Part shown: positions 1 to 64,000 of the stretch, in pieces
How positions within the stretch are numbered: the first letter of the stretch is position 1
How the letters are laid out: the number at the start of each line of letters is the position of its first letter
From: Acidimicrobiales bacterium
GTDB lineage: Bacteria > Actinomycetota > Acidimicrobiia > Acidimicrobiales > JAJPHD01
Length of the DNA stretch: 64,000 nucleotides
Direction of reading: 5' to 3'
Assembly (NCBI GenBank): GCA_050744225.1
Contig: JBOGGT010000134.1
Span: forward strand, 4,401 to 68,400
The notes under the pieces: model-generated
Database searches by the model: none
What the model saw: only the letters and a program-made list of their open reading frames with translations
What the model was told of the DNA's origin: nothing
Program-made: the position numbers and the translations under genes

Positions 1-624
1 TGCCCAGCATCCCCATCTGGTAGGCCCACGCCTTGGCTTGAACACGTGTTGCCTCCAGGCCCGGATTCAACCGAGCGGGCCAGGGGACATATAAGTCGGG
101 TAGCTCAAATGGTTTGCACTATCCGCGCCTGCCCTCCTTGTGAGTCGGCGGGCGGAACAACTGGAGTGCCGGTCGGGCCCGCGTCCCGGCTGGGGGGCAA
201 CCTAGGCTCACCAGCCCCACCGACGCTCCATTCTCGCTCACGGCCAAGACCACCACCGAGGCGTCTCTACTCCCTTCGTTAGCGTCCTAATTGATTGTCG
301 TGTTCATTATCCAGGAGCGAGCCCCGTTCGGCTACGAGTCAAACGGTTGCATTTCCCTGGTCCTTTCGGACTAGCGGCTGAAACCGGAACGTGGACGATG
401 GAGGTCATGACCCTCGCCAGGTCCAACCCAGTAGCTCGGCTGCGGAAGGCCCCCCCGTCCTACGTCCTCCAACTCGCCAGGCGCTCGTCCATCCCAAAGG
501 GGTACTTCGAAGTAATTTCGTTCAGTTCGCCGCATCGCCGTGCCCCCCACGCTCCCGCCAAAAGGCACGGGGCCGGGCACTCGACACGCCCGACCCCCAT
601 CTGCTAACCCTTGAAGCGCTCCGA

Positions 625-1140
625 TCAGCCCCCCAGGCTGCTCGTGGCTCCAGTCAGCGCGCTGAGCAGGGAGTTCAGCAGGCCCGTGACCCCGCCCAGG
701 CCGGACAGGCTCGACAGCAGCCCGGTCACCTGGCTGACCGCCCCCTCCAGCTGGCTCAGGATGCCACTCAGGATGCCGGTGACCGCACCGGTGCCGCCGA
801 GACCGCCGAGGCCACCTGTCAGGCTTCCCAGCTCCGCCAGCACGGAGTTGACGATGCCGTCGACCTCGGCCAACGTGAGGATGGCTGTCCCCGAGACGGT
901 GGCGAGTGTCGAGGCGAGGACGCCCTCCAGCTCGGCGATGATGCCCTCGGCGTTCACCAGCGAGCCCACCGCGGCGGTGACTTCGCTGAGCAGCTGCGAG
1001 ATCGACAGGCTGGAGACTACGGGAACAGAGGCTGAAGAGGGGGCGGCCTCGGCGATGAGGATACCCAAGCCACCTGCGGCAAGCGTGGAAGCTGCTACGG
1101 CGCTGATGCCTGCTCTACGAAACAGCGTACGTGCGTTCAC
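625..1140 (-). CDS. secreted Gly/Leu/Ser/Thr-rich low-complexity protein, function unknown
   Basis: 171-aa ORF with a GTG start a few nt after a GGAAG SD-like motif. Clear signal peptide (MNARTLFRRAGISAVAASTLAAGGLGILIAEAAPSSA). The rest is repetitive GL(L/T)S..G motifs; no family recognised. Confidence 0.5.
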   Translation of the reverse strand: MNARTLFRRAGISAVAASTLAAGGLGILIAEAAPSSASVPVVSSLSISQLLSEVTAAVGSLVNAEGIIAELEGVLASTLATVSGTAILTLAEVDGIVNSVLAELGSLTGGLGGLGGTGAVTGILSGILSQLEGAVSQVTGLLSSLSGLGGVTGLLNSLLSALTGATSSLGG

Positions 1141-1457
1141 TGACTTCCTTTCTGTTGGGGGGAGCGGTCGGGGTCAGGTGACCTCGGCCAAATGGGGAAT
1201 ACGCCCCGGTTTGGGGAAAAGGATTTTGGTTCCGGTTCCGCCGATCACACCAATTCGCTAAATGAGTGCTAGATCCAAGCCCAGCCAAAGAACCACATGG
1301 CCCTACCCTCCTTTTTCGAGTCGATCCAACAAGAATGGATGTCCAGTTGCTCCCTAATTGTCCCGTTTACCCCGCTTGGTGTCTATGAGTCGAAAGGTCG
1401 ACTTGACTGGTCCTTTGGAACTGGCGCCGGCGAGCCCTGGACTCCTACACTGAGTCC

Positions 1458-2774
1458 GTGTCCATCGAAAAGTTGAGTGCGTCAGCAACAGGGAAGCTTT
1501 CGACCTACTTGGATGTCGCCCTGGGCCTGGGCTTCTTCGCCGTTGGCGTGAGCTGGCTGGGGACAACGACCCCGGGTGTCGCAGCGACCCACCAGCCATA
1601 CGCCCTCGGCGTCCTCCTGGTAGCCCTGCTGACCCTCCCGCTCGTGGCCCGGCGCCGCCTCCCCCTGCTTGTCCTGCTGATGACTATGGCCGCGACGGTC
1701 CCTTACGCGATCTTCAAATTCCCCCCCGGTCCCATCGACCTGGTGGAACTGATAGCGATCTACACCGTGGCGGTGCACCGGCCCCCGAGGGTGCTGGGCA
1801 TCGGGTGGGTGATCGTGCTCGCCACCCTCGGGATGCTTTGGGCGACGAATCCGCTCTGGGATGCCGGCGCTGCCGAGTACGGGGCGGTAAGCGTCCTGTT
1901 CGGCCTGTTCACGGTGGCCGGGCTCCACCAACGGTCGCGCCTGCGGATGATGGCCACCCAGGCCGACCGAGACGCCGAGATCGAGCAGGCCCGGGAGGAT
2001 CAGGCCGTGGCCGAGGCCCGGGTTGCCATCGCACAGGAGCTGCACGACGCGGTGGGCCACGCCCAGACGGTGGCGCTGCTCCAAGCGGGTATCGCCAGGA
2101 TGACCTTTGACAGCGACCCGGTCCGGTCGCGGCGGGCGCTGGAGGTAGTCGAGGACCGCAGCCGCGCAACGCTCGAAGAGATGCAGCTGCTGGTCAACTC
2201 CCTGCGCAACAGCGGTGATGCCGATTCTCGGTCTCCGCTGCCCACCCTCTCCGACCTCGACGCCCTGGTGGCCCAGAGCACCGCCCTCGGGCTCGAAGTG
2301 AGCCTCAACAGGGGGGGCACGTACCGCAAGCTGCCTGCTCCGGTGGAGGTATCGGCATACCGGATCATCCAAGAAGCACTCACAAACGTTGCAAAGCACG
2401 CCAACGCGGAGCGCGTCGAGGTGGACCTGTGCTACCGGGACAGAGAGCTATTTATCGAGGTGCGCGACGACGGTGTGCCGCTGCCACGGGGCGCGGGCTC
2501 GTCGATCGCCGAGCTGGTCCGCCTCCGGCGACATGAACCGGACAGGACCAGGCTGAACGGCGGGAAGGGCATTCTCGGGATGCGGGAACGCGTATCTGCC
2601 CTCGGCGGGTCGCTGGCAGCCGGTCTGCGCCGCCAGGGTGGGTTCGCGGTCACTGCGTGGATACCGATACCTGAGATGGCTTCCACCTTCGATACCGTCC
2701 AGCCGGAATCGGTGGCAACCCCTCCCTTGCGACTGGTCGAAGCCAAACCGGCGGAGCAGAGCCAGGCCAGTTGA
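1458..2774 (+). CDS. sensor histidine kinase, NarL/DesK type (HisKA_3 + HATPase_c)
   Basis: N-terminal TM helices, H-box AQELHDAVGH, N-box EALTNVAKHA, and a G-box-like GKGILGMRERV. Its stop overlaps the response-regulator start (TTGA at 2771-2774). Confidence 0.85.
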   Translation: MSIEKLSASATGKLSTYLDVALGLGFFAVGVSWLGTTTPGVAATHQPYALGVLLVALLTLPLVARRRLPLLVLLMTMAATVPYAIFKFPPGPIDLVELIAIYTVAVHRPPRVLGIGWVIVLATLGMLWATNPLWDAGAAEYGAVSVLFGLFTVAGLHQRSRLRMMATQADRDAEIEQAREDQAVAEARVAIAQELHDAVGHAQTVALLQAGIARMTFDSDPVRSRRALEVVEDRSRATLEEMQLLVNSLRNSGDADSRSPLPTLSDLDALVAQSTALGLEVSLNRGGTYRKLPAPVEVSAYRIIQEALTNVAKHANAERVEVDLCYRDRELFIEVRDDGVPLPRGAGSSIAELVRLRRHEPDRTRLNGGKGILGMRERVSALGGSLAAGLRRQGGFAVTAWIPIPEMASTFDTVQPESVATPPLRLVEAKPAEQSQAS

Positions 2775-3499
2775 GCCCCGCCGGTACCGCGACGACGGTC
2801 GTGGTCGTCGAGGACGAACCCCTGCTGAGGGCGGGCCTGAGCGGGCTGCTGGGCGCCGAGGGCCACCTCCGGGTGGTGGGCGAGGCAGCCGACGGTCGCG
2901 AGGCGATCGCGGTCATCCGCGAGACCCGACCGGATGTCGCCCTGCTCGACATCCGGATGCCGCTCCTGGACGGGATAGCGGTCACGCGGACGGTGACCGC
3001 CGAGGCGGGAGGCCCGCGGGTGCTGCTACTCACCACCTTCGCCTCGGAGGAGTCGATGATGGAGGGCCTCAGCGCCGGCGCCAGCGGCTTCTTGCTCAAG
3101 AGCGCCTCACCCGAGCAGGTGATCGCCGCGATCCACGCGGTCGCCGCCGGCGAGTCGGTGGTTGCGCCCAGCATGACCAGATCGCTGATCGATCGAGCGG
3201 TGCTCCGCCAGGGGCGGGTCGGCGACGCGCAGACAGGCACCACCCACTTTCCAGACCCACCGCAGCCCGCCGCACAGGCCCGACCCTTACAGGCGCTACC
3301 CGGCCTCAGCCCGAGGGAGACCGAGGTCCTCGTACTCATTGCTCAAGGGCGTTCCGACAAGGCAATCGCCCGCACCCTGGGCGTCGCCCTCCCGACGGTC
3401 AAGTCTCACGTCCACCGGGTCTTGTACAAGCTGGATGTCAACAGCCGGGTGCAAGCCGCCCTGGCGGCCAGGGACGCGGGCCTGGTCGGACCGCGCTGA
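2771..3499 (+). CDS. response regulator, NarL/LuxR family
   Basis: REC domain (VVVVEDEPLLR...DVALLDIRMPLLDG...VLLLTTF) plus a C-terminal LuxR HTH (LSPRETEVLVLIAQGRSDKAIARTLGVALPTVKSHV). Confidence 0.9.
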   Translation: MSPAGTATTVVVVEDEPLLRAGLSGLLGAEGHLRVVGEAADGREAIAVIRETRPDVALLDIRMPLLDGIAVTRTVTAEAGGPRVLLLTTFASEESMMEGLSAGASGFLLKSASPEQVIAAIHAVAAGESVVAPSMTRSLIDRAVLRQGRVGDAQTGTTHFPDPPQPAAQARPLQALPGLSPRETEVLVLIAQGRSDKAIARTLGVALPTVKSHVHRVLYKLDVNSRVQAALAARDAGLVGPR

Positions 3500-3523
3500 G
3501 CGCGCTGTGCGAGCTTATACTGG

Positions 3524-3805
3524 GTGGCCATGAGGGTGCGGCGGATGGTGATCGGCGTGGTTACAGCCGGAGCGGGGGTTGGGTTGGCCAAGGGCGTCCG
3601 GCTGTGGCGCCTCCACCAGGGTCCCGAGCCGGCCATCCGCCCAGGGGACTGGCCACCGGTGCCGAGCCCGGCGGGGGGCGGGTCGGTGCCGAGCCCGGCG
3701 GGGGACTGGCCACCGGTGCCGAGCCCGGCCGGCTCGGGAGGCCACCAGCAGAGCCCGGCGGGGGGGGCGGCCGACGGGAGTGGGCACGATGGGGCGGCGG
3801 GATGA
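3524..3805 (+). CDS. small membrane-anchored Pro-rich repeat protein (hypothetical)
   Basis: ATG start, one N-terminal hydrophobic helix (VIGVVTAGAGVGLA), then a GDWPPVPSPAG repeat. Its TGA overlaps the next ORF's ATG (ATGA at 3802-3805), which argues for real coupled translation. Confidence 0.4.
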   Translation: MAMRVRRMVIGVVTAGAGVGLAKGVRLWRLHQGPEPAIRPGDWPPVPSPAGGGSVPSPAGDWPPVPSPAGSGGHQQSPAGGAADGSGHDGAAG

Positions 3806-4131
3806 GCCAAATTATTCAAAAAGGGTACCGCTGCAGGGCCTGCGGGAACCGAACCCGCTTCGACGTGACCGTCACCAGCCGGATCCGGGCGTTCTACCAC
3901 TACAGCCTGGGTGGCGAGCTGGCGCTCGAGGACCCCGAGGTGCTGGCCGAGACCGTCGAGTCGGTGGTCTGCCGGTGGTGCGGAAACGGATCCGCGGTAG
4001 AAGCCCTCTCAGGCGATGCTGACCGCGTGGACCTCGGAGATGCCGGCTTCGGCGGCGATGCGGCTCCGGACCTCGGGGCCGACGGCCGCGTCGGTGGTGA
4101 GCACCATGAGAGCGGTGCTGCCGTCGGATGA
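3802..4131 (+). CDS. small zinc-ribbon protein (CxxC...CxxC), hypothetical
   Basis: MSQIIQKGYRCRACGNRTRF...VVCRWCGNGS gives a four-Cys ribbon. There is no in-frame stop until 4131, so the tail overlaps the serA 3' end by 123 nt. Confidence 0.5.
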   Translation: MSQIIQKGYRCRACGNRTRFDVTVTSRIRAFYHYSLGGELALEDPEVLAETVESVVCRWCGNGSAVEALSGDADRVDLGDAGFGGDAAPDLGADGRVGGEHHESGAAVG

Positions 4132-5577
4132 CGGGTCCACGGCCATGTTGGCGATGTTGAGCCCCGCGTCGCCCAGCGCAGTCCCGATCAGGCCCACCTT
4201 GCCCGGGCGGTCCTCGTAGACCACCACCAGCATGTGGGCAGCCGGGCGCACCTCCACCATGTGGTCGTCCACCATCACGATTCGGGGCTCTGAGGCCAAG
4301 CCCGCCAGGGTCCCCGCCACCGAGTGGCCTCCGCCCCGCAGGGTGATCTGGTTGACGTAGTGGCGGGTGGTGGAGGTGGTGGTCTCTCTGATCTCCAGGC
4401 CCCGCTCCGCGGCCAGCTGGGGGGCGTTGACGTAGCTGACCGGCTCCTCGGTGCCGGCGCCGAAGAGTCCCTTGAGCACCGACAGGGTGAGGATGCGGGT
4501 GTCCACGGATGCCAGGCCCCCCTGGTACTCGATCCCAAGGCCCTCGGGCAGGCCGGCGCACACCGACGCCAGGAACCGCCCGAGCCGCTCTGCCAGCGGG
4601 AGGAACGGCCGCACGGTCTCGGACGCCTCCGCCGCGGCCACGTTGACCGCGAAGGGCACGAACTCCCCCGCCAGCGCCAAGTTGACCTGCTCGGCGATTG
4701 TGACCCCCGCCTTGTCCTGCGCCTCGATGGTGCTGGCGCCCAGGTGCGGGGTGACCACCACCGAGTCCAGCTCGAACAGCGGCGACTCGGTGGTCGGCTC
4801 GGCGGCGAACACGTCCAGGCCGGCCCCTCCGACGCGACCGTCGCGGATTGCCTCGGCCAGCGCGGCCTCGTCCACGATGCCGCCGCGGGCGGTGTTTATG
4901 ATCCTCAGGCCGGGCCGCGCCATCGCCAGCAGCTCCTTGCCGATCAGCCCCAGGGTCTCCTTCGTCTTGGGCAGGTGAACAGTCACAAAGTCCGCCACCT
5001 GGATGAGGTCCTCCAGGTCCATGAGCTCGACGCCCAGCTGCTTGGCCCGCTCGGGGGCGAGGTAGGGGTCGTACGCCACCAGGCGCATCCCGAAGGCGCT
5101 GGCGCGCTGGGCCACCAGCGTTCCCACCCGGCCCAGGCCGACCACCCCGAGGGTCTTGCCGTGAAGCTCGACGCCCTCCCAGCGGGAGCGCTCCCACCGG
5201 CCCGCAACCAGGGCCGCATGCGCCTGGGGGAGGTTGCGGGCCTGAGCCAGCAGCAGGGCCATGGCGTGCTCGGCGGCAGAGAGGATGTTGGACTGGGGCG
5301 CGTTCACCACCATCACACCCCTCTTGGTGGCCGCGCGGACATCGACGTTATCCAGCCCGATCCCGGCCCGGCCCACCACCACCAGGTCGGTCCCAGCGCC
5401 CAGGGTTTCCTCGGTCACCTGGGTGGCGGAGCGGATCACCAGGGCGTGTGCTCCGCTGACCGCCTGGATGAGCTCGCCTGCGGTCAGGCCCAACCGGACG
5501 TCCACCTGGTGCCCAGCCTGAGCCATCGCGGCCAGGCCCTGCTCCGCGAGCTTCTCAGTGACCAAGATCCTGGACAT
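4009..5577 (-). CDS. serA: D-3-phosphoglycerate dehydrogenase (long form with ACT domain)
   Basis: [10 protein letters not shown]..., NAD-binding [13 protein letters not shown], catalytic region TARGGIVDE...[11 protein letters not shown], and a C-terminal ACT-like domain. I used the internal ATG at 5577 rather than the upstream extension to 5664. Confidence 0.93.
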
Positions 5578-5659
5578 GGCCTTTGAGCCTAATGGGGGTT
5601 GGGGGTCTTGGGCAGTGCTCCTTTGGCCGGACCGGCGAGGCGCTCGGGCCTGGTCGCCC

Positions 5660-5707
5660 TTCATGGAGTGATCAGCTGCACTTAACTGCAGCTAATCACT
5701 CCATGAA
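5660..5707 (-). terminator. 21-bp-stem hairpin downstream of the Rpf-like gene
   Basis: TTCATGGAGTGATCAGCTGCA-cttaac-TGCAGCTAATCACTCCATGAA (one mismatch), 27 nt after the stop at 5734. No U-tract, as is common in high-GC actinobacteria. Confidence 0.5.
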
Positions 5708-5733
5708 AGCGACACGGCCCTGCCCCGACCCGG

Positions 5734-6717
5734 CTAGAGCCCGAGGGCGGCGGCGCAAGCCGGCCACTGGCCCCAGCCGCTTTGGGCCTGGAGCTGCATC
5801 GCGGCTTGGTCCTGGGTGGTCGGGGACGCGTCGCTTGGAAGCCCCGCGTGTCCGAGCCCGGACCAGGTGGAGGCGGAGAACTGGTAAGCCCCGTAGAAGC
5901 CGTTGCCGGTGTCCGCGCCGTAGTCGCCTCCAGACTCGCACTGACGCAGCTCGGCGAAGTCCCCACCGAGGGAACTGTGCGCCACCGGGGGTGGGGTGCT
6001 GGCCAACGCGACCACCCCGGTGGGGGTCGGGTTGCCCTGTGGTGCCGGAGCGCCGGGGGCTACCTCGGCCGCCACCACCGCTGAGGCCATCTGCTGGACC
6101 TGGGAGAGGGTGGCCTCTTCGTTGCTCAGGGTCACCTGCAGGCTCTGGTTCGCGGAGGCCAGGCTGGCTGCCGCGGACTCGGCGCCGCGCAGCTCACTCG
6201 CCAGGGCGGCCTTCTGGGTGGTGTAGGTGGCCTTGGCGGTCACATAGGACTGCTCGGTGGCCTGGACCTGTCCCGCGGTGGCCTGCAGGTCAACCTGGCC
6301 TATCTCGTAGGAGCTGGTGTCGCCGCCCAGGACGTCCAGCACCTGACTCGGCGCCGTTCCGATATCGACGTAAGCGGCGACCGCCTCGCGCTTGAGCTCA
6401 GTCTTCGACTGCGCGATGACCTGCCCGGCCGAGGCCACCATGGCCCGGGCCTTGGCCTTGGCAGCCTCGAGGGTGTTCACCTTCGCCAGAGCATCCTGGT
6501 AGGCCACGTTCAGCTGGTGTACCCGTGCTGAGTCCGCCGTGATCTGGGCCGCCAGTGCCGCCACCCTGCTGCTGCCCGTCTGCGCCGACGCAGCCGGGAT
6601 CGGCAGGACGGTCAGCTGGGTCAGCCCAGCCACCACCAGGACGGCAAGCACCGACAGACGACTCCTGGCGACCCTGCCCCCAGCGCCAGCCCGAGATCTC
6701 CCCCCTGCAAGGTGCAC
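5734..6717 (-). CDS. resuscitation-promoting-factor (Rpf)-type transglycosylase with N-terminal coiled-coil module
   Basis: Signal/TM segment and a long coiled coil. The C-terminal Rpf domain reads LRQCESGGDYGADTGNGFYGAYQFSASTWSGLG...QDQAAMQLQAQSGWGQWPAC. Confidence 0.8.
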   Translation of the reverse strand: MHLAGGRSRAGAGGRVARSRLSVLAVLVVAGLTQLTVLPIPAASAQTGSSRVAALAAQITADSARVHQLNVAYQDALAKVNTLEAAKAKARAMVASAGQVIAQSKTELKREAVAAYVDIGTAPSQVLDVLGGDTSSYEIGQVDLQATAGQVQATEQSYVTAKATYTTQKAALASELRGAESAAASLASANQSLQVTLSNEEATLSQVQQMASAVVAAEVAPGAPAPQGNPTPTGVVALASTPPPVAHSSLGGDFAELRQCESGGDYGADTGNGFYGAYQFSASTWSGLGHAGLPSDASPTTQDQAAMQLQAQSGWGQWPACAAALGL

Positions 6718-6843
6718 AACGCCCTCGATGATAGACCCTCTGGGGGATCTTCGCCAAAATTGACCGACTCCGCCCTTTAGCCAGCGGATATACCCGCCGG
6801 ATGGCGGAAAGACCTCGGCGGAAAGACCCCCGCGGAGAGGCCT

Positions 6844-7863
6844 TTAGGCGATGGCCGACGCGAAGGAGAGGTTGAAAGGTGTCGCCCCGGATACCGGGAG
6901 ATGTACCGCCGCTCCGTCCAGCGACACCTGGACATTTCCTGGGTCCCCGAGCCGGACCCAAATCGAGCCCCTTGCCTTGAGGGTCTTGGCGACGCCTGCC
7001 TGAAGGACACCTTGGTAGAGGGTGGTGAAACTGGTCGCACTGGGCTTGGCCTCGACCCAGCATGGCCCGGTGACCATCAGTGCCAGGGTCAACTTCGACG
7101 ACGACACCTGGTACGTCGCGCTCCCCGACCCGGTGGACAGCTGGGTAACAGTGGTCTGGGTGGCGGCGGATGGCGGTGTGGAAGGTACCGAGGTCTGCGA
7201 ACCTGGGCTCTTGGCCGCCAACGAGGCATGGGGGGAATGAACCGAGACGGATGGGGACCCGCTCAGGCCAAACCCGACGCCGAACCCGACCCCAAGCCCG
7301 ATCACAGCCAACCCAGCGGCCACCGCCCCCAACGTCTTGTACCGCCGCCCGCTACTTGACCTCGGCCGGGCGAAGCCGGTCGGGGCTAAGGGCCTCGGGA
7401 CCAGGGGACTCGACGGGCCGGTCGGGCCGATCGGGGCGAGGCGGGGCGGGCTTGTAGCCCCGCCGGACAACGAACCCGCGGGCGGGGGCGGCGCCGAAAC
7501 CGGACCAATCCACACGATGCCAGTGTCGGCTAGCGGTAACCGCGACGCCAGCACCGCTGGTCTTGGGGCCGGAACCTGGCGACCCGCCACGAGGCCCGAC
7601 TCAGCGCCCCTCCCGAACAAGTGTGCCCCTTCGGCCGGGTCCTGCGATTCCGGGTCCTGCGATTCCGGGTCCTGCGATTCGAGGGCTTCGACCGGCGGCA
7701 CCACACCGTCCTTGCTGCGCTCCGCCATGCTCGCCAGCACCGCCATCGTCGCCCCGTGACTGTTCACGGACCCTCCCACCCGGCGCCAGGGCCGGCGCAC
7801 CAGGAGCGCTGGCACGCCGAAGACCACCACCACCAAGGCGACGATGATAAAAAAGCTCGCCAT
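6844..7863 (-). CDS. membrane protein with C-terminal DUF4115 (RodZ C-terminal-like) domain
   Basis: Two TM segments and a Pro-rich linker with ESQDP x3. The C-terminus (TLALMVTGPCWVEAKP...IWVRLGDPGNVQVSLDG) resembles the RodZ C-terminal domain. No N-terminal HTH. Confidence 0.6.
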   Translation of the reverse strand: MASFFIIVALVVVVFGVPALLVRRPWRRVGGSVNSHGATMAVLASMAERSKDGVVPPVEALESQDPESQDPESQDPAEGAHLFGRGAESGLVAGRQVPAPRPAVLASRLPLADTGIVWIGPVSAPPPPAGSLSGGATSPPRLAPIGPTGPSSPLVPRPLAPTGFARPRSSSGRRYKTLGAVAAGLAVIGLGVGFGVGFGLSGSPSVSVHSPHASLAAKSPGSQTSVPSTPPSAATQTTVTQLSTGSGSATYQVSSSKLTLALMVTGPCWVEAKPSATSFTTLYQGVLQAGVAKTLKARGSIWVRLGDPGNVQVSLDGAAVHLPVSGATPFNLSFASAIA

Positions 7864-7991
7864 CCTTCGCTAAGCCTCTCTTCTGCTCCTCACTTCTGAG
7901 CTGTACCTACCCATTCAAGCGAACTTTGGACCTCTTTTGTCGTCGCCCAACAGACCCTGGGCCCCAACAGACCCTGGGCCCCGACAGGCTC

Positions 7992-8543
7992 CTAGGTCCG
8001 CAGGCCACACACGGGGCGTCGCCCCGCCGGGATAGACCCCCGAGCCGGGTTGGCCCGGTCCCGCGCCGAGACTACCGGGGCACTCACCCCCCAGTCCGCC
8101 CCCACCTCGGGGTCGTCCCAGGCCACACCCAGCTCATCCGCCGGGTTGTAGTAACCGTCGACCAGGTAGGTGAGCGTCATGTCCGTGAGGGCCACGAAAC
8201 CATGGGCCACGCCGGGCGGGATGAACACCCCCAGCTCGTGGATATCGCCGATCTCCACCACCAGCGTGGCACCGTCGGTGGGCGACCCGACCCGCAGGTC
8301 GTGCAGCACCACCCGCGCCCTGCCCCAGGGCACGTACCAGTAATCGGCCTGGTGCAGGTGGTAGTGCAGCCCGACCAGCGCCCCGGCCTCCTTGTCCGAC
8401 CGGCTCGCCTGCACCATCTCCCGGCCCAGCGGGAACCACGACCGGCGGTAGGTCTCCACGAACCGGCCCCGTTCGTCGGCGTGCACGGTGGGAGCGACCA
8501 CCATCACATCGGCAATTACTTCCGAGGCTGTGATGGTCGTCAC
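7992..8543 (-). CDS. rmlC: dTDP-4-dehydrorhamnose 3,5-epimerase
   Basis: DERGRFVETYR...GLHYHLHQADYWYVPWGRARVVLHDLR...GVFIPPGVAHGF cupin motifs typical of RmlC. Confidence 0.85.
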   Translation of the reverse strand: MTTITASEVIADVMVVAPTVHADERGRFVETYRRSWFPLGREMVQASRSDKEAGALVGLHYHLHQADYWYVPWGRARVVLHDLRVGSPTDGATLVVEIGDIHELGVFIPPGVAHGFVALTDMTLTYLVDGYYNPADELGVAWDDPEVGADWGVSAPVVSARDRANPARGSIPAGRRPVCGLRT

Positions 8544-8554
8544 GCCTCCTCACG

Positions 8555-9376
8555 CTAGTCCGAAATTGCGGCCTCCATCAGGGCGATGTAATCCTCCAAC
8601 GCTGCCGCGATAAAAGCCTCTGCGTGCCCCCGCCCCATGAGCCCATGGATCGAGCGCCAGCGGGCCAGACCCAGGGCCGCGCTCACGTCGAAGGCCAGGT
8701 GGGCGGTGACGTGCGCCTCCAGGGCCCGGCGCTTGCGGTCGAGCACCTCCGAGATATCCACTATGCGGTTGGCGGGCAGGGGGGTCCAGGTCTCGTAGCC
8801 CCAGACCTCCAGGTTCCCCGGCGCTCCCGCCCGGGCGAGTGCGGCGCTGAGTGCCCGGTGGTCAGGGTGGTCGTCCAGCCACCAGGGCAGGAACACCACC
8901 TCCGGCGCCAGCTCGGCCACCAGGGAGCTGATCGCCGCCGCCAGCGCCGGCACCTGATCGGTGAGGCCCCCGTCCGCCAGCCCCAAGAAGCGCGGCGAGC
9001 CAGCCCCGATCACCCGGCACGCCGCCTCCGCCTCACCCCTGCGCAGGGCGCCGGTCTCCGCCCTGCTGAGCGCGGACCCACGCGTGGCCTCCCCGTCGGT
9101 GGCGAACACCACCCGCACCTCTGCCCCGGCGTCGGCCAGCAACGCCAGGGTGCCCGCTGCTCCCACGCTCTCGTCGTCGGGGTGCGCCGCCAGCACCAGC
9201 ACCCTGGCGAACGCCGGCCGGCCCACCACCGGCCCGGGTCCGGCCAGCGAACGCAGGCTGAGCAGCACCGGCCAGGCCCCCTCCGGCACCACCGGCTTGG
9301 CCCGTGCGATCGCCCGCGCCACCACCCCCCTGGCGGCAACCGCGGGACGGGAGTGGGCACGGCGGGTGAGGAACAC
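8555..9376 (-). CDS. PIG-L/LmbE family deacetylase
   Basis: VLVLAAHPDDESVGAAGTLALL...VVFATDGE...HPDH motifs. Confidence 0.8.
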   Translation of the reverse strand: MFLTRRAHSRPAVAARGVVARAIARAKPVVPEGAWPVLLSLRSLAGPGPVVGRPAFARVLVLAAHPDDESVGAAGTLALLADAGAEVRVVFATDGEATRGSALSRAETGALRRGEAEAACRVIGAGSPRFLGLADGGLTDQVPALAAAISSLVAELAPEVVFLPWWLDDHPDHRALSAALARAGAPGNLEVWGYETWTPLPANRIVDISEVLDRKRRALEAHVTAHLAFDVSAALGLARWRSIHGLMGRGHAEAFIAAALEDYIALMEAAISD

Positions 9377-9393
9377 GGGGGAAGATTACTTAA

Positions 9394-10407
9394 TTAATGT
9401 GCCGCAGTGCGCCGGACCGAGCGGGCCACCCCCGCTCCCACCGCCCCCACCGCCAACCACACCAGCTCCCAGGCCAGCTCCCAGGCCCGCCAGGCAACCG
9501 CCAGCACCAGTGCGTCGCCCGCCCCGAAGCGTGACTCCAGGAGCACCACGAACATCGCCTCGCGCACCCCGATGCCCGCCGGGCTGATCGAGAGAACCCC
9601 GACGATTGAGGCGCCTTGCACCGCCCCGGCCAGGAGGAACGCATCGCCGGGGTGGACTGTGACCATCCCCGCGGCCATGAGCACGAAGGCCGCGGTCTTG
9701 GCCGCGGTGCTCACCCCGTAGAGGCCGGCCGAGCGGTACAGGGCGGCCGGCGAGCGCCCCATGCCGGCCAGGGCGGGCGCCCGGGCCATCAGCCGGGGCA
9801 CGACCCGGGGCGCCGCCGCCGACGCCAGCCGCATCCCCCAGGGCAGGGCGACCACCACCGCCGCCCCCGCCAGGCCAACCAGGACCCGGGCCGGCACCGG
9901 CAACAGCCTCGACGGGAGGAACACCCCGGTCACCACCGCCCCCCAGGCCAGTAGCACCCCCAGCTCGATCACGTTGCTGGTGGCCCCCAGCGACCTGGCC
10001 ACCCCGGCCCGCCCGGCCAGCACCTCCCGGGAGACCACCTGGAAGGCGCCGGTGGGCAGGTAGCGCCCGGCCTGAGCCCGCCACCACACCCTCACCGCCA
10101 CCGCCCGGCCGATCACCGCCCCCCAGGCGGCCAGCATCGAGCGCCACCCGAGCGCCAGGAGCAGCCCACTGGCGAGGCTGCACGGGACCGCCAGCACCAG
10201 CCAGCCGGCGTGCAGGGCGACGTGCACCCGCCCCAGCGCCCCGAAGTTGTCATAGGCCGCCCGGGCGAGCAGGCCCGCCACCGCCACCACCAGGACCAGC
10301 CCGGCCACCCGAGCCCAGCGCCCCCTCGCCCCTTTGATTAATCGTCCCCCCTGCCCCCGCGCACCCGCTCCCGCTCCCGCCGGTTCCACCCCGTCGGCGC
10401 CGCTCAC
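9394..10407 (-). CDS. flippase-like / lysylphosphatidylglycerol-synthase TM-region family membrane protein
   Basis: Polytopic protein of about 8 TM segments; the N-terminal pattern (GARGRWARVAGLVLVVAVAGLL...LGWRSMLAAWG) is typical of the UPF0104/LPG_synthase_TM family. The GTG start overlaps the upstream stop (GTGA). Confidence 0.65.
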   Translation of the reverse strand: MSGADGVEPAGAGAGARGQGGRLIKGARGRWARVAGLVLVVAVAGLLARAAYDNFGALGRVHVALHAGWLVLAVPCSLASGLLLALGWRSMLAAWGAVIGRAVAVRVWWRAQAGRYLPTGAFQVVSREVLAGRAGVARSLGATSNVIELGVLLAWGAVVTGVFLPSRLLPVPARVLVGLAGAAVVVALPWGMRLASAAAPRVVPRLMARAPALAGMGRSPAALYRSAGLYGVSTAAKTAAFVLMAAGMVTVHPGDAFLLAGAVQGASIVGVLSISPAGIGVREAMFVVLLESRFGAGDALVLAVAWRAWELAWELVWLAVGAVGAGVARSVRRTAAH

Positions 10408-10955
10408 GCCTCGAAACGGCCGAACCCGCCGCGGTAGAACACCAGGGGCCCGGCGTGTCGTGCGCCGGTGCCCAGCTCGATGGCCTCACCGACGACCAGC
10501 AGGTGGTCGCCAGCTGGGTGAGTGTGGAGGAGGCGGCATTCGGCCCAGGCCAGCACATCGGCGAGGATCGGGGTGCCCGTCACCCCGGCCGTCCAGCCGA
10601 CGCCAGCGAAACGGTCCGCCCCGGTGGTGGCGAACACCCTGGCCAGGCGCTCCTGGTCGGCGTTCAGCACGTTGACGCAGAAGGTGTTGGCGGCGCTGAT
10701 GTGCGCCCAGGTGGCCGAGCTGCGCGAGGGGGCAAAGGCCACCAGCGCCGGGGTCAGGGAGAGGGCGGCGAAGGCCTGGCAGGTAAACCCCCGGGGCCCT
10801 TCGGGGGTGGCGGTGGTGATCACCGTCACCCCGCTGGCGAAGTGGCCGAGCACCTCGCGGAAGCGGGCCTCATCGGTGGGTTCCCGGTCTGCGGGCTCGT
10901 CGGGCTCGCCCTGCTCGCCCTGCTCGTCGGGCAAGCCGATGTCGAAAGCGCCCAC
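10404..10955 (-). CDS. flavin reductase family protein (FMN-binding split barrel)
   Basis: FREVLGHFASGVTVITT...GFTCQAFAALSLTPALVAF...FCVNVLNADQERLARVFA. Confidence 0.85.
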   Translation of the reverse strand: MGAFDIGLPDEQGEQGEPDEPADREPTDEARFREVLGHFASGVTVITTATPEGPRGFTCQAFAALSLTPALVAFAPSRSSATWAHISAANTFCVNVLNADQERLARVFATTGADRFAGVGWTAGVTGTPILADVLAWAECRLLHTHPAGDHLLVVGEAIELGTGARHAGPLVFYRGGFGRFEA

Positions 10956-10957
10956 GG

Positions 10958-13222
10958 TCAGCCAGTCAACCCGTTCGGCGCCTGCGGGCCTGCGCCTGAC
11001 GAACTCTGGTAGATATGGTACGAATACGTACCGTATCTACCAGAGTTCGTCGGTGACGCCACCTTGACCTCGCTGAAAGTGACCCTCACGCCCGAGTTCG
11101 ACGGTCCCAGGCCCCCTCCGGTCAGTCGCAGCCTGGTGATATCGGCCGGGACGTAGGCGCCGGTGCTCCCCAAGGTGGTGGGCGGAACCACCAGGTGCTC
11201 CTCCCCGGCCGTGGCCACGGTGAACCGGTAGGTCAGGCGCTTCTGACCGGCCATCACCTGGACGCCCGTCACCGGGGGGCGCAGGACCAACCCCGCGATG
11301 CGCCCGCCGAGCGAGCGGGGCAGCGGCGCCCAGCTGGCCAGGATGGCGTAGCCCGCGGGCGGGGTCGGGACGCTCACCCACTGGTCCCAACCGGTACCGA
11401 CGCTGCGGACGACCCTGGGTGCGCCACAGCGGGGGGCAACCAGGGACAGCACCTGCCAGGCGGGGGTGGCGTTGGCCTGCGCGTAGTGGCACATCATCGC
11501 CACCCGGGTGGCCGGGGGCTCGAATGCAGGGTACTTGTCGTCCAGGGCCAGCTCCGGCTGGACCAGGATCCGCCTCGGTGCCTTCGCCGAGGCGAGGTAC
11601 TTTGCGTCGGCGCGGTCCAGAGCGGGGGTGTAAGCCTGGTAGTTCTGGAACACGGGCGGCGGGTCGTACCGGATCTGCGGGTACGCCCAGGCCACCGCCT
11701 CCTCCCACGGGTAGACCCAGGTGGTCTGCCCGTCCACCAGACTGAGCGTGGTGGGGTCCAGGTTGTAGGCCGCCTGCATCGCGGTCCGGGCGGTTTTGAT
11801 CGTCGCCGCAGTCCTGGAGCCCGAAGACACCACCGCCACCTGGTGGGCGAGGGCCTGGACCCCGCTAACCGGGCTCAGGTTGGTCCGCGGCAACCACCCT
11901 GCGGTAGCGAAGCCCGCCAGCGCCAGCACCGCCAGCCCGCCGGCCAGGGCGGCCTTCCGCCGGGAGCCGATGGCCCGCAGCCCGGCCAGTGCCATGGCGG
12001 CCACGCCGAAGTAGATGAGGGAATGAAGGTTGTGGCGGACGAAGCCCTCTTTGAAAGCGGCGGCGAGCACTGCGATGGCCAGCAAGCCAATGCCGAATTT
12101 TGCGGCCGTGGACTGCTGCCGGCGGATCTCCAGGGCTGCCACCCCCAGGACCACCAACGCCACGACGAGGGCGCGCCAGTAGCCCCCCGGCAGGGAGGTC
12201 AGCTCAAGGCCCATCCCTGCGGAGTAGCCCGCGGTGACCTGCACCGAGCTCGATACCCAGGCCGGCAGGTCGCCGAGCGGGTTGGCGGTGGCCAACCAGC
12301 CGATGACGGTTGTCAGGACGAACCCAGCCAGCACCACGCCCGCGTTGGCCAGCCGCCGCCGCGCCGAGCCGGGGCCGGTTCGGGCAGGGCCGGTTCGGGC
12401 GGGGCCGGTTCGGGCGGGGCCGGCGGGACGGAGCAGGGCGGCGATGAGGGCCAGCACCACGATCACCAGGCCGACGCTGAACTTGACCAGCAGCCCGATC
12501 CCGCCGAGGACGCCCAGAGCGCCGGCCAGCGCAGCGCTGGCCCGGTCGCCCAGCTCGGCACGAACCAGCGCCAGGCACCAGATGACCCCCAGCCCGATCA
12601 GCGGCTCGGGGGTGACGATCAGGAAGGCAGTGATCCCCGCGATCCACGCCAGGACCGCCGCCGCCGGCAGCGAGAACGACCGCCGCAGCGACCACACCAG
12701 GCTGGCCATCACCGCCACGCGCACCAGGGCCAGCCAGATGGTCGAGGCAACGACCGTCCCTGGGTACCAGGCCGCGCCGTAGGTCAGGAATCCCAACGGT
12801 CCGTAGGCGAACTGCAGCCGTGCCCCGAACGCCGCTCCGCCCGCAACCAGCCCGGCGGGAGCCGCCCCCCCGCCTGCACCGGCGAAGGCCCGGTGGGCGG
12901 CCATGGCGAGCGTTGCCTGCCAGGACTGGTCTATCCCCCCCTGTGGAAACAAGCTTGCGGTCGGCCAGGTGATCACCGCCAGCAGGACCCCGAACCCCAC
13001 CGCTGCCAGGATCGGGTGATCGTCGGTCCAGCCGACCAATCGTGTCGCAGCGGTCCCACCGCGCTGCGCTGCCTGCGAGATTGCTCGCCGGGAGAAGGCC
13101 ACGCTGGTCATGTCGTGGCGCAGGCTAGGCCATCGGGGCTCCGGCGGGGGCGCAACCGGCCCGAACGGCGCCCGCCGGATCCAGCTGTTGCAGTTGTCCA
13201 CATTTTCGGTGGAAAACCGCAA
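10958..13222 (-). CDS. large polytopic membrane protein with C-terminal extracytoplasmic domain (GT-C-like?), function unknown
   Basis: 754-aa ORF with more than 10 TM helices, a GPART x3 repeat, and a soluble C-terminal half. The called TTG start lies inside a 45-nt palindromic element, so the true start is probably downstream. The last ~30 codons are encoded by a palindromic element. Confidence 0.6.
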   Translation of the reverse strand: MRFSTENVDNCNSWIRRAPFGPVAPPPEPRWPSLRHDMTSVAFSRRAISQAAQRGGTAATRLVGWTDDHPILAAVGFGVLLAVITWPTASLFPQGGIDQSWQATLAMAAHRAFAGAGGGAAPAGLVAGGAAFGARLQFAYGPLGFLTYGAAWYPGTVVASTIWLALVRVAVMASLVWSLRRSFSLPAAAVLAWIAGITAFLIVTPEPLIGLGVIWCLALVRAELGDRASAALAGALGVLGGIGLLVKFSVGLVIVVLALIAALLRPAGPARTGPARTGPARTGPGSARRRLANAGVVLAGFVLTTVIGWLATANPLGDLPAWVSSSVQVTAGYSAGMGLELTSLPGGYWRALVVALVVLGVAALEIRRQQSTAAKFGIGLLAIAVLAAAFKEGFVRHNLHSLIYFGVAAMALAGLRAIGSRRKAALAGGLAVLALAGFATAGWLPRTNLSPVSGVQALAHQVAVVSSGSRTAATIKTARTAMQAAYNLDPTTLSLVDGQTTWVYPWEEAVAWAYPQIRYDPPPVFQNYQAYTPALDRADAKYLASAKAPRRILVQPELALDDKYPAFEPPATRVAMMCHYAQANATPAWQVLSLVAPRCGAPRVVRSVGTGWDQWVSVPTPPAGYAILASWAPLPRSLGGRIAGLVLRPPVTGVQVMAGQKRLTYRFTVATAGEEHLVVPPTTLGSTGAYVPADITRLRLTGGGLGPSNSGVRVTFSEVKVASPTNSGRYGTYSYHIYQSSSGAGPQAPNGLTG
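10998..11051. repeat. 25-bp-arm palindromic element, GAACTCTGGTAG family
   Basis: GACGAACTCTGGTAGATATGGTACG-aata-CGTACCGTATCTACCAGAGTTCGTC (one mismatch). Its outer arms are shared with the element at 25439-25485. Confidence 0.8.
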
Positions 13223-13227
13223 CAGCT
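13183..13227. repeat. 45-nt conserved palindromic element, copy 1
   Basis: AGCTGTTGCAGTTGTCCACATTTTCGGTGGAAAACCGCAACAGCT; 42/45 identical to 59001-59045. Confidence 0.85.
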
Positions 13228-13229
13228 AG

Positions 13230-14219
13230 ATGACGACAGACACCCCTGGCCGATTGTCGGTGGCACCCCTGGCAGAATGGAGGGGTGACAGTTACCACGG
13301 GCGCGCAGATCGACGACCAGACTCAGGGAAAGGCCGGCTCGGAGCCAGACGAGGCTTACGAAGGGGATGTGCCGTTCGCCCTCCGGGTGGTACCCGCCGG
13401 GCTGGTGAGCTAGTGGCCCCCGCCGCCAGCCTCCCCGAACCGACGCCCCTGGCTGCCAGCCTGCCCGAAGCGATGCCGCCCGGCGAAGCGATGCCGCCCG
13501 GCGAAGCGATGCCGCCCGGCGAAGCGATGCCGCCCGGCGAAGGCGCACCCTCCGAGGAAGGGCCGCCCAAGCTGGGCCACGACGCCCTGTTCGCCGCACA
13601 GGCCGAGACGAACCAGAGCCCCCGGCTCCGCTACGGGGTCCCCGCCAGGGTGCTGTTCGGGCTGTTGGACCTGGCCTACGGCCGGCGCCGCACGCTGTCC
13701 AAGTTCAAGGTGCTGGAGCTGGTGGCGAGGGTCCCCTACCAGTCCTGGGAGCAGGTGGCCTACATCGCCATGACCCACATGAGCGGGCGAACCGACCTCG
13801 CCCGGCGGATCCACCACCGGGTGCTGGAGTCGCGGGCGCAGCAGGACAACGAGGCGTGGCACCTGCTCGTGCTGGAAGAGCTGACCGCCCAGGCGGAGGT
13901 CCGGGAGGACTGGCTCCGGTTCGACGTGTTCCCCCAGATGCTGGCCTTCGCCTACTACCAGCTGTCGTTCCTGCTCTACGTGATCCGTCCCGGCTGGAGC
14001 TACAAGCTCAACGCGGACTTCGAGGACCACGCCGAGCACGAGTACATGGCCTTTGTGGCCGAGCACCCCGAGTGGGAGGTCGAGCCCTTCGAGTCGTCCT
14101 TCGGGGACGACTACGGCAGGTTTGGGTCCCTGGCCGACCTGTTCCGCCAGATCGGCCACGACGAGCGGGTCCACAAGCAAGAAAGCCTTACCCGGCGAAC
14201 CGAAGCCCGCTTCCGGTGA
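13230..14219 (+). CDS. alternative oxidase / PTOX-family di-iron carboxylate protein
   Basis: The four iron-ligand motifs appear in order: LELVARVP, DNEAWHLL (ExxH), FEDHAEHEY, GHDERVH (ExxH). The start is uncertain: the N-terminus contains four in-frame GEAMPP repeats, each with an ATG. Confidence 0.75.
   Translation: MTTDTPGRLSVAPLAEWRGDSYHGRADRRPDSGKGRLGARRGLRRGCAVRPPGGTRRAGELVAPAASLPEPTPLAASLPEAMPPGEAMPPGEAMPPGEAMPPGEGAPSEEGPPKLGHDALFAAQAETNQSPRLRYGVPARVLFGLLDLAYGRRRTLSKFKVLELVARVPYQSWEQVAYIAMTHMSGRTDLARRIHHRVLESRAQQDNEAWHLLVLEELTAQAEVREDWLRFDVFPQMLAFAYYQLSFLLYVIRPGWSYKLNADFEDHAEHEYMAFVAEHPEWEVEPFESSFGDDYGRFGSLADLFRQIGHDERVHKQESLTRRTEARFR
13467..13538 (+). repeat. 18-bp x4 tandem repeat (GAAGCGATGCCGCCCGGC)
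   Basis: Direct reading; encodes EAMPPG x4 at the 5' end of the AOX-family ORF. Confidence 0.9.
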
Positions 14220-14577
14220 CCGCCGGCGGTGCTTCCATCGGCGCCGCCCCGAACCCGTGCTCGGACCGCCGACGGTGCTCCCACCGGCGCCAAAAAGAAT
14301 GGACGCCGGGCCTAGGCGTGCTATAAGTTGCTCTGCTGGCGGGGCGAAGGGCCATGGCGTGGATCACCAACAGGCGTGGGCAATGTCCTCGTCATCGACG
14401 CCGTGGCGGCGTGCCGAACGGTGGACCTCCAAGGGGACATAGACGTAGTACGAGAATCCACCCCTCGTCGCCCAGCGAGGTACCCCCAGGTCACGGCGGG
14501 GGAAATTGGCCTAAATAGCCGCCACGATCTGGGCGGTTCCCAGATGTGGCCGGCCTTCATACGGCGGCAGCTGGCGC

Positions 14578-14628
14578 GCAACGAGGCCCCGGCCCCCGCT
14601 GGATGCGGGAAACCGGGGCCTCGTTTGC
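14578..14628. terminator. hairpin between convergent AOX-family and S-layer-like genes
   Basis: GCAACGAGGCCCCGG-20 nt-CCGGGGCCTCGTTTGC, 21 nt past the stop of the minus-strand gene at 14649. Confidence 0.5.
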
Positions 14629-14648
14629 GTTACTGGGCGGGGGCGGAC

Positions 14649-17258
14649 CTAGCTGGCGGCGCCCTCCGGGTTGGAAGTGGTGTCCGGCGTACCGGTCCCC
14701 TTCACCGCTCCCTGGTCGGCGGTGCCAAGGGTGGCAGAGGCGATCTGGGCCTGGGTGGCAGCCCCGGCGGAAGTGGTGTAGTCGGTGCAGGCGACCTCAG
14801 TGGGCGTGCCTGACACCACGGTGGCGCTGCCGGCCTTGCAGGTGAGCTGGGTGCCATATTTGTTGTCGTAGAGGTCCAGGCCGGTCGCGGCGGTCAGGGA
14901 CACCGGCTCGGAGAAGGTGTACAGGCCCTCCTTGAGCGAGGTCCCGGCCCCGTTGGTGTAGGGCTTGAGCGCCGCCGCCTTGAGCTGCGGACCAGCGACC
15001 ACCCCGGAGGTGGTCGACGAGCTGGTGGAGTTGGTCACCCCGAGCTCGTTGAACGCGTTCAGCGCGGAGTTGTTGGTGGACTTCACCGCACCCTGGGCCA
15101 CCGAGGCACCCACGATCTGATTGAAGTTCGGATCGGTGTCCTCGAAGACCAGCGTGGTGGAGGTGCTCAGGGTGGCGTCCTCGGTCAGGGCCAACGTGGT
15201 CCCGTCGGACTTGATGCCCAGGAAGCCAGTCCCGATGGCCACGCTCACCGGGCCGTTGAAGGTGTAGGTGATCGAGTCCATGTTGGCACCCGAGCCCACC
15301 TTCAGGTTGAGCGCAACCGCGCTCACGTCGGGCTGGGTGTTGGCGTTCACCGTGGTGTTGGGCGAGCTGGTGGCCTCTGCCGGGTTGGGGTTCGCGCCAG
15401 CCGCATCGGTGGTCACCGTGCTGACGAGGTCGATCGCCCTGGCGATCTGGGCGGTGGTGATCGCCGTAGTCGGCGTGGCGGTGTCATCCGCGCACACCAG
15501 GGTGAAGGTAGTGGTGCCGTCCCCGCCCACGACGGTGCCCCCACTGGCGGTCCCACCGCCGGAGACCGGGCTGGTTGGAGCGCTGCAGGTCGACCCGAAA
15601 CCGTCAGTTAGGACCAAACCGAAATGGCCTGTCCCGGCGCCAGCTGCGGTGTAGGCGGCCTTGTTGAAGGTCACGTTCACCGCGGTCATCCCGGTGGTGT
15701 TGGCCGCGCCGTTGGCGGCGGCGGACACCAGGTCAGGAGCCAGGGTCACACCGGAGGTGAGGCCCGTGGTGGCCGAGGTGCCGATGGGCTCGGAGCCAGC
15801 GGGGTTGGAGCCGGAGGCAGAGGAGACAACCGCTGGGCCGGCGGTGCTGCCCGCGCCGCTGACCGTGGCCAGGGTCAAAGTAGCCGCCCCGGCGGTGGTC
15901 TGCAGGGCAGCGTCGGTGTAGAGCACGTCCACCGCGTCGGCGTTCGTGGTGTCCGCCTTGGCGGTGCCGTCGCTGTACTCGGTCACGGCTGCGTCAGCGG
16001 CGTAGACGTGGAAGCCGCCGCTGTTGATGGTGGCACCGGTCACGGACTTGCTGAACACGTACTGCACCGTGGTGCCGGGGGTGGCGCCGGTGTTGTTGCC
16101 TACCAGGGCGGTGCCGGTGATGCTGGCGGAGACCAGGGTGGGCAGCGAGGTGGGAACGGCCGGAGCGGACTTGGCGGCCACCTCGATGGCGCTGAGGACT
16201 GAGGAGCTGACCGCGGCGGAGCCACCGAAGAGATTGGCACTGGCCTCGGTGGCCGAGTTGGCCATGGCGAAGGCGGGCACCGAGCCGGCGTCGGTGATCC
16301 CGTTGGTTATCAGGGTCGGGGCCTTCTCGGCGCCGCCCAGGGGACCGCCGGAGAGGGCGTCCACCAGGTGGCCCTGGTCACCGCTGGCGATGTTGAAGCT
16401 GGTCTTGGTGAAGCCGTCGTTGGCGATCTCGTAGTTGGCGAGGGCCTCAGAGGTGGCCGAGCGGTCAGGGCCGGCCACTTGGTGAACGTTGGCAGCGGTG
16501 ATGCCAGCACCCGCGAGCTGGGTGGCGACCTGCGGGCCGACTGCGGCGCTCCCACCGACGATCACCACGTTGGTGATCCCGTCGGTGTGCATGATCGCCA
16601 GGTCCATGCTGGACAGGGTGCCCGCGGCGCCGTTGATCAGGAACAGCGGGTACGGCCCGGCGTCGGCCAGCGGCGAAGCACCCAGGGCGTCGACCAGGTT
16701 CTGGTCCACCCCGTCCGCCACGATGGCGGTCTTGTTGGCGCCGACCTTGGTGGACGCGCCGTCGATCGCATCAGCGGTGAGGAAGCGGTTGGCTCCGGCC
16801 TCGCGGACCACGTTGACTGCGCCGTTGTTGGAGAAGGTGGTGGACTCGGCCGCACTGACTGCACCGGTCCCGCCCACTATGACGACGTTCTTGGGGGCGA
16901 GGGCGGCCAGCTCGGCGGTGGTCTCCGGCGGCACGCCGGTGGCCTCGGTCAGCAGGATCGGGGCGTCGAGCACCCCTGCCAGGTAGCTGGCGGCGAGGGA
17001 GTCGGGCAGGTTGGTGCCCAGCCCGCTGGCGATGATCACCGTCGAGGTGGAACCCAACCCGCTGGGGAACGCGGCTTTGGCCACCGCGACGGCGGTGGCG
17101 AAGCGGTTCGCCCCGGCGAGGGCGGTGACGGTGAAGTTGGAGGTGGCCCCAGCGGCGCCAGCGGTACTGAGAAGGCCTGCGAGCCCCATACCGCCGGCCG
17201 TGAGCGTGGAGACCCCGCCGACCAGCAGTCGGCGGAACCAGAGCGGAGTTTTGCTCAT
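14649..17258 (-). CDS. S-layer-like secreted protein: signal peptide + 3 x CWB2 (cell wall binding repeat 2) + long Thr/Ala/Gly-rich beta-rich region
   Basis: ATG at 17258 lies 7 nt after AGGAG. The signal peptide is MSKTPLWFRRLLVGG...AGA. Three repeats follow the pattern GANRFATAVAVAKAAF...VIIASG...PDSLAAS.LAG...PILLT...VVIVGG..AVS. About 480 aa of low-complexity T/A/G/S/V sequence follows, with paired Cys. Confidence 0.8.
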   Translation of the reverse strand: MSKTPLWFRRLLVGGVSTLTAGGMGLAGLLSTAGAAGATSNFTVTALAGANRFATAVAVAKAAFPSGLGSTSTVIIASGLGTNLPDSLAASYLAGVLDAPILLTEATGVPPETTAELAALAPKNVVIVGGTGAVSAAESTTFSNNGAVNVVREAGANRFLTADAIDGASTKVGANKTAIVADGVDQNLVDALGASPLADAGPYPLFLINGAAGTLSSMDLAIMHTDGITNVVIVGGSAAVGPQVATQLAGAGITAANVHQVAGPDRSATSEALANYEIANDGFTKTSFNIASGDQGHLVDALSGGPLGGAEKAPTLITNGITDAGSVPAFAMANSATEASANLFGGSAAVSSSVLSAIEVAAKSAPAVPTSLPTLVSASITGTALVGNNTGATPGTTVQYVFSKSVTGATINSGGFHVYAADAAVTEYSDGTAKADTTNADAVDVLYTDAALQTTAGAATLTLATVSGAGSTAGPAVVSSASGSNPAGSEPIGTSATTGLTSGVTLAPDLVSAAANGAANTTGMTAVNVTFNKAAYTAAGAGTGHFGLVLTDGFGSTCSAPTSPVSGGGTASGGTVVGGDGTTTFTLVCADDTATPTTAITTAQIARAIDLVSTVTTDAAGANPNPAEATSSPNTTVNANTQPDVSAVALNLKVGSGANMDSITYTFNGPVSVAIGTGFLGIKSDGTTLALTEDATLSTSTTLVFEDTDPNFNQIVGASVAQGAVKSTNNSALNAFNELGVTNSTSSSTTSGVVAGPQLKAAALKPYTNGAGTSLKEGLYTFSEPVSLTAATGLDLYDNKYGTQLTCKAGSATVVSGTPTEVACTDYTTSAGAATQAQIASATLGTADQGAVKGTGTPDTTSNPEGAAS

Positions 17259-17420
17259 TTTATATCTCCTGTAGTTTGGTGGATCGGTGGCTGTCAAGTG
17301 CTCGTCCTGCTGTTTCCCCCCGCCACTACAGACAGACTCAGGCTGCGGATGTCACGAACTGGCGAGGATGTGCCTGAAATGTCCTGTTTTTAGACACGCT
17401 TCAGCTGGACGCTAGCACAC

Positions 17421-19415
17421 CTAGCCGGTAGGCAGTCGGAGCCGGCCGGCGGCAGCGAGGCGATCGGCCAGCGCGCCCGGCAGCACCCACAGCGCCAGCC
17501 CGGTGCTATTGCCCTGGACCACCTCCCGAGCCCCCGGCAGTGAAGCGCTCAGGTCCGCCACCGAGCTCACCACCTCCTCCGAACACGGCCGGCCCCCGCC
17601 CGCCGAGCTGAACGGGGCGAAGGACTGGGTGGGGTCGTAGAGGCGGTAGTTGAAGTAGCTGAACCCGGCTTGGGGCGAGGGTGAGGTGGTGTCGAAGCCC
17701 ACACAGGTGGCCGTCGCGCCGAAGCCGGTGCGCAGGCTCACCAGGGTCGACGGGATCACCCCCTCCCCCGCGGCGGAGCGCGACTGGGCTGCGAGGTCGC
17801 CGAGCCCGGCGGCGGTGGACGGGATGAAAGAGGACACGGCGATTGTCGCGGCGAGGAGGAGATTACTGAACCCGAAGGCCAGCGCGACGAGGACCAGGAC
17901 CCCCGCGCCGTAGCCGGCGAGCGGCAACAGGCTGATCGAGGGGTGCGTTCCGCTTTGAAGTTGAGCCCCTGCCGCCAGGATGTTCGTGGCCTGGGGCGTC
18001 CCGTGGAGGACCCCCCCTCGCGCCGCGGCCACCGCCCCGGCGGTGATCCCCAGCGCCGCCAGCCCGCCGAGCACCGTCCAGCCGACCGCGTGCGAGGGCC
18101 TGCTCGGTCGGGCGTGCCCGCGAGCCGGGCCCCGAGCGCGCCGGCGGGCCAGGTCAACCCCGGCCAGGGCGCCAGCCACCAGGACCGGAGCGAGCACCGC
18201 CTCGTTGTAGCGGCCGTAGAGGGTGATGTCGAGGCGCCCCGCGCCGCTGGTGCCGAGGCCCACCACCGAGGTGGCACCCATGACGAGCGAGGTGACGGCG
18301 ATGAGGGCCAGGGTGGACCGGCGGGCTGCGTCACCCAGGGGCTGCGACCCTTTTGAGCGGGCGTCGGGCGCACGGGAGCCGGGGAGTCGGGCGCCATGAT
18401 CAGCCCGGCGAGGTCGGGCCAGACCCAGCACGGCACGGGCGAGGGAAGGGGCCGCCAGCACCACCAGGCCCGCGGTCACCGCCAGCAGGTAGACGAGCTG
18501 TCCTGCGGTGTTCACCCCCAGGTGTGCCAGGCCGTGCGCATTGAGCTCGTGGCCCAGGGCGGCGACCAGGCCGCCCGAGTTGCTGGAGCCGCCCCTGGTC
18601 ACGTAGCCGATCACCAGCTCCGAGACCGCCAGACCCGCCACCAGGCCGCCGGTGAGGGCCCCGAGCGTGGCGATGCTCCTGCGCCGGCTCCAGGCGTGGG
18701 CCCCCTGGGAGAGGGCCACCCAGCCCCCGACGAGGGCTACCGCCACGGTGATCGCCAGCGCGGAGGGGTGCACCATATAGACGGTGCCGCCGACGAGGCC
18801 CAGCCCGGCCCACGTCGGCGCTGCCGGGAGGCCCGCGGAGCGTTTTGCAAACGCCCGGTGAGCCAGGATGCAGGTCGCGAGGTAAGCCGGGATCAGCAGG
18901 TTCTCGGACTCCACGATATTCCCGAACAGCAGATACGATGGGTAGGCCGCCACCACGAGCGCGACGGTCGCACGGTAGGAGGGTCGGACCGCCGGTGCCA
19001 GCCTGCCGGCGAGCACGTAGGCCAACCAGGCGCTGATCGCCGCCAGGCCAGTGTTGATCGCCAGGGCACCGTGGTAGACGGTGGCGGTCACCTGCGATGC
19101 CCACCACAGGGGCATTAGCAGGAGGCTGTAGCCGGGGTAGTAGCTTCCAGCGCCGCAGACCACCGTGCAGGCCGCGGTCGCCGGCCGGGGGCCCCCCAGG
19201 GCCAGGAAGTGGGCCCCGTAGAGGTAACCGAACTCGTCCGCCTCAACGATGGGTGCGCGCATGTGGCCCGCCAGCCAGACATGGACCAGCGCCACCGCCA
19301 CGACCACGACCAGCGGCGCGGCTACCCGCTCGAAGGTGCCTGAGTCGCTGGGGTTTCGCGCGGCGGGAGCCTTTGCCGCCCGGTCGGGCCGGGGATCCAC
19401 GACCGCGTTCCTCAC
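17421..19415 (-). CDS. large polytopic membrane protein, GT-C-like glycosyltransferase candidate
   Basis: 664 aa with more than 12 TM helices. An acidic first-loop motif (VEADEFGYLYGAHF) is reminiscent of GT-C enzymes. GTG start. Confidence 0.55.
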   Translation of the reverse strand: MRNAVVDPRPDRAAKAPAARNPSDSGTFERVAAPLVVVVAVALVHVWLAGHMRAPIVEADEFGYLYGAHFLALGGPRPATAACTVVCGAGSYYPGYSLLLMPLWWASQVTATVYHGALAINTGLAAISAWLAYVLAGRLAPAVRPSYRATVALVVAAYPSYLLFGNIVESENLLIPAYLATCILAHRAFAKRSAGLPAAPTWAGLGLVGGTVYMVHPSALAITVAVALVGGWVALSQGAHAWSRRRSIATLGALTGGLVAGLAVSELVIGYVTRGGSSNSGGLVAALGHELNAHGLAHLGVNTAGQLVYLLAVTAGLVVLAAPSLARAVLGLARPRRADHGARLPGSRAPDARSKGSQPLGDAARRSTLALIAVTSLVMGATSVVGLGTSGAGRLDITLYGRYNEAVLAPVLVAGALAGVDLARRRARGPARGHARPSRPSHAVGWTVLGGLAALGITAGAVAAARGGVLHGTPQATNILAAGAQLQSGTHPSISLLPLAGYGAGVLVLVALAFGFSNLLLAATIAVSSFIPSTAAGLGDLAAQSRSAAGEGVIPSTLVSLRTGFGATATCVGFDTTSPSPQAGFSYFNYRLYDPTQSFAPFSSAGGGRPCSEEVVSSVADLSASLPGAREVVQGNSTGLALWVLPGALADRLAAAGRLRLPTG

Positions 19416-19575
19416 CCCTCCAGCTTGCCACGAACCGCCTCAGGGGCGGCAACCCCTTCGACTGGATCTCCAAGGCCCCAACTCGACCAAGATCGGGACA
19501 AGGCCAGGATCCCGATGAACGCCGAAGCACTACACTTGGCGGAATCCAAGTGCTGCCAAGGAGGAGGAGATTTTT

Positions 19576-19809
19576 GTGGCCGCAGTTGAGACCTCGAAGG
19601 TTTCGCCTTCCGGACAGATGTCCCTGCCAGCGGCCGCTCGCCACCGGTGGTCCCTTGAAGGCGGCGGACACGTGGAAGTGATCGACCTCGGCTTTGCGAT
19701 TCTCACCGTCCCTGCCGGGCAGGCAGCCAGGCTCATCGACGAGGTCCTACCCGCGCAAGCCCACTACGAGCTCCTCGCCATCGAAACCGACCCCGACCTC
19801 ATTAGCTGA
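19576..19809 (+). CDS. AbrB/MazE/SpoVT-family antitoxin-like protein
   Basis: The GTG start follows AAGGAGGAGG by 8 nt. SpoVT-AbrB-type N-terminus (VSPSGQMSLPAAARHRW). Confidence 0.7.
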   Translation: MAAVETSKVSPSGQMSLPAAARHRWSLEGGGHVEVIDLGFAILTVPAGQAARLIDEVLPAQAHYELLAIETDPDLIS

Positions 19810-20014
19810 TTGGCAAACTTAGCTTGATCAGTGCCGCCCGGCGAAGCACCGGTGCTCTGTTTGGACAGTTCCGGACAGGTACCGAAAGTGCCGCGGTCAC
19901 CGCCGGGCTCATGACCTTGCCCACCGAGATCGTCAGCCCGGGAGTCCGCGCTTCTGCCAAGGCGCTTGGCCTCGATTACGCCGCCATTCCCCACGGACAA
20001 ATTCCCCGCTGACA

Positions 20015-21157
20015 ATGCGCGTACTTCACCTCACGTCCTCCTTCCCACGCTGGCCCGAGGACCCGGTCGCACCCTTCCTCTTGGACCTCGCCCGGGCTCA
20101 GGCAGCCGCAGGGATCGAGGTCCACGTGCTCGCCCCCCACGACGCCGGGCTGCCCCGCGTGGAGCGCTGGGGCGGGGTAAGCGTCCACCGCTTCTTCTAT
20201 GCCCCCGCCCCGCTGGAGCGCCTCGCCTACCGGGGCGGGATGCTCAGTGCGGCCACAGGGTCGCGAGCCGGCGCGGCCCTGGTGCCCGGGCTTGCGGGAT
20301 CTTTCACCGCCGCTGCGGTGGCCGCGGCTCGCCGCCTGGCGCCCGACGTCATCCACGCCCACTGGTGGTTCCCCGCCGGCGCGGCCGGGGTGCTCGCCGG
20401 CGCGGCCACCCACACCCCGTGCGTCATCACCCTCCACGGGAGCGATGTGCACCTCATGGGGAGGCCCGGGTGGGCGCTGGCTGCCCGAGCTGTGCTCGGG
20501 CGCGCAGCCGCGGTGGTAGGTGTATCAGCGGCCCTGGCCGCCGAAGCGGCCAGGGCCTGGGGCGTCCCGGTAGCCCGCGTCGGCGTGGCCAGGATGCCGG
20601 TGGCCGTCCCGGCCCCCGGTCTCCTGGCCACCCCTTTCCCCCCTCACCCCCCCATCCTGCTCGTCTTCGTCGGCCGCCTGGTCCCGGAAAAGGGTCTCGA
20701 CGTATTGTTGAAGGCTATTGACCGCGCCTTCAGAGGTGATCTCGATCTACACCTGAACGTTATAGGAGAAGGTCCGCAAAAGGCTGAGCTCCAAAGGCTC
20801 GCCGCGCCCCTGGGAGAGCGGGTCAGCTGGGCCGGGGTGCTGCCTCGCGCCGAGGTGGGCAGGGCGTTGGTCGCAGCTCACTGCCTGGTGGTTCCAAGCC
20901 GGCGTGAGGGACTCGGCCTGGTTGCCCTGGAGGCCCTCGCCCACGGCCGGCCGGTGATCGTCAGCCGGGTCGGGGGTCTGGCGGAGGTGGTCGCCGACGG
21001 CGTGGACGGGATCCTGGTCGCGCCGGGCGATGAGGTCGCCCTGGCGGGCGCCCTCATGCGCCTCCCCCTCGGCCCACCCACCGGCGAGATGGTCGGAGCC
21101 CACCGCCCAGAGGCGGTGGCCTCCGACCATCTCGCCCTCTACGCCAGCGTCCTCTGA
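20015..21157 (+). CDS. glycosyltransferase family 4 (GT-B, group 1)
   Basis: MRVLHLTSSFPRWPED...; C-terminal ...FVGRLVPEKG...VVPSRREGLGLVALEALAHGRPVIVSRVGGLAEVV (EX7E region). Confidence 0.85.
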   Translation: MRVLHLTSSFPRWPEDPVAPFLLDLARAQAAAGIEVHVLAPHDAGLPRVERWGGVSVHRFFYAPAPLERLAYRGGMLSAATGSRAGAALVPGLAGSFTAAAVAAARRLAPDVIHAHWWFPAGAAGVLAGAATHTPCVITLHGSDVHLMGRPGWALAARAVLGRAAAVVGVSAALAAEAARAWGVPVARVGVARMPVAVPAPGLLATPFPPHPPILLVFVGRLVPEKGLDVLLKAIDRAFRGDLDLHLNVIGEGPQKAELQRLAAPLGERVSWAGVLPRAEVGRALVAAHCLVVPSRREGLGLVALEALAHGRPVIVSRVGGLAEVVADGVDGILVAPGDEVALAGALMRLPLGPPTGEMVGAHRPEAVASDHLALYASVL

Positions 21158-21223
21158 CCCTCCGAACTGTGGTACTTCCCTCGTCTTTCAGGAGGGACCA
21201 CCGGGTTGAGCCCCGAAAGGCCC

Positions 21224-22477
21224 CTACGGCTGGGTGGAGTGAGTGCCCGAGAACGTCGAGGCATCGGTGCCCGTTCCAGAGGGCGCGGTGCCCGATCCGG
21301 ATGAATCGGCCCCAGCCCCGGATGACCCGACTACCCCTCCTCTGGAGCCGGCACCGGTAGCCAGGCCACCTGTTGCCAGGCCACCTGTTGCCAGCCCAGC
21401 GGTTTCCAGCGCACTGGTTGCCAGATTGCCAGTGACGGCGCTGGTGGAGCCAGGGCAGGTGGTACCGGGCGTAACCGGCTGCGTGGTCGAGGTGGTGTCG
21501 GTGGTGGAGCTGGTAGGACTGGAGGTCGTCGACAGTGTGTCACCGCCGAGCGGGGTGCCTCCAAATTGGGTGCCCCCGAGGGTGGCAAGGCCACCGGGGA
21601 ACTTGGGCGTCTTGGCCGCGACGCGCCCAACTACCGGCAATCCGAAGGTGGTGCTGGTCGTAGTGGTGGTGCTGGACGTGGTGGTGGTGCTCGACGTGGT
21701 GGTGGTGCTCGACGGAGTACAGGCGCCGGAGCCGGTGTCGCCCAAAACTGCCGGAGGCGCAGAGGCGGGGGTCGAAGTCGGGCTGGTGGAGGTCGAGGTC
21801 GGGGTCCCCAGTGTCGTGGTCGTCGCAGCATCCTTGTAAGAGGTCACGGTCTGTTTTAGCTGGTCGATCTCGGCGGCCTGGGAGGCCACCTGGGCGGCGA
21901 GGGATCCACCCTGGTTGCCGGAGCTCCCTGAGGGCGGTGTAGCCGGCAGCTGGGCCGCGGCGGAAGCCGTGGTTGCCTTGGCCTGTTCGAGCAGCTGCTT
22001 CGCCTTGGCGGGTTGCCCGGCGGCCAGCGCCTGGTCCGCCTGGCTGATCTGGACACTCGCCAGCCTGATCTTGGTCACCGCGGTGGCAATGTTGGTGCTG
22101 TTGATCCCGCCAGTGCCGCCTGAGCCGGTCACCCCCGACCAGGCCGCGGCACCGATCACCGCTGCAGCTACTGCCCCGGCGCTGGACAGGGCCAGGCGGG
22201 CGCCCGCCGGCATGGAGCGCCACGGGCCACGCCCGTGCAGGGCCGAGGTGGCCACCCGCAGCGCCACCAGACCATCCTCGGGCGCCTCGGGGCAATCATC
22301 AACCGCCAGGCGCAGTCCAGCGGCCACCGCAAGGGCCCCATTGAGCTCGTCAGACGCGGACCAGCCATGGGGATCGTCAATCTCGCGGTCCAAGCGGGCC
22401 GCCCGGGCCTGGTCCTCGCGCGACGACCACGACGAGGCCCCGGTGGGGCTCACCAGATGCGGGTGCCAGCCGGTCAT
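21224..22477 (-). CDS. putative anti-sigma factor / membrane protein with Thr/Ser-rich extracytoplasmic region
   Basis: Its start overlaps the ECF sigma stop (4 nt). It has one TM (LALSSAGAVAAAVIGAAAW), a coiled-coil stretch, then T/S-rich low complexity with tandem repeats. The role is assigned by position only. Confidence 0.45.
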   Translation of the reverse strand: MTGWHPHLVSPTGASSWSSREDQARAARLDREIDDPHGWSASDELNGALAVAAGLRLAVDDCPEAPEDGLVALRVATSALHGRGPWRSMPAGARLALSSAGAVAAAVIGAAAWSGVTGSGGTGGINSTNIATAVTKIRLASVQISQADQALAAGQPAKAKQLLEQAKATTASAAAQLPATPPSGSSGNQGGSLAAQVASQAAEIDQLKQTVTSYKDAATTTTLGTPTSTSTSPTSTPASAPPAVLGDTGSGACTPSSTTTTSSTTTTSSTTTTTSTTFGLPVVGRVAAKTPKFPGGLATLGGTQFGGTPLGGDTLSTTSSPTSSTTDTTSTTQPVTPGTTCPGSTSAVTGNLATSALETAGLATGGLATGGLATGAGSRGGVVGSSGAGADSSGSGTAPSGTGTDASTFSGTHSTQP

Positions 22478-23307
22478 CGGGCGATCTTCCGAGCCAGGGA
22501 CTCCAGTGCCCGCATCTGCTGCATCCGCACCGCCCCGGCGCGCTTGTTGACGATGCGACCGACCTCCTCCGCCGATAGGCCAGCACAGACCCGCAGCCAG
22601 ACCACCTCACGGTCGTCCGGAGCAAGGCTGTCCAGCGCGGCGCGAGCCTCCGCTGCGCTTTCGAGGGCGATCATCGCCTCCTCAGCTCCTGTCTCAAAGA
22701 GATCCGGCTGCTCGTCGGTGTAGCCAACCGGCTGGACCCGGCTGCGCGCCCGGATCCGGTCGATGGCCACGTTTCGGGCGATGCGGTACAGCCAGGCACG
22801 GAAGGCCGGCCCGTCCCCCCTGAAAGAAGCCGCCTTCTCGATGCTGCGCAAGAAGGTCTCCGAAAGGGCCTCGCTGGCATCGTCGACGTCGTGGAGGCGC
22901 AGCACCAAGAAGCCCATGAGGGGCTTCCCGTATGCCAGATAAGCTGCTTCCCACGCATCCCGGTCTCCTCGCTTGGCGGCCTCCACGGTCGCTGCATCCA
23001 ACTCCGGCTGAACTCGCCTCTCCCTGCATGTATGACGAGGTTCAGGTGGCGATGTCACATCCGGGCCGGACCCCGGCGCAACAGACCCCGGCGCAACAGA
23101 CCCCGGCGCAACAGACCCGGGCGGCGCGGCTGACCCCGCGGCGGCGGACGGGGGCGCGACCGGAGACCCTATCGAGCCCCTACCCGATCTGTCCGGCCCC
23201 TGAAAGTCCAAGTCGCCCTCCGATGGCTTGGTCCTGACGCCCGGCTGGCGCCCTAGCTGCGGGACCGCGGCCCCGGTCTGTTCGGTCTCAGCGGCCATGC
23301 TACCCAC
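22474..23307 (-). CDS. ECF-type RNA polymerase sigma-70 factor with ~100-aa N-terminal extension
   Basis: Region 2 (AWEAAYLAYGKPLMGFL...AFRAWLYRIARNVAIDRIR) and region 4 (DDREVVWLRVCAGLSAEEVGRIVNKRAGAVRMQQMRALESL). The start is uncertain: only 30 bp separate the called start from the divergent GT2 gene. Confidence 0.8.
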   Translation of the reverse strand: MGSMAAETEQTGAAVPQLGRQPGVRTKPSEGDLDFQGPDRSGRGSIGSPVAPPSAAAGSAAPPGSVAPGSVAPGSVAPGSGPDVTSPPEPRHTCRERRVQPELDAATVEAAKRGDRDAWEAAYLAYGKPLMGFLVLRLHDVDDASEALSETFLRSIEKAASFRGDGPAFRAWLYRIARNVAIDRIRARSRVQPVGYTDEQPDLFETGAEEAMIALESAAEARAALDSLAPDDREVVWLRVCAGLSAEEVGRIVNKRAGAVRMQQMRALESLARKIAR

Positions 23308-23337
23308 GACCGCCGGGCAAGCTACGATTAACCGTCG

Positions 23338-24258
23338 ATGGACCAGGTGAGCAGCTCGACAGGAGCCTCAGTGGAGGTCTCGGTGGTCCTTCCAGTCTAC
23401 AACGAGGCCGGGCACCTCGCCCAGGAGATAGGCAGGATCCGGGCGGCCCTGGAGGAGGCGGGCACGAGCTACGAGATCGTCGTGGTCAACGACGGCTCCA
23501 CCGACGGCTCGGCGGAGACACTGGCGGGGATCGAGGGGATCCGGGTGATCAGCTTCGCCACCAACCGCGGCTCCGGCTCCGCAAGAAAGGTCGGGACCCG
23601 CGCCGCCAGGGGACGGGTGGTGGTATGGACCGACGTGGACATGACCTACCCCAACGACGAGATCCCCCGGCTGATCAAGGAGCTGGAGGGCTACGACCAG
23701 GTGGTCGGCGCCCGGACGTCGGAGCAGGGCACCGCCAAGGCGCTGAGGGTCCCGGCCAAGTGGCTCATCGCCCACCTGGCCAGCTACCTCACCGAGACCC
23801 GCATACCGGACCTCAACTCCGGCCTGCGGGCCTTCAGGCGCGAGGTGGCCCTGCAGTACCTGCACCTGCTGCCGGCGGGCTTCTCCTGCGTGACCACCAT
23901 GACAATGGCCTTTTTGGCCAATGGCTACTCGGTGCGCTACGTGCCCATCGAGTACTCGCCCCGCGCGGGCACCTCCAAGTTCCACTGGTGGGTGGACACA
24001 CGCCGCTACCTGCGCCAGGTCCTGCGCATGGTGCTGATGTACAACCCGCTCAAGGTGTTCATGCCGCTCGGCCTGGCCTTGCTGGGTGTCGGGGTGGCCA
24101 AGCTGGCCTACGACCTGGTCGCCAGCCACTTCCATGTCGCCACCGACACCATCGTGGTGCTGCTGGCGGCGGGGGCGATCATCGTGCTGGGCCTGCTCGC
24201 GGACCTGATAGTGCAGGTCGGCCGGGCACGCGACGAGGTGGACCCGGCCTCCATGTAG
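23338..24258 (+). CDS. glycosyltransferase family 2 (polyprenol-phosphate sugar transferase-like, GtrB/DPM1 type)
   Basis: VSVVLPVYNEAGHL...VVVNDGSTDGS...WTDVDMTYP (DxD), with two C-terminal TM helices. Confidence 0.85.
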   Translation: MDQVSSSTGASVEVSVVLPVYNEAGHLAQEIGRIRAALEEAGTSYEIVVVNDGSTDGSAETLAGIEGIRVISFATNRGSGSARKVGTRAARGRVVVWTDVDMTYPNDEIPRLIKELEGYDQVVGARTSEQGTAKALRVPAKWLIAHLASYLTETRIPDLNSGLRAFRREVALQYLHLLPAGFSCVTTMTMAFLANGYSVRYVPIEYSPRAGTSKFHWWVDTRRYLRQVLRMVLMYNPLKVFMPLGLALLGVGVAKLAYDLVASHFHVATDTIVVLLAAGAIIVLGLLADLIVQVGRARDEVDPASM

Positions 24259-24266
24259 CTCCCGGC

Positions 24267-24701
24267 TCAGACTTCGGTGGGCGGCGCGGCGCGGGTGCTG
24301 AACGAGGCGGTCCAGGCCTCTTCGGTCTCCCCGTCGATGGTCAGGCGCCAGGTGAAGCGGGCGCCGAGGGACAGCGGGATTGGACCCAGGTTCACTGCCA
24401 GGGTCACGTCCACCGGGCTGCCCTCGGGCAGGTCGGTGGGCTTTCCCACCTGGAAGTCGCCCCTCACCTCCACCGGCTGGGGCCCGTCAGCGGTCTCGAC
24501 CATCACCTCTCCCCCGTCGGCGTCCTGAAGGAACAGCTCCCAGTGGTGCGCTGCCTCCACCTCGTGCCACCCCACCTCGATCTTGAGGGCGATGGCGGAG
24601 GGGGTCGGCGACGGCCCGATCACGCTCCAGCCCCCGCCCAGGATGAACAGCTTGCCCTCTGAAACCTGGGCGGCATCGCACAACAGCATGGTTACCTTCA
24701 T
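24267..24701 (-). CDS. hypothetical protein
   Basis: ATG at 24701 (MKVTMLLCDAAQVSEGKLFILGGGW...). Coding-like composition; no family recognised. Confidence 0.5.
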   Translation of the reverse strand: MKVTMLLCDAAQVSEGKLFILGGGWSVIGPSPTPSAIALKIEVGWHEVEAAHHWELFLQDADGGEVMVETADGPQPVEVRGDFQVGKPTDLPEGSPVDVTLAVNLGPIPLSLGARFTWRLTIDGETEEAWTASFSTRAAPPTEV

Positions 24702-24715
24702 GCCGACCAGGCTAG

Positions 24716-25423
24716 TTGATCCGCCAACCCCGGCGCCACCGCTGGAGCGCTGCCCTAACATTAGGGTCGGTGAGCTTCGACCGCCTTTTGAGGAATGATG
24801 CCTACCGTCGCCCCCTGACCACCGCCCTCGAACGTCTGGGGGTCTCAGCAGGCTGGCGTTGCGCGGACATCGGCGCAGGCGGGGGGGATGTCAGCGTCGC
24901 CCTGGCCGAGGTGGTGGGCCGCGAGGGTCGGGTCTACGCGGTCGACAGCGACCCGGCGGCGCGAGACTCCACCGCCAAGGCCGCCGCGGCGGCGTCGGCG
25001 GCCCAGGTGATCGCCATCACCCAGGCGGCGGAGGACCTGTTGCTACCCGAGCCGGTGGACCTGGCGTACTGCAGGTTCTTGCTGGTCCACGTCATCGACC
25101 CGGTGGCGGTGCTGGCCCGGATGGCCGCCTCGACCACCCCGGAGGGTTGGATAGTGGCCCAGGAGCCGATCACCTCCGCCGGCCGTGTCGGTGGGGCTCC
25201 GCTGTCCATGGCCGCAGCACGCCACCCCGACGTGGGCGCGGTACTGCCCGCCCTGGTGCGCGACGCCGGACTGGAGCTGGTCGACGCCTGGGCCGAGTCC
25301 CAGGCCGGCATCGGGCCAGGGCCGGTGGCGGACTACCTCGCCGCCCTGACCGGGATCCACCCCGGCGACGAGCCGGTGGTGCTCCCCCCCCTGGTCACCA
25401 TCCTCGCCCGCCGGCGGGCATAG
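24716..25423 (+). CDS. class I SAM-dependent methyltransferase
   Basis: Motif I: WRCADIGAGGGDVSVALAEVVGREGRVYAVDSDP. The start codon is uncertain. Confidence 0.75.
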   Translation: MIRQPRRHRWSAALTLGSVSFDRLLRNDAYRRPLTTALERLGVSAGWRCADIGAGGGDVSVALAEVVGREGRVYAVDSDPAARDSTAKAAAAASAAQVIAITQAAEDLLLPEPVDLAYCRFLLVHVIDPVAVLARMAASTTPEGWIVAQEPITSAGRVGGAPLSMAAARHPDVGAVLPALVRDAGLELVDAWAESQAGIGPGPVADYLAALTGIHPGDEPVVLPPLVTILARRRA

Positions 25424-25438
25424 CTCGGCCAAACAGCT

Positions 25439-25485
25439 AACTCTGGTAGTTTTGGGCACGTTTTAGGCCCAAAACTACCAGAGTT
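25439..25485. repeat. perfect 19-bp-arm palindrome, GAACTCTGGTAG family (terminator-like position)
   Basis: AACTCTGGTAGTTTTGGGC-acgttttag-GCCCAAAACTACCAGAGTT, between convergent genes ending at 25423 and 25493. Confidence 0.8.
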
Positions 25486-25492
25486 CGCCTCG

Positions 25493-26737
25493 TCACCCAG
25501 ATCCGACGAGGTCCGCGGGGGTCAGCTGCTCGTTGAGCAGACGGGCGAAGCGCGCCGGCGAGCCGCCCACCCAGGCCCGGCACAGCCGGAGTCCCTCCAC
25601 GTAGCAGGTGATGTAGGCCCGCCAGGTCGGGTCGCACAGGAACTCGACCGCTTTGGCGGCCCGCGCCCGGGGAACCAGGGTCCAGCTCGCCAGCTCGTCC
25701 ACCACCACCTCGGGGTCGGCTCCGTCGGAGTGCAGGCGGAAGGCCGCGTTGGCCCGCGCCGCCCCGAGCGTCTCGCCGGCCTCGGCCACCGCCGCCACCA
25801 CCTCGGGGTCGTAGGCGATCCCGAGCGGGCGAAGGTGCTCCGCAATCAGCACCTCGGGTCGCCGGCCCATCACCACCTCCAGGCCCAGGTCGGCCAGGCC
25901 CTCCGCCATCAGGCACTGAGGGGTGCCGACAAGGAACACCGCTTCCTCGAACTGGCCACCCCGGCGCACCAGCCCGACCTCCTTGCGGCAGTGCTCGGTG
26001 TGGTGGCCCGGATAGGCCTCGTGCGCCACCAGGTGCGCCAGGGCGCTGGATAGGACCGGCAGGTCCACGTTCACGGCCACACGGCTGGACAGGTTCCCCA
26101 GGTAGTAGTTGAACCCCGCCCAGGGTCGGTCGCACACCAGCTCGAAGCTGACCCGTTCGCCCTCGGGTAGGCCGAAGATAGCCAGCGTCCGGGCGCGCAG
26201 ATCCTCCGCCAAGGAGGCGATGGCAGACTCCAGCCGGTCGGGCGGCACCGCCAGGGACTCGCGCCAGGCGACGTAGCGAGCCGCCACGGGGCCACTGCCC
26301 GGCACCACTGCGTCCAGGCGGGCGTGCGCCTCGGCGAAGGCGTCTTCGGGGACCCGGTTGGGGCGCACGCCGTAGCAAGCCTCCACCTCGTCGGCGTAGC
26401 TGAGCCGGGTACCGGCGAGGGATGCGGCGGTGGTGAGCAGGCCCACGAGCTGTGAGTGAAGCCAGGCGCGGCGCTGGGGGCTCTCGGGGTGGGTGGGGGT
26501 GCTGGAGGTTTCTACAGAACCTTCGAGCGATCCGACCGAGTCGAGGGGCTCCCCCGCCTCCAGGCGCCCCAGCAGCCCCCGCGCCTCCGCGGCCAACCGC
26601 TCCGGCGATACCGGCGGCTCCGCCAGGACGCGCCGCGCCAGCGGCGCCGGACCGTAGTAGGCGTCCACCAGCCCGTCGATGTGCCGGCCCAGCCGCAGGC
26701 CCAGCTCGACGTAGCCGCCTACCAGCCCCTCATTCAA
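25493..26737 (-). CDS. DUF885 family metallopeptidase-like protein
   Basis: HEAYPGHHTEH motif at the DUF885-typical position. The start overlaps the upstream stop by 8 nt. Confidence 0.7.
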   Translation of the reverse strand: MNEGLVGGYVELGLRLGRHIDGLVDAYYGPAPLARRVLAEPPVSPERLAAEARGLLGRLEAGEPLDSVGSLEGSVETSSTPTHPESPQRRAWLHSQLVGLLTTAASLAGTRLSYADEVEACYGVRPNRVPEDAFAEAHARLDAVVPGSGPVAARYVAWRESLAVPPDRLESAIASLAEDLRARTLAIFGLPEGERVSFELVCDRPWAGFNYYLGNLSSRVAVNVDLPVLSSALAHLVAHEAYPGHHTEHCRKEVGLVRRGGQFEEAVFLVGTPQCLMAEGLADLGLEVVMGRRPEVLIAEHLRPLGIAYDPEVVAAVAEAGETLGAARANAAFRLHSDGADPEVVVDELASWTLVPRARAAKAVEFLCDPTWRAYITCYVEGLRLCRAWVGGSPARFARLLNEQLTPADLVGSG

Positions 26738-27443
26738 GGGTGCTCCGTAAAAATGCCACCGTGCGCCCCCAGGCCAGAGCGGACGCCTCAGCCGAGTGCT
26801 GGGCCGGGCGAGCGTCGTTAAAGAAGCCGTGGTGAGTGTCGGGATAAATGAAGACCTCCGCCTGCTTGCCCAGGCCGGTCAGGGCCCGTTCTAGCTCGCG
26901 CGCCTTTTCTGGCCCGGCAAAGTCGTCCTCGGCGGCGTAATGGCCCTGGACCGCGGCGGTCATCGCCGAATAGTCCGGGGCAGCATTCGGCCAGGGAATC
27001 AGACCGTAGTAGGGGACAACCGCGGCCACCCGGTCCGGGCGCTGGCAGCCGAGCACCAGCGCCAGGCCCCCGCCCATGCAATATCCCACAACCCCTACCT
27101 TCGGCCCCGCCGAGGGCCGGGCCACCCCGTCCTTCGGCCCCGCCGAGCGCCGGGCCACCTCGTCTACCGCCCCGCTCATGTCCTTTCCCGCCTGGTCCAG
27201 GCGCATGCCCATCATCGCCTTTTGCGCCTCGTCCGGCTCGGCCGCGGTCAGCCCCCGGTACAGGTCGGGTGCCAGGGCGACAAAGCCTTCCGCTGCAAAG
27301 CGGTCGCACACATCTGCTATGTGGGGGACCAGGCCCCACCACTCCTGGATAACCACCACGCCGGGACCGTCGCCCGAGGCCGGGGTAGCCAAATAGCCCT
27401 GGTCGGTCCCGCCATTGCTGGCGAATGTGATCATCTCTCCCAT
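26730..27443 (-). CDS. dienelactone hydrolase family protein
   Basis: ATG at 27443 follows GGGGAGG. GVVVIQEWWGL...FVALAPDLY...GYCMGG (nucleophile elbow)...DTHHGF. Contains an 11-aa (33-bp) tandem duplication at 27098-27163. Confidence 0.85.
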   Translation of the reverse strand: MGEMITFASNGGTDQGYLATPASGDGPGVVVIQEWWGLVPHIADVCDRFAAEGFVALAPDLYRGLTAAEPDEAQKAMMGMRLDQAGKDMSGAVDEVARRSAGPKDGVARPSAGPKVGVVGYCMGGGLALVLGCQRPDRVAAVVPYYGLIPWPNAAPDYSAMTAAVQGHYAAEDDFAGPEKARELERALTGLGKQAEVFIYPDTHHGFFNDARPAQHSAEASALAWGRTVAFLRSTLE

Positions 27444-27472
27444 TCGAGCCTCCCCTTTCTCAGTAGCTTTAA

Positions 27473-27946
27473 TCAATAGAGGCCCCCGAGTTTGCGGTGA
27501 TCCCAGGAGACCATCTTTTCCACCTCTATGCGCACCGCTACCCGTTTGGGCGCCGAGCCAATCATGGCCTCTCGCGCCGGACCCACCATCGGGCCGGCCG
27601 AGCCCGGCCCGGCATAGCGGTCCAGCAGGCGCTCCGCCAGTGCGGCGACCGTCTCGGTGTCCTCCACTATCACCCCCCGGCCAACCAGCTCGACGCCACG
27701 CAGGGTGGAGTAGCTGTCCCCGTCCTCCACCAGCGCGGTGAGGCGCGGGTCCCGGCGCAGGTTGACCGCCTTTTGCGCCCGAGCATAGGTCCAAAAAGCC
27801 GGCGCCCCCTCCAGCCAGGCGTACCACACCGCCACCAGGTGCGGCCGCCCGCCGGCCCCAATGGTGGCCACGGTCATCGTGCGAGCGCCGGCGAGGTACT
27901 CCTGCGCCTCCTCAGGGCTCATCGACACCTGGTTGCGCCTGCTCAT
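27473..27946 (-). CDS. PPOX-class (pyridoxamine 5'-phosphate oxidase fold) probable F420-dependent enzyme
   Basis: ARTMTVATIGAGGRPHLVAVWYAW...AVNLRRDPRLTALVEDG...LRGVELVGR. Confidence 0.8.
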   Translation of the reverse strand: MSRRNQVSMSPEEAQEYLAGARTMTVATIGAGGRPHLVAVWYAWLEGAPAFWTYARAQKAVNLRRDPRLTALVEDGDSYSTLRGVELVGRGVIVEDTETVAALAERLLDRYAGPGSAGPMVGPAREAMIGSAPKRVAVRIEVEKMVSWDHRKLGGLY

Positions 27947-28040
27947 GGCGCCACCGACGCGCTCATGCCCCCACCGACGCGCTCATGCCCCCACCGAACT
28001 GCTCATCGCCCCACCGAACTGCTCATGACCCCACCGACCC
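27941..28040 (-). repeat. 20-bp x5 tandem repeat carrying ATGA junctions (mini-ORF relay)
   Basis: The unit (minus strand) is about GCGTCGGTGGGGGCATGAGC. It supplies the upstream gene's stop, four 7-codon ORFs (MSSSVGR, MSSSVGA, MSASVGA, MSASVAP) and the PPOX start, all linked by ATGA overlaps. Confidence 0.9.
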
Positions 28041-28889
28041 CAGCGGCCCCAGCAGTTCGGCCACCACCGGGCAGTCCGCCCGTCCCAGCGCCTCGGCCAG
28101 CGGGACCACCCCCCCCGGCCCGGCAACCTTCCCCCACAGGCCCCCAATCCGTTCCTCTATCAGCTCCCAGCTCCGATCCCAGGGTTCGCCCGGGTCGTCG
28201 TCGAGCCTGAGGGCCAGGGCCTGCCAGAGCCGGCCTGGGAGCACCCGACCAGCCCCGGCAACCAGCACCACCGGTACCTCCGCCGAGCACGCGACCGCCG
28301 CAGCGGCCCACGACCCCGCAGCCGCCACCACCCCTGAGTCGCCGAGAGCGAGCGCCTCCACCAGGACCACGTCGGCCGCGGCCACAGCCTGGGCCAGGCC
28401 GGAGGCCGGCACCTCGATCACCTCGGACCCGGCGCTGTGCAGCCGCCTCACCAAACCATCAGCCTCACATTCAGGGTCATAGCTCATCACCGCCAGGTCG
28501 CCCCTGCGCAGGACCGCGGACCCAGCCAGCTCGGGCCACCCGATCAGCACCACCGCGGCCGACTCTCCCAGCTCGTCGGCGAGCAGTCGAGCAGTCGGAT
28601 CACGGTCCAGCTCGTCCACCACCGCCCAGCACTCGGCCGCCGGGTCCACCGAAGCCAGGACCCGCGACGCCAGCCACCACATCGGGCCCACCTGGGGATG
28701 GCGGCCCACCAGCCTCTTGCAGGCGGTGACCATCGCGGCGGGATCGCCCGCCAGGCCCGCCAGAGCGGCGGCAGCCTCGCTCACCAGCGAGGAGGGGGGC
28801 GCACCGCCAGCCCTGGCCACGTAGCGCAGACGCTCGATGGGGTGCACCGCTGCGAGCCTAACCGGCCGATCTTGGCACCCTGAAGACAT
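28023..28889 (-). CDS. hypothetical protein (conserved-looking, alpha/beta)
   Basis: 288-aa ORF with coding-like composition. The first ~8 codons lie in a 20-bp-stem hairpin, so the real start may be a downstream GTG. Confidence 0.5.
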   Translation of the reverse strand: MSSGCQDRPVRLAAVHPIERLRYVARAGGAPPSSLVSEAAAALAGLAGDPAAMVTACKRLVGRHPQVGPMWWLASRVLASVDPAAECWAVVDELDRDPTARLLADELGESAAVVLIGWPELAGSAVLRRGDLAVMSYDPECEADGLVRRLHSAGSEVIEVPASGLAQAVAAADVVLVEALALGDSGVVAAAGSWAAAAVACSAEVPVVLVAGAGRVLPGRLWQALALRLDDDPGEPWDRSWELIEERIGGLWGKVAGPGGVVPLAEALGRADCPVVAELLGPLGSVGS

Positions 28890-28918
28890 CCTGGATGACT
28901 TCAGGGTGCCAAGATCGG
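28866..28918 (-). terminator. perfect 20-bp-stem hairpin downstream of the fumarase gene
   Basis: CCGATCTTGGCACCCTGAAG-13 nt-CTTCAGGGTGCCAAGATCGG, about 80 nt after the stop at 28997. Confidence 0.55.
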
Positions 28919-28996
28919 GCAGAGTCCGGCACCAGAGCCCGGCGGGGGCGCACTGAGCGGGGGTGGGCGCTGGTCGAGGGGCAGCACTGGGCCAAA

Positions 28997-30379
28997 TTAA
29001 TATAAAATCCCGCCCCGGGTCATAGCCAGGGTGTCCAGCGCCCGGTCCACCTCTGACTCAGAGAGCAGGCCCCTCTCCAGCACTACCGCCCTCAAGGTCT
29101 TTCCGGAAGTTGCCGCGGCCTTGACCACCTCGGCGGCGGCCTCGTAGCCGATCCACGGGTTGAGGGCGGTGGCCAGCGCCGGCGAGGAAGCCGCGTAGGC
29201 CGCGCAGCGCTCCACCTCGGCCTCGATCCCCGCCACGCAGCGGTCGGCCAGCGCCCGCGCCGCCCCGGTGAGCAGACGGATCGACTCGCACAGGTTGGCA
29301 GCGATGACCGGCGCCATCAGGTTCAGCTCGAGGGTGCCCGCCGCCCCCCCGAAAGCGACCGCCGCGTCGTTGCCGATCACCTGGGCCACCACCTGGCAGA
29401 CCGCCTCGGGCACGACCGGGTTCACCTTGCCGGGCATGATCGACGACCCCGGTTGCAGCTCAGGCAGGCGGATCTCGCCCAGCCCGCAGCGCGGCCCGCT
29501 GCCCATCAGGCGCAGGTCGTTGGCCACCTTATAGAGAGCAATTGAGCACCCGCGCAGCCCAGCCGACGCTTCCACCAGCGCATCGCGCGCCCCCGCGGTG
29601 GCGAAGTGATCCCGCGACTCGGTCAGCGCCAAGCCGAGGCGCTCGGACAGATCGGCGATCACCGCGCGGGCAAAGCCCGGCGGCGCGTTCAGCCCGGTGC
29701 CGACCGCCGTGCCCCCCAAGGGGAGCTCGCACAGGCGCCCCATCAGGCCCTCCAGCAGCTCAACGCAGCGTCGGATCTGTGCGGTGTAACCCCCGAACTC
29801 CTGGCCGAGGGTCACCGGGGTGGCGTCCATCAGGTGCGTCCTGCCCGCCTTGACCACCCCGGCAAAGGCCGCCGCCCGCTCCCCCAGGGCCTCGGCGAGG
29901 TGCTCCAGCGCCGGGACCAGCTCCTTGGCGATCCCCTGGGCGGCGGCGAGGTGGATCGCGCTCGGGAACACATCGTTGGAGGACTGCGAGGCGTTGGGTT
30001 CGTTGTTCGGGCGGATCTCGGTTCCCAGGCGCTCGCCGGCCAGGTTGGCCAGCACCTCGTTCATGTTCATGTTGGTGGAGGTCCCCGACCCGGTCTGGAA
30101 CACGTCGACCGGGAACTGCCCGGCGTGGCGCCCCTCGGCGACCTCCCCGGCCGCAGCGACCAGGGCAGCGGCCACTCCTGGGTCGATGACACCGAGAGAG
30201 GCGTTGGCGCGGGCGGCGGCGGCTTTGATCTGGGCGAGCGCGCAGATCAGCTCGGGGTCCATACCTCGGCCCGAGATGGACAGGTTCTCCACCGCGCGCT
30301 GGGTCTGTGCCCCCCAGCGAGCGGTGGCAGGGACGCCCACCTCCCCCATCGAGTCGTGTTCGATCCGGAGCGCTTCCAT
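28997..30379 (-). CDS. fumC: class II fumarate hydratase (fumarase/aspartase superfamily)
   Basis: [27 protein letters not shown], and the signature [12 protein letters not shown]. The QTGSGT form favours fumarase over aspartase, but VVPE after the signature is aspartase-like, so subfamily certainty is moderate. Confidence 0.8.
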
Positions 30380-30494
30380 GCTTGTCCAAGGTAGGTTATC
30401 GCAACATTAGTGGGCCACCGGTCCGTCAGATTTTGTGAGGTTTCTTGGCCATACCCTTGCGCAAAGGACGCAAATGGTTTAGGTTGTCGCCCTA

Positions 30495-31709
30495 GTGACC
30501 TTCCGATCTTGCTTCTCGGGGGCGCGAGCGTACGCAAACCGGTTTCAGCCGCAAAGGTGGGGCCTGGCGGCGGCGCTGGTGGCCACAGTCCTTCTTTCTC
30601 CGCTGGCGAGCAACGCCGTACCCGCCGGCGCCACCAGCCTGGCGTCGGCCCAGGCCCAGGCCGCCCAGCTGGAGAGCGAGATCAGCGCCGAACAATCCCG
30701 GGTCGACTCGCTCTCCCAGGCCTATGACGCCGCCCAGATCAAGGTGACCGCCCTGAACGCCCAGGTCACCGCGGCCAAGGCCTCCCTGGCCAAGATGACC
30801 GCCAACGTCGCGGGCATCACCACCAAACTGCGCGCCCAGGCAATCCAGTCGTGGGTCAACCAGGGCAGCGGCAGCTCGTTGCAGGCCCTGCTGGAGGGCA
30901 ACGCCTCCCAGCTCATGGTGCGACAGCAGTTCATCAACTCGGTGGGCGACAACGAGCAGAACACCGTCGATGCGCTCAACATCGCCGAGCGGGCCGAGCA
31001 CGCCAAACAGGAGTCGCTCACGAAAGCCCAGGCTGCGGCGAACGCGGAGTTCAACACCGTCGCCTCTGACAAGAGCGCGGCAATCAACGAGACCGCCGCC
31101 TACCAGAACACTCTGGCTCAGGTACACGGTCAGATCGCCACCCTGGTAGCCCAGATCCAGGCCGAGCAGCAGGCCAAGCGCCAGGCGGCGGCGCAAGCGG
31201 CGGCCAACCAGCTCGCCGCGCAGCAGGCGCAGCAGGCGCAGCAGGCGCAGGCGCAGGCCACAGCGGCCGCTGCACCCCTGGGGAGTTCCGGCGGCGGCGG
31301 CCTGCCGACAGTCTCGGGATCCTCGGGTCCGCCACCTCCCCCCGGTGGCGGTGCGTCCACTGCGGTATCGGTGGCGCTTGCCCAACTGGGGACCCCGTAT
31401 GTGTGGGGCGGCGCGTCCCCGGGAGGATTTGACTGCTCTGGGCTGGTCCTTTACGCCTGGGGCCAGGCCGGGGTGAGCCTGCCCCACTACACCGGCTCCC
31501 AGTACGCCGACACCACCCAGGTCCCCCTCGCCGATGCCCAGCCTGGCGACCTGGTGTTCTACTACGTGCCCGGTGAGGCCAATCCTGGCCACGTCGCCCT
31601 CTACATCGGCGGTGGACAGGTGGTCTCGGCGAATGAGACCGGGACCAACGTGCAGACCCAGTCGATCTACTACGACGGCAACATCATGGGGGTTGGCCGG
31701 GTGAGCTGA
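30495..31709 (+). CDS. RipA-like peptidoglycan endopeptidase: signal peptide + coiled coil + NlpC/P60
   Basis: C-terminal GGFDCSGLVLYAWGQAGVSLPHYTGSQY...GDLVFY...GHVALYIGGGQVV, with a long N-terminal coiled coil and a Gln/Ala-rich linker. Confidence 0.85.
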   Translation: MTFRSCFSGARAYANRFQPQRWGLAAALVATVLLSPLASNAVPAGATSLASAQAQAAQLESEISAEQSRVDSLSQAYDAAQIKVTALNAQVTAAKASLAKMTANVAGITTKLRAQAIQSWVNQGSGSSLQALLEGNASQLMVRQQFINSVGDNEQNTVDALNIAERAEHAKQESLTKAQAAANAEFNTVASDKSAAINETAAYQNTLAQVHGQIATLVAQIQAEQQAKRQAAAQAAANQLAAQQAQQAQQAQAQATAAAAPLGSSGGGGLPTVSGSSGPPPPPGGGASTAVSVALAQLGTPYVWGGASPGGFDCSGLVLYAWGQAGVSLPHYTGSQYADTTQVPLADAQPGDLVFYYVPGEANPGHVALYIGGGQVVSANETGTNVQTQSIYYDGNIMGVGRVS

Positions 31710-31847
31710 GCTTGACAGCATGAGCTTGAAAGCACGGTAGGACCTGGCGCGAAGCGGGAGAGCGCCAGCTTGGAAGCCAGGGATCTCAATGGGGGGCCTG
31801 TGAGCCAGCAGTCGAAAAAGTTCAAACGAAGCTTGCGCTTCAGGCAG

Positions 31848-33677
31848 ATGAGCAGGGGGACCCTGGTCGCGGTGCTGGCCGGGGGGACCGCTGCTACGGC
31901 TGGCCTGGCCGCTCTGGCCGAGACGGTGGCCGCTTCGCCCACCTTGTCCCTCGGGCGAATCTCCGGTGCGGACCGATTCGCCACCGCGGTGGACATCGCC
32001 AAAGCCACCTATGGCGGCTCCTCTGGGGCCACGCCCGACCTGCCCACCGTGCTCATGGCGACAGGGACCAACTTTCCCGACGCCCTGGCCGCCACCTACC
32101 TGGCCGGCGAGATGAAGACCTCCATCTTGTTGGCCAACCCCGATTCGCTCCCTTCGGCGACGCGCGCCGGCCTGGTCGCCTTCCATACCACCACCGTCGA
32201 CCTGATCGGCGGGCCCGCGGCGGTGGACAACTCGGTGGTATCGGACCTGACCGCGATGGGGATAACGGTGAAGCGGATCTTCAACCAGGACGGCTGCACA
32301 ACTACCTGCAGCCGCTTTGACACCATGGATTCTGTGGACACCATGGCCGGGACCACCCCGGGCACTTCCACCGGGCCCAACTCGAATGTTGGTCTTCCCG
32401 TCGCCAACCAGCGCACCGCGATACTGGCTACCGGGGACAACTTTCCCGATGCCCTGGCCGCGGGCCCGATGGCGGTCGGCGACCACTTCCCGATCATCCT
32501 GACCGCCGGAACGCCGGCGACGATGTCGCCCCAGGCGTTGGCGGTGATCCACCAGGACCAGATCAATCACCTGATCGTGGTGGGCGGCGCAGCGGCAATC
32601 AACCCCTCCCAGTACAAGAACCTGGCGGGGATCACCGTTGACACCGACGCCACCCAAGGGGCGAACCGCTCCCAGACCTCCGAGCTGTTGGCCCTCGACG
32701 AGGTGGCCAACTACGGGATGTCCGATACCGCGCTGAACATCGCCAACGGCTTCGACCCGAGCTTCAACGGGATCACAGGCGTGCCCGCCAGCCAGCAGCC
32801 TTCCAATGCGATCAACCTCGGAGCGGTCAGCCTGGGTGGCGGCCAGCGCCCCTCCCCCTCGGCCGGCGCAAGGGCGAAGGCAGCCAATGGCCCAGCTGTT
32901 GCGCCGGGCTCGACCCCCGCTGTTGCGCCCGCAGGCACCTCGACAAATGCTGGTGCATTGAGTGACCTACTCGGCACCATCAACCTGCGCAGCGGCACCA
33001 CCCAAAACCCTGGCCTGGTGGGCTTCACCCCCGATGCCCTGGCCGGGGCGGTGCTGGGTGGCACCGGTGCCCCCCTCGCCCCCACCCTGATCACCGACAG
33101 CCCGACCAACCCGGGCTACGTGGTCGACTTTGTCAAGGCCGAGTCCTCCAGCCTGGTACAGGGCGACGTGTTCGGCGGGACCTCTGCGGTGAGCCCAGCG
33201 GCCATGGCACAGGTCCTCGCCGCTGCGCCCGGTTCCGCTGCCTCCAGCGCGGCTGCCCTCGGAGAACGTACCCCTGCCACTCCCGGGGGTCCCGGGGCGT
33301 CGTTGGCCGCTCCCTCCGGCGGATCGGCTGCGGTGACCGCCGCGCTCGCTCAGCAGGGGATACCTTATGTCTACGGGGGATCGAGCCCTGGTGGCTTCGA
33401 CTGCTCCGGACTGGTCATGTACGCCTGGGCAGCGGCCGGGGTGAGCCTCCCGCACAACTCGGTGTCTCAGTACGAGGACACCACACAGGTACCCTTGGCT
33501 GGGCTGGCGCCTGGTGACCTGGTCTTCTACGACGAGCCCGGCGGGCCGAACCCAGGGCACGTCGCCATGTACATCGGTGGGGGCCAAGTGGTTGCGGCCG
33601 ACACCACCGGGACCACGGTCAGGGTCGAGTCGATGTACGTCGACGGGGTCCCGACGGGCTACGGGCAGGTCTCTTGA
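31848..33677 (+). CDS. cell-wall-anchored NlpC/P60 endopeptidase with 3 x CWB2 repeats
   Basis: Signal peptide from the ATG at 31848 (alternative TTG at 31770). CWB2 repeats (GADRFATAVDIAKATY...LMATGTNFPDALAATYLAG...ILLANP...DLIGGPAAV). C-terminal GGFDCSGLVMYAWAAAGVSLPH...GHVAMYIGGGQVV. Confidence 0.8.
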   Translation: MSRGTLVAVLAGGTAATAGLAALAETVAASPTLSLGRISGADRFATAVDIAKATYGGSSGATPDLPTVLMATGTNFPDALAATYLAGEMKTSILLANPDSLPSATRAGLVAFHTTTVDLIGGPAAVDNSVVSDLTAMGITVKRIFNQDGCTTTCSRFDTMDSVDTMAGTTPGTSTGPNSNVGLPVANQRTAILATGDNFPDALAAGPMAVGDHFPIILTAGTPATMSPQALAVIHQDQINHLIVVGGAAAINPSQYKNLAGITVDTDATQGANRSQTSELLALDEVANYGMSDTALNIANGFDPSFNGITGVPASQQPSNAINLGAVSLGGGQRPSPSAGARAKAANGPAVAPGSTPAVAPAGTSTNAGALSDLLGTINLRSGTTQNPGLVGFTPDALAGAVLGGTGAPLAPTLITDSPTNPGYVVDFVKAESSSLVQGDVFGGTSAVSPAAMAQVLAAAPGSAASSAAALGERTPATPGGPGASLAAPSGGSAAVTAALAQQGIPYVYGGSSPGGFDCSGLVMYAWAAAGVSLPHNSVSQYEDTTQVPLAGLAPGDLVFYDEPGGPNPGHVAMYIGGGQVVAADTTGTTVRVESMYVDGVPTGYGQVS

Positions 33678-33712
33678 CCGCCGCTGATTGCTCGGCTCCT
33701 TAGGGGCCTGCG

Positions 33713-34666
33713 GTGTGGGCGGTGACCATCTCCGCTGGCGCCCTCGCCTGGCGGGAGCACGACAACCCCGTACCTGAGGCGGGAGAGCTGCTGGTCGCGG
33801 TCCGGGCTGCGGGGGTGAACAACGCTGACCTGATGCAGCTGGCGGGGAACTACCCTCCCCCGCCCGGCAGCCCCGCCGACATACCTGGGCTGGAGCTGGC
33901 GGGCGAGGTAGTACGGCTCGGCTCCGGGGTGACCAGCTTCGAGGTGGGTGACCGGGTGATGGCAATCGTGGGCGGTGGCGCCCAGGCCGAGCTGGCGGTG
34001 GTGCACGAGAGGGTGGCAATGCGCGTCCCGTCCGGGCTGGGGTGGGAGGCGGCGGGAGGGTTCCCGGAAGCGTTCACCACTGCGCACGACGCTCTATGGT
34101 CCCAGTGCGGGCTCGCGATGGGCGAGCGACTCTTGGTGAACGGCGCGGCCGGGGGCGTGGGCTCGGCGGCGGTCCAGCTGGGGGTGGCGACCGGGGCCAG
34201 GGTAACCGCGAGCATCCGGGCCGAGGCCCAGCGCGACGCCATGCTGGCTCTGGGCGCGCAGGCGGTGTGGGTCGTCGGCGGTCCGGGGGGCGGCGGTCCG
34301 GGCGGGCCGTTCGACGTGATCCTGGAGCTGGTCGGCGGGCCGAACATGGCCGCCAACCTGCGAGCGCTCGCCACGGGCGGGCGGATCGCGGTCATCGGCA
34401 CAGGCGGGGGTTCGAAGTGCGAGCTGGACCTTGCTAGGCTGATGTCGCGGCGGGCAACGCTGCACGGCTCGACCCTGCGTGCCCGCCCGCTGGAGGCCAA
34501 GGCCACCGCCGCTCGTGCGGTCGAGGCGCAGGTCGTGCCCCTCCTGGCCGACGGTCGTTTGCGTGTTCCGGTTGCCCAGGCCTGGCCCATGGAACAGGCC
34601 TCCTCGGCATACGAGCGCTTTGCTGCGGGCGGCAAGGTGGGCAAGCTGGTGTTGGTGACCAGCTGA
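33713..34666 (+). CDS. NAD(P)H:quinone oxidoreductase, PIG3/Qor family (MDR superfamily)
   Basis: GELLVAVRAAGVNNADLMQLAGNYPPPPG...; nucleotide-binding AAGGVGSAAVQL. Confidence 0.85.
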   Translation: MWAVTISAGALAWREHDNPVPEAGELLVAVRAAGVNNADLMQLAGNYPPPPGSPADIPGLELAGEVVRLGSGVTSFEVGDRVMAIVGGGAQAELAVVHERVAMRVPSGLGWEAAGGFPEAFTTAHDALWSQCGLAMGERLLVNGAAGGVGSAAVQLGVATGARVTASIRAEAQRDAMLALGAQAVWVVGGPGGGGPGGPFDVILELVGGPNMAANLRALATGGRIAVIGTGGGSKCELDLARLMSRRATLHGSTLRARPLEAKATAARAVEAQVVPLLADGRLRVPVAQAWPMEQASSAYERFAAGGKVGKLVLVTS

Positions 34667-34731
34667 TCGCCTCCGGGCCCTTTTCTGGCACGACATGGAA
34701 CTGCCTCCGTGTCACGGGTGTCATAGCAGAC

Positions 34732-35456
34732 GTGAAACCTTTCCGAACCTCAATCCTTTTGACGCTGGGGGTGGGCACCGCCGTCCTCGGCCTGGCCGCC
34801 TGCGGTGGCGCCCCCACCAAGGCGGGCACCGGGGCCAGCTCGCCGACGACAACGGCCTCGACGACAACGGCCTCGACAACCACGCTCAACTCCGCCGCAG
34901 CGAGCCGCTGTGCTGTGTCACAGCTCAGCGTCGCTCCCACCAACCGCGCGGCTGGCCTGGACAACGTGGGAGTGGTCAACGTGCTGCGCAACATTTCGTC
35001 CACCAACTGCACCCTGGAGGCAGCTTCAGCGGCGCACTGTCACCGGGAGCCACTCCGCAGACCCTCACCAAGATGCTGAGCACGCCTACCTGTGGCACGG
35101 GATCCGGTACCATTGAGTCGACCGTCAGCCTCGGAGATGGCGTGCTGGGCATGCTCACGACCTCGAAGGGCAGCGTTTGTGACCTGCGCTGGAACCAGCG
35201 CGCCTGGATCATCGACATCGGGCAATCGGGCGGGACACTCGCACAGGTGAAGCCCCTGGCCACACAGGTCATAAAGGCCATGACCACCGAGAACCTGCCG
35301 GCAGCGCGAGGGACCCTCGCAATCATCGACTCAGGAGACGGCCAGCACACCACGGCCTCCTGGCTTCAGGGCCAGGTCCTCTACCAGGTGGGGGGGTACC
35401 ACCTGGCTTCGGTGGCACTGAGCCTGCTCGGCTCGGTGGCCAGGGTCTCAGGATAG
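34732..35456 (+). pseudogene. lipoprotein gene split by a -1 frameshift near 35015-35040 (or a sequencing error)
   Basis: Frame 1 gives MKPFRTSILLTLGVGTAVLGLAAC (lipobox) up to ...STNCTLE. The coding-like sequence then continues in the adjacent frame (GSFSGALSPGATPQTL...VARVSG, stop at 35456), while frame 1 stops at 35079. Confidence 0.45.
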
Positions 35457-35524
35457 GAGAGGGCCGGGCGGGCCTGCGACCACCGGGCCGGGCGGGCCTG
35501 CGACCACCGAGCCGGCACGAGGCG

Positions 35525-36337
35525 CTAGTTTGCGGAGGGGTCCTCAGGGTAGCCGGCCAGGATCGCCACCTCCGGGGATTGGCGACGCAGCACGGACTTC
35601 CACAAACCGCCTGGGTCGGTCGAGAACGCGTCCTCCTCCGACGGGTCCGCCACCATCCAGCCACCCAGCCCCAGCTCGGAGGTGAGCTGGCCCGGACCCC
35701 AACCTGCGTAGCCTGCAAACACCCGCACCGTGGAGACCGAAGCCGCTGCGGCTGAGGGGTCTCCGTTGAGATCCAGGGTCCCGATGTCAGCCAAGACGGG
35801 TCGCCATCCCTGAGGCCTGTCAAAGGCGAGCTGTTCCAGCGGGCTCGGCTCGGGGATTGTCCCGGAGGTGGGGGCTGGCGGTGCCGGGGCACGCAGACGG
35901 CCGAGGCAGATCGCCGCGGCCGAGGCCACCGGGCCGCCCACGAACACCACTGCCGGTGCGGCCGCAAGGCCCACCCACTGACGCAGCGGTTCGCCAAGGT
36001 CCAGCTGACTGGGCCGGTTGAGCACCAGCCCGAGGCTGCCACCCGAGTCGTGGTGCAGCACGAGCACGACGGTCCGGGCAAAGTTGGGGTCCGCCATCAC
36101 CGGCGCCGCCACCAGGAGCTTCCCCGACAAGTCGGGCTCCGAGTCCCTACCAGGGCCGTCCGGCCCGCCGGCGCCGCCAGACAGACCGGGTCTGGGCATG
36201 CCCCAGCCGGCGGTGTCGTCTCCGAGCGGGCCCCAGGCACTTGGTCCGAAGCCCTCCCACCGACCTCCCTCCCACCGACCTCCCTCCCTCCCGGGATCAG
36301 GGGGGCGGGGCGGTTCTTCGTTCAGGATCACTCCCAT
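35525..36337 (-). CDS. YqgE/AlgH family protein (UPF0301)
   Basis: [38 protein letters not shown]. The chosen ATG at 36337 overlaps the guaA stop by 10 nt. N-terminal Pro/Gly-rich extension with a 15-bp x2 repeat. Confidence 0.75.
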
Positions 36338-37875
36338 TCGATGGTCCCCGGGGGTTTGGAGGTGATATCCAGCGCCACCCGGTTCACCCCCGCCACCTCG
36401 TTGATGATCCGGCTCGACAGGCGCTCGCACAGCGACCAGGGCAGGCGCGCCCAGTCCGCGGTCATGGCGTCATCGCTGGTCACCGCCCGGATCACCACCG
36501 GGTAAGCGTAGGTGCGCTCGTCCCCCATCACCCCCACGCTGCGGACCACTGGCAGGACCGCGAAGGCCTGCCACAGCTCGCGCTCCAGACCGGCCAGGCG
36601 CACCTCCTCGGTCACTATCGCGTCCGCAGCCCGCACTATGGCCACCCGCTCAGGGGTCACCTCCCCCACCACCCGAACGGCCATGCCGGGACCCGGGAAG
36701 GGCTGGCGCCACACGATCTCGTCGGGCAGGCCGAGCTCGGAGCCCACCGCGCGCACCTCGTCCTTGAACAGGGCGCGCAGCGGCTCGACCAGGCCGAAGC
36801 CAATCTCCGCCGGCAGGCCCCCCACATTGTGGTGCGACTTGATCGTCGCCGCGTGCGCGGTGCCCGACTCCACCACGTCTGGATACAGCGTGCCCTGGAC
36901 CAGCCAGCGGGCGTCGGCGCGCTCGGAGGCCACCGCCTCGAACACCCGGATAAAAGCCTCGCCCACTGCCTTTCGCTTGAGCTCGGGGTCCACCACCCCC
37001 TCCAGGGCGGCAAAGAATCGCTCCGAGGCGGCCACGGTTACCAGGTCCCCAGAGAAGGCGGCCCGTACCTGGGAGGCCTCCCCCTCGCGCATCAGGCCGG
37101 TGTCCACGAACACACAGGTCAGCTGGGACCCGACCGCCCGGCGCGCCAGCGCCGCCGCAACCGCTGAGTCCACCCCCCCCGACAACCCGCACAGGACGTG
37201 GTCCGCCCCGACCAGCTCTCGGATCGCCGCCACCGCCGAGGAGACGATCGATGCGGGCGTCCAGGTCCCCGCACAGCCGCAGACCTCGCGCACAAAGCGC
37301 CGGATGAGCGCCTGGCCTCCCTGGGTTTGGGCCACTTCAGGGTGAAATTGGACTCCGTAGAGCCGACGACCCGTGTCCTGGAGCGCAGCCACCGGGGCAT
37401 CCGCTGTCGTAGCGGTCACCTCGAAGCCCGGCGGTGCGGCGGTGATCGCGTCGGCGTGGCTCATCCACACGTCCGAGATGGCCGGCCAGCCGAGGAGCAG
37501 CCCCACCGGGCCGGCCGGCGCGCCGGCACTGGCGGTCACCGCCAGCTTTGTGCGGCCGAACTCGCCCCGCCCGGTCCGAGCGACCACCCCGCCCAGGGTC
37601 TGCGCAATCAGCTGGGCACCGTAGCAGATGCCCAGGACCGGCACCCCCGCCGACAGGATGGCAGGGTCGATCGCCGGCGCCCCCTCGACGTGAACCGAGC
37701 GCGGCCCCCCCGACAGGATGATCCCCGCCGGACCGCGCTCGCGGATTTCCGCCAGCGTGATGGTGTGCGGGACTATCTCGGAGTAGACCTGCGCCTCGCG
37801 GACCCGGCGGGCGATCAGCTGGGCGTACTGGGCGCCGTAGTCGACGACCAGCACCACCTCCTCAGCCGGGCTCAT
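36328..37875 (-). CDS. guaA: GMP synthase (glutamine-hydrolysing)
   Basis: GATase domain ([10 protein letters not shown]...GICYGAQL), PP-loop SGGVDSAV, and the C-terminal ...[12 protein letters not shown] at 37875. Confidence 0.93.
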
Positions 37876-37906
37876 CCCCCGAGAATAAAGGGGCCGCCGT
37901 CCCGCC

Positions 37907-37990
37907 GGCACTCAGCCCGGAACTCAGCCCGTCACTCAGCCCGGAACTCAGCCCGGAACTCAGCCCGTCACTCAGCCCGGCACTCAGGCC
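37907..37990. repeat. 12-bp x7 intergenic tandem repeat (GGAACTCAGCCC-like)
   Basis: Direct reading. It lies immediately upstream of the guaA start and includes the stop of the Uma2 remnant. Confidence 0.9.
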
Positions 37991-38240
37991 AGCCCCAACA
38001 GCTCGTCCACCCTCAGCTCCACGCCGGGGAGTCCTTCGATCACCAGTGTCTCGCCCCGCTGGGCATGGCGGACATCAGCGAAACCCTCAGGGCCGGGGCT
38101 GGTCAACCGAATAGAAGTCGGCACGGGGATGCAGCACGGCCACGTCCGGCTCTGGCAATGAATAGTCGTCCAGCTGGACCGGGTTCTGGACGGACACGAT
38201 CGCCCGGCCCACCGTGGCCACCACGAGCAATGCATTGCGG
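37984..38240 (-). pseudogene. Uma2 (DUF820) endonuclease remnant, internally deleted and frameshifted
   Basis: Two fragments in different frames: ...VGRAIVSVQNPVQLDDYSLPEPDVAVLHP... and ...RGETLVIEGLPGVELRVDELLGLA*. They align to the middle and C-terminus of the intact Uma2 at 40161-40733; the catalytic core between them is missing. Confidence 0.55.
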
Positions 38241-38712
38241 CATTGTCGATGGCACCGCCGTCGGTGGTGGCGGTGTTGGCCGAGAAGGTGGAGTGGGTGA
38301 CGGTGAGGGTGCCGCCATCTCCGCTGTAGATGGCGCCGCCGCTCTCGTTGCCAGTCTGGGGGGAGCCGTCCGGCTCGATGGTGACCGGTTCGGTCGCTGT
38401 TCCGTGGTTCAGGGTGAAGTTGCCCACGTAGTCGGTGCTGGTGTCACCCGCTGTGCCAGGGGTGGCCAGCTAGATCGTATCGCCGTCGCCTACCAGGGAC
38501 AGGGCCTGGGTGAGGGTGCACTGGCTGGCTGGGGTGGTGGTCTGGTCACAGCTGGTGGGCGAGGTGCCACTTGCCGAGGCAGGCGAAGTCAAGGCGCTCA
38601 GCCCGGCACCCGCCAGGCCAGCACAAAGGACGACCGCCACAGCGGGCCGGGCCAGGGAACGCGCCATCACCCGGCTTGCCTGCCCCAGGCTGGATCGCTT
38701 CGGACCACCCAC
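38241..38712 (-). pseudogene. secreted beta-helix (GGAI / FxxN Pmp-like repeat) protein fragment with in-frame TAG
   Basis: Signal peptide (MARSLARPAVAVVLCAGLAGAGLSALTSPASA), an in-frame TAG at 38470-38472, and the same frame continuing (...GGAIYSGDGGTLTVTHSTFSANTATTDGGAIDN) until it abuts the Uma2 fragment. Confidence 0.5.
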
Positions 38713-38903
38713 CGCGTGCGTCTTCTAGCACTCCTCGCCCATAGATAGGGGCCACCGTGGCCTCGCGCACAGGATTACCCCGAGCTTGGCGCCGAGCAAG
38801 GATCACGGCGCCCGCACCGGCAGCTGCGCCCGCCGGGACTACGGCGGGTCGGGGGAGGGCACCGCGGGCCGGCACCACCGCCGCAAATTAACAAAAAGGT
38901 CCC

Positions 38904-40067
38904 TCAGGCGCCCATGCCCACGCCCTGGGCACGCTGGGCGGCCTTGCCCTCGCTCATCAGGGCGGGTGCGACCATCACCTCGGCCTTCTGGAACTCCTTG
39001 ACGGTGGCGTAGCCGCAGGTGGCCATGGAGGTGCGCAGGGCGCCGAACAGGTTCATCCGCCCGTCGTTCTCGTGCGCCGGGCCGACGAGAACCTCGGCCA
39101 GGCTGCCGCGGGTCTCGGTACGGATACGAGCCCCTCTCGGCAGCGTCGGGTGGAATGTAGCCATTCCCCAGTGATACCCGCGCCCCGGCGCCTCGGCGGC
39201 TGCGGCGAGGGGCGAGCCGATCATCACCGCGTCGGCCCCGCAGGCGATGGCCTTGCAGACGTCCCCGCCCCGGCTCATGCCGCCGTCGGCGATGACGTGG
39301 CAGTACACGCCGGTCTCGTCCAGATGGCGGATGCGCGCGCCGGCCGCGTCGGCGATCGCGGTGGCCTGGGGAACGCCCAGGCCGAGCACTCCCCTGCTGG
39401 TGCAGGCGTTGCCGGGACCGACCCCGATGAGGATCCCGGCCGCCCCGGTGCGCATCAGGTGCAGGGCGGCCTGGTAGGAGGCACACCCCCCGACGATCAC
39501 CGGAAGGTCGAGCTCCCGAATGAAGCGCTTGAGGTTGAGCGGCTCGACGCTGCGAGAGACGTGCTCCGCGGACACGACCGTGCCCTGGATCACCAGCAGG
39601 TCAAGCTCGGCGGCGAGGATCGCACCCAGCAGCTCCTGGGTGCGTTGGGGGGTGACCGCCGCAGCCGAGACCACCCCGGCGGAGCGGATCTCGCGGATGC
39701 GCTCGGTAACCAGCTCGGGGCGGACCGGCTCGGCGTAGATCTGCTGCATCCGGGCAGTGACCTTGTCACCTTCCAGAGCCGCGATCTCCTCCAGTACCCC
39801 GGTGGGGTCCTCATACCGGGTCCACAGGCCCTCCAGGTTGAGCACCCCGACCCCGCCCAGGCGGCCCACCTCGATGGCGGTCGCCGGGCTTACCACCCCG
39901 TCCATTGCGGCGGCCATCAGCGGCAACTCGAAGCGGAATGCGTCGATCTCCCAGGAGATGTCCACGTCCTCGGGGTCCCTGGTGCGCCGGGACGGCACGA
40001 TCGCGATGTCGTCGAACCCATAGGCCCGCCGCCCCGACTTGCCAATGCCAATCTCAAGCTCAGCCAT
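38904..40067 (-). CDS. guaB3: GuaB3-type IMP dehydrogenase-related protein (no CBS pair)
   Basis: MAELEIGIGKSGRRAYGFDDIAIVPSRRTRD..., ...GIGPGNACTSR..., and a C-terminal TIM-barrel phosphate-binding region. Confidence 0.85.
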   Translation of the reverse strand: MAELEIGIGKSGRRAYGFDDIAIVPSRRTRDPEDVDISWEIDAFRFELPLMAAAMDGVVSPATAIEVGRLGGVGVLNLEGLWTRYEDPTGVLEEIAALEGDKVTARMQQIYAEPVRPELVTERIREIRSAGVVSAAAVTPQRTQELLGAILAAELDLLVIQGTVVSAEHVSRSVEPLNLKRFIRELDLPVIVGGCASYQAALHLMRTGAAGILIGVGPGNACTSRGVLGLGVPQATAIADAAGARIRHLDETGVYCHVIADGGMSRGGDVCKAIACGADAVMIGSPLAAAAEAPGRGYHWGMATFHPTLPRGARIRTETRGSLAEVLVGPAHENDGRMNLFGALRTSMATCGYATVKEFQKAEVMVAPALMSEGKAAQRAQGVGMGA

Positions 40068-40160
40068 AAATGCGAGGATAGAAGCTCTATGATTTAAATT
40101 TGCTCGGTGCCCCCGGCCCTCCGTGCCCACCCCCGCCCCGTCGCGATTGCGAGCGCGTAG

Positions 40161-40733
40161 TCAGGCTGGTCCGAGGAGCCCTTCGACGCTCAGCGTCACC
40201 GTGGGCAACGCCCCGACTACCAGGGTCTCGTCCCGGCGGGCACGACGGGCATTGGCGTAGCCGTCAGGCCGCGGGTCGCCGAACACCCGGATCTCCATGG
40301 CGTTCACATCCACCACCCACAGCTCGGGAACGCCGGCTCGGGCGTAGCGGGGCGCCTTGAAGCTCACGTCCCAGTTGAGGGTGGAGTCCGCCACCTCGAC
40401 GACGAGGAAGGCATCGCTCGCCGACGGGGCACGGCCTTCCCATGAATCGAGGCCGGGGTGCAACAGGGCCAGGTCGGGCTCGGGCTCGGAGTAGTCGTCC
40501 AGCTGGAGCGGGCACTGAACCGAGACCAACGCCTGCTCCCCCACCGCGTGGACGAACAAGTGGTTAAGGCGCATCACGCAGACGTGGTGAGGATGAGCCA
40601 TCGCTGCCATCTGGAATACCTCCCCGTCGATCAGCTCGAGGTGGGAGTCACCCTGGAAGAGCCCGGCCTCCCCCATGCGGCGCCACTGCTCCACGCTGAA
40701 GGCGTAACGGGTCGAGGCCTGGTCGAGCGCCAC
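40161..40733 (-). CDS. Uma2 family (DUF820) restriction-endonuclease-fold protein
   Basis: YAFSVEQWRRMGEAGLF...LELIDGEVF...PEPDLALL...FLVVEVADS...K...ELWVVD pattern (PD-(D/E)xK-like E-V-x-D/S..K). Confidence 0.8.
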   Translation of the reverse strand: MALDQASTRYAFSVEQWRRMGEAGLFQGDSHLELIDGEVFQMAAMAHPHHVCVMRLNHLFVHAVGEQALVSVQCPLQLDDYSEPEPDLALLHPGLDSWEGRAPSASDAFLVVEVADSTLNWDVSFKAPRYARAGVPELWVVDVNAMEIRVFGDPRPDGYANARRARRDETLVVGALPTVTLSVEGLLGPA

Positions 40734-40789
40734 GTCCTCAGTCTAGCTGTTGCCGCCTTGGCGGCGAATCTGGCGGTTAGCCTAGGAGC

Positions 40790-42178
40790 ATGAGTGCGGG
40801 CCAGTCGGCTGTGTCAGGGCCAGGTGGGCAGGACCCGGGCCGGCGGGTGGTGGTGGTCGGCGCGGGCTTCGCCGGGCTGGCGGTGGCCTCGGAGCTGGCG
40901 GGCGCGGCGGTAAGCGTGACGCTGGTCGACAGGCACCACTTCAACACATTCCAGCCTTTGTTGTACCAGGTGGCCACCGCCGGGCTGAACCCCGGGGACA
41001 TCGCCTACCCGGTTCGATCCTACGTGAAGGCGTACCCGGCGACCGACTTCCGCCGGGGCGTGGTGAGCGGGGTGGACCTGGGGGCTCGGGTGGTGTGCTT
41101 CGAGGACGGGGGGACGCTGGGATACGACTACCTGGTGTTGGCGGCGGGCGCGACAACCAACCACTTCGGCGTCCCCGGAGCGGTCGAGCACAGCCGGGCG
41201 ATCTACACCATGGAGGACGCCCTGGCGGTGCGTTCCCAGATCTTCAACCTCCTGGAGGCCGCCGCCGCCCGGACACTGGACGGCTCGGCGAGTGGCGGGT
41301 CGGCGAGGGACGGGTCGGCGAGTGGCGGGTCGGCGAGTGGCGGGTCGGCGGCCGGGCTGACGGTGGTGGTGGTCGGGGGCGGGCCGACCGGGATCGAGAT
41401 GTCGGGCACGCTCGCTGAACTGCTGGCCATGGAGCTTGGCACGGCCTACCCGGACCTCTCCCCCGACGAGGCGCAGGTCATGCTGGTAGAACAGTCTGAC
41501 CGCCTGCTGGCGGCATTTCATCCCAAGCTGGGCCGATACGCCGAGCGGGTGCTGCGGCGCCTGGGAGTGGAGGTGCGCCTCTCCCAGGCGGTTACCTCAA
41601 TCGAAGAGGGCAAGGTGACCCTGTCGTCGGGTGAGGTGATCGGGTGTGGCCTGGTGGTCTGGGCGGCAGGGGTTGGGGCCGGGCCTCTGGCCGCTTCCCT
41701 GGACGTCACCAAGGCCCGCGGCGGCCGCCTCGCGGTGGGTCCGGACCTGCGCCTAGTCGGCCAGGACTCGGCCTTCGCCATCGGGGACATGGCCGGGGCA
41801 CTAGCCGAGCCCGGCGGGTCGGGCAGGTCGGCTGCCGGGTCGGGCAGGTCGGGCGGGGCGCTGCTGCCCCAGCTGGCCCAGCCCGCCATCCAGGAGGGCC
41901 GACACGCGGGGCGCCAGATCCGCCGGCTGATGGAGGGCTTGGACACTGTGCCATTCGCCTACCACGACAAGGGCACCATGGCCACCATCGGGCGCCGCGC
42001 CGCAGTGGCGCAGCTGCCCGGCGGTATTCGCCTGTCGGGCACCGCGGCCTGGCTCGCATGGCTGGGACTGCACCTGGTCACCCTGGTAGGGTTCCGCAAC
42101 CGGGCATCGGTCCTGTTGAACTGGGCCTGGCGCTATGCCTCCTGGCACCGCGGAACCCGGGTGATCGTGGGCGATTAG
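40790..42178 (+). CDS. ndh: type II NADH dehydrogenase (NDH-2) family FAD-dependent oxidoreductase
   Basis: Dinucleotide folds VVVVGAGFAGL and VVVVGGGPTGIEMSG, plus WAAGV...AIGD. Carries Gly/Ser-rich tandem-repeat insertions at 41282-41356 and 41815-41850. Confidence 0.85.
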   Translation: MSAGQSAVSGPGGQDPGRRVVVVGAGFAGLAVASELAGAAVSVTLVDRHHFNTFQPLLYQVATAGLNPGDIAYPVRSYVKAYPATDFRRGVVSGVDLGARVVCFEDGGTLGYDYLVLAAGATTNHFGVPGAVEHSRAIYTMEDALAVRSQIFNLLEAAAARTLDGSASGGSARDGSASGGSASGGSAAGLTVVVVGGGPTGIEMSGTLAELLAMELGTAYPDLSPDEAQVMLVEQSDRLLAAFHPKLGRYAERVLRRLGVEVRLSQAVTSIEEGKVTLSSGEVIGCGLVVWAAGVGAGPLAASLDVTKARGGRLAVGPDLRLVGQDSAFAIGDMAGALAEPGGSGRSAAGSGRSGGALLPQLAQPAIQEGRHAGRQIRRLMEGLDTVPFAYHDKGTMATIGRRAAVAQLPGGIRLSGTAAWLAWLGLHLVTLVGFRNRASVLLNWAWRYASWHRGTRVIVGD

Positions 42179-42204
42179 TTGCGTTCGGCGGTTCCGTTCG
42201 GACC

Positions 42205-42442
42205 GGACCCAGCAACGCGTCCACGCTGAGGCGAAGCCTGGTCAGGTGGTTGACGCAGACGAAGCGCGGGTGGCCAATGGCGTTCGTCTCGAATGTCTCC
42301 CATCGATCAGCTCGACCAGCGAGTCCTCGTCGAGAAGGCCGACCTCGGCAATGAGGTGCCATTCCCTCACGCTGAAGGCGTAGCGGCGGGGAGCCTGGTC
42401 AATCAATGTCGCCAGCTTATTGCGCACCCCGTGGGCTCGCAT
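42205..42442 (-). pseudogene. Uma2 (DUF820) remnant, frameshifted with large internal deletion
   Basis: RRYAFSVREWHLIAEVGLLDEDSLVELIDG, then a shift to ETFETNAIGHPRFVCVNHLTRL, joined directly to a C-terminal-like RLSVDALLGP. Confidence 0.5.
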
Positions 42443-42461
42443 TTCGGGTTAGGATCAACCT

Positions 42462-42808
42462 GTGTATAGCGAGCTAGAGGAGCTCGCCGGCTCCGTGTTT
42501 GTCTGTCCAGTCGGCGAGCTCACCCAGCTCCACTCCGCTCGTTCCGCTGGCCATACGACCAACTCAAGGCGGACCTCCGCCTCAGCTTCGAAGAGGCCGT
42601 GCCCCCTCCAGGAATCTTTGAACTCGCCCTGCATCTGCAGCGCGATCTCGCCCATCACCACGGGATGTGGCACAGGGTCCCAATCCCCGACCTGCTGATT
42701 GCAGAGACCGCGATCGCAAGAGGGCTCGGCTTGGTCCACGTTGATCGGGACTTCGATCGCATCGCCGAGGTACGACCGCTGGTGGTTCGACGCCTTGGGG
42801 CCAGGTAG
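42462..42808 (+). pseudogene. PIN-domain (VapC-like) toxin remnant, 5'-truncated and frameshifted
   Basis: The C-terminal half is clear (PIPDLLIAETAIARGLGLVHVDRDFDRIAEV). The upstream part is in another frame, the N-terminal Asp motif is absent, and no antitoxin gene is present. Confidence 0.5.
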
Positions 42809-42896
42809 GTGCGGAGCGGGGACCGGGTCAATCTCGGTGGCCGGCTTATTTGGCCGCCGGCCGGGCGTGCATTCAGGTAGTTCGGGCGGTGGACGC

Positions 42897-42964
42897 CGAA
42901 CTGAGGAGTGCTACCCGCCCGGGTGACGGGTAGCGCTCCTCAGTTCAGGTAGAACTCCTCAGTT
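42897..42964. repeat. palindromic element GAACTGAGGAG...CTCCTCAGTTC plus an extra half-site
   Basis: GAACTGAGGAGTGCTACCCG-cccgggtga-CGGGTAGCGCTCCTCAGTTC (one mismatch), followed by GAACTCCTCAGTTC at 42951-42964. Confidence 0.7.
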
Positions 42965-43026
42965 CCGTCACCCCATGCGCGGATAGGACGGCGGGACCGT
43001 GTGAGCCGGCCGAGCACCGTGCGCGT

Positions 43027-43221
43027 TCAGGGCCGGCGACCGGTGTAAGCAACCAGGCGGTCGATCGCCGGCGCATCCTCGGGAACGACCACCGCCTCGA
43101 CAAATGGTGGTCCGCCGGCTCGCAGGTGCTCCGGCATCTGCGCTACCACTGACTTGAACAGCTCGGTCCGCCCCTCGGGCGGAAGGGCCTGGCGGTAGGC
43201 GTCGATGGAAACTTCCAGCAC
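43027..43221 (-). CDS. small hypothetical protein (possibly a gene fragment)
   Basis: 64-aa ORF with coding-like composition; no family recognised. Confidence 0.3.
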   Translation of the reverse strand: MLEVSIDAYRQALPPEGRTELFKSVVAQMPEHLRAGGPPFVEAVVVPEDAPAIDRLVAYTGRRP

Positions 43222-43295
43222 CTCGCCGTCCCAGTCAGGTTGCTGGCCGGTCGCCTGCGCCAGGTCCCAGGTGTGGACGGGCGCGGGCGCTGTTC

Positions 43296-44009
43296 ATGGC
43301 GGCCGATATAGGGGCTGGGTCCGGCGCGCTAGAGGTCCGAGCCGCGCTGCGCAAGCTGCTCCGTGCACTACCCGAGCCCATGCGAGTCGAAGCAGAGGCG
43401 GCCCAGGGGGCTGTGGTGGTGGACCCCGCTGTGTGGGGACGCCGCTCCGCCCCAGCTCGGCCCACGCCGCACCTCGACGTACTCCAACAAGCGGTTGTGT
43501 CCGGCGTGCAGGTCAGCCTCGACTACATCGCGGCCGACCGGACTCCCAGCAGTCGGGTAGTACATCCTGTGGGCTTGGTGGCCAAAGGCCAGGTCTGGTA
43601 CCTGGTGGCGTCCACCAGCGAGGGCTTGCGCAGCTTCCGGGTGGACCGCGTGGCCTCGGCGTCGCCGAACGGGGAACCCGTGGTGCGCCCCGAAGGATTC
43701 AACCTGCGCTCCACGTGGGAAGTGATAGTGGGCGAGGTAGAGGAGCGAAGGTCGGCATTCCGGGCGCGCGGGCTCCTCGACCCGACGTTTGTGGGGCTGT
43801 TCCGAGCCTTGCTCGGCACCCGGGTCAGCATCGGACCCCCCGCGGCCGACGGTCGGGTGGAGGTGGAGGTGGGCGGGCACGGGACGGATTCGCTGGCTGG
43901 CGAGCTGGCGGGGTTCGGAGCCGCCCTGGAGGTGATCGAGCCTGCCGAGGTCCGTGAGCGTCTAGCCCTCATCGGCACCGAGCTAATAGAGCGTTACGGT
44001 GTCCCGTAA
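43296..44009 (+). CDS. WYL-domain protein (WYL + WCX-like C-terminus) lacking the usual N-terminal HTH
   Basis: SLDYIAADRTPSSRVVHPVGLVAKGQVWYLVASTSEGLRSFRVDRV (WYL), with C-terminal GAALEVIEPAEVRERL. It is about 80 aa shorter at the N-terminus than YafY/PafBC-type regulators. Confidence 0.7.
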   Translation: MAADIGAGSGALEVRAALRKLLRALPEPMRVEAEAAQGAVVVDPAVWGRRSAPARPTPHLDVLQQAVVSGVQVSLDYIAADRTPSSRVVHPVGLVAKGQVWYLVASTSEGLRSFRVDRVASASPNGEPVVRPEGFNLRSTWEVIVGEVEERRSAFRARGLLDPTFVGLFRALLGTRVSIGPPAADGRVEVEVGGHGTDSLAGELAGFGAALEVIEPAEVRERLALIGTELIERYGVP

Positions 44010-44031
44010 CTGTTGGTGAGCTTGTGTCGAG

Positions 44032-44268
44032 CTATTTGCGGAAGGCGTCCCTGACCTTTCCGCCAGCGTCCCTGACCTTTCCGCCAGCGTCCTTGACCTT
44101 TCCGCCAGCGTCCTTGACCTTCTCGACGGCCTGCTTGAGCTCCCCTCCGGTACGGTCGAGCGTCCCCTTGTCCTCGAGTGACTTATCGCCTGCGGCTCTG
44201 CCAACACCCTCCTTAGCGCGACCCTTCAAGACCTGTGCCTTGGCCTTGGCTTTTTCCGCGATACCCAT
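44032..44268 (-). CDS. CsbD family stress-response protein with C-terminal KV(K/R)DAGG x4 repeat
   Basis: GRAKEGVGRAAGDKSLEDKGTLDRTGGELKQAVEKVKDA. A 21-bp x4 tandem repeat lies at 44045-44128. Confidence 0.8.
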   Translation of the reverse strand: MGIAEKAKAKAQVLKGRAKEGVGRAAGDKSLEDKGTLDRTGGELKQAVEKVKDAGGKVKDAGGKVRDAGGKVRDAFRK

Positions 44269-44349
44269 GTGACCCCTCCTTCAACTAGTCGGCGCCGAAG
44301 CGTCTGCCAGGCCAAACCTACCCAGTCCGATCAACCCTCAAGCCCAGCC

Positions 44350-46689
44350 CTAATCAGACGCGGCCTCGAACAACGACAGTGCCGCCAGCCGGTCCATGGG
44401 TCTGTTGTCCTGGCCACAGTTGCGGTCATAGACGCAAGAGGGACATCCGTTCTTGCAGTGGCAGTCCCGCAGGAGCCCGGTGGTCAGACTCACGAGGCGC
44501 TCGAAGCTCTCGAATGCCCGCTCTGCGATCCCGATGCCGCCTGGGTAGGCGTCGTACACGAAGATCGCCGCGCCGCCCACCCCTGCGTGGTGCGTGCTGG
44601 ACATCCCCCCGGCATCGCCCCGATCGCACATCGCCAGCAGAGGCAGCATGTGGACCAGGGCGTGTTCCGCGGCGTGCAGCCCGCCTGCAAAGTCCCGACC
44701 GGGCGCAGCGGAACCCGGCCGAACAGCGGGGTCCGTCGGTTCTGCCGGGTCCGTCGGTGAAGCCAGGTACGTCGGTGCTGCCAGGTACGTGGGTGCTGCC
44801 GCAGACCTGATTTCGGCCGCTGTCTCGGGTGCAAAGGAGAGCCAGAGCGCCACCGTGTCCATCTCCACCGGCGGAAGGTCCAGCGCATGGGTACCCAGCG
44901 TGCGGTCTCGCAACTTGAGCCGGAAGGCATAGAAGCGCTGGCTCGTCCTCACCTCCCCAAGGCACAGCGTTGCCCGTCCGACCGATCGACGCCGACGTTC
45001 GGCGAGCACCTGGATCGAGGTGCTCCCGAGCACCTCGGTGTGGTTATCGCTGCGCTCAACGCCCACCTCGGCCACCCCAGCATCCAGGTCCAAGGCCGCT
45101 ACCCGGTAGCTGCTCCCCCGGTGCAAGATGATGGCTCCGGGGTAGGCCGAGGCCAGCGCCCGCCCGGTAGACATGGTCTCCAACAGGCGTTCTCCGCAGC
45201 GGACCTGCACCGAGCTGTCCTCCACCGCATCCAGGCGGACCTTCCCGGCCGGGCGGAAGGTCCCGTGAAACGCCCAGCCCATAGGGGTCTGCACCAACAG
45301 GCCCTCGTCGGATAGGAGCTGCACCGCCGCGGACATCCCCGACCCAAAGTGGTCCTCGTCTCTGTCGCAGAGCGGCAGCTCGGCGGCTGCACACATGACC
45401 TGGCCGGACAGGATGTAAGGGTTGCGCAGGTCCACCACCGCCTGCTCGTGCGGCTTGGCGAACAGCTCGCCAGGATGGGTCACCAGGTATTGGTCGAGCG
45501 GGTCTTCAAAAGCCGCGAGCACGGCTACCGAGGCGGCCCGGACTCGCCCGGCACGGCCGGCCTGCTGCCACATGGAGCAGATCGTGCCAGGATAGCCAGC
45601 CATGACCACGGCCTCCAGTTGACCGATATCGATCCCCAACTCCAGAGCACTGGTCGCAGCGACGCCGGCCAGGGCGCCCCGCCGCAGATCGTCTTCGATC
45701 TGGCGACGATCCGCCGGCTGGTATCCAGCCCGGTAGGCAACAATGGGCTGAGCCGGGGCCGCCTCGGCTGCCCAGCGTGCCACCAGCTCGGCCATACGCC
45801 GCGAGACGGTGAAACATATCGCCTGATGGCCTTCACGGACGAAATGGGCCAGCAGGTCGGCCGCCTGGAGGTGTGCTGAGCGGTCCGGGTTTGCAACGGG
45901 GTTCCAGCAGACAAGGTCCTTGGGGCCCCTCGGGGACCCGTCGCGGTCGATGACCTGGTGCTCCCGGCCCACCAGGGCGTGCGCGTGCTCTGCCGGGTTG
46001 GCGATGGTTCCCGAAGCCAGGATGAATCGGGGTTCTGCGCCGTAGTGGGCGGCGATCCGACGAAGGCGTCTCAGCACCATGGCCACGTTGGATCCGAGCA
46101 CACCGCGATACCAGTGGGCTTCGTCGACCACCACCAGGGCCAGCCCGGACAGGAAGCGCTCCCACAGGTGGTGGCTCGGTAGGTACTCGTGAAGGCCGAA
46201 CGGGTTGGTTATCACCAGCCTCGCCTTAGCCCGGATGCGCGCCCTGCTGGACTGGGGAGTATCGCCGTCGTAGACCCCCGCCGCCGTACGGATGCCGGTG
46301 GCATCCTCCAGCTCTGAGAGCACGGCCAGCTGATCGTTGGCCAGCGCCTTCATCGGATACAGGTACAGGGCGGTCGCGTTGGGATGGTTGTCCAGCCGCT
46401 CCAGGACCGACAGGTTGAATGCGAGAGTCTTGCCCGACGCGGTAGCGGTGGTGAGAATCACGTTTTGCCCGACGCGCACCGCCTCGATGGTCTCTGCCTG
46501 GTGTGACCAGAGTCGGAGCCCTCGTTCGGACAGGTAAGACTCCAGCGCATCGGGAAGGGGCGTTTGCAAGGAGCCCTCCTTCGCTGGCCGAGCCGGCAAG
46601 TGCTCTACATGGGTGATCTGACCCCGGTATCCCGGCATACCCCGCATACCGTCAACCAGGTTCTCGCTGGTCTTAACGGTTGACGACAT
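44350..46689 (-). CDS. MrfA(YprA)/SftH-type SF2 DEAH helicase with C-terminal DUF1998 (MZB) zinc domain
   Basis: Motif I TATASGKT, motif II VVVDEAHWY, motif III ASGT, motif VI QQAGRAGR. DUF1998 part: GLHAAEHALVHMLPLLAMCDRGD...FVYDAYPGGIG...CHCKNGCPSCVYDRNCGQDN. Confidence 0.9.
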   Translation of the reverse strand: MSSTVKTSENLVDGMRGMPGYRGQITHVEHLPARPAKEGSLQTPLPDALESYLSERGLRLWSHQAETIEAVRVGQNVILTTATASGKTLAFNLSVLERLDNHPNATALYLYPMKALANDQLAVLSELEDATGIRTAAGVYDGDTPQSSRARIRAKARLVITNPFGLHEYLPSHHLWERFLSGLALVVVDEAHWYRGVLGSNVAMVLRRLRRIAAHYGAEPRFILASGTIANPAEHAHALVGREHQVIDRDGSPRGPKDLVCWNPVANPDRSAHLQAADLLAHFVREGHQAICFTVSRRMAELVARWAAEAAPAQPIVAYRAGYQPADRRQIEDDLRRGALAGVAATSALELGIDIGQLEAVVMAGYPGTICSMWQQAGRAGRVRAASVAVLAAFEDPLDQYLVTHPGELFAKPHEQAVVDLRNPYILSGQVMCAAAELPLCDRDEDHFGSGMSAAVQLLSDEGLLVQTPMGWAFHGTFRPAGKVRLDAVEDSSVQVRCGERLLETMSTGRALASAYPGAIILHRGSSYRVAALDLDAGVAEVGVERSDNHTEVLGSTSIQVLAERRRRSVGRATLCLGEVRTSQRFYAFRLKLRDRTLGTHALDLPPVEMDTVALWLSFAPETAAEIRSAAAPTYLAAPTYLASPTDPAEPTDPAVRPGSAAPGRDFAGGLHAAEHALVHMLPLLAMCDRGDAGGMSSTHHAGVGGAAIFVYDAYPGGIGIAERAFESFERLVSLTTGLLRDCHCKNGCPSCVYDRNCGQDNRPMDRLAALSLFEAASD

Positions 46690-47905
46690 GATCCCGGGCT
46701 CGAACAGGGTGCGACGCCGGCACCGGAACGGCCGGGGCTGGGGCGTCCAGGGACGGGACGGCCGGGGCCGGGGCCGGGACGGCTGCGGACAGGAGGCAAA
46801 GCAGTCGGGCGACGGCTACCAGGTCGGCGCGATTGTGTTCGATGATCGGGACGAGCGGACCGATGTTCCGGCTCCGCTCGTACTCTCGATAGAAGTGGGG
46901 AACAGCCTCACCCGGAAGGTCATCGAGGTCCCGCGGGGTCCCCAAGACGTGAGCCTCGACCGTACCCAGCCGGCAGTCCTCCAAGCCCGTACCGGCGGCG
47001 GGAGCCGAATCCGCCGAGATCAGCGACGATGGTCGATACAGGCGCCTGACGGGCGGCAACAGGTCCAGGTGGTAGCGAACGGGTAGCTTGCCCAGTCCAA
47101 AGTACGCGCTGCGTTGCGCAAGCCATGGCGCGTCGGCGCTGCGGCCGTTGTAGGTCACCAAGCCTTCGCACTCCCTCAGGACCCCCATTGCCAAGTGGAG
47201 CGCCGCGGGCTCCTCGCTCCCGGCCCGGGCCAAGTACTGGTGAAGCTCCAGGCAGGTGCCGACCAGACGGGCAAAGCCGAACAGGATCATGGACGACCCC
47301 CATAGTCCGAGGGTCTCCAGGTCCACGATGACCAAGCCACCGGGCGCTATCAGGCCAGCCAGGGCCACGCCAGGGTGGTGGCCGAGAGGCCCCAGGCAAT
47401 GGCGGATGTGGTCGTGGAGCACCCCCAGGTCCCGCCGTTCCCAACGTTCGACCAGCCACGACGCTGAGCCTCCGAAGCGATGATGGTCCACCAGGTCGGT
47501 GATCCGACCCACCCCCCCGGCCCTCAGCGCCTCAGAAGTCACCGGACCGACGCCGCAAACCAGCCGAAGCTCGCCGAGCACCGCATCCTCCGCCGCTGCC
47601 GGCGACGCCAGGCTAAACCCAAAGGGCTGCACGAGCTGCACCAGGTGCAAGCACGGCCCGTAGGGGGTCTGGGCCTCCGATACCTCATATAGGTCATCCA
47701 ACGCGACCCCGGCAAAGCGACGGCAGAGCCTGGCCGCCAGCCGCCACCGGTTGAAGCCCTGGCCTCGGTGGTCCTCGCCTCGGTGGTCCTCGCCTCGGTG
47801 GTCCTGGCCTCCGTGGTCCTGGCCTCGGTGGTCCTCGCCTCGGTGGTCCTGGCCTCGGTGGTCCTCGCCCCATTGGGCGGCTGCAGGTCGCTCAGCCGCG
47901 TTCAT
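46673..47905 (-). CDS. YprB/MrfB-like RNase-H-fold (DEDD-type) exonuclease
   Basis: VIVDLETLGL (DxE), LVTYNGRSADAPWL, IEHNRADL (HxxxD). Its ATG at 47905 overlaps the upstream TGA (ATGA). N-terminal DHRG(E/Q) x7 repeat (15 bp x7, 47761-47865). Confidence 0.75.
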   Translation of the reverse strand: MNAAERPAAAQWGEDHRGQDHRGEDHRGQDHGGQDHRGEDHRGEDHRGQGFNRWRLAARLCRRFAGVALDDLYEVSEAQTPYGPCLHLVQLVQPFGFSLASPAAAEDAVLGELRLVCGVGPVTSEALRAGGVGRITDLVDHHRFGGSASWLVERWERRDLGVLHDHIRHCLGPLGHHPGVALAGLIAPGGLVIVDLETLGLWGSSMILFGFARLVGTCLELHQYLARAGSEEPAALHLAMGVLRECEGLVTYNGRSADAPWLAQRSAYFGLGKLPVRYHLDLLPPVRRLYRPSSLISADSAPAAGTGLEDCRLGTVEAHVLGTPRDLDDLPGEAVPHFYREYERSRNIGPLVPIIEHNRADLVAVARLLCLLSAAVPAPAPAVPSLDAPAPAVPVPASHPVRARDHVVNR

Positions 47906-48831
47906 GCGGCCGCCACCGGGATGCCACCAACGAACCGAGGTTGGGCCGCCATCCAGGCGATCCCCGAGTTGCACTGACTCCGGCAGACGCAGGTCCAACA
48001 ATACTCACCGGGGATCTCCGCAACCTGCGAGCCATCCTCCATGCCCGCCAGCGCGATCGCAACCTCCACAACCAGGTCACTCGCGGCTTCCAGGGTCTGG
48101 ACATCCACGTCCTTAGCCAAGACCGTTCCCGAGGACGCCTCGACCCACACCGTCCGGAGTGGAACAAATCCTCGAAATAGTGCGAATGCGAGCACGTCCA
48201 GGCCCTGGACTCCGTCGTTAGGCCGCCCCAGACTGACCAGTACCGCCTCATCGGGCCTCCGTCCAGCTGGTCGGATGACCGAGTCCAGCCGGCCCTTGAT
48301 CACCACCGGACCCCCATAGCCCAAAGGCCGAGCCCAGACGGGACGCTCCACCAGATGGGCCAACGCGAGCTCTGGCCAAGGAACCGCCACCCACCAGCGC
48401 GCCACCCAGGTGGCAACGGCTGCAACTGTCGCTGCTCGCGTCGGACCGTCTTGGGTGGCCAACCACCTGCCCAGAGAGCGACTCTCGCTGATCGCATCCT
48501 CGATCGCCACCGCAACGGTATCCAGCACCCTGAACGAAGGGGCGGGCAGCTGCCTGAGGGCAGCGAGCCCCAGAGTACGGGTGGCGAACTGAACGGTCCA
48601 CTCAAACGGTTGACGTACTCCGCTGGCCGGACACGCCGCCACGCCGAGGCAGTAGCGGTCCACCACTACCTCGACCCCAGGTCCCAGGCTGGCCACAACC
48701 GGTAAGAGACGCGCCGCCAGCCGGCTCCTCAAGGCCGCCACCGCCCCGTGCGTCAGGACAGGCCCGGTTGGCAGGCAGTCGAGGACCGCGGCGCGGACCT
48801 CCTCCTGGTGGGCAGGTAGCTCAGCGCGCAT
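47902..48831 (-). CDS. Cas4/AddB-like PD-(D/E)xK-fold protein with CX2CX5C cysteine cluster, possibly catalytically degenerate
   Basis: KGRLDSVI (motif II Asp), no clear (D/E)xK, C-terminal CWTCVCRSQC plus upstream Cys residues (DRYCLGVAAC). ATG at 48831 (alternative TTG at 48864) overlaps the upstream gene. Confidence 0.55.
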   Translation of the reverse strand: MRAELPAHQEEVRAAVLDCLPTGPVLTHGAVAALRSRLAARLLPVVASLGPGVEVVVDRYCLGVAACPASGVRQPFEWTVQFATRTLGLAALRQLPAPSFRVLDTVAVAIEDAISESRSLGRWLATQDGPTRAATVAAVATWVARWWVAVPWPELALAHLVERPVWARPLGYGGPVVIKGRLDSVIRPAGRRPDEAVLVSLGRPNDGVQGLDVLAFALFRGFVPLRTVWVEASSGTVLAKDVDVQTLEAASDLVVEVAIALAGMEDGSQVAEIPGEYCWTCVCRSQCNSGIAWMAAQPRFVGGIPVAAA

Positions 48832-49999
48832 CGGGCTCCTTGTCCTCAAGGTCCACCGGGCCAATCAGGTCACCGCGCTCGAAGCTGAAGCGGCGCCCTG
48901 GCACGCAGGATGCAATCGCCGGGCACCACGGGCAGAGAGGGTTGGGGTTCGCATGGGCCACACCGCCGTGGGCCAACCGCGCCAGCGAGGCCAGCCCCTG
49001 AGCAATGCGCGCACTCGCCTGCGCCATAAGCTCCGCTGTGACCACGTCCAGCTCCAGCTCGCCGTCGCGCAGGTAGTAGGTCCCGACCTGGAAAGGGGGC
49101 GCCCGATGCCTGAGCGTCTCCAGAACTGCATACCAGCCCGCGTCGGCGCGATCCTCCTGGCGGCGCCGGCCGCTTTTCACATCGACGAGGGTCGCCCCAG
49201 CCACGCCCGCCCCAGCCAAGCCGGCCCCAGCCAAGCCGGCCCCAGCCACGCCCGCCCCAGCCACGAGTGGTGTGGCTCGACCCAGCACCAGGTCAACCCG
49301 TCCGGTCAGCACCACATGCCCTCCGGAAAGCTCCGCCCGCAAGGGCTCCTGCAACCGGACCAGCGCGCTGGAAGGCAAGACCGGCCATGCCTCAAGCGCA
49401 CCCCGGCAGGACTCCACGATGGACGCCGCTTCCGCCTGCTGTTCTGAGGACAGGCCAGCCCAATCGAAACCCAAGCGCTCCTGGCCAGCCGCGGTGGCGG
49501 CCGCGAGCGCGTAGGTCACGAGGTCCCACCCGGGCGTGCCTACGGTCACAGGTCCAAGCGGACTGGCGGTAGTCACCGACCTGAGCGGGTGGCCGACGGC
49601 GACCAAGCCGAAGAGCAGGTCGGCCAAGCGACCCGCCACCAGTGCGGAAGTCGGCGGGTCCGAAGCGTCCAGGCAGGCAACGAGGTGGCGCTCACACGTC
49701 AGGACCTGGCGCAACCGGGTCTTGGTGACCCGCAGAGGCGACCCTCCATCGGGCCATCGGGGCCATGCCCCCACTGCCTCCTCCAGCTCCGCTCGGATGC
49801 GAGCCGCCGCAAACTCGTCAATCGTCGGCCGGATCTGGCCCACCCCTCTCAGCGATTCAAGCAAGGTCTGTGATTTCGGGGATCCCACAGCTCCAAGTAT
49901 GGCCTGAAGCTGTGACAACCCGGTCCCGACAAGGGGGTGGGGAAGGTAAAGCGCGTATAACACTGCCAACCTTCCCCACCCCCTAGCCTCGCAAGTCAT
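48821..49999 (-). CDS. Cas4/AddB-like PD-(D/E)xK nuclease with Fe-S-type cysteine cluster
   Basis: TGRVDLVLG...TLVDVKSG (D...DxK), C-terminal CPWCPAIASC (CX2CX5C) and an upstream Cys (LTCERHLVAC). The start is uncertain: the ATG at 49999 abuts the divergent MOSC ATG, and TTG 49918 or GTG 49888 are alternatives. Confidence 0.6.
   Translation of the reverse strand: MTCEARGWGRLAVLYALYLPHPLVGTGLSQLQAILGAVGSPKSQTLLESLRGVGQIRPTIDEFAAARIRAELEEAVGAWPRWPDGGSPLRVTKTRLRQVLTCERHLVACLDASDPPTSALVAGRLADLLFGLVAVGHPLRSVTTASPLGPVTVGTPGWDLVTYALAAATAAGQERLGFDWAGLSSEQQAEAASIVESCRGALEAWPVLPSSALVRLQEPLRAELSGGHVVLTGRVDLVLGRATPLVAGAGVAGAGLAGAGLAGAGVAGATLVDVKSGRRRQEDRADAGWYAVLETLRHRAPPFQVGTYYLRDGELELDVVTAELMAQASARIAQGLASLARLAHGGVAHANPNPLCPWCPAIASCVPGRRFSFERGDLIGPVDLEDKEPDAR
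49933..49983. promoter_or_regulatory. perfect 15-bp inverted repeat at the head of the nuclease-helicase operon (operator or 5' hairpin candidate)
   Basis: GGGGGTGGGGAAGGT-21 nt (aaagcgcgTATAACactgcca)-ACCTTCCCCACCCCC, 14 nt from the back-to-back start codons at 49997-50000. Confidence 0.4.
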
Positions 50000-50660
50000 G
50001 GCAGCCCCGAGGGTGGTCTCGGTCAACGTCGGGGGTCCGGCCGAGTTGAACTGGCATGGCAGGGTAGTCCGCTCCAGTATCTGGAAGCACCCGGTGGCCG
50101 GCCCAGTACAAGCGACTGGCATCAACCTGGCCGGCGACAGCCAGGCCGACCGCAAGGTGCACGGCGGCCCGGACAAGGCAATCTATGCGTACGCGACCGA
50201 GGACTACGCCTGGTGGCAGGAACAGCTCGGGAAGGAGCTGGAGCTGGCTAGTTTTGGCGAGAACCTGACCACCGGCGGGATTGACCTCACCGAAGCACTG
50301 ATCGGCGAGCGCTGGAGGGTCGGCACCTGCGTGCTCGAGGTGGCGCAGCACCGAACGCCTTGTTACAAGCTGGGCATCCGCCTCGGCGACGACACCATCC
50401 CCGACCGGTTCCTCCAGGCGGGGCGCCCCGGGGCCTACCTGCGCATCGCCGAGGAAGGCAAGCTCAGCGCGGGCGAGGACATCGAGGTGATCTACCGCCC
50501 GAAGAACAGTCTCAGCGTGGGGGCAGTGGCGACCATCATCGCCTCAGCGCCCGAGCGCGCAGCGGAGCTGCTGGAGATCCCTGCGCTGGCAGCTTCGCGC
50601 CAGGCCTGGGCGCGAAGCACGCTCGCCCGCATGGGACTCACCCTCGAAGGCGCCAGTTGA
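49998..50660 (+). CDS. MOSC domain-containing protein (YiiM-like)
   Basis: VVSVNVGGP...IWKHPV...GDSQADRKVHGGPDKAIYAY...GENLTTGGID...RTPCYKLG. Confidence 0.85.
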   Translation: MAAPRVVSVNVGGPAELNWHGRVVRSSIWKHPVAGPVQATGINLAGDSQADRKVHGGPDKAIYAYATEDYAWWQEQLGKELELASFGENLTTGGIDLTEALIGERWRVGTCVLEVAQHRTPCYKLGIRLGDDTIPDRFLQAGRPGAYLRIAEEGKLSAGEDIEVIYRPKNSLSVGAVATIIASAPERAAELLEIPALAASRQAWARSTLARMGLTLEGAS

Positions 50661-50667
50661 CGGGACC

Positions 50668-50800
50668 GGGCGCCGGGCTCAGGCGGGCGCCGGGCTCAGG
50701 CAGGCGCCGGACTCAGGCCGGGCGCCGGACTCAGGCCGGGCGCCGGACTCAGGCGGGCGCCGGACTCAGGCCGGGCGCCGGACTCAGGCAGGCGCCGAGG
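50668..50800. repeat. 17-18-bp x~7.5 tandem repeat (GGGCGCCGGACTCAGGCC-like)
   Basis: Direct reading. It starts 8 nt after the MOSC stop, and its distal end overlaps the 3' end of a small minus-strand ORF. Confidence 0.9.
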
Positions 50801-50966
50801 CGGGCATAGACCAGCCAGCCACCGCCAGCTCCTCCAGCAGGTCCCTCAGGCCACCGGTCTTGAGGTTGCTCATGACCCGGCCGGGGGGGGTCTCGCCTCG
50901 CTCCCACTCAAGCCAGGCGGCCAACAACTTGGCCGGGTCGCAGGGAGGGTGCTCGGTGGTCGACAT
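50784..50966 (-). CDS. small hypothetical protein (60 aa)
   Basis: ATG at 50966 (MSTTEHPPCDPAKLLAAWLEWERGETPPGRVMSNLKTGGLRDLLEELAVAGW...). Coding-like, with no family recognised. Confidence 0.35.
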   Translation of the reverse strand: MSTTEHPPCDPAKLLAAWLEWERGETPPGRVMSNLKTGGLRDLLEELAVAGWSMPASAPA

Positions 50967-50993
50967 GGGCGCGAGCCTAGGCTGCCTGGCACA

Positions 50994-54346
<3,353 letters not shown>

Positions 54347-54390
54347 CTGGGGGAACGCCTCCTTGTCGCGGACGCCCCGTTGGACGCCCG

Positions 54391-54417
54391 TTAGCACTCT
54401 GACCTTGCGAGTGCTAA
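54391..54417 (-). promoter_or_regulatory. CIRCE operator (HrcA binding site)
   Basis: Perfect TTAGCACTC-N9-GAGTGCTAA, 45 nt upstream of the groES start. Confidence 0.9.
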
Positions 54418-54445
54418 CGATAGTGGCCCGGACCGCTCGCCGCAA
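54417..54445 (-). promoter_or_regulatory. candidate sigma-A promoter for groES-groEL
   Basis: The minus strand reads TTGCGG-17 nt-TATCGT, abutting CIRCE. This is a by-eye match only. Confidence 0.35.
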
Positions 54446-54631
54446 CCGCGGGTCGAAAGTGGGCGCGGCGAATGACGATCATCAGGCCGAAATTCCTTCC
54501 AAAATAATCTTCCTCGGCGCCGCCTCACCGCCGTGCCCGCCCACGTCCGACCTGGCCTGAGCACAACTGGTCGACTTGTGCCATGCTTGTAAACCTGTCC
54601 GATGGGCGGGCAGAGGATCGGAGTCTGATAC

Positions 54632-55141
54632 ATGGCAGCGCAGTGCAGTGCGTGTGATGCAACGATAGAGCCGAGCACCAGATTTTGTCCTGAGTGCGGC
54701 CAACCCAACTCGACCGTCAACTACCCGGCGATTGGATCGGCTGCGGGATCAGGAGCGGGGGGCGGGTCCTGGAGGGCGGGTGGGCCAGAGATGCCCCAGG
54801 CGGGCGCGCCGGTCTCGGGGAGGTTCTGTCCCAGCTGCGGCCGGGGGGTGGTTGCTGCCGCAGCAGTGTGCCCTGGCTGTGGCACCGCTCTGGGCTCTCC
54901 TCGGAACAAGGGGATTGCGATCCTCCTTGCCGTCTTCCTCAGCTTTTGGAGCTGGCTGTACACCTACGAGAAAAACAAGGTCAAGTTCTGGTGGGGGCTG
55001 GCCCTCACCATCTTGGGGGGCATCCTCACGATCGTCCTGGTTGGGTTTTTCGTACTGTTCGGGGTATGGCTATGGGCTGTCGTGGACAACGCCACCAAGC
55101 CGGAGCGATACTTCAGCACCTACCCCAACACGGCCGTGTGA
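54632..55141 (+). CDS. double zinc-ribbon membrane protein
   Basis: CSACDATIEPSTRFCPECG and FCPSCGRGVVAAAAVCPGCG, followed by two TM helices. Confidence 0.65.
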   Translation: MAAQCSACDATIEPSTRFCPECGQPNSTVNYPAIGSAAGSGAGGGSWRAGGPEMPQAGAPVSGRFCPSCGRGVVAAAAVCPGCGTALGSPRNKGIAILLAVFLSFWSWLYTYEKNKVKFWWGLALTILGGILTIVLVGFFVLFGVWLWAVVDNATKPERYFSTYPNTAV

Positions 55142-55173
55142 CCCTATGAAGGGGGGCATTCGCCCGACCGGGC

Positions 55174-56397
55174 TCAGTGCTGCAGGTCGAGCTTGAGGCC
55201 GGGGTCGGCTCCCGTGTCGAGCGGGCTGGGGCCGTCCGAGCACAGCCTCCACCAACCGGCGGCCGCCACCATGGCGGCGTTGTCGGTGCACATCGCCCGG
55301 CTGGGCAGGAACGACTGCAGCCCATCGGCCTCGCAAGCCGCCCTGGTTGCCGAGCGCAGCTCTGTGTTGGCTGCCACCCCGCCCGCCAGGCAGATCGCCC
55401 TGGCATTGCGCTCCGCAGCAGCCCGGCGCGCCTTTGTGACCAGCACCTCGACAACCGCCCGCTGGAAGCTGGCCGCCAGGTCCGGCGTGGACGCCTCGGG
55501 GTGCGCCCTCACGTAGTGGATCACCGAGGTCTTGAGCCCGCTGAACGAGAAATCCCACCCACCATCCATCATCGCGCGCGGGAAGCGGATCGCGGTTGGG
55601 TCGCCTTCGGTCGCCAGACGGTCAATGGCCGGGCCACCGGGGTACTCCAGGCCCAAGAACCTCGCCACCTTGTCAAAAGCCTCGCCCGCCGCATCGTCGA
55701 GCGTCTGGCCCAGCAGGCGGTAGCGGCCCCGTCCCTCCATCTCGATGAGCATGGTGTGGCCTCCCGAAACCAGGACCACAATCGCCGGGTACTCCACTGT
55801 CGGGTCTTCCAGGGACGCCGCGTACAGGTGGGCCTCCAGGTGGTTCACCCCCACGAAGGGCACGCCCCACACCAGGGCCATCGCCTTGGCCGCACTCACC
55901 CCGACCAGAAGGGAGCCGATCAGCCCAGGCCCGACGGTGGCAGCCACCGCTGCAAGGGCGGCCGGACACGACCCGGCGGACTCCTCGGCGCGGGGGGCGT
56001 CAGAGCTGGGGTTCGGGGAGCTGGGGTTCGGGGAGCTGGGGTTCGGGAGGCTGGGACTCGGGGGGCGGGGGTTCGGGGGGCGGGGGTCCGGGGGGCGGGG
56101 GTTCGGGGGGCGGGGGTCGAGGCCGGCCTCCAACAGGGCCTTGGCCACCACCGGGGTCAAAAGCTCAACGTGCGCCCGCCCCGCCAACTCGGGCACCACC
56201 CCCCCGAAGCGCGCGTGCAAGTCGATCTGGCTGGAAACGACGGACGAGAGCACATCCCGACCCGCCACCACCACTGCCGCCGCCGTCTCGTCGCAGGAGG
56301 TCTCGATGCCCAGCACAGTGGCGGGTCCGCTCAGCACGGTCCGCTCCAGCACGGTCCGCTCCAGCACGGTCCGCTCCAGCCTGGGCTCATCCAGCAT
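55174..56397 (-). CDS. tsaD: tRNA N6-adenosine threonylcarbamoyltransferase
   Basis: VLGIETSCDETAAAVV...GVNHLEAHL...VLVSGGHT...GEAFDKVAR...GGVAAN. A Pro-rich repeat insertion of about 45 aa (15 bp x8, 56005-56124) and an N-terminal LERTV repeat make the start uncertain. Confidence 0.9.
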   Translation of the reverse strand: MLDEPRLERTVLERTVLERTVLSGPATVLGIETSCDETAAAVVVAGRDVLSSVVSSQIDLHARFGGVVPELAGRAHVELLTPVVAKALLEAGLDPRPPNPRPPDPRPPNPRPPSPSLPNPSSPNPSSPNPSSDAPRAEESAGSCPAALAAVAATVGPGLIGSLLVGVSAAKAMALVWGVPFVGVNHLEAHLYAASLEDPTVEYPAIVVLVSGGHTMLIEMEGRGRYRLLGQTLDDAAGEAFDKVARFLGLEYPGGPAIDRLATEGDPTAIRFPRAMMDGGWDFSFSGLKTSVIHYVRAHPEASTPDLAASFQRAVVEVLVTKARRAAAERNARAICLAGGVAANTELRSATRAACEADGLQSFLPSRAMCTDNAAMVAAAGWWRLCSDGPSPLDTGADPGLKLDLQH

Positions 56398-56416
56398 GAG
56401 CCGCTCCAGCCTGGGC

Positions 56417-56992
56417 TCACCATTTTGCCGTCTCGACGATCGTCGTGCCCTGGAGGCCCGCCTCGATGTCTGCGAGTCGCTGAGCGTAGGCGGGGGTGTC
56501 GATTGGCGATGCGGTCATGATTAGGGCGTCCTCGTTGGTCTCGGCATAGTAGTTGCGGCGGATACCCACCGGAGCCATGCCGAACTGGACGTACATCGCC
56601 TGCGCGGCCAGGTTCCGGACCCTCACTTCCAGCGTAAGCCCGGTGGCGGTGCGTTCGATGGCCTCGCGAGCCAGGACCAGCAGCAATCGGGTGGCGATCT
56701 TCCGGCGATGCCAGGCAGGGTCGACCGCGATGTTGGTCACATGGGCCTCGTCACCAGTCAGCATCAGTCCCGCGTAGCCGACAACCACACCTCCTACCTT
56801 TGCCACGTAGTAGGCCCGCACGCTACGCAGGGCGATCTCGCTTACGAACAGCGAGAGTGACCAGGGGCGAGGGTAAACCATCGACTCGATTCGCATCACC
56901 GAGCGCAAGTGCCGGCGACGCATCGGGACAAGGTGAACCACCAGGGGATCGGTCGACGAGGCAAGGTCGGATTCGAGGTTGCGCGCCACCAT
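56417..56992 (-). CDS. rimI: ribosomal-protein-alanine N-acetyltransferase
   Basis: GNAT motifs (VVGYAGLM...AHVTNIAVDPAWHRRKIATRLL...LTLEVRVRNLAAQAMYVQFGM) and the conserved position between tsaB and tsaD. Confidence 0.8.
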   Translation of the reverse strand: MVARNLESDLASSTDPLVVHLVPMRRRHLRSVMRIESMVYPRPWSLSLFVSEIALRSVRAYYVAKVGGVVVGYAGLMLTGDEAHVTNIAVDPAWHRRKIATRLLLVLAREAIERTATGLTLEVRVRNLAAQAMYVQFGMAPVGIRRNYYAETNEDALIMTASPIDTPAYAQRLADIEAGLQGTTIVETAKW

Positions 56993-56995
56993 CGC

Positions 56996-57712
56996 TCAGC
57001 AGCCTCCTGGGGGGCCATGACCGGCTCGGCGCTCGAAGTTGACCTCGGCATCGGCTTTGCGCAGGTAGAGGACCTCGATATCTGAGACCTGCACGAACTC
57101 CTCCCTCAGCACCTTCGGCCGGGCCAGCTCGACCAGCGCGGCGGCAGAGGGGTGGGCGGCGCCCGCCGAAGCGATCTCGACCCCGCGCTCGGCGCCAAAC
57201 ATCTCGGCGTAGCGCAGCGCCCCGTCCCCCACCGCGAGGCAGGGCTCGGATCGCGCAGCCAGCTCGGCAGCCAGCTCGGAGGGAGGCGATATCCGGTACG
57301 CGCCCAGCCGCTGGAGCCCTCCCGGAACCTGGCGGTAGAACGCCCAGTAGACCTCTCCCTTGCGTGCGTCGATCACCGCGGCGACCAGCCGTTCCGAATA
57401 GCGCACACCAAAGGCGCACAGATCCAGGCTGGAGAGCCCGATCATGGGCACCCGCAGAGCCTGAGCACACGCTTTCGCCGTGGCCACCCCGACTCTCAGC
57501 CCGGTGAACAACCCCGGACCGACGTCGACTGCAACCACGCGCACCTCGCCGAGCGACACCCCTGCGCGATCGCAGACCCACTCGATGGCCGGGGCAACAA
57601 GCTCGGCATGACGCCGTCGAGCGGCGAGGTTGGTCGAAGCCAGCGTGCCCTCGTGGTTGCCAAGCGCCACGCTCACATACGAGGTGGCGGTCTCAATGCC
57701 CAGGACGATCAT
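56996..57712 (-). CDS. tsaB: tRNA threonylcarbamoyladenosine biosynthesis protein TsaB
   Basis: MIVLGIETATSYVSVAL...VAVDVGPGLFTGLRVGVATAKA. Its ATG overlaps the tsaE TGA (ATGA). Confidence 0.85.
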   Translation of the reverse strand: MIVLGIETATSYVSVALGNHEGTLASTNLAARRRHAELVAPAIEWVCDRAGVSLGEVRVVAVDVGPGLFTGLRVGVATAKACAQALRVPMIGLSSLDLCAFGVRYSERLVAAVIDARKGEVYWAFYRQVPGGLQRLGAYRISPPSELAAELAARSEPCLAVGDGALRYAEMFGAERGVEIASAGAAHPSAAALVELARPKVLREEFVQVSDIEVLYLRKADAEVNFERRAGHGPPGGC

Positions 57713-58266
57713 GGTGGAGGCCCAGGGGAGCGCCAGCGGTCGATCGCCAGCTCCAGGTCCATCCACCGTCCCTGCCATCCGTGCCCAAGAGGGCGCAGCT
57801 CGATCTGGCGCTTTCCATCGCCGGATCCACCTCCGGATCCACCTCCGGGGTCGTCGCCGGATTCGTCGGCAGCCCAGACAGGGTCGATGCGCACCTCCAA
57901 GTAATCAGGCGCCAGGGCCGGAGCCGCCATCTCGCCCCACTCCACCAGTGCCACGCATCCGTCGTCCAGCAGTTCAGGGAGGCCGAGATCGACCACCTCA
58001 GCTACCCGGTCGAGGCGGTACATGTCGGCGTGCAACAGGTCGATCCTGCCGGCGTACTGCCTCAATAGGACAAAGGTTGGGCTGGTAATCGGCTCGGCCA
58101 CCCCTAGTCCCCGGCCAAAGCCCTGGGCAAAGGTGGTCTTGCCGGCCCCGAGGTCTCCGATCAACAGGAGGACATCGCCGGGTCGGGCGAGCTCGGCCAG
58201 CGCCGCCGCCATCTGTCTGGTGTCCTCCGCCGACTCGGTGACCAGACGGATCAACTCGTTACCCAC
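57709..58266 (-). CDS. tsaE: tRNA threonylcarbamoyladenosine biosynthesis ATPase TsaE
   Basis: LLLIGDLGAGKTTFAQG...ITSPTFVLLRQY. C-terminal extension with a GGGSGGGSG repeat. Confidence 0.85.
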   Translation of the reverse strand: MGNELIRLVTESAEDTRQMAAALAELARPGDVLLLIGDLGAGKTTFAQGFGRGLGVAEPITSPTFVLLRQYAGRIDLLHADMYRLDRVAEVVDLGLPELLDDGCVALVEWGEMAAPALAPDYLEVRIDPVWAADESGDDPGGGSGGGSGDGKRQIELRPLGHGWQGRWMDLELAIDRWRSPGPPP

Positions 58267-58330
58267 TTGGTTTCCGGAGACGCCCTCCTCGTGCTGTCGC
58301 GCGACAGAGCCTGTTTGGCAAGGACCCGAA

Positions 58331-59041
58331 TCACCGTTTATCGCCCGTCGTGTCGCACGTTGTGTCGCCCGTCGAATCGCCAGTCGCGTCGCCAGGCCGG
58401 AGAGCCCGTTTCGCCCGGATCAAGTCCGCCCGCATTGCCGCCAGCACCGAGCCACCCCCGCGGAGAGCCGCCGCCGGGTGATAGGTCGGGACCAGCAATC
58501 CTCCCCGGAAGGGGTAGACCCGGCCCCGGAGCATCCCAATCGGCTCGGTGGTCCCGAGCAGGGCGCGGGTGGCAAAGTTGCCGAGCGTGACCACCACCTT
58601 CGGACGGATCAGCTCCACCTGGGCCTCAAGGTACGGCCGGCAGGCCGCGATCTCGTCGGGCCTGGGGTCGCGGTTCCCCGGCGGGCGGCACTTGACCACG
58701 TTGGCGATGTAGCACTGGCTGCGGTCGAGACCCAGCTCCTCCGCCATGAGACGATCCAGCAGCCTGCCAGACCGGCCAACGAACGGCTCTCCCGCAAGGT
58801 CCTCGTCGTGCCCAGGGCCCTCTCCCACAAACATGAGATCAGCCCTGGCATCACCGACCCCGAAAACGACATTGGTCCTTCCGCGTGCCAGCGAACAGCC
58901 CAAGCATCCCTTGGCCTCGACCTCCAGCTCGGCCAGCGTGGCCACCCCCCAAGCGTAGCCGTCGCCCGGACAAGTGTGGCCCGGACAAGTGTGGCCCGGA
59001 CAGCTGTTGCAGTTGTCCACATTTGAGGTGGAAAACTGCAA
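58331..59041 (-). CDS. udg: family 4 uracil-DNA glycosylase (Fe-S type)
   Basis: CLGCSL...[23 protein letters not shown]...GRSG...[13 protein letters not shown]...CRPYL...[11 protein letters not shown]. The called TTG start lies inside the 45-nt palindrome, so the true start is probably downstream. Confidence 0.8.
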
Positions 59042-59045
59042 CAGC
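59001..59045. repeat. 45-nt conserved palindromic element, copy 2
   Basis: AGCTGTTGCAGTTGTCCACATTTGAGGTGGAAAACTGCAACAGCT, with a perfect 13-nt outer stem; 42/45 identical to 13183-13227. Confidence 0.85.
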
Positions 59046-59083
59046 TGGCGGCCGGCCCGGGTGAGCGCCAGCCCGCGGACCCC

Positions 59084-59617
59084 TCAGGAACGGCAGAGCC
59101 CCGAGCGGTCGAGGACTGAGCGGTCGAGGACTGAGCGCAGGTCGATGCCCTCCAGGGCCAACGCCGCACGGCCTCCCTGCTCACGGTCGATGGCACAGAC
59201 CGCCAGATCGACCCCGGCCCCCGCTTGGCGCAGCTCGACGCAGCCGCCCACCAGCGCACCCGCGGTGGTCACGACATCTTCCACCGCCACTACCCGCAAG
59301 CCTCGGACTGACCGACCCTCGACGGCCTTGCACGTCCCATAGGACTTGGCCTGCTTGCGGACGAACACCGCCGGCAGCCCGGTGATCTGGGACATCACCG
59401 TGGCGATCGGTATCCCGCCCATCTCCATTCCCGCCAGCAGGTCGCAATCCGGGAGCAGCTCGACCATTGCCGCGGCAACATCGCGAAGCAGCTCTGGCTG
59501 GGTCTCGAAGAGGTACTTGTCGAAGTATTCGGTGCTGGTCTGCCCCGACCGCAGCCGAAACTCCCCAGTCAGGTGGCAGGCGTCGAAGACCCGCTGGGCG
59601 AGGGCGTCGTGGTTCAC
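59084..59617 (-). CDS. pyrE: orotate phosphoribosyltransferase
   Basis: GEFRLRSGQTSTEYFDKY..., PRPP loop VVAVEDVVTTAGA. Confidence 0.9.
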   Translation of the reverse strand: MNHDALAQRVFDACHLTGEFRLRSGQTSTEYFDKYLFETQPELLRDVAAAMVELLPDCDLLAGMEMGGIPIATVMSQITGLPAVFVRKQAKSYGTCKAVEGRSVRGLRVVAVEDVVTTAGALVGGCVELRQAGAGVDLAVCAIDREQGGRAALALEGIDLRSVLDRSVLDRSGLCRS

Positions 59618-59687
59618 TCCTCAAGTATCGCAGGCTTGGGCCGCTGACGGCCTACGCTCAGGGACCATCGACAAGCCCCTGACCCTC

Positions 59688-60506
59688 ATGGCGGTGCACG
59701 CGCACCCCGACGACGAAGCCACCAGCACCGGGGGGATCCTGGCCCGTTACGCATCGGAGGGGATCCGCACGGTGCTGGTCACCTGCACCGACGGAGCATG
59801 CGGCGACGCGCCCGGCGGGATCAAACCAGGTGAGGCGGGCCACGACGACCAGGCGGTGATAGATCTGCGCGCCGAAGAGCTCAGGGCCAGCTGCGCGATC
59901 CTCGGCGTCGAGCACCTGGAACTGCTGGGCTACGGAGACTCCGGAATGATGGGCTGGCCGCACAACGACACCCCCGGCTCCTTCTGGAGCACCCCAATCG
60001 AAGAGTCCGCCTCTCGTCTGGGCGCGCTGATGGAGGCATACCGCCCAGAGGTGGTGGTCACCTACGACGCCAACGGCTTCTACGGCCACCCCGACCACAT
60101 CCAGGCCCACCGCATCACAATGGCCGCAGCATCGACGACCGGCATCCCCGCCAAGGTCTACTGGACCACGGTGCCCCATTCGGGATGGGTTGCCTTTGCC
60201 CAGCGGATGCGCGAGGCCGGCATGGAGATGCCCACGGGCGAACCGGATTCGGCCGGCTCCGGTGAACCGCTCCCGGTCATCGGTTCGCCGGACGAGGACA
60301 TCGACGCCTGGATCGACGTCCGTCCTTACGCGGATGCCAAGTTCGACGCGCTCGCGGCGCACGCCAGCCAGACTGACAACATATTTTTCCTCCGGATGGG
60401 ACGTGAGGTTTTCACAGAGCTCATGGGCGGCGAGACCTTTATTCGGGCTGTCGACCGGACCGGGGCTCCAGTACCGGAGAACGACCTCTTCGCCGGCCTG
60501 CGCTGA
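59688..60506 (+). CDS. PIG-L family deacetylase, MshB/Mca-like
   Basis: MAVHAHPDDEATSTGG...VTCTDG...GYGDSGM...FYGHPDHIQAH. Confidence 0.8.
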   Translation: MAVHAHPDDEATSTGGILARYASEGIRTVLVTCTDGACGDAPGGIKPGEAGHDDQAVIDLRAEELRASCAILGVEHLELLGYGDSGMMGWPHNDTPGSFWSTPIEESASRLGALMEAYRPEVVVTYDANGFYGHPDHIQAHRITMAAASTTGIPAKVYWTTVPHSGWVAFAQRMREAGMEMPTGEPDSAGSGEPLPVIGSPDEDIDAWIDVRPYADAKFDALAAHASQTDNIFFLRMGREVFTELMGGETFIRAVDRTGAPVPENDLFAGLR

Positions 60507-60583
60507 GCCCGGGCATGGTCACACTGACCCGGTACTGAACACCCTGCGGGAACCGGCCAGGCCGCCTCCCCGACACAGGATCG

Positions 60584-61474
60584 TCAGGGAGCGCTCAGCA
60601 CCACTGCTGGCTTGACCCTGCCCTGGCCATCACCACACCGTTCGTAGACCGCCAGCAGCGAGCCGGCCCCGTCGAGCAGTGCCCACGGCCCGGCCTCGTT
60701 GGCGTGCACGCCAAGTGACGTTCCGTCCAGCACCGCCCCGTGGGAGATCGGGCCGCAAAGCTCCCCGTCGACTGGTACCGACGCCAGGTCCCGCATTGCC
60801 TGTGCGGGCGACAGCACCCTGGCGGCAGGGTCGGCAGCCAGACCCTCAATGGTCGTGGACTCCTCGACGCTGAAAGAACCCACCGACAACCGGCGGAGAG
60901 CGGCGAGGTGCGCGCCGCCGCCAAGGGCCGTACCGAGGTCGGCGGCAAGCGTGCGGACATAGGTCCCGGACGAGCATTTCACGTCGATGCCGAACCTGCT
61001 GGGCTCGCCGGTTGGCCTCACAACCAGTCGGTGGACCACCACTGGACGAGCCTCGCGCTCCACCTCGATGCCGGCACGCGCCAACTCGTGTAGGCGGCGC
61101 CCACCAACTTTGATCGCAGAGACCATTGGGGGCACCTGGAGGATCGGGCCGGTTAGGTCTGCGGCTGCTTCTTCCATGTCGGCCAGGCTCACCGACGACA
61201 TCTCCCACCTCCCGGTCACCTCGCCCGAAGCATCGAGGGTGGAGGTGGCAACGCCCAGGATCACCTCACCGAGGTAGTGCTTGGGCAAACCGCTCAGGTA
61301 GCGCATGAGACGAGTCGCCCGGCCCAGCCCAACCAGGAGCACTCCCGTCGCATCGGGGTCCAGCGTCCCGGCATGACCCACCCGGCGCTGCCCGATAATC
61401 CCCCTGCAACGTGCGACGACATCATGAGAGGTCCACCCGGCTTCCTTGTCCAGTACCACCAACCCGTCGATCAC
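60584..61474 (-). CDS. truB: tRNA pseudouridine(55) synthase
   Basis: GLVVLDKEAGWTSHDVV...VGHAGTLDPDATGVLLVGLGRATRL. Confidence 0.92.
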   Translation of the reverse strand: MIDGLVVLDKEAGWTSHDVVARCRGIIGQRRVGHAGTLDPDATGVLLVGLGRATRLMRYLSGLPKHYLGEVILGVATSTLDASGEVTGRWEMSSVSLADMEEAAADLTGPILQVPPMVSAIKVGGRRLHELARAGIEVEREARPVVVHRLVVRPTGEPSRFGIDVKCSSGTYVRTLAADLGTALGGGAHLAALRRLSVGSFSVEESTTIEGLAADPAARVLSPAQAMRDLASVPVDGELCGPISHGAVLDGTSLGVHANEAGPWALLDGAGSLLAVYERCGDGQGRVKPAVVLSAP

Positions 61475-61905
61475 GGCAGGGGTTCCTCAGCAGAGTCAGC
61501 CCTCAACTCCTCGGCGGCGGCAGGCGCTTCGGCGCCGGCGACTCGACGAAGGACCTCTTCGATCCGGTTGCCGGCCAAGATGGCTGGATCCTGTGCAAAA
61601 GCCAGGCGCGGAGTCCGCTTCATTCGGAGCTGGGAACCGATCGCTGCCTGCAGCTTCACTCGAACCTCGACCAAGGCCTGCTCAGCCGGGATCTCCAACT
61701 GGGCAAACAGGACCTTCGCGTGCCGCTGGTCGGGCTCGGCCACCACACCCGTAACGGTGAGGAGCCGGAGTCGATCGTCGGTATCGGCGAGCCGCTCCAA
61801 CTCCTCTGCCACCACCTCGCGGAGCACCTGATTCAACCGCGCCACCCTTGGGTAGCGTTCGACCTGCTCGGGGACCCTCCGGTGGCGTCGGTGAGTAGAG
61901 CTCAT
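61471..61905 (-). CDS. rbfA: ribosome-binding factor A
   Basis: RVARLNQVLREVVAEELERL...LTVTGV...D.RHAKV...RTPRLAF.QD. The conserved infB-rbfA-truB order supports the call. Confidence 0.9.
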   Translation of the reverse strand: MSSTHRRHRRVPEQVERYPRVARLNQVLREVVAEELERLADTDDRLRLLTVTGVVAEPDQRHAKVLFAQLEIPAEQALVEVRVKLQAAIGSQLRMKRTPRLAFAQDPAILAGNRIEEVLRRVAGAEAPAAAEELRADSAEEPLP

Positions 61906-62177
61906 GTCTCCAACCAGGATCGCTCCACCGAGATGACCTCCAGCTCGGGGTGCGACCACACGAAACGCTCCACCTGATCGAGTACCTCCTCCACGTGTCC
62001 TGCGCTGCCCGCCACGGCGGCCATCGCAATCAGGGCGCGCTGGTGCAGGTCTTGGTGGTCCACCTCCGCCGCCGCCACCGAGAAGCGCTGCCGAGCACCC
62101 GCCAGGATCGGCTTGACCAGCCCACGCTTGTCTTTCAGGGTGCGACAATCCGGCAGGTGAAGGTCGAGGGCAACCAC
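61902..62177 (-). CDS. DUF503 family protein (YlxP-like)
   Basis: The GTG at 62177 lies just after the infB stop. ALDLHLPDCRTLKDKRGLVKPI... matches the DUF503 pattern, and the position between infB and rbfA is conserved. Confidence 0.7.
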   Translation of the reverse strand: MVALDLHLPDCRTLKDKRGLVKPILAGARQRFSVAAAEVDHQDLHQRALIAMAAVAGSAGHVEEVLDQVERFVWSHPELEVISVERSWLET

Positions 62178-62179
62178 GC

Positions 62180-64000
62180 CTACGTGCGTTTGATCTCCCG
62201 CTCCTCGAAGGTCTCGATAATGTCGCCGCCGTGCAGGTCCTGGAAGTCCGAAAGCCCGACCCCGCACTCAAAGCCAGTGGCGACCTCACGAACATCGTCC
62301 TTGAAGCGCTTCAGGGAGGTGATGGTCCCCTTCCAGATGACGACCCCCTCCCGCAGGAATCGGACCTTCGAGCCGCGGGTGATGACCCCGCTGCGCACCT
62401 GGCAGCCAGCCACCGCGCCGATCCGGGGCACCCGGAAGACCTCGCGCACCTCGGCTTCCCCGGTGACCACCTCCTCGAATTCCGGGGCGAGCATCCCCAC
62501 CATCGCCGCCTCGATCTCTTCGAGGACCTTGTAGATGATCTCGTAGGTGCGTATATCGACACCCTGGTTGGCCGCCATCTCCCTGGACCGCCGGTCCGGG
62601 CGGACATTGAAGCCGATGATGGTGGCAGTTGAGGCGGTGGCCAACTGCACGTCGTACTCGGTAATGCCCCCCACGGCCCGATGCAGGAACCGGAGCTTCA
62701 CGTCGTCGCGCTCCAGCTTGCGAAGCGCCTCGGTGAGCGCCTCCAGAGACCCTTGAACATCTGCCTTCAAGACCAGGTTCAGGGTGGCGGTCTCGCCCCG
62801 TTGAATCTGCTCGAAGATGTCCTCGAGCTTGGCCCCGGGTGTGGCGGACGGCGTGGGAGTGTAACCAGCCACCCGGATCCGGTGGCCGCGCTTTTCCCCG
62901 ATGGTGCGCGCGGTTGCCTGGTTGGTCGTCTCACGAAGCTCGTCCCCAGCTCCGGGCACATCCGAAAAACCCAGAACCTGGACGGGGGTGGAGGGAGTCG
63001 CGCGCTTCAGGTTGTGACCCCGGTCGTCCAGCAAGGCCCTCACCTTGCCCCAGGCGGCACCGGCCACCACGAAGTCTCCCACGTCGAGATGACCGCGCTG
63101 GACCAGAACAGTGGCCACCGGTCCCCGACCGACGTCCAGGTTGGCCTCCAGGACCACCCCATGCGCTCGACCCTCCGGGTTGGCCTTCAGGTCCAGGACC
63201 TCCGCCAACACCAGCAGCTGCTCCAACAGGTCATCAACCCCGATGTTCTGAAGGGCCGAAAGCTCGACCATGATTGTGTCCCCGCCCCACTCCTCTGGGA
63301 CCAGCCCGTGCTCGGCGAGCTGCTGGCGCACGCGGTTGGGGTCGGCGTCAGCCCGATCGACCTTGTTGATCGCCACCATGATCGGAACCTCTGCCGCCTT
63401 GGCGTGGTTGATAGCTTCAATGGTCTGAGGCATGACCCCGTCGTCTGCGGCCACCACCAGGACCACGATGTCGGTGACTTTGGCCCCTCTGGCACGCATG
63501 GCGGTGAAAGCCTCGTGACCGGGAGTGTCGATAAAGGTGATGAGCTGGCCGGCTACCTCGGCCTGGTAGGCCCCGATGTGCTGGGTGATCCCTCCCGCCT
63601 CGCCGGCCACCACGTTGGTTTCGCGGATCCGGTCCAACAGCTTGGTCTTGCCGTGGTCCACGTGGCCCATGACCGTTACCACCGGGGGACGTGGCTGTGC
63701 CAGGCCCTCCTCGTCGTCCTCCTCGTCATCACCGAAGTAACGGGCCTGCAGAGCAGCTTCCTGTTCCTCTCCGGGATCGACCAGTCGGACGGTGGCGCCG
63801 AGCTCGGCGGCAAACAATTCGATCATGTCTTCGGTAAGCCCCTGGGTAACGCTCACCAGCTCACCCTGGAGCAGCAGGAACCTGACCACATCACCCGCGG
63901 ACCGGTTCAGCTTGGGACCGAGGTCCTGGGCGTTCGAACCGCGCTCGACGATTACCTCACCTTCGGGTACTGACGCGTTAGACGGGGTGTAGCTGGTGGG
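62180..64000 (-). CDS. infB: translation initiation factor IF-2 (partial; 5' end beyond window)
   Basis: G-domain [16 protein letters not shown]...DTPGHEAF...NKVD, with C-terminal domains ending ...EEREIKRT*. The frame stays open to position 64000. Confidence 0.93.

Follow-up and report, generated by a model that had tools for sequence, protein, structure and literature searches.

Simple-sequence contingency loci, as in Neisseria and Haemophilus, are phase-variable repeats. MIRUs are intergenic tandem repeats located within operons; their units are 40-100 bp long and contain small ORFs that overlap with the genes on either side (PMC3184786). MIRUs at start codons are described as having their ORF coupled at -4, so that the downstream gene is minimally affected (PMC12548453, citing Supply et al. 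1997). The senX3-regX3 MIRU has strain-specific copy numbers, and its region has promoter activity (PMC4213456). Gene pairs overlapping at -4 in an NTGA motif are translationally coupled by termination-reinitiation (review PMC12548453). Short uORFs deliver ribosomes to a downstream gene in the bicistronic design, and mycobacterial uORFs are coupled to annotated genes (cited in PMC12548453).

The DNA analysed here is a 64-kb stretch, the window, from an Acidimicrobiales bacterium. It contains a short tandem array between two co-oriented genes of a conserved cluster. The features are, by coordinate:

26730..27443, minus strand: dienelactone hydrolase family gene (Pfam DLH, E=7e-41; also called as a gene in GCA_973744045.1, L001)
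27473..27946, minus strand: PNPOx_N (PPOX-class) protein gene, 157 aa (PF01243, E=1.6e-15; start by homology)
27941..28040, minus strand: 20-bp x 5 tandem array (TRF and base-by-base unit listing)
27943..27966, minus strand: mini-ORF 4, MSASVAP and stop; its TGA overlaps the ATG of the PPOX gene (base-by-base reading)
27963..27986, minus strand: mini-ORF 3, MSASVGA and stop (base-by-base reading)
27983..28006, minus strand: mini-ORF 2, MSSSVGA and stop (base-by-base reading)
28003..28026, minus strand: mini-ORF 1, MSSSVGR and stop; its ATG overlaps the TGA of the upstream gene (base-by-base reading)
28023..28847, minus strand: eIF-2B-like protein gene, 274 aa (ORF and homology; its TGA, 28025-28023, lies in the first ATGA of the array)
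28997..30379, minus strand: class II fumarase gene (fumC), first gene of the conserved cluster (Pfam Lyase_1 / FumaraseC_C)

The synteny fumC - eIF2B-like - PPOX - dienelactone hydrolase was found in many related loci. TRF reports a 20-bp period with 5.0 copies, 86% matches and a score of 123 at 27941-28040. The array consists of head-to-tail copies of one 20-bp unit with high identity, which reads ATGAGC(AGT/GCG)TCGGTGG(GGCG/GGGC/CGCC) on the minus strand. ATGA occurs at 28026-28023, 28006-28003, 27986-27983, 27966-27963 and 27946-27943, spaced by exactly 20 nt. The upstream gene ends with ...GPLGSVGS-TGA, and four ORFs of 7 codons follow, the TGA of each lying inside the next ATGA. At all five consecutive ATGA junctions, the downstream start overlaps the TGA of a co-oriented upstream ORF, which is the -4 NTGA arrangement. 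An earlier note on this DNA had described the array, its ATGA every 20 nt and the four mini-ORFs linking two genes; TRF and base-by-base reading confirmed the array and the four mini-ORF peptides. Its statement that GGTGGGG precedes every ATGA holds for four of the five, as the PPOX ATG is preceded by GGTGGCG in the window. The unit tails of the window are GGGGCG, GGGGGC (twice) and GGCGCC, and the allele reads ...ggtggggtcATGAgcagt tcggtggggcgATGAgcagt ... cgccATGAgcaggcgcaaccagg.

Translation in any of the three minus-strand frames meets a stop within two units, and a longer product spanning the array is therefore impossible. The mini-ORFs, at 7 codons, are without plausible protein function. 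The 20-nt period had been read as an exact fit to termination-reinitiation. The arithmetic holds, but it is automatic: the period is 2 mod 3 and the unit contains ATGA (20+1=21), so a 7-codon relay follows. The phase of the relay is no independent evidence.

The MIRU-VNTR arrays of the Mycobacterium tuberculosis complex are the closest analogue. Like them, the array lies between two co-oriented operon genes of an actinobacterial high-GC host and varies in copy number between strains; each unit has a small ORF that runs in the direction of the flanking genes and overlaps their stop and start codons at -4. The unit is smaller, 20 bp with a 7-codon ORF versus 40-100 bp. MIRUs form a dispersed, possibly mobile family of ~40-50 loci, whereas the array derives from a local junction. 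Its host belongs to the Acidimicrobiales, not to Mycobacterium, and its unit is explained by local gene ends. The array is thus not a member of the MIRU family. With -4 NTGA gene pairs it shares the canonical motif at five junctions, an SD-like G-rich stretch before it and an ancestral pair arranged identically. Unlike these pairs, the array chains five junctions via 7-codon ORFs, and coupling is putative here. Bicistronic designs and uORFs have in common with the array a short non-functional ORF that ends at the start codon of a real gene; here, four or five such ORFs form a serial chain that is fed by a full-length upstream gene.

Contingency loci resemble the array in having a slippage-prone repeat beside a start codon with copy numbers that differ among strains. 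In contrast to these loci, a copy change in the array cannot switch either ORF on or off and at most modulates the efficiency of coupling: every unit has its own stop and start, so no copy number switches either ORF off. A classical phase-variable locus was rejected on the stops in all frames within two units and on the two flanking ORFs, which are intact at five and at six copies. The array is of a broadly known repeat type and is not a demonstrated regulatory device.

Judged by homology, both gene ends flanking the array are native ends. The eIF-2B-like protein has 1034 homologues (E<=0.001), nearly all in Acidimicrobiales and with a typical length of ~267 aa. PF01008 (IF-2B) is recorded for a few of these homologues; the window's own protein has no Pfam match. 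Its C-terminus ELLGPLGSVGS aligns with the ends of homologues, and the family ends a few residues past ELL(R/T/G)P, as here. At the other end of the gene, translation probably starts at GTG 28847 (274 aa): the homologues begin MHPIERLRY, as does the database protein P0001, which has 274 aa. The ATG at 28889 proposed by the ORF finder (288 aa) was rejected on this N-terminus of the homologues.

The intergenic region between fumC and the eIF2B-like gene has a near-perfect inverted repeat at 28866-28918, with 26-nt arms that are 96% complementary and separated by 1 nt. It is situated a short way upstream of GTG 28847, the likely start, and covers ATG 28889. The repeat is identical in two other strains and no T-run follows. 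An operator palindrome and an RNA hairpin are both conceivable.

A tblastn search with the PPOX protein against 80 related loci yielded ~45 alignments that begin at query residue 1-3. The relatives start with ATG-(AGC/TCC)-CGN-CGN-GAC-CAG-ATC (MSRRDQI...), and the window start MSRRNQVSM matches the conserved MSRRDQIRM of these ~45 relatives. Alignment from residue 1-3 identifies ATG 27946 as the conserved start. A start at the in-frame ATG 27922 (MSPEEAQ...) would turn the last unit into an untranslated leader; it was rejected on the same alignments, in which this ATG encodes a conserved internal Met. The downstream dienelactone hydrolase gene has a strong Shine-Dalgarno sequence, GGGGAGG, with the ATG 6 nt further on. 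In this window, groEL too is preceded by GGTGG as an SD-like motif.

The seven closest retrieved relatives (62-78% aa identity) have a single NTGA (-4) overlap at the junction of the two genes in 7/7 cases: ATGA in L089, L092 and L098, and GTGA in L088, L090, L096 and L097. The junction of L089 reads ...ggaggcacATGAgcaggcgtaaccagg. L054 also has ATGA, L004 has a 10-nt spacer, and more distant relatives have spacers of mostly 9-30 nt and in a few cases up to ~120 nt. A tandem array was found at this junction in none of the relatives examined; the array is restricted to one species-level Acidimicrobiales lineage. The earlier note would have given up a coupling device if relatives had a single unit and no conserved ATGA phase. 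A single unit is indeed what the relatives have, but the NTGA phase is conserved among them.

Compared with this single junction, the array has four additional copies, ~80 nt of extra sequence. In the unit, the PPOX 5' end ATGAGCAG is directly followed by the 3' end of the upstream gene TCGGTGGGG (TCGGTGGGGnn). The mini-peptides are chimeric as well, with MS from PPOX and SVG from the upstream C-terminus in its native frame. The unit joins both native gene ends, which argues for a duplication of the local junction and not for an inserted element. At the level of sequence comparison, the array is thereby shown to be a local duplication, ~80 extra nt, at an ancestral NTGA junction.

Strain variation was accessible through contigs that encode an identical PPOX protein and the 274-aa upstream protein, which were found in three MAG assemblies of NCBI and in two Logan runs. 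GCA_973744045.1 (L001) has five ATGA with the unit tails GGGGCG three times and then GGCGCC, and GCA_050734335.1 (L085) has six ATGA, equal to five mini-ORFs, all with GGGGCG; these exact copy numbers rest on short-read MAG assemblies and may be mis-estimated. The L002 allele is of the window type. The three full alleles form an alignment of 1,520 columns. Its 1,400 flanking columns contain 1 variable site; the array part has 6 variable columns and a 20-nt indel and is ~80-fold more variable per site than the flanks. The comparison of copy number among related strains, as the earlier note had proposed, revealed five versus six ATGA between near-identical strains with conserved flanks, the pattern of a VNTR. 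The array persists in at least three alleles with its ATGA phase intact.

Four further contigs terminate within the array or right at it. Such ends are typical, because repeats trouble short-read assemblers, and this breakage is the one observation in favour of an assembly artefact. Against it, the window, GCA_973744045.1 and GCA_050734335.1 each contain a full array from an independent assembly, the partial arrays at the four contig ends agree with the full arrays, and an array of 100-120 nt can be spanned by single reads. An artefact is hardly credible. The array is real and polymorphic, which answers the concern raised in this respect at the outset.

The locus is best explained as a lineage-specific, strain-variable and tolerated VNTR or minisatellite, which arose when slippage or unequal recombination duplicated the junction (probability about 0.75). 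A slipped duplication of the ribosome binding site and start region had been one of two suggestions for this DNA, and it is well supported by the single NTGA of the relatives, the chimeric unit and the copy number that varies in near-identical strains. Replication slippage or unequal recombination would have copied 20 bp across the ancestral -4 NTGA overlap. The copied segment carries the last codons and the stop of the upstream gene, an SD-like GGTGGGG and, from PPOX, the start with its first 8 nt. Afterwards, replication slippage or unequal exchange would change the copy number of the array. Each unit carries a stop, an SD-like motif and a start, so both proteins are unchanged at every copy number: the upstream ORF ends at the first TGA in every case, and the PPOX ORF starts at the last ATG, in a near-native context. 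A 20-bp duplication inside either gene would be destructive; spanning the NTGA junction, it would be harmless and can hence survive there.

Translation through the array may follow two routes. Ribosomes finishing the upstream gene may reinitiate serially through the 7-codon mini-ORFs or, alternatively, ribosomes may load directly at the last SD-like site. In either case PPOX translation would persist, perhaps somewhat reduced per extra unit. Since coupling depends on spacing and reinitiation seldom reaches full efficiency (PMC12548453), extra units could modestly lower the PPOX output. The array appears to be tolerated and near-neutral. Its persistence in at least three alleles with intact ATGA phase is also compatible with weak selection.

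A selected translational rheostat or contingency device would use the same slippage to alter the number of termination-reinitiation steps, tuning PPOX against the upstream gene in a heritable and reversible manner. Five versus six ATGA among strains with nearly identical flanks, the ATGA and SD-like motif kept in every unit, and an ancestral pair that is -4 coupled by its arrangement, a spacing that supports coupling (PMC12548453), agree with such a device. However, any unit-wise duplication will automatically be hypervariable and keep its ATGA, and copy-number variation is expected of any tandem repeat in a repeat-rich genome, in which dozens of comparable arrays exist without such logic. Only a single species-level lineage has the array, the observed range of 5-6 copies is narrow, and the neighbourhood of PPOX, fumarase and hydrolase is housekeeping-like and not a typical contingency locus. 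Tunable coupling or attenuation is also not accompanied by an RNA structure, terminator, promoter or known RNA family. A permissive Rfam scan of 27400-28600 found no family at E<=1, the fold of a 155-nt RNA was no better than those of shuffles (MFE z=-0.69), and no promoter-like or terminator-like site was found in or near the array. On the Rfam, folding and terminator results, a leader-peptide attenuator or riboswitch-type element was rejected. Taken together, a selected rheostat is unlikely. Its fuller version, in which sub-populations differ in the PPOX-to-upstream protein ratio and selection keeps the 2 mod 3 period, is quite doubtful.

The five direct 20-bp repeats could be iteron-like protein sites, the GGGG runs that recur on the sense strand could form a G-rich coding-strand structure affecting transcription or replication, and an internal promoter has a parallel in the promoter activity of the senX3-regX3 MIRU region (PMC4213456). 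Such a DNA- or transcription-level element is very improbable, given that relatives lack the array, that the G-runs are spaced by 16 nt over most of it, more than a canonical quadruplex allows, and that no sigma-70-like promoter was found at the array. The array has zero TA dinucleotides, which leaves no possibility for an actinobacterial TANNNT -10 in it. A small mobile or dispersed MIRU-like element, inserted at the PPOX start codon and then tandemly amplified, would yield the architecture reported for MIRUs, in which small ORFs share a -4 overlap with the genes beside them (PMC12548453, PMC3184786). Yet both halves of the unit are homologous to native gene ends of relatives, the 20-bp unit is short in comparison to the 40-100 bp of MIRUs, and the 64-kb window has no other copy of the unit with up to 3 mismatches. 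Two scans of JGI metagenomes were without a related array: the exact PPOX-start pattern had 0 matches, and the degenerate one-unit pattern had 3 matches, all of them unrelated single junctions of rimI-type genes. Insertion of a mobile element is accordingly highly improbable, and the duplicated junction, as a tolerated VNTR, is the preferred reading.

In two metagenome contigs (L093, 416-441, and L095, 8742-8767), a gene end ...ILMSLSVAP-TGA overlaps the next ATG, with the DNA ATGAGCYTGTCGGTGGCGSCATGAGC. This match to one array unit is due to chance: it is a single junction in unrelated metagenome contigs.

The array alone reveals no new regulatory mechanism. It is a natural example of a self-repairing duplication: a tandem copy across an NTGA overlap spares both genes, and a repeat whose period is not a multiple of three can thus survive between tightly packed genes of a repeat-prone genome. 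The locus suggests that local slippage can create a MIRU-like architecture, an intergenic VNTR with -4-coupled mini-ORFs, de novo and with no mobile element involved. Alleles of 1, 5 and 6 units form a natural series with which reinitiation efficiency through serial -4 junctions could be measured. In this lineage, the array is a potential strain-typing marker and a cause of contig breaks.

Tandem repeats are frequent in the window, with 95 TRF rows and ~20 strong arrays. Most have a period of 9, 12, 15, 18 or 21 bp, many with perfect copies, and by a rough count over the window the period of arrays within ORFs is mostly a multiple of three. Many arrays of high identity have periods of 12-21 bp, again mostly multiples of three, and 3-7.5 copies, several being 100% identical; examples are located at 13466-13542, 47758-47869, 56008-56117, 37905-37987, 44045-44145 and 7635-7680. 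The related loci L011 and L090 have no array scoring above 58. These observations suggest a lineage with very active short-repeat expansion.

Periods that are not multiples of three are not unique to the 20-bp array in the window; two arrays with a 17-bp period are examples. One has 7.5 copies and 93% matches in TRF (50667-50797). It begins 6 nt past the stop of a MOSC-like gene (49998-50660, plus strand) and reaches into a small convergent ORF of the minus strand at its 3' end. The other has 2.5 copies (7946-7987) and is located just past a gene end. The lineage is prone to short tandem duplications, which are filtered by frame through selection.

Repeats are also present in the neighbouring genes and their families. 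The dienelactone hydrolase gene downstream of PPOX contains an in-frame repeat of 33 bp x 2.6 (27091-27175), which encodes ARRSAGPKDGV / ARPSAGPKVGV. In the eIF2B-like family, the window protein has no insert, and the homologues P0003-P0009 and P0017 have, all at one site, inserts rich in Gly, Ala and Pro that vary greatly in length. This site is at alignment columns ~200-245, between S186 and G187 of the 288-aa protein (DNA ~28330), and looks like a second hotspot of repeat expansion in the same gene family.

Follow-up and report, generated by a model that had tools for sequence, protein, structure and literature searches.

A putative damage-inducible operon in Acidimicrobiales joining an MrfAB-type module to a Cas4-like pair

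A 64,000-nucleotide stretch of DNA (hereafter the window) from an uncultured Acidimicrobiales actinobacterium carries four adjacent minus-strand genes (A to D) in which a helicase and an exonuclease related to MrfA and MrfB follow two Cas4-like proteins. Does such an operon serve DNA repair, or defence against phages and plasmids? An earlier note on this DNA held that the question could not be decided from the sequence; however, several features together favour repair: the promoter resembles RecA-NDp, the A-B pair elsewhere neighbours Lhr and AdnAB genes, D is much like MrfA, and no family member turned up in plasmid, phage, or viral collections. The locus is thus probably, though far from certainly, a DNA-damage-inducible repair operon, in which an extended MrfAB module includes a previously undescribed Cas4-like pair.

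Organization and identity of the four genes

The features of the locus are as follows (all on the minus strand).
49896..49917: promoter-like motif, TGTCACAG-CTTCAGGC-CATACT, conserved in orthologues
48821..49888: gene A, 355 aa, Cas4-family PD-(D/E)xK nuclease, predicted active
49193..49265: repeat in A, 15 nt x 4.9, AGAGV/L, between nuclease motifs II and III
47902..48831: gene B, 309 aa, paralogue of A, predicted inactivated
46673..47905: gene C, 410 aa, MrfB/YprB-type DEDDh 3'-5' exonuclease
47758..47869: repeat in C, 15 nt x 7.5, GEDHR-type pentapeptides, N-terminus
44350..46689: gene D, 779 aa, MrfA/YprA/SftH-family SF2 helicase
44729..44801: repeat in D, 18 nt x 4.1, AAPTYL/SPTDPA, inserted before the MZB domain

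The ORFs and overlaps described earlier were all recovered: A and B overlap by 11 nt, B and C share an ATGA (4 nt), and C and D overlap by 17 nt. Overlapping junctions are kept in orthologous operons (11, 4, and 20 nt in L001; 4, 4, and 17 nt in L004; in L003, overlaps of 11 and 4 nt followed by a gap of 23 nt) in which the identity of B is no more than 46-57%. This recurrence supports the proposal that A-B-C-D would be translated as one coupled unit. Translation of A almost certainly starts at GTG 49888 rather than at 49999, which agrees with the NCBI call (P0006) and with orthologue starts; ATG 49999 is located upstream of the conserved promoter motif.

The in-frame tandem repeats pointed out in three of the four genes are real, but they are no property of the system, since they are window-specific, being absent in orthologues, and similar repeats occur in the neighbouring NDH2 and CsbD genes and in region 50667-50797. 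The repeat region of A is modelled by AlphaFold with low pLDDT (residues 208-225), and the N-terminal repeat of C gives a GETHR match in Pfam.

The earlier assignments of C and D are well supported by profile and alignment evidence. Besides DEAD and Helicase_C, D carries the Pfam domains WHD_HRQ1, a winged helix, and, at its C-terminus, MZB (DUF1998), a tetracysteine domain; it aligns over its full length with Bacillus subtilis YprA (6znp; E 1.2e-126, 427 bits), as expected of a full-length MrfA/YprA helicase. It is 68-78% identical to its orthologues and scores 696 bits against TIGR03817, under the cut-off of 874. C matches RNase_H_2 (2e-21) and MrfB (8un9; E 1.3e-10), its DLET, SAD, and HNRAD motifs aligning to the catalytic DEDDh residues, which marks it as an MrfB-type exonuclease. 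It has no TPR domain; its N-terminal region, conserved among orthologues, contains what appears by eye to be a helix-hairpin-helix-like stretch (LRLVxGVGPVTxEALRAGGV), undetected by Pfam. MrfA and MrfB interact and share one mitomycin-C repair pathway (10.1101/426304), and the authors of the MrfB study leave space for "any other unknown partners" (PMC11194089).

A and B had been read as paralogous PD-(D/E)xK proteins of Cas4/AddB type, and the comparisons agree. Pfam places A in PDDEXK_1 (26.9 bits, cut-off 22; 5.6e-6), whereas B, which gave no match in Pfam, NCBIfam, or PADLOC searches, is placed by hhalign of the A-family and B-family profiles (94% probability, E 1.2e-7, 257 columns) and by Foldseek. 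The best structural matches of both AlphaFold models are Cas4-family proteins (ACE1, Dna2, Cas4, RecE, AdnA, and AddB for A, with a pLDDT of 82; ACE1, AdnA, Dna2, and Cas4 for B); no solved member is detectably similar in sequence, and the match is one of fold alone, with TM of about 0.4-0.57.

The residue patterns further support an active/inactive pair of iron-staple paralogues, as proposed earlier. A has the complete D…DxK…Y signature and the 1+3 cysteine arrangement (C65; C319-X2-C322-X5-C328). In 15 closer homologues, C65, D199, D236, K238, Y253, and C319/C322/C328 are all invariant; in a wider set of 25 sequences, C65, D199, K238, Y253, and the three C-terminal cysteines remain so, with E66 and D236 present in at least 90%. 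B keeps the motif-II Asp (D183) and four cysteines (C67; C278-X2-C281-X5-C287) and lacks E, DxK, and Y.

A-B as a separate module and its promoter

The independence of A-B from C-D is the main point absent from the earlier note. A-B is a separate, uncharacterised actinobacterial module that is widespread without C-D, and C-D-type pairs likewise occur without A-B. The B family comprises 569 representative clusters and has no Pfam model. A lies directly upstream of B, always, in about 70 loci, and natural A-B fusion proteins exist (P0070, P0080, P0130, P0190-P0192). In other settings, the pair neighbours Lhr or AdnAB-type genes, is carried by conjugative or integrative elements (L005, L095, L097), or, in several clusters, has an IrrE/ImmA-type M78 peptidase fused to A and preceded by an XRE HTH gene (P0019-P0023). 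An Lhr gene stands just upstream in 21 of the 22 metagenome loci with enough flank, a linkage that may have no functional basis and may simply be synteny inherited among related soil Actinobacteria. In L009, A'-B' is divergent from an AdnAB-type operon that carries the same TGTCACAG box upstream. Members of the largest A-B clade conserve the pair, its gene order, and its promoter, even though A no longer has DxK or any of the cysteines and B likewise lacks catalytic residues and cysteines; the ancestral role of the pair may thus have been non-nucleolytic.

The conserved motif TGTCACAs-N8-CAyACT is found upstream of A, 6-7 nt ahead of its start codon; in the window, the -10-like hexamer (49901-49896) is separated from the GTG by 7 nt, a leaderless-type layout. 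The motif is alignable and conserved in L001, L003, and L011, where the remaining intergenic region is not. The pattern TGTCACNN-N8-CANANT has 46 matches in 713 kb of loci against 0.4 expected, every one upstream of A in sense orientation. Relative to the A start codon, the motif lies at -29 in L095, L097, and L006 and at -26 in L011, and it carries one mismatch in L098 and L100. The full TGTCACAs-N8-CAyACT-N6/7-start arrangement precedes A in every context except L005, L013, and L087; in L005, an XRE gene precedes the fusion.

The motif resembles RecA-NDp, the PafBC actinobacterial DNA-damage promoter, with consensus tTGTCRgtg-8nt-TAnnnT (PMC5656591), and L008 has a canonical RecA-NDp (TGTCGGTG-N8-TACCCT). 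The motif deviates from this consensus in having CAC/CAG for gtg after TGTCR and, at the first -10 position, C for T, so that it may be the target of another regulator. In mycobacteria, adnAB and lhr are PafBC-dependent genes (PMC8682763).

Repair, defence, or separate functions

Recurrence of A-B-C-D across Actinomycetota had been put forward as a check; the order was found in at least four other Acidimicrobiales contigs besides the window, all in one clade and at the same chromosomal position, and in none of the other lineages sampled. These contigs share their flanks (MOSC on one side, CsbD/NDH2/IMPDH on the other), and the operon occupies a fixed position between groEL/tsaD and guaB-like housekeeping genes, rather than a variable island. 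Our literature search found no description of an MrfAB-type pair joined with a Cas4-like pair, and a 2025 census of the YprA family (10.1101/2025.09.15.676423) never mentions Cas4 or RecB partners.

In the favoured reading as a repair operon, one RecA-NDp-type, PafBC-activated promoter 7 nt before the GTG of A would yield a leaderless polycistronic mRNA, on which the stop/start overlaps would link the translation of each gene to that of the one before. D would load wherever a lesion, gap, or end offers single-stranded DNA and translocate 3'-to-5', unwinding the duplex, and C would degrade the 3'-ended strand. A and B would form a heterodimer of Cas4-fold subunits, each with a 4Fe-4S staple, in which A, the sole catalytic subunit, would cut the helicase-exposed single-stranded 5' strand or flap, and B, itself not catalytic, would guide the DNA or play a structural part. 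A second nuclease, of opposite polarity, would thereby be added to the two-gene MrfAB excision module, and the operon might act like a split AddAB/AdnAB motor-nuclease or like Hrq1-Pso2.

It is unlikely that the operon holds two independent co-transcribed modules, A-B having gained mrfB-mrfA behind its damage-inducible promoter in one lineage, so that the products are co-regulated but share no DNA intermediate or complex. Most A-B contexts lack C-D, the C-D homologues form a two-gene unit in Bacillus, and the promoter motif travels with A-B rather than with C-D; because each pair is found apart from the other, co-regulation alone would explain the operon, and an A-B-C-D complex is only proposed. 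However, the ATGA overlap of B and C is kept in the window, L001, L003, and L004, and such coupling usually serves to make products in stoichiometric amounts; the order of the four genes has survived while B diverged to 46% identity; and the predicted activities, a 3'-5' helicase with a 3'-5' exonuclease and a single-strand nuclease of Cas4 type, would complement one another functionally. A further reading, in our judgement distinctly improbable, makes A-B mainly a sensor or adaptor for damaged DNA rather than a degradative nuclease: a heterodimer that recognises single-stranded DNA or ends and recruits or activates MrfA/MrfB here, Lhr or AdnAB elsewhere, and, in ICEs, an ImmA/IrrE protease cleaving an XRE repressor. 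The degenerate yet conserved pairs of the largest clade and the peptidase-A fusions described above fit this idea, but in the clade of the window A has kept all its catalytic residues, apparently under purifying selection, which speaks for a genuinely active nuclease in this operon.

Defence, in which the helicase and nucleases would degrade invading DNA as in DISARM, Druantia, Dpd, or ARMADA, is very unlikely. YprA-family helicases are indeed the core of several defence systems (10.1101/2025.09.15.676423), and Cas4-family nucleases such as ACE1 assist too, in that case with pAgo (PMC12094033); moreover, some A-B copies are on mobile elements, A has a weak DruK match in PADLOC (E 1.4e-3), and the GC3 of the operon (0.74-0.80) is below that of nearby core genes. 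D, however, resembles MrfA (427 bits, full length) much more closely than it does any PADLOC helicase model (about 130 bits, helicase core only), and the same census places MrfB-linked helicases in its "repair" branch. The locus, which is fixed among housekeeping genes in all five contigs, encodes no methyltransferase and no DrmB/C, Dru, or Brx partner; no family members were found in plasmid and phage collections, and no true members in viral contigs. The promoter looks to be of DNA-damage type, and elsewhere A-B neighbours lhr or adnAB, both of them repair genes.

Comparison with known systems

DISARM, Druantia, Dpd, and ARMADA likewise combine a DUF1998/MZB helicase family member with nucleases, but D falls outside the defence clades and groups with MrfA, the locus has no DrmB/DrmC, PglX-like methylase, BrxHII, DruA-D/H, or Dpd genes, and its genomic setting is core rather than island. 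With the Cas4 family (CRISPR Cas4, ACE1, the AddB and AdnA/AdnB nuclease domains, Dna2), A and B share the fold, and A also shares the D…DxK site and one N-terminal plus three C-terminal cysteines (CX2CX5C) of an iron staple. Characterised members act on partner-supplied single-stranded DNA. The present proteins come without CRISPR, Argonaute, or a fused motor domain, and A and B form an obligate-looking paralogue pair with one member seemingly inactivated.

AddAB, AdnAB, and RecBCD resemble the operon, as read here, in joining a 3'-5' motor to nucleases for both strands, in their Fe-S-stapled RecB-type nuclease domains, and in using inactivated paralogous modules as structural parts: AddB contains a dead helicase, and RecC a dead nuclease-like domain. 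An AdnAB-type operon with a twin promoter is, moreover, divergent from A-B in L009. The motor here, however, is SF2 (MrfA) rather than SF1 (UvrD-like), and the nucleases are separate polypeptides, one of them a DEDDh exonuclease. The MrfA relative of eukaryotes is Hrq1, known from yeast inter-strand crosslink repair, and D carries WHD_HRQ1; one report (10.1101/773267) describes Hrq1 as partnering and stimulating a 5' nuclease in crosslink repair. Pso2, though, has a metallo-beta-lactamase fold rather than PD-(D/E)xK, and the two genes do not share an operon.

As for MrfA/SftH and MrfB themselves, the SF2 motor, the winged helix, and the four-Cys MZB/DUF1998 domain follow one another in D as they do in MrfA/SftH, C has the DEDDh core of MrfB with aligned catalytic residues, and in B. 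subtilis, too, the genes for helicase and exonuclease stand side by side and are co-transcribed. C differs from MrfB in lacking the C-terminal TPR domain and in its N-terminal region, and SftH of Mycobacterium smegmatis was described without a nuclease partner. In the present operon, the exonuclease gene comes before the helicase gene, the reverse of the known order, both follow two Cas4-like genes, and the promoter is RecA-NDp-like.

Composition of the four-gene operon

The window is a high-GC, 64-kb stretch of a metagenome-assembled genome of Acidimicrobiales. An ORF check recovered all four minus-strand genes where the earlier note had placed them:

48821..49888 (-), gene A, predicted active Cas4-family nuclease
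47902..48831 (-), gene B, paralogue of A, predicted to be inactivated
46673..47905 (-), gene C, MrfB/YprB-type exonuclease
44350..46689 (-), gene D, MrfA/YprA/SftH-type helicase

The claimed overlaps are present at every junction (A/B, 11 nt; B/C, 4 nt, ATGA; C/D, 17 nt) and are retained in orthologous loci. The start of A was revised: following the NCBI call and the starts of the orthologues, the ATG at 49999 was replaced by the GTG at 49888, which yields a protein of 355 aa and leaves 109 nt between this codon and a divergent MOSC gene. Third-position GC across 44350-50000 is 0.74-0.80 in the four operon genes, compared with 0.85-0.93 in many core genes of the flanks.

In-frame tandem repeats had been noticed in three of the four genes, and were indeed found in A, C, and D. 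Because the orthologues of these genes lack them, the repeats are insertions specific to this genome, and they were rejected as functional features of the system. Unrelated neighbours also carry repeats of their own (NDH2, CsbD, and the region 50667-50797), and this genome thus seems generally prone to expanding repeats within its coding sequences; they are not regarded as a property of the system. In the CsbD gene (44032-44268, minus strand), the in-frame repeat is 21 nt long and lies at 44045-44145, and NDH2 (40790-42178) contains in-frame repeats of the GSASGG type.

The proposed identity of D as an MrfA/SftH DUF1998 helicase was borne out by Pfam matches to both motor domains (PF00270, DEAD, 3e-28; PF00271, Helicase_C, 2e-14), a WHD_HRQ1 domain, and a C-terminal MZB/DUF1998 domain (PF09369, 1.4e-20, residues 674-753) with a visible tetracysteine motif, CHCKNGCPSC…C. 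The sequence of the Bacillus subtilis MrfA/YprA structure 6znp is matched with an E-value of 1.2e-126 over residues 27-619 and a second stretch. The best NCBIfam model, TIGR03817 (actinobacterial DECH helicase), scored 696 bits, under its trusted cut-off of 874.1, and aligned in two stretches divided by the window-specific repeat insertion; by this score, D is a relative of that hypothetical equivalog and not a certified member.

C was likewise confirmed as an MrfB-like exonuclease. Its core matches PF13482 (RNase_H_2) at 2e-21, and alignment to MrfB (8un9, E 1e-10) pairs DLET, SAD, and HNRAD with FDTET, AFD, and HNEMD, placing the DEDDh residues in register. Pfam detected no TPR domain in C, which stops approximately 40 residues past the exonuclease core; the P. 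aeruginosa homologue likewise lacks TPRs. The N-terminal region is conserved and includes, by eye, an HhH-like stretch to which no Pfam model matches. A metagenome scan with the C alignment returned zero relatives.

For A, the PDDEXK_1 model was matched at 26.9 bits (cut-off 22). C65, D199, D236, K238, Y253, and C319-X2-C322-X5-C328 are invariant in 15 closer homologues, and E66 and D236 are retained in at least 90% of a wider set of 25 sequences. One N-terminal cysteine (C65) together with a C-terminal CX2CX5C forms a predicted Fe-S ligand pattern, in agreement with the definition of the Cas4 family by one N-terminal and three C-terminal, Fe-S-binding cysteines (PMC12094033). B returned zero matches in Pfam, NCBIfam, and PADLOC, and neither the A nor the B profile found a significant match among PDB sequences. 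The B-family profile nevertheless aligns to the A family (94% probability, 257 columns). AlphaFold models of A and B reached pLDDT values of 82 and 72, and the top structure matches of both are Cas4-family proteins (ACE1, Dna2, AdnA, Cas4, AddB), each matched by the A model with a Foldseek probability of 1.00 (TMt 0.56 to ACE1). B retains the motif-II Asp/Glu and the four cysteines, the remaining catalytic residues being gone; at motif III, the B of the window has S and G, and most relatives have V and S. B is thus predicted to be an inactive protein with the Cas4 fold and cysteines. Residue patterns, profile alignment, and fold matches therefore support the notion, already put forward in the earlier note, of an active/inactive iron-staple pair.

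Genomic position and putative promoter of the operon

The four genes also occur together in L001/L002, L003, and L004, and A-B-C in L011 up to the contig end, all on Acidimicrobiales-type contigs; the adjacency of C and D is kept in L001, L003, and L004. Where flanks exist, the position is shared: MOSC, the four genes, CsbD in some, then NDH2 and IMPDH, with groES/groEL and tsaD on the far side. Identity across these loci is only 46-57% for B, compared with 68-78% for D, and the unit is thus old within the clade. It lies in a housekeeping region and not in an island. The expected co-occurrence in other genomes was therefore found, although within one Acidimicrobiales clade and at a fixed position rather than across Actinomycetota or in variable islands. 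Among the loci sampled, C-D accompanies A-B in the window's clade only, a restriction to be read with the fact that the genome-collection scan used a narrower A alignment and yielded 3 loci.

The flanks had been described as accessory-looking. The stretch at 42.2-44.0 kb does contain remnants of Uma2 and PIN genes, along with a WYL-WCX protein that has no HTH; the syntenic loci lack this whole stretch. By eye, two short ORFs here resemble a decayed Uma2 N-terminus (42242-42442, minus strand) and a decayed PIN (VapC) C-terminus (42599-42808, plus strand); the longer ORFs of the stretch have no Pfam match. An intact Uma2 gene lies at 40161-40733. The WYL-WCX gene (43296-44009, plus strand, 237 aa) is convergent to the operon and corresponds to the C-terminal two-thirds of a PafB/PafC-like regulator; it was rejected as the operon's regulator, as it has no HTH and is missing from syntenic loci. 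On the other side, an ORF at 50661-52532 (plus strand, 527-623 aa) has no Pfam match and carries at its 5' end 7.5 copies of a 17-nt tandem repeat (50667-50797), a unit length not divisible by three. The corresponding position beside MOSC in L001 is taken by an unnamed gene of 509 aa.

Alignment of the region 5' of A in four orthologous loci showed a single conserved part, TGTCACAs-N8-CATAmT, followed after 6-7 nt by the start codon. Leaderless transcripts of actinobacteria have a -10-like hexamer at just this distance from the start codon. Across 713 kb comprising all loci and both strands, TGTCACNN-N8-CANANT has 46 matches (0.4 in shuffles), all of them upstream of A and in sense orientation, one (in L030) lying outside the automatic distance window. 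In the metagenome clade, the motif reads TGTCACAC-CCCGTGGG-CACACT-6 nt-ATG, and copies on mobile elements and at relocated chromosomal sites have it too, at -29 relative to the start codon or with one mismatch. The motif does not reach significance in the 64-kb window taken by itself (1 match versus 0.8 expected at 2 mismatches; 5 versus 5.6 for a degenerate pattern); its weight comes from positional conservation across loci. A generic sigma-70 scan of the operon found no promoter, and a terminator scan gave one terminator-like site, inside A and within chance. The idea that Lhr is under the exact A promoter was discarded, a second copy of the motif being absent from Lhr-containing loci.

The LexA-independent DNA-damage regulon is activated by PafBC through the promoter RecA-NDp, tTGTCRgtg-8 nt-TAnnnT, which lies immediately 5' of the transcription start (PMC5656591, PMC6789036, PMC8223512). 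The window's TTGTCAcag-8 nt-cATACT agrees with it in core, spacing, and the -10 A2 and T6, and differs at four lesser positions. A lone A-like gene in L008 is preceded by the canonical form, TGTCGGTG-N8-TACCCT-6 nt-ATG. In L009, TGTCACAG-GGGGTGCG-TATGGT precedes an AdnAB-type operon and CGTCATAC-GGGGTGCG-TAGGGT precedes a divergent A homologue (A'); these twin divergent RecA-NDp-like promoters (L009:7900-8003) share an identical 8-nt spacer, GGGGTGCG, and each lies 6-7 nt from a start codon. The annotated adnA start there is probably 11 nt too far upstream. Mycobacterial adnAB and lhr are PafBC-dependent genes (PMC8682763). The canonical form in L008, the twin promoters of L009, and these PafBC-dependent genes as A-B neighbours elsewhere all support the RecA-NDp reading. 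As the fit to the published consensus is imperfect, we infer, rather than assert, that the operon is a member of the PafBC/RecA-NDp damage regulon.

The A-B pair at other loci

Word-indexed searches with B recovered 5 proteins, and 6 when repeated with a 93-sequence profile. An exhaustive HMMER profile search defined a family of 569 representative clusters at 50% identity, all unnamed and lacking a Pfam model; of 93 sampled members, only 5 reach PDDEXK_1. In all loci with upstream sequence, an A homologue immediately precedes B, and natural fusion proteins occur in the order A then B. In the largest A-B clade, A itself lacks DxK, Y, and every cysteine.

Eighty soil/peat metagenome loci share the neighbourhood Lhr - patatin, divergent from A - B - TypA. 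Lhr was found in 21 of the 22 loci whose flank was long enough; for patatin the count was 22 of 30, and for TypA 33 of 38. In these soil/peat Actinobacteria (L015-L094; e.g., L023:513-9764), Lhr, of approximately 1500 aa, and a patatin-like phospholipase are encoded on one strand, with A-B and then TypA/BipA on the other; the arrangement is strongly conserved, with a small membrane-protein-like gene between patatin and the A promoter. In L009, the A-B pair is divergent from the AdnAB-type operon.

A-B also resides on integrative or conjugative elements (L005, L095, L097) and at unrelated chromosomal sites (L006, L098, L100). Fusions of A to an IrrE/ImmA-type M78 peptidase, with an XRE gene upstream, are found in L005 and several related clusters. 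Fusion proteins (P0019-P0023, P0026, P0030) of approximately 580 aa combine the M78 peptidase with the A nuclease domain, preceded by the XRE HTH gene and followed by B. The element around L005:3380-6505 carries a TrwC relaxase, an integrase, two N6/N4 methyltransferases, and a Prok-E2/ThiF cluster. That of L097 carries WhiB, an excisionase-type HTH, and, at 6281-9663 (minus strand), a UvrD-like helicase with a 580-aa ATPase (faint AAA_29 match), possibly a Gabija-like pair, which is convergent to A-B and adjoins a DNA ligase domain gene and the ExoVII large subunit. Carboxyltransferase-linked loci contain an extra gene after the pair, without a Pfam match: 289 aa in L006 (6438-7307, overlapping B) and 929 aa in L098 (6970-9759). 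These genes may encode other partners of the module.

A broader reading, which we offer tentatively and consider rather unlikely, is that A-B is an undescribed, widespread actinobacterial module for the recognition of damage or DNA ends that serves several repair motors as well as ICE induction. The module would be a heterodimer of Cas4-fold proteins that has kept catalysis in some lineages and lost it entirely in others, and it would always lie behind its own RecA-NDp-like leaderless promoter. It would join different 3'-5' SF2/SF1 motors (MrfA here, Lhr or AdnAB elsewhere), and its ImmA/IrrE fusion on integrative elements would link the sensing of damaged DNA to repressor cleavage. If this is true, the four-gene operon would be the first case in which a missing partner of the MrfAB pathway is encoded in the operon itself.

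Proposed function and relation to known systems

A damage-induced, leaderless, and translationally coupled transcript would deliver the four proteins together. D, as an MrfA-type enzyme, is predicted to unwind in the 3'-5' direction and C, as an MrfB-type enzyme, would remove the 3'-ended strand; the A-B heterodimer, with one active site and two iron staples, would cut the exposed single strand of opposite polarity. In Bacillus, the interacting proteins MrfA and MrfB belong to a single pathway (10.1101/426304), for which the MrfB authors expect further partners (PMC11194089). Cas4-family enzymes such as ACE1 need a partner that supplies single-stranded DNA (PMC12094033), and Hrq1, a eukaryotic relative of MrfA, cooperates with the 5' nuclease Pso2 (10.1101/773267).

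We lean, by a modest degree of belief, toward this DNA-damage-inducible repair operon as formulated. D lies closer to MrfA than to any PADLOC helicase model, and a 2025 census of the YprA family assigns its MrfB-linked helicases to a repair branch (10.1101/2025.09.15.676423); together with the fixed syntenic position, the damage-type promoter, and the association of A-B with lhr and adnAB, these findings favour repair. So does the outcome of searches for mobile relatives, in which plasmid and phage records gave zero matches and viral contigs only remote ones, to generic Cas4/RecB exonucleases. An anti-phage or anti-plasmid defence system built on a YprA-family helicase and nucleases would accord with the defence record of that family, the A-B copies on some mobile elements, and the somewhat lower GC3 of the operon. 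PADLOC, however, matched D in its helicase core only, with no match for B and C and a weak DruK match (1.4e-3) for A, and no methylase, Drm, Dru, or Dpd genes lie within 10 kb; defence is accordingly judged improbable.

The single components are all of known kinds. A search of the available literature found neither the four-gene combination, nor the A-B family, nor the promoter of that pair described. MrfAB in Bacillus and Lhr in mycobacteria are recently recognised pathways of crosslinker and mitomycin repair, and more MrfAB partners are expected. The operon provides a concrete candidate, a predicted heterodimeric iron-sulfur nuclease of the Cas4-like type whose genes are coupled to those of MrfB and MrfA; in other Actinobacteria, the pair adjoins lhr or adnAB. 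Its regulatory signature (TGTCACAs-N8-CAyACT, then a leaderless start) is simple and testable. The fusions of ImmA/IrrE to A also point to a possible means of DNA-damage sensing in some mobile elements. For annotation, a cluster of a DUF1998 helicase and nucleases need not be a defence system. The window's locus differs from DISARM, Druantia, Dpd, and ARMADA in lacking both their signature partners and a defence-clade helicase. In function, the four-gene set would resemble a split version of AddAB/AdnAB on an SF2 motor.
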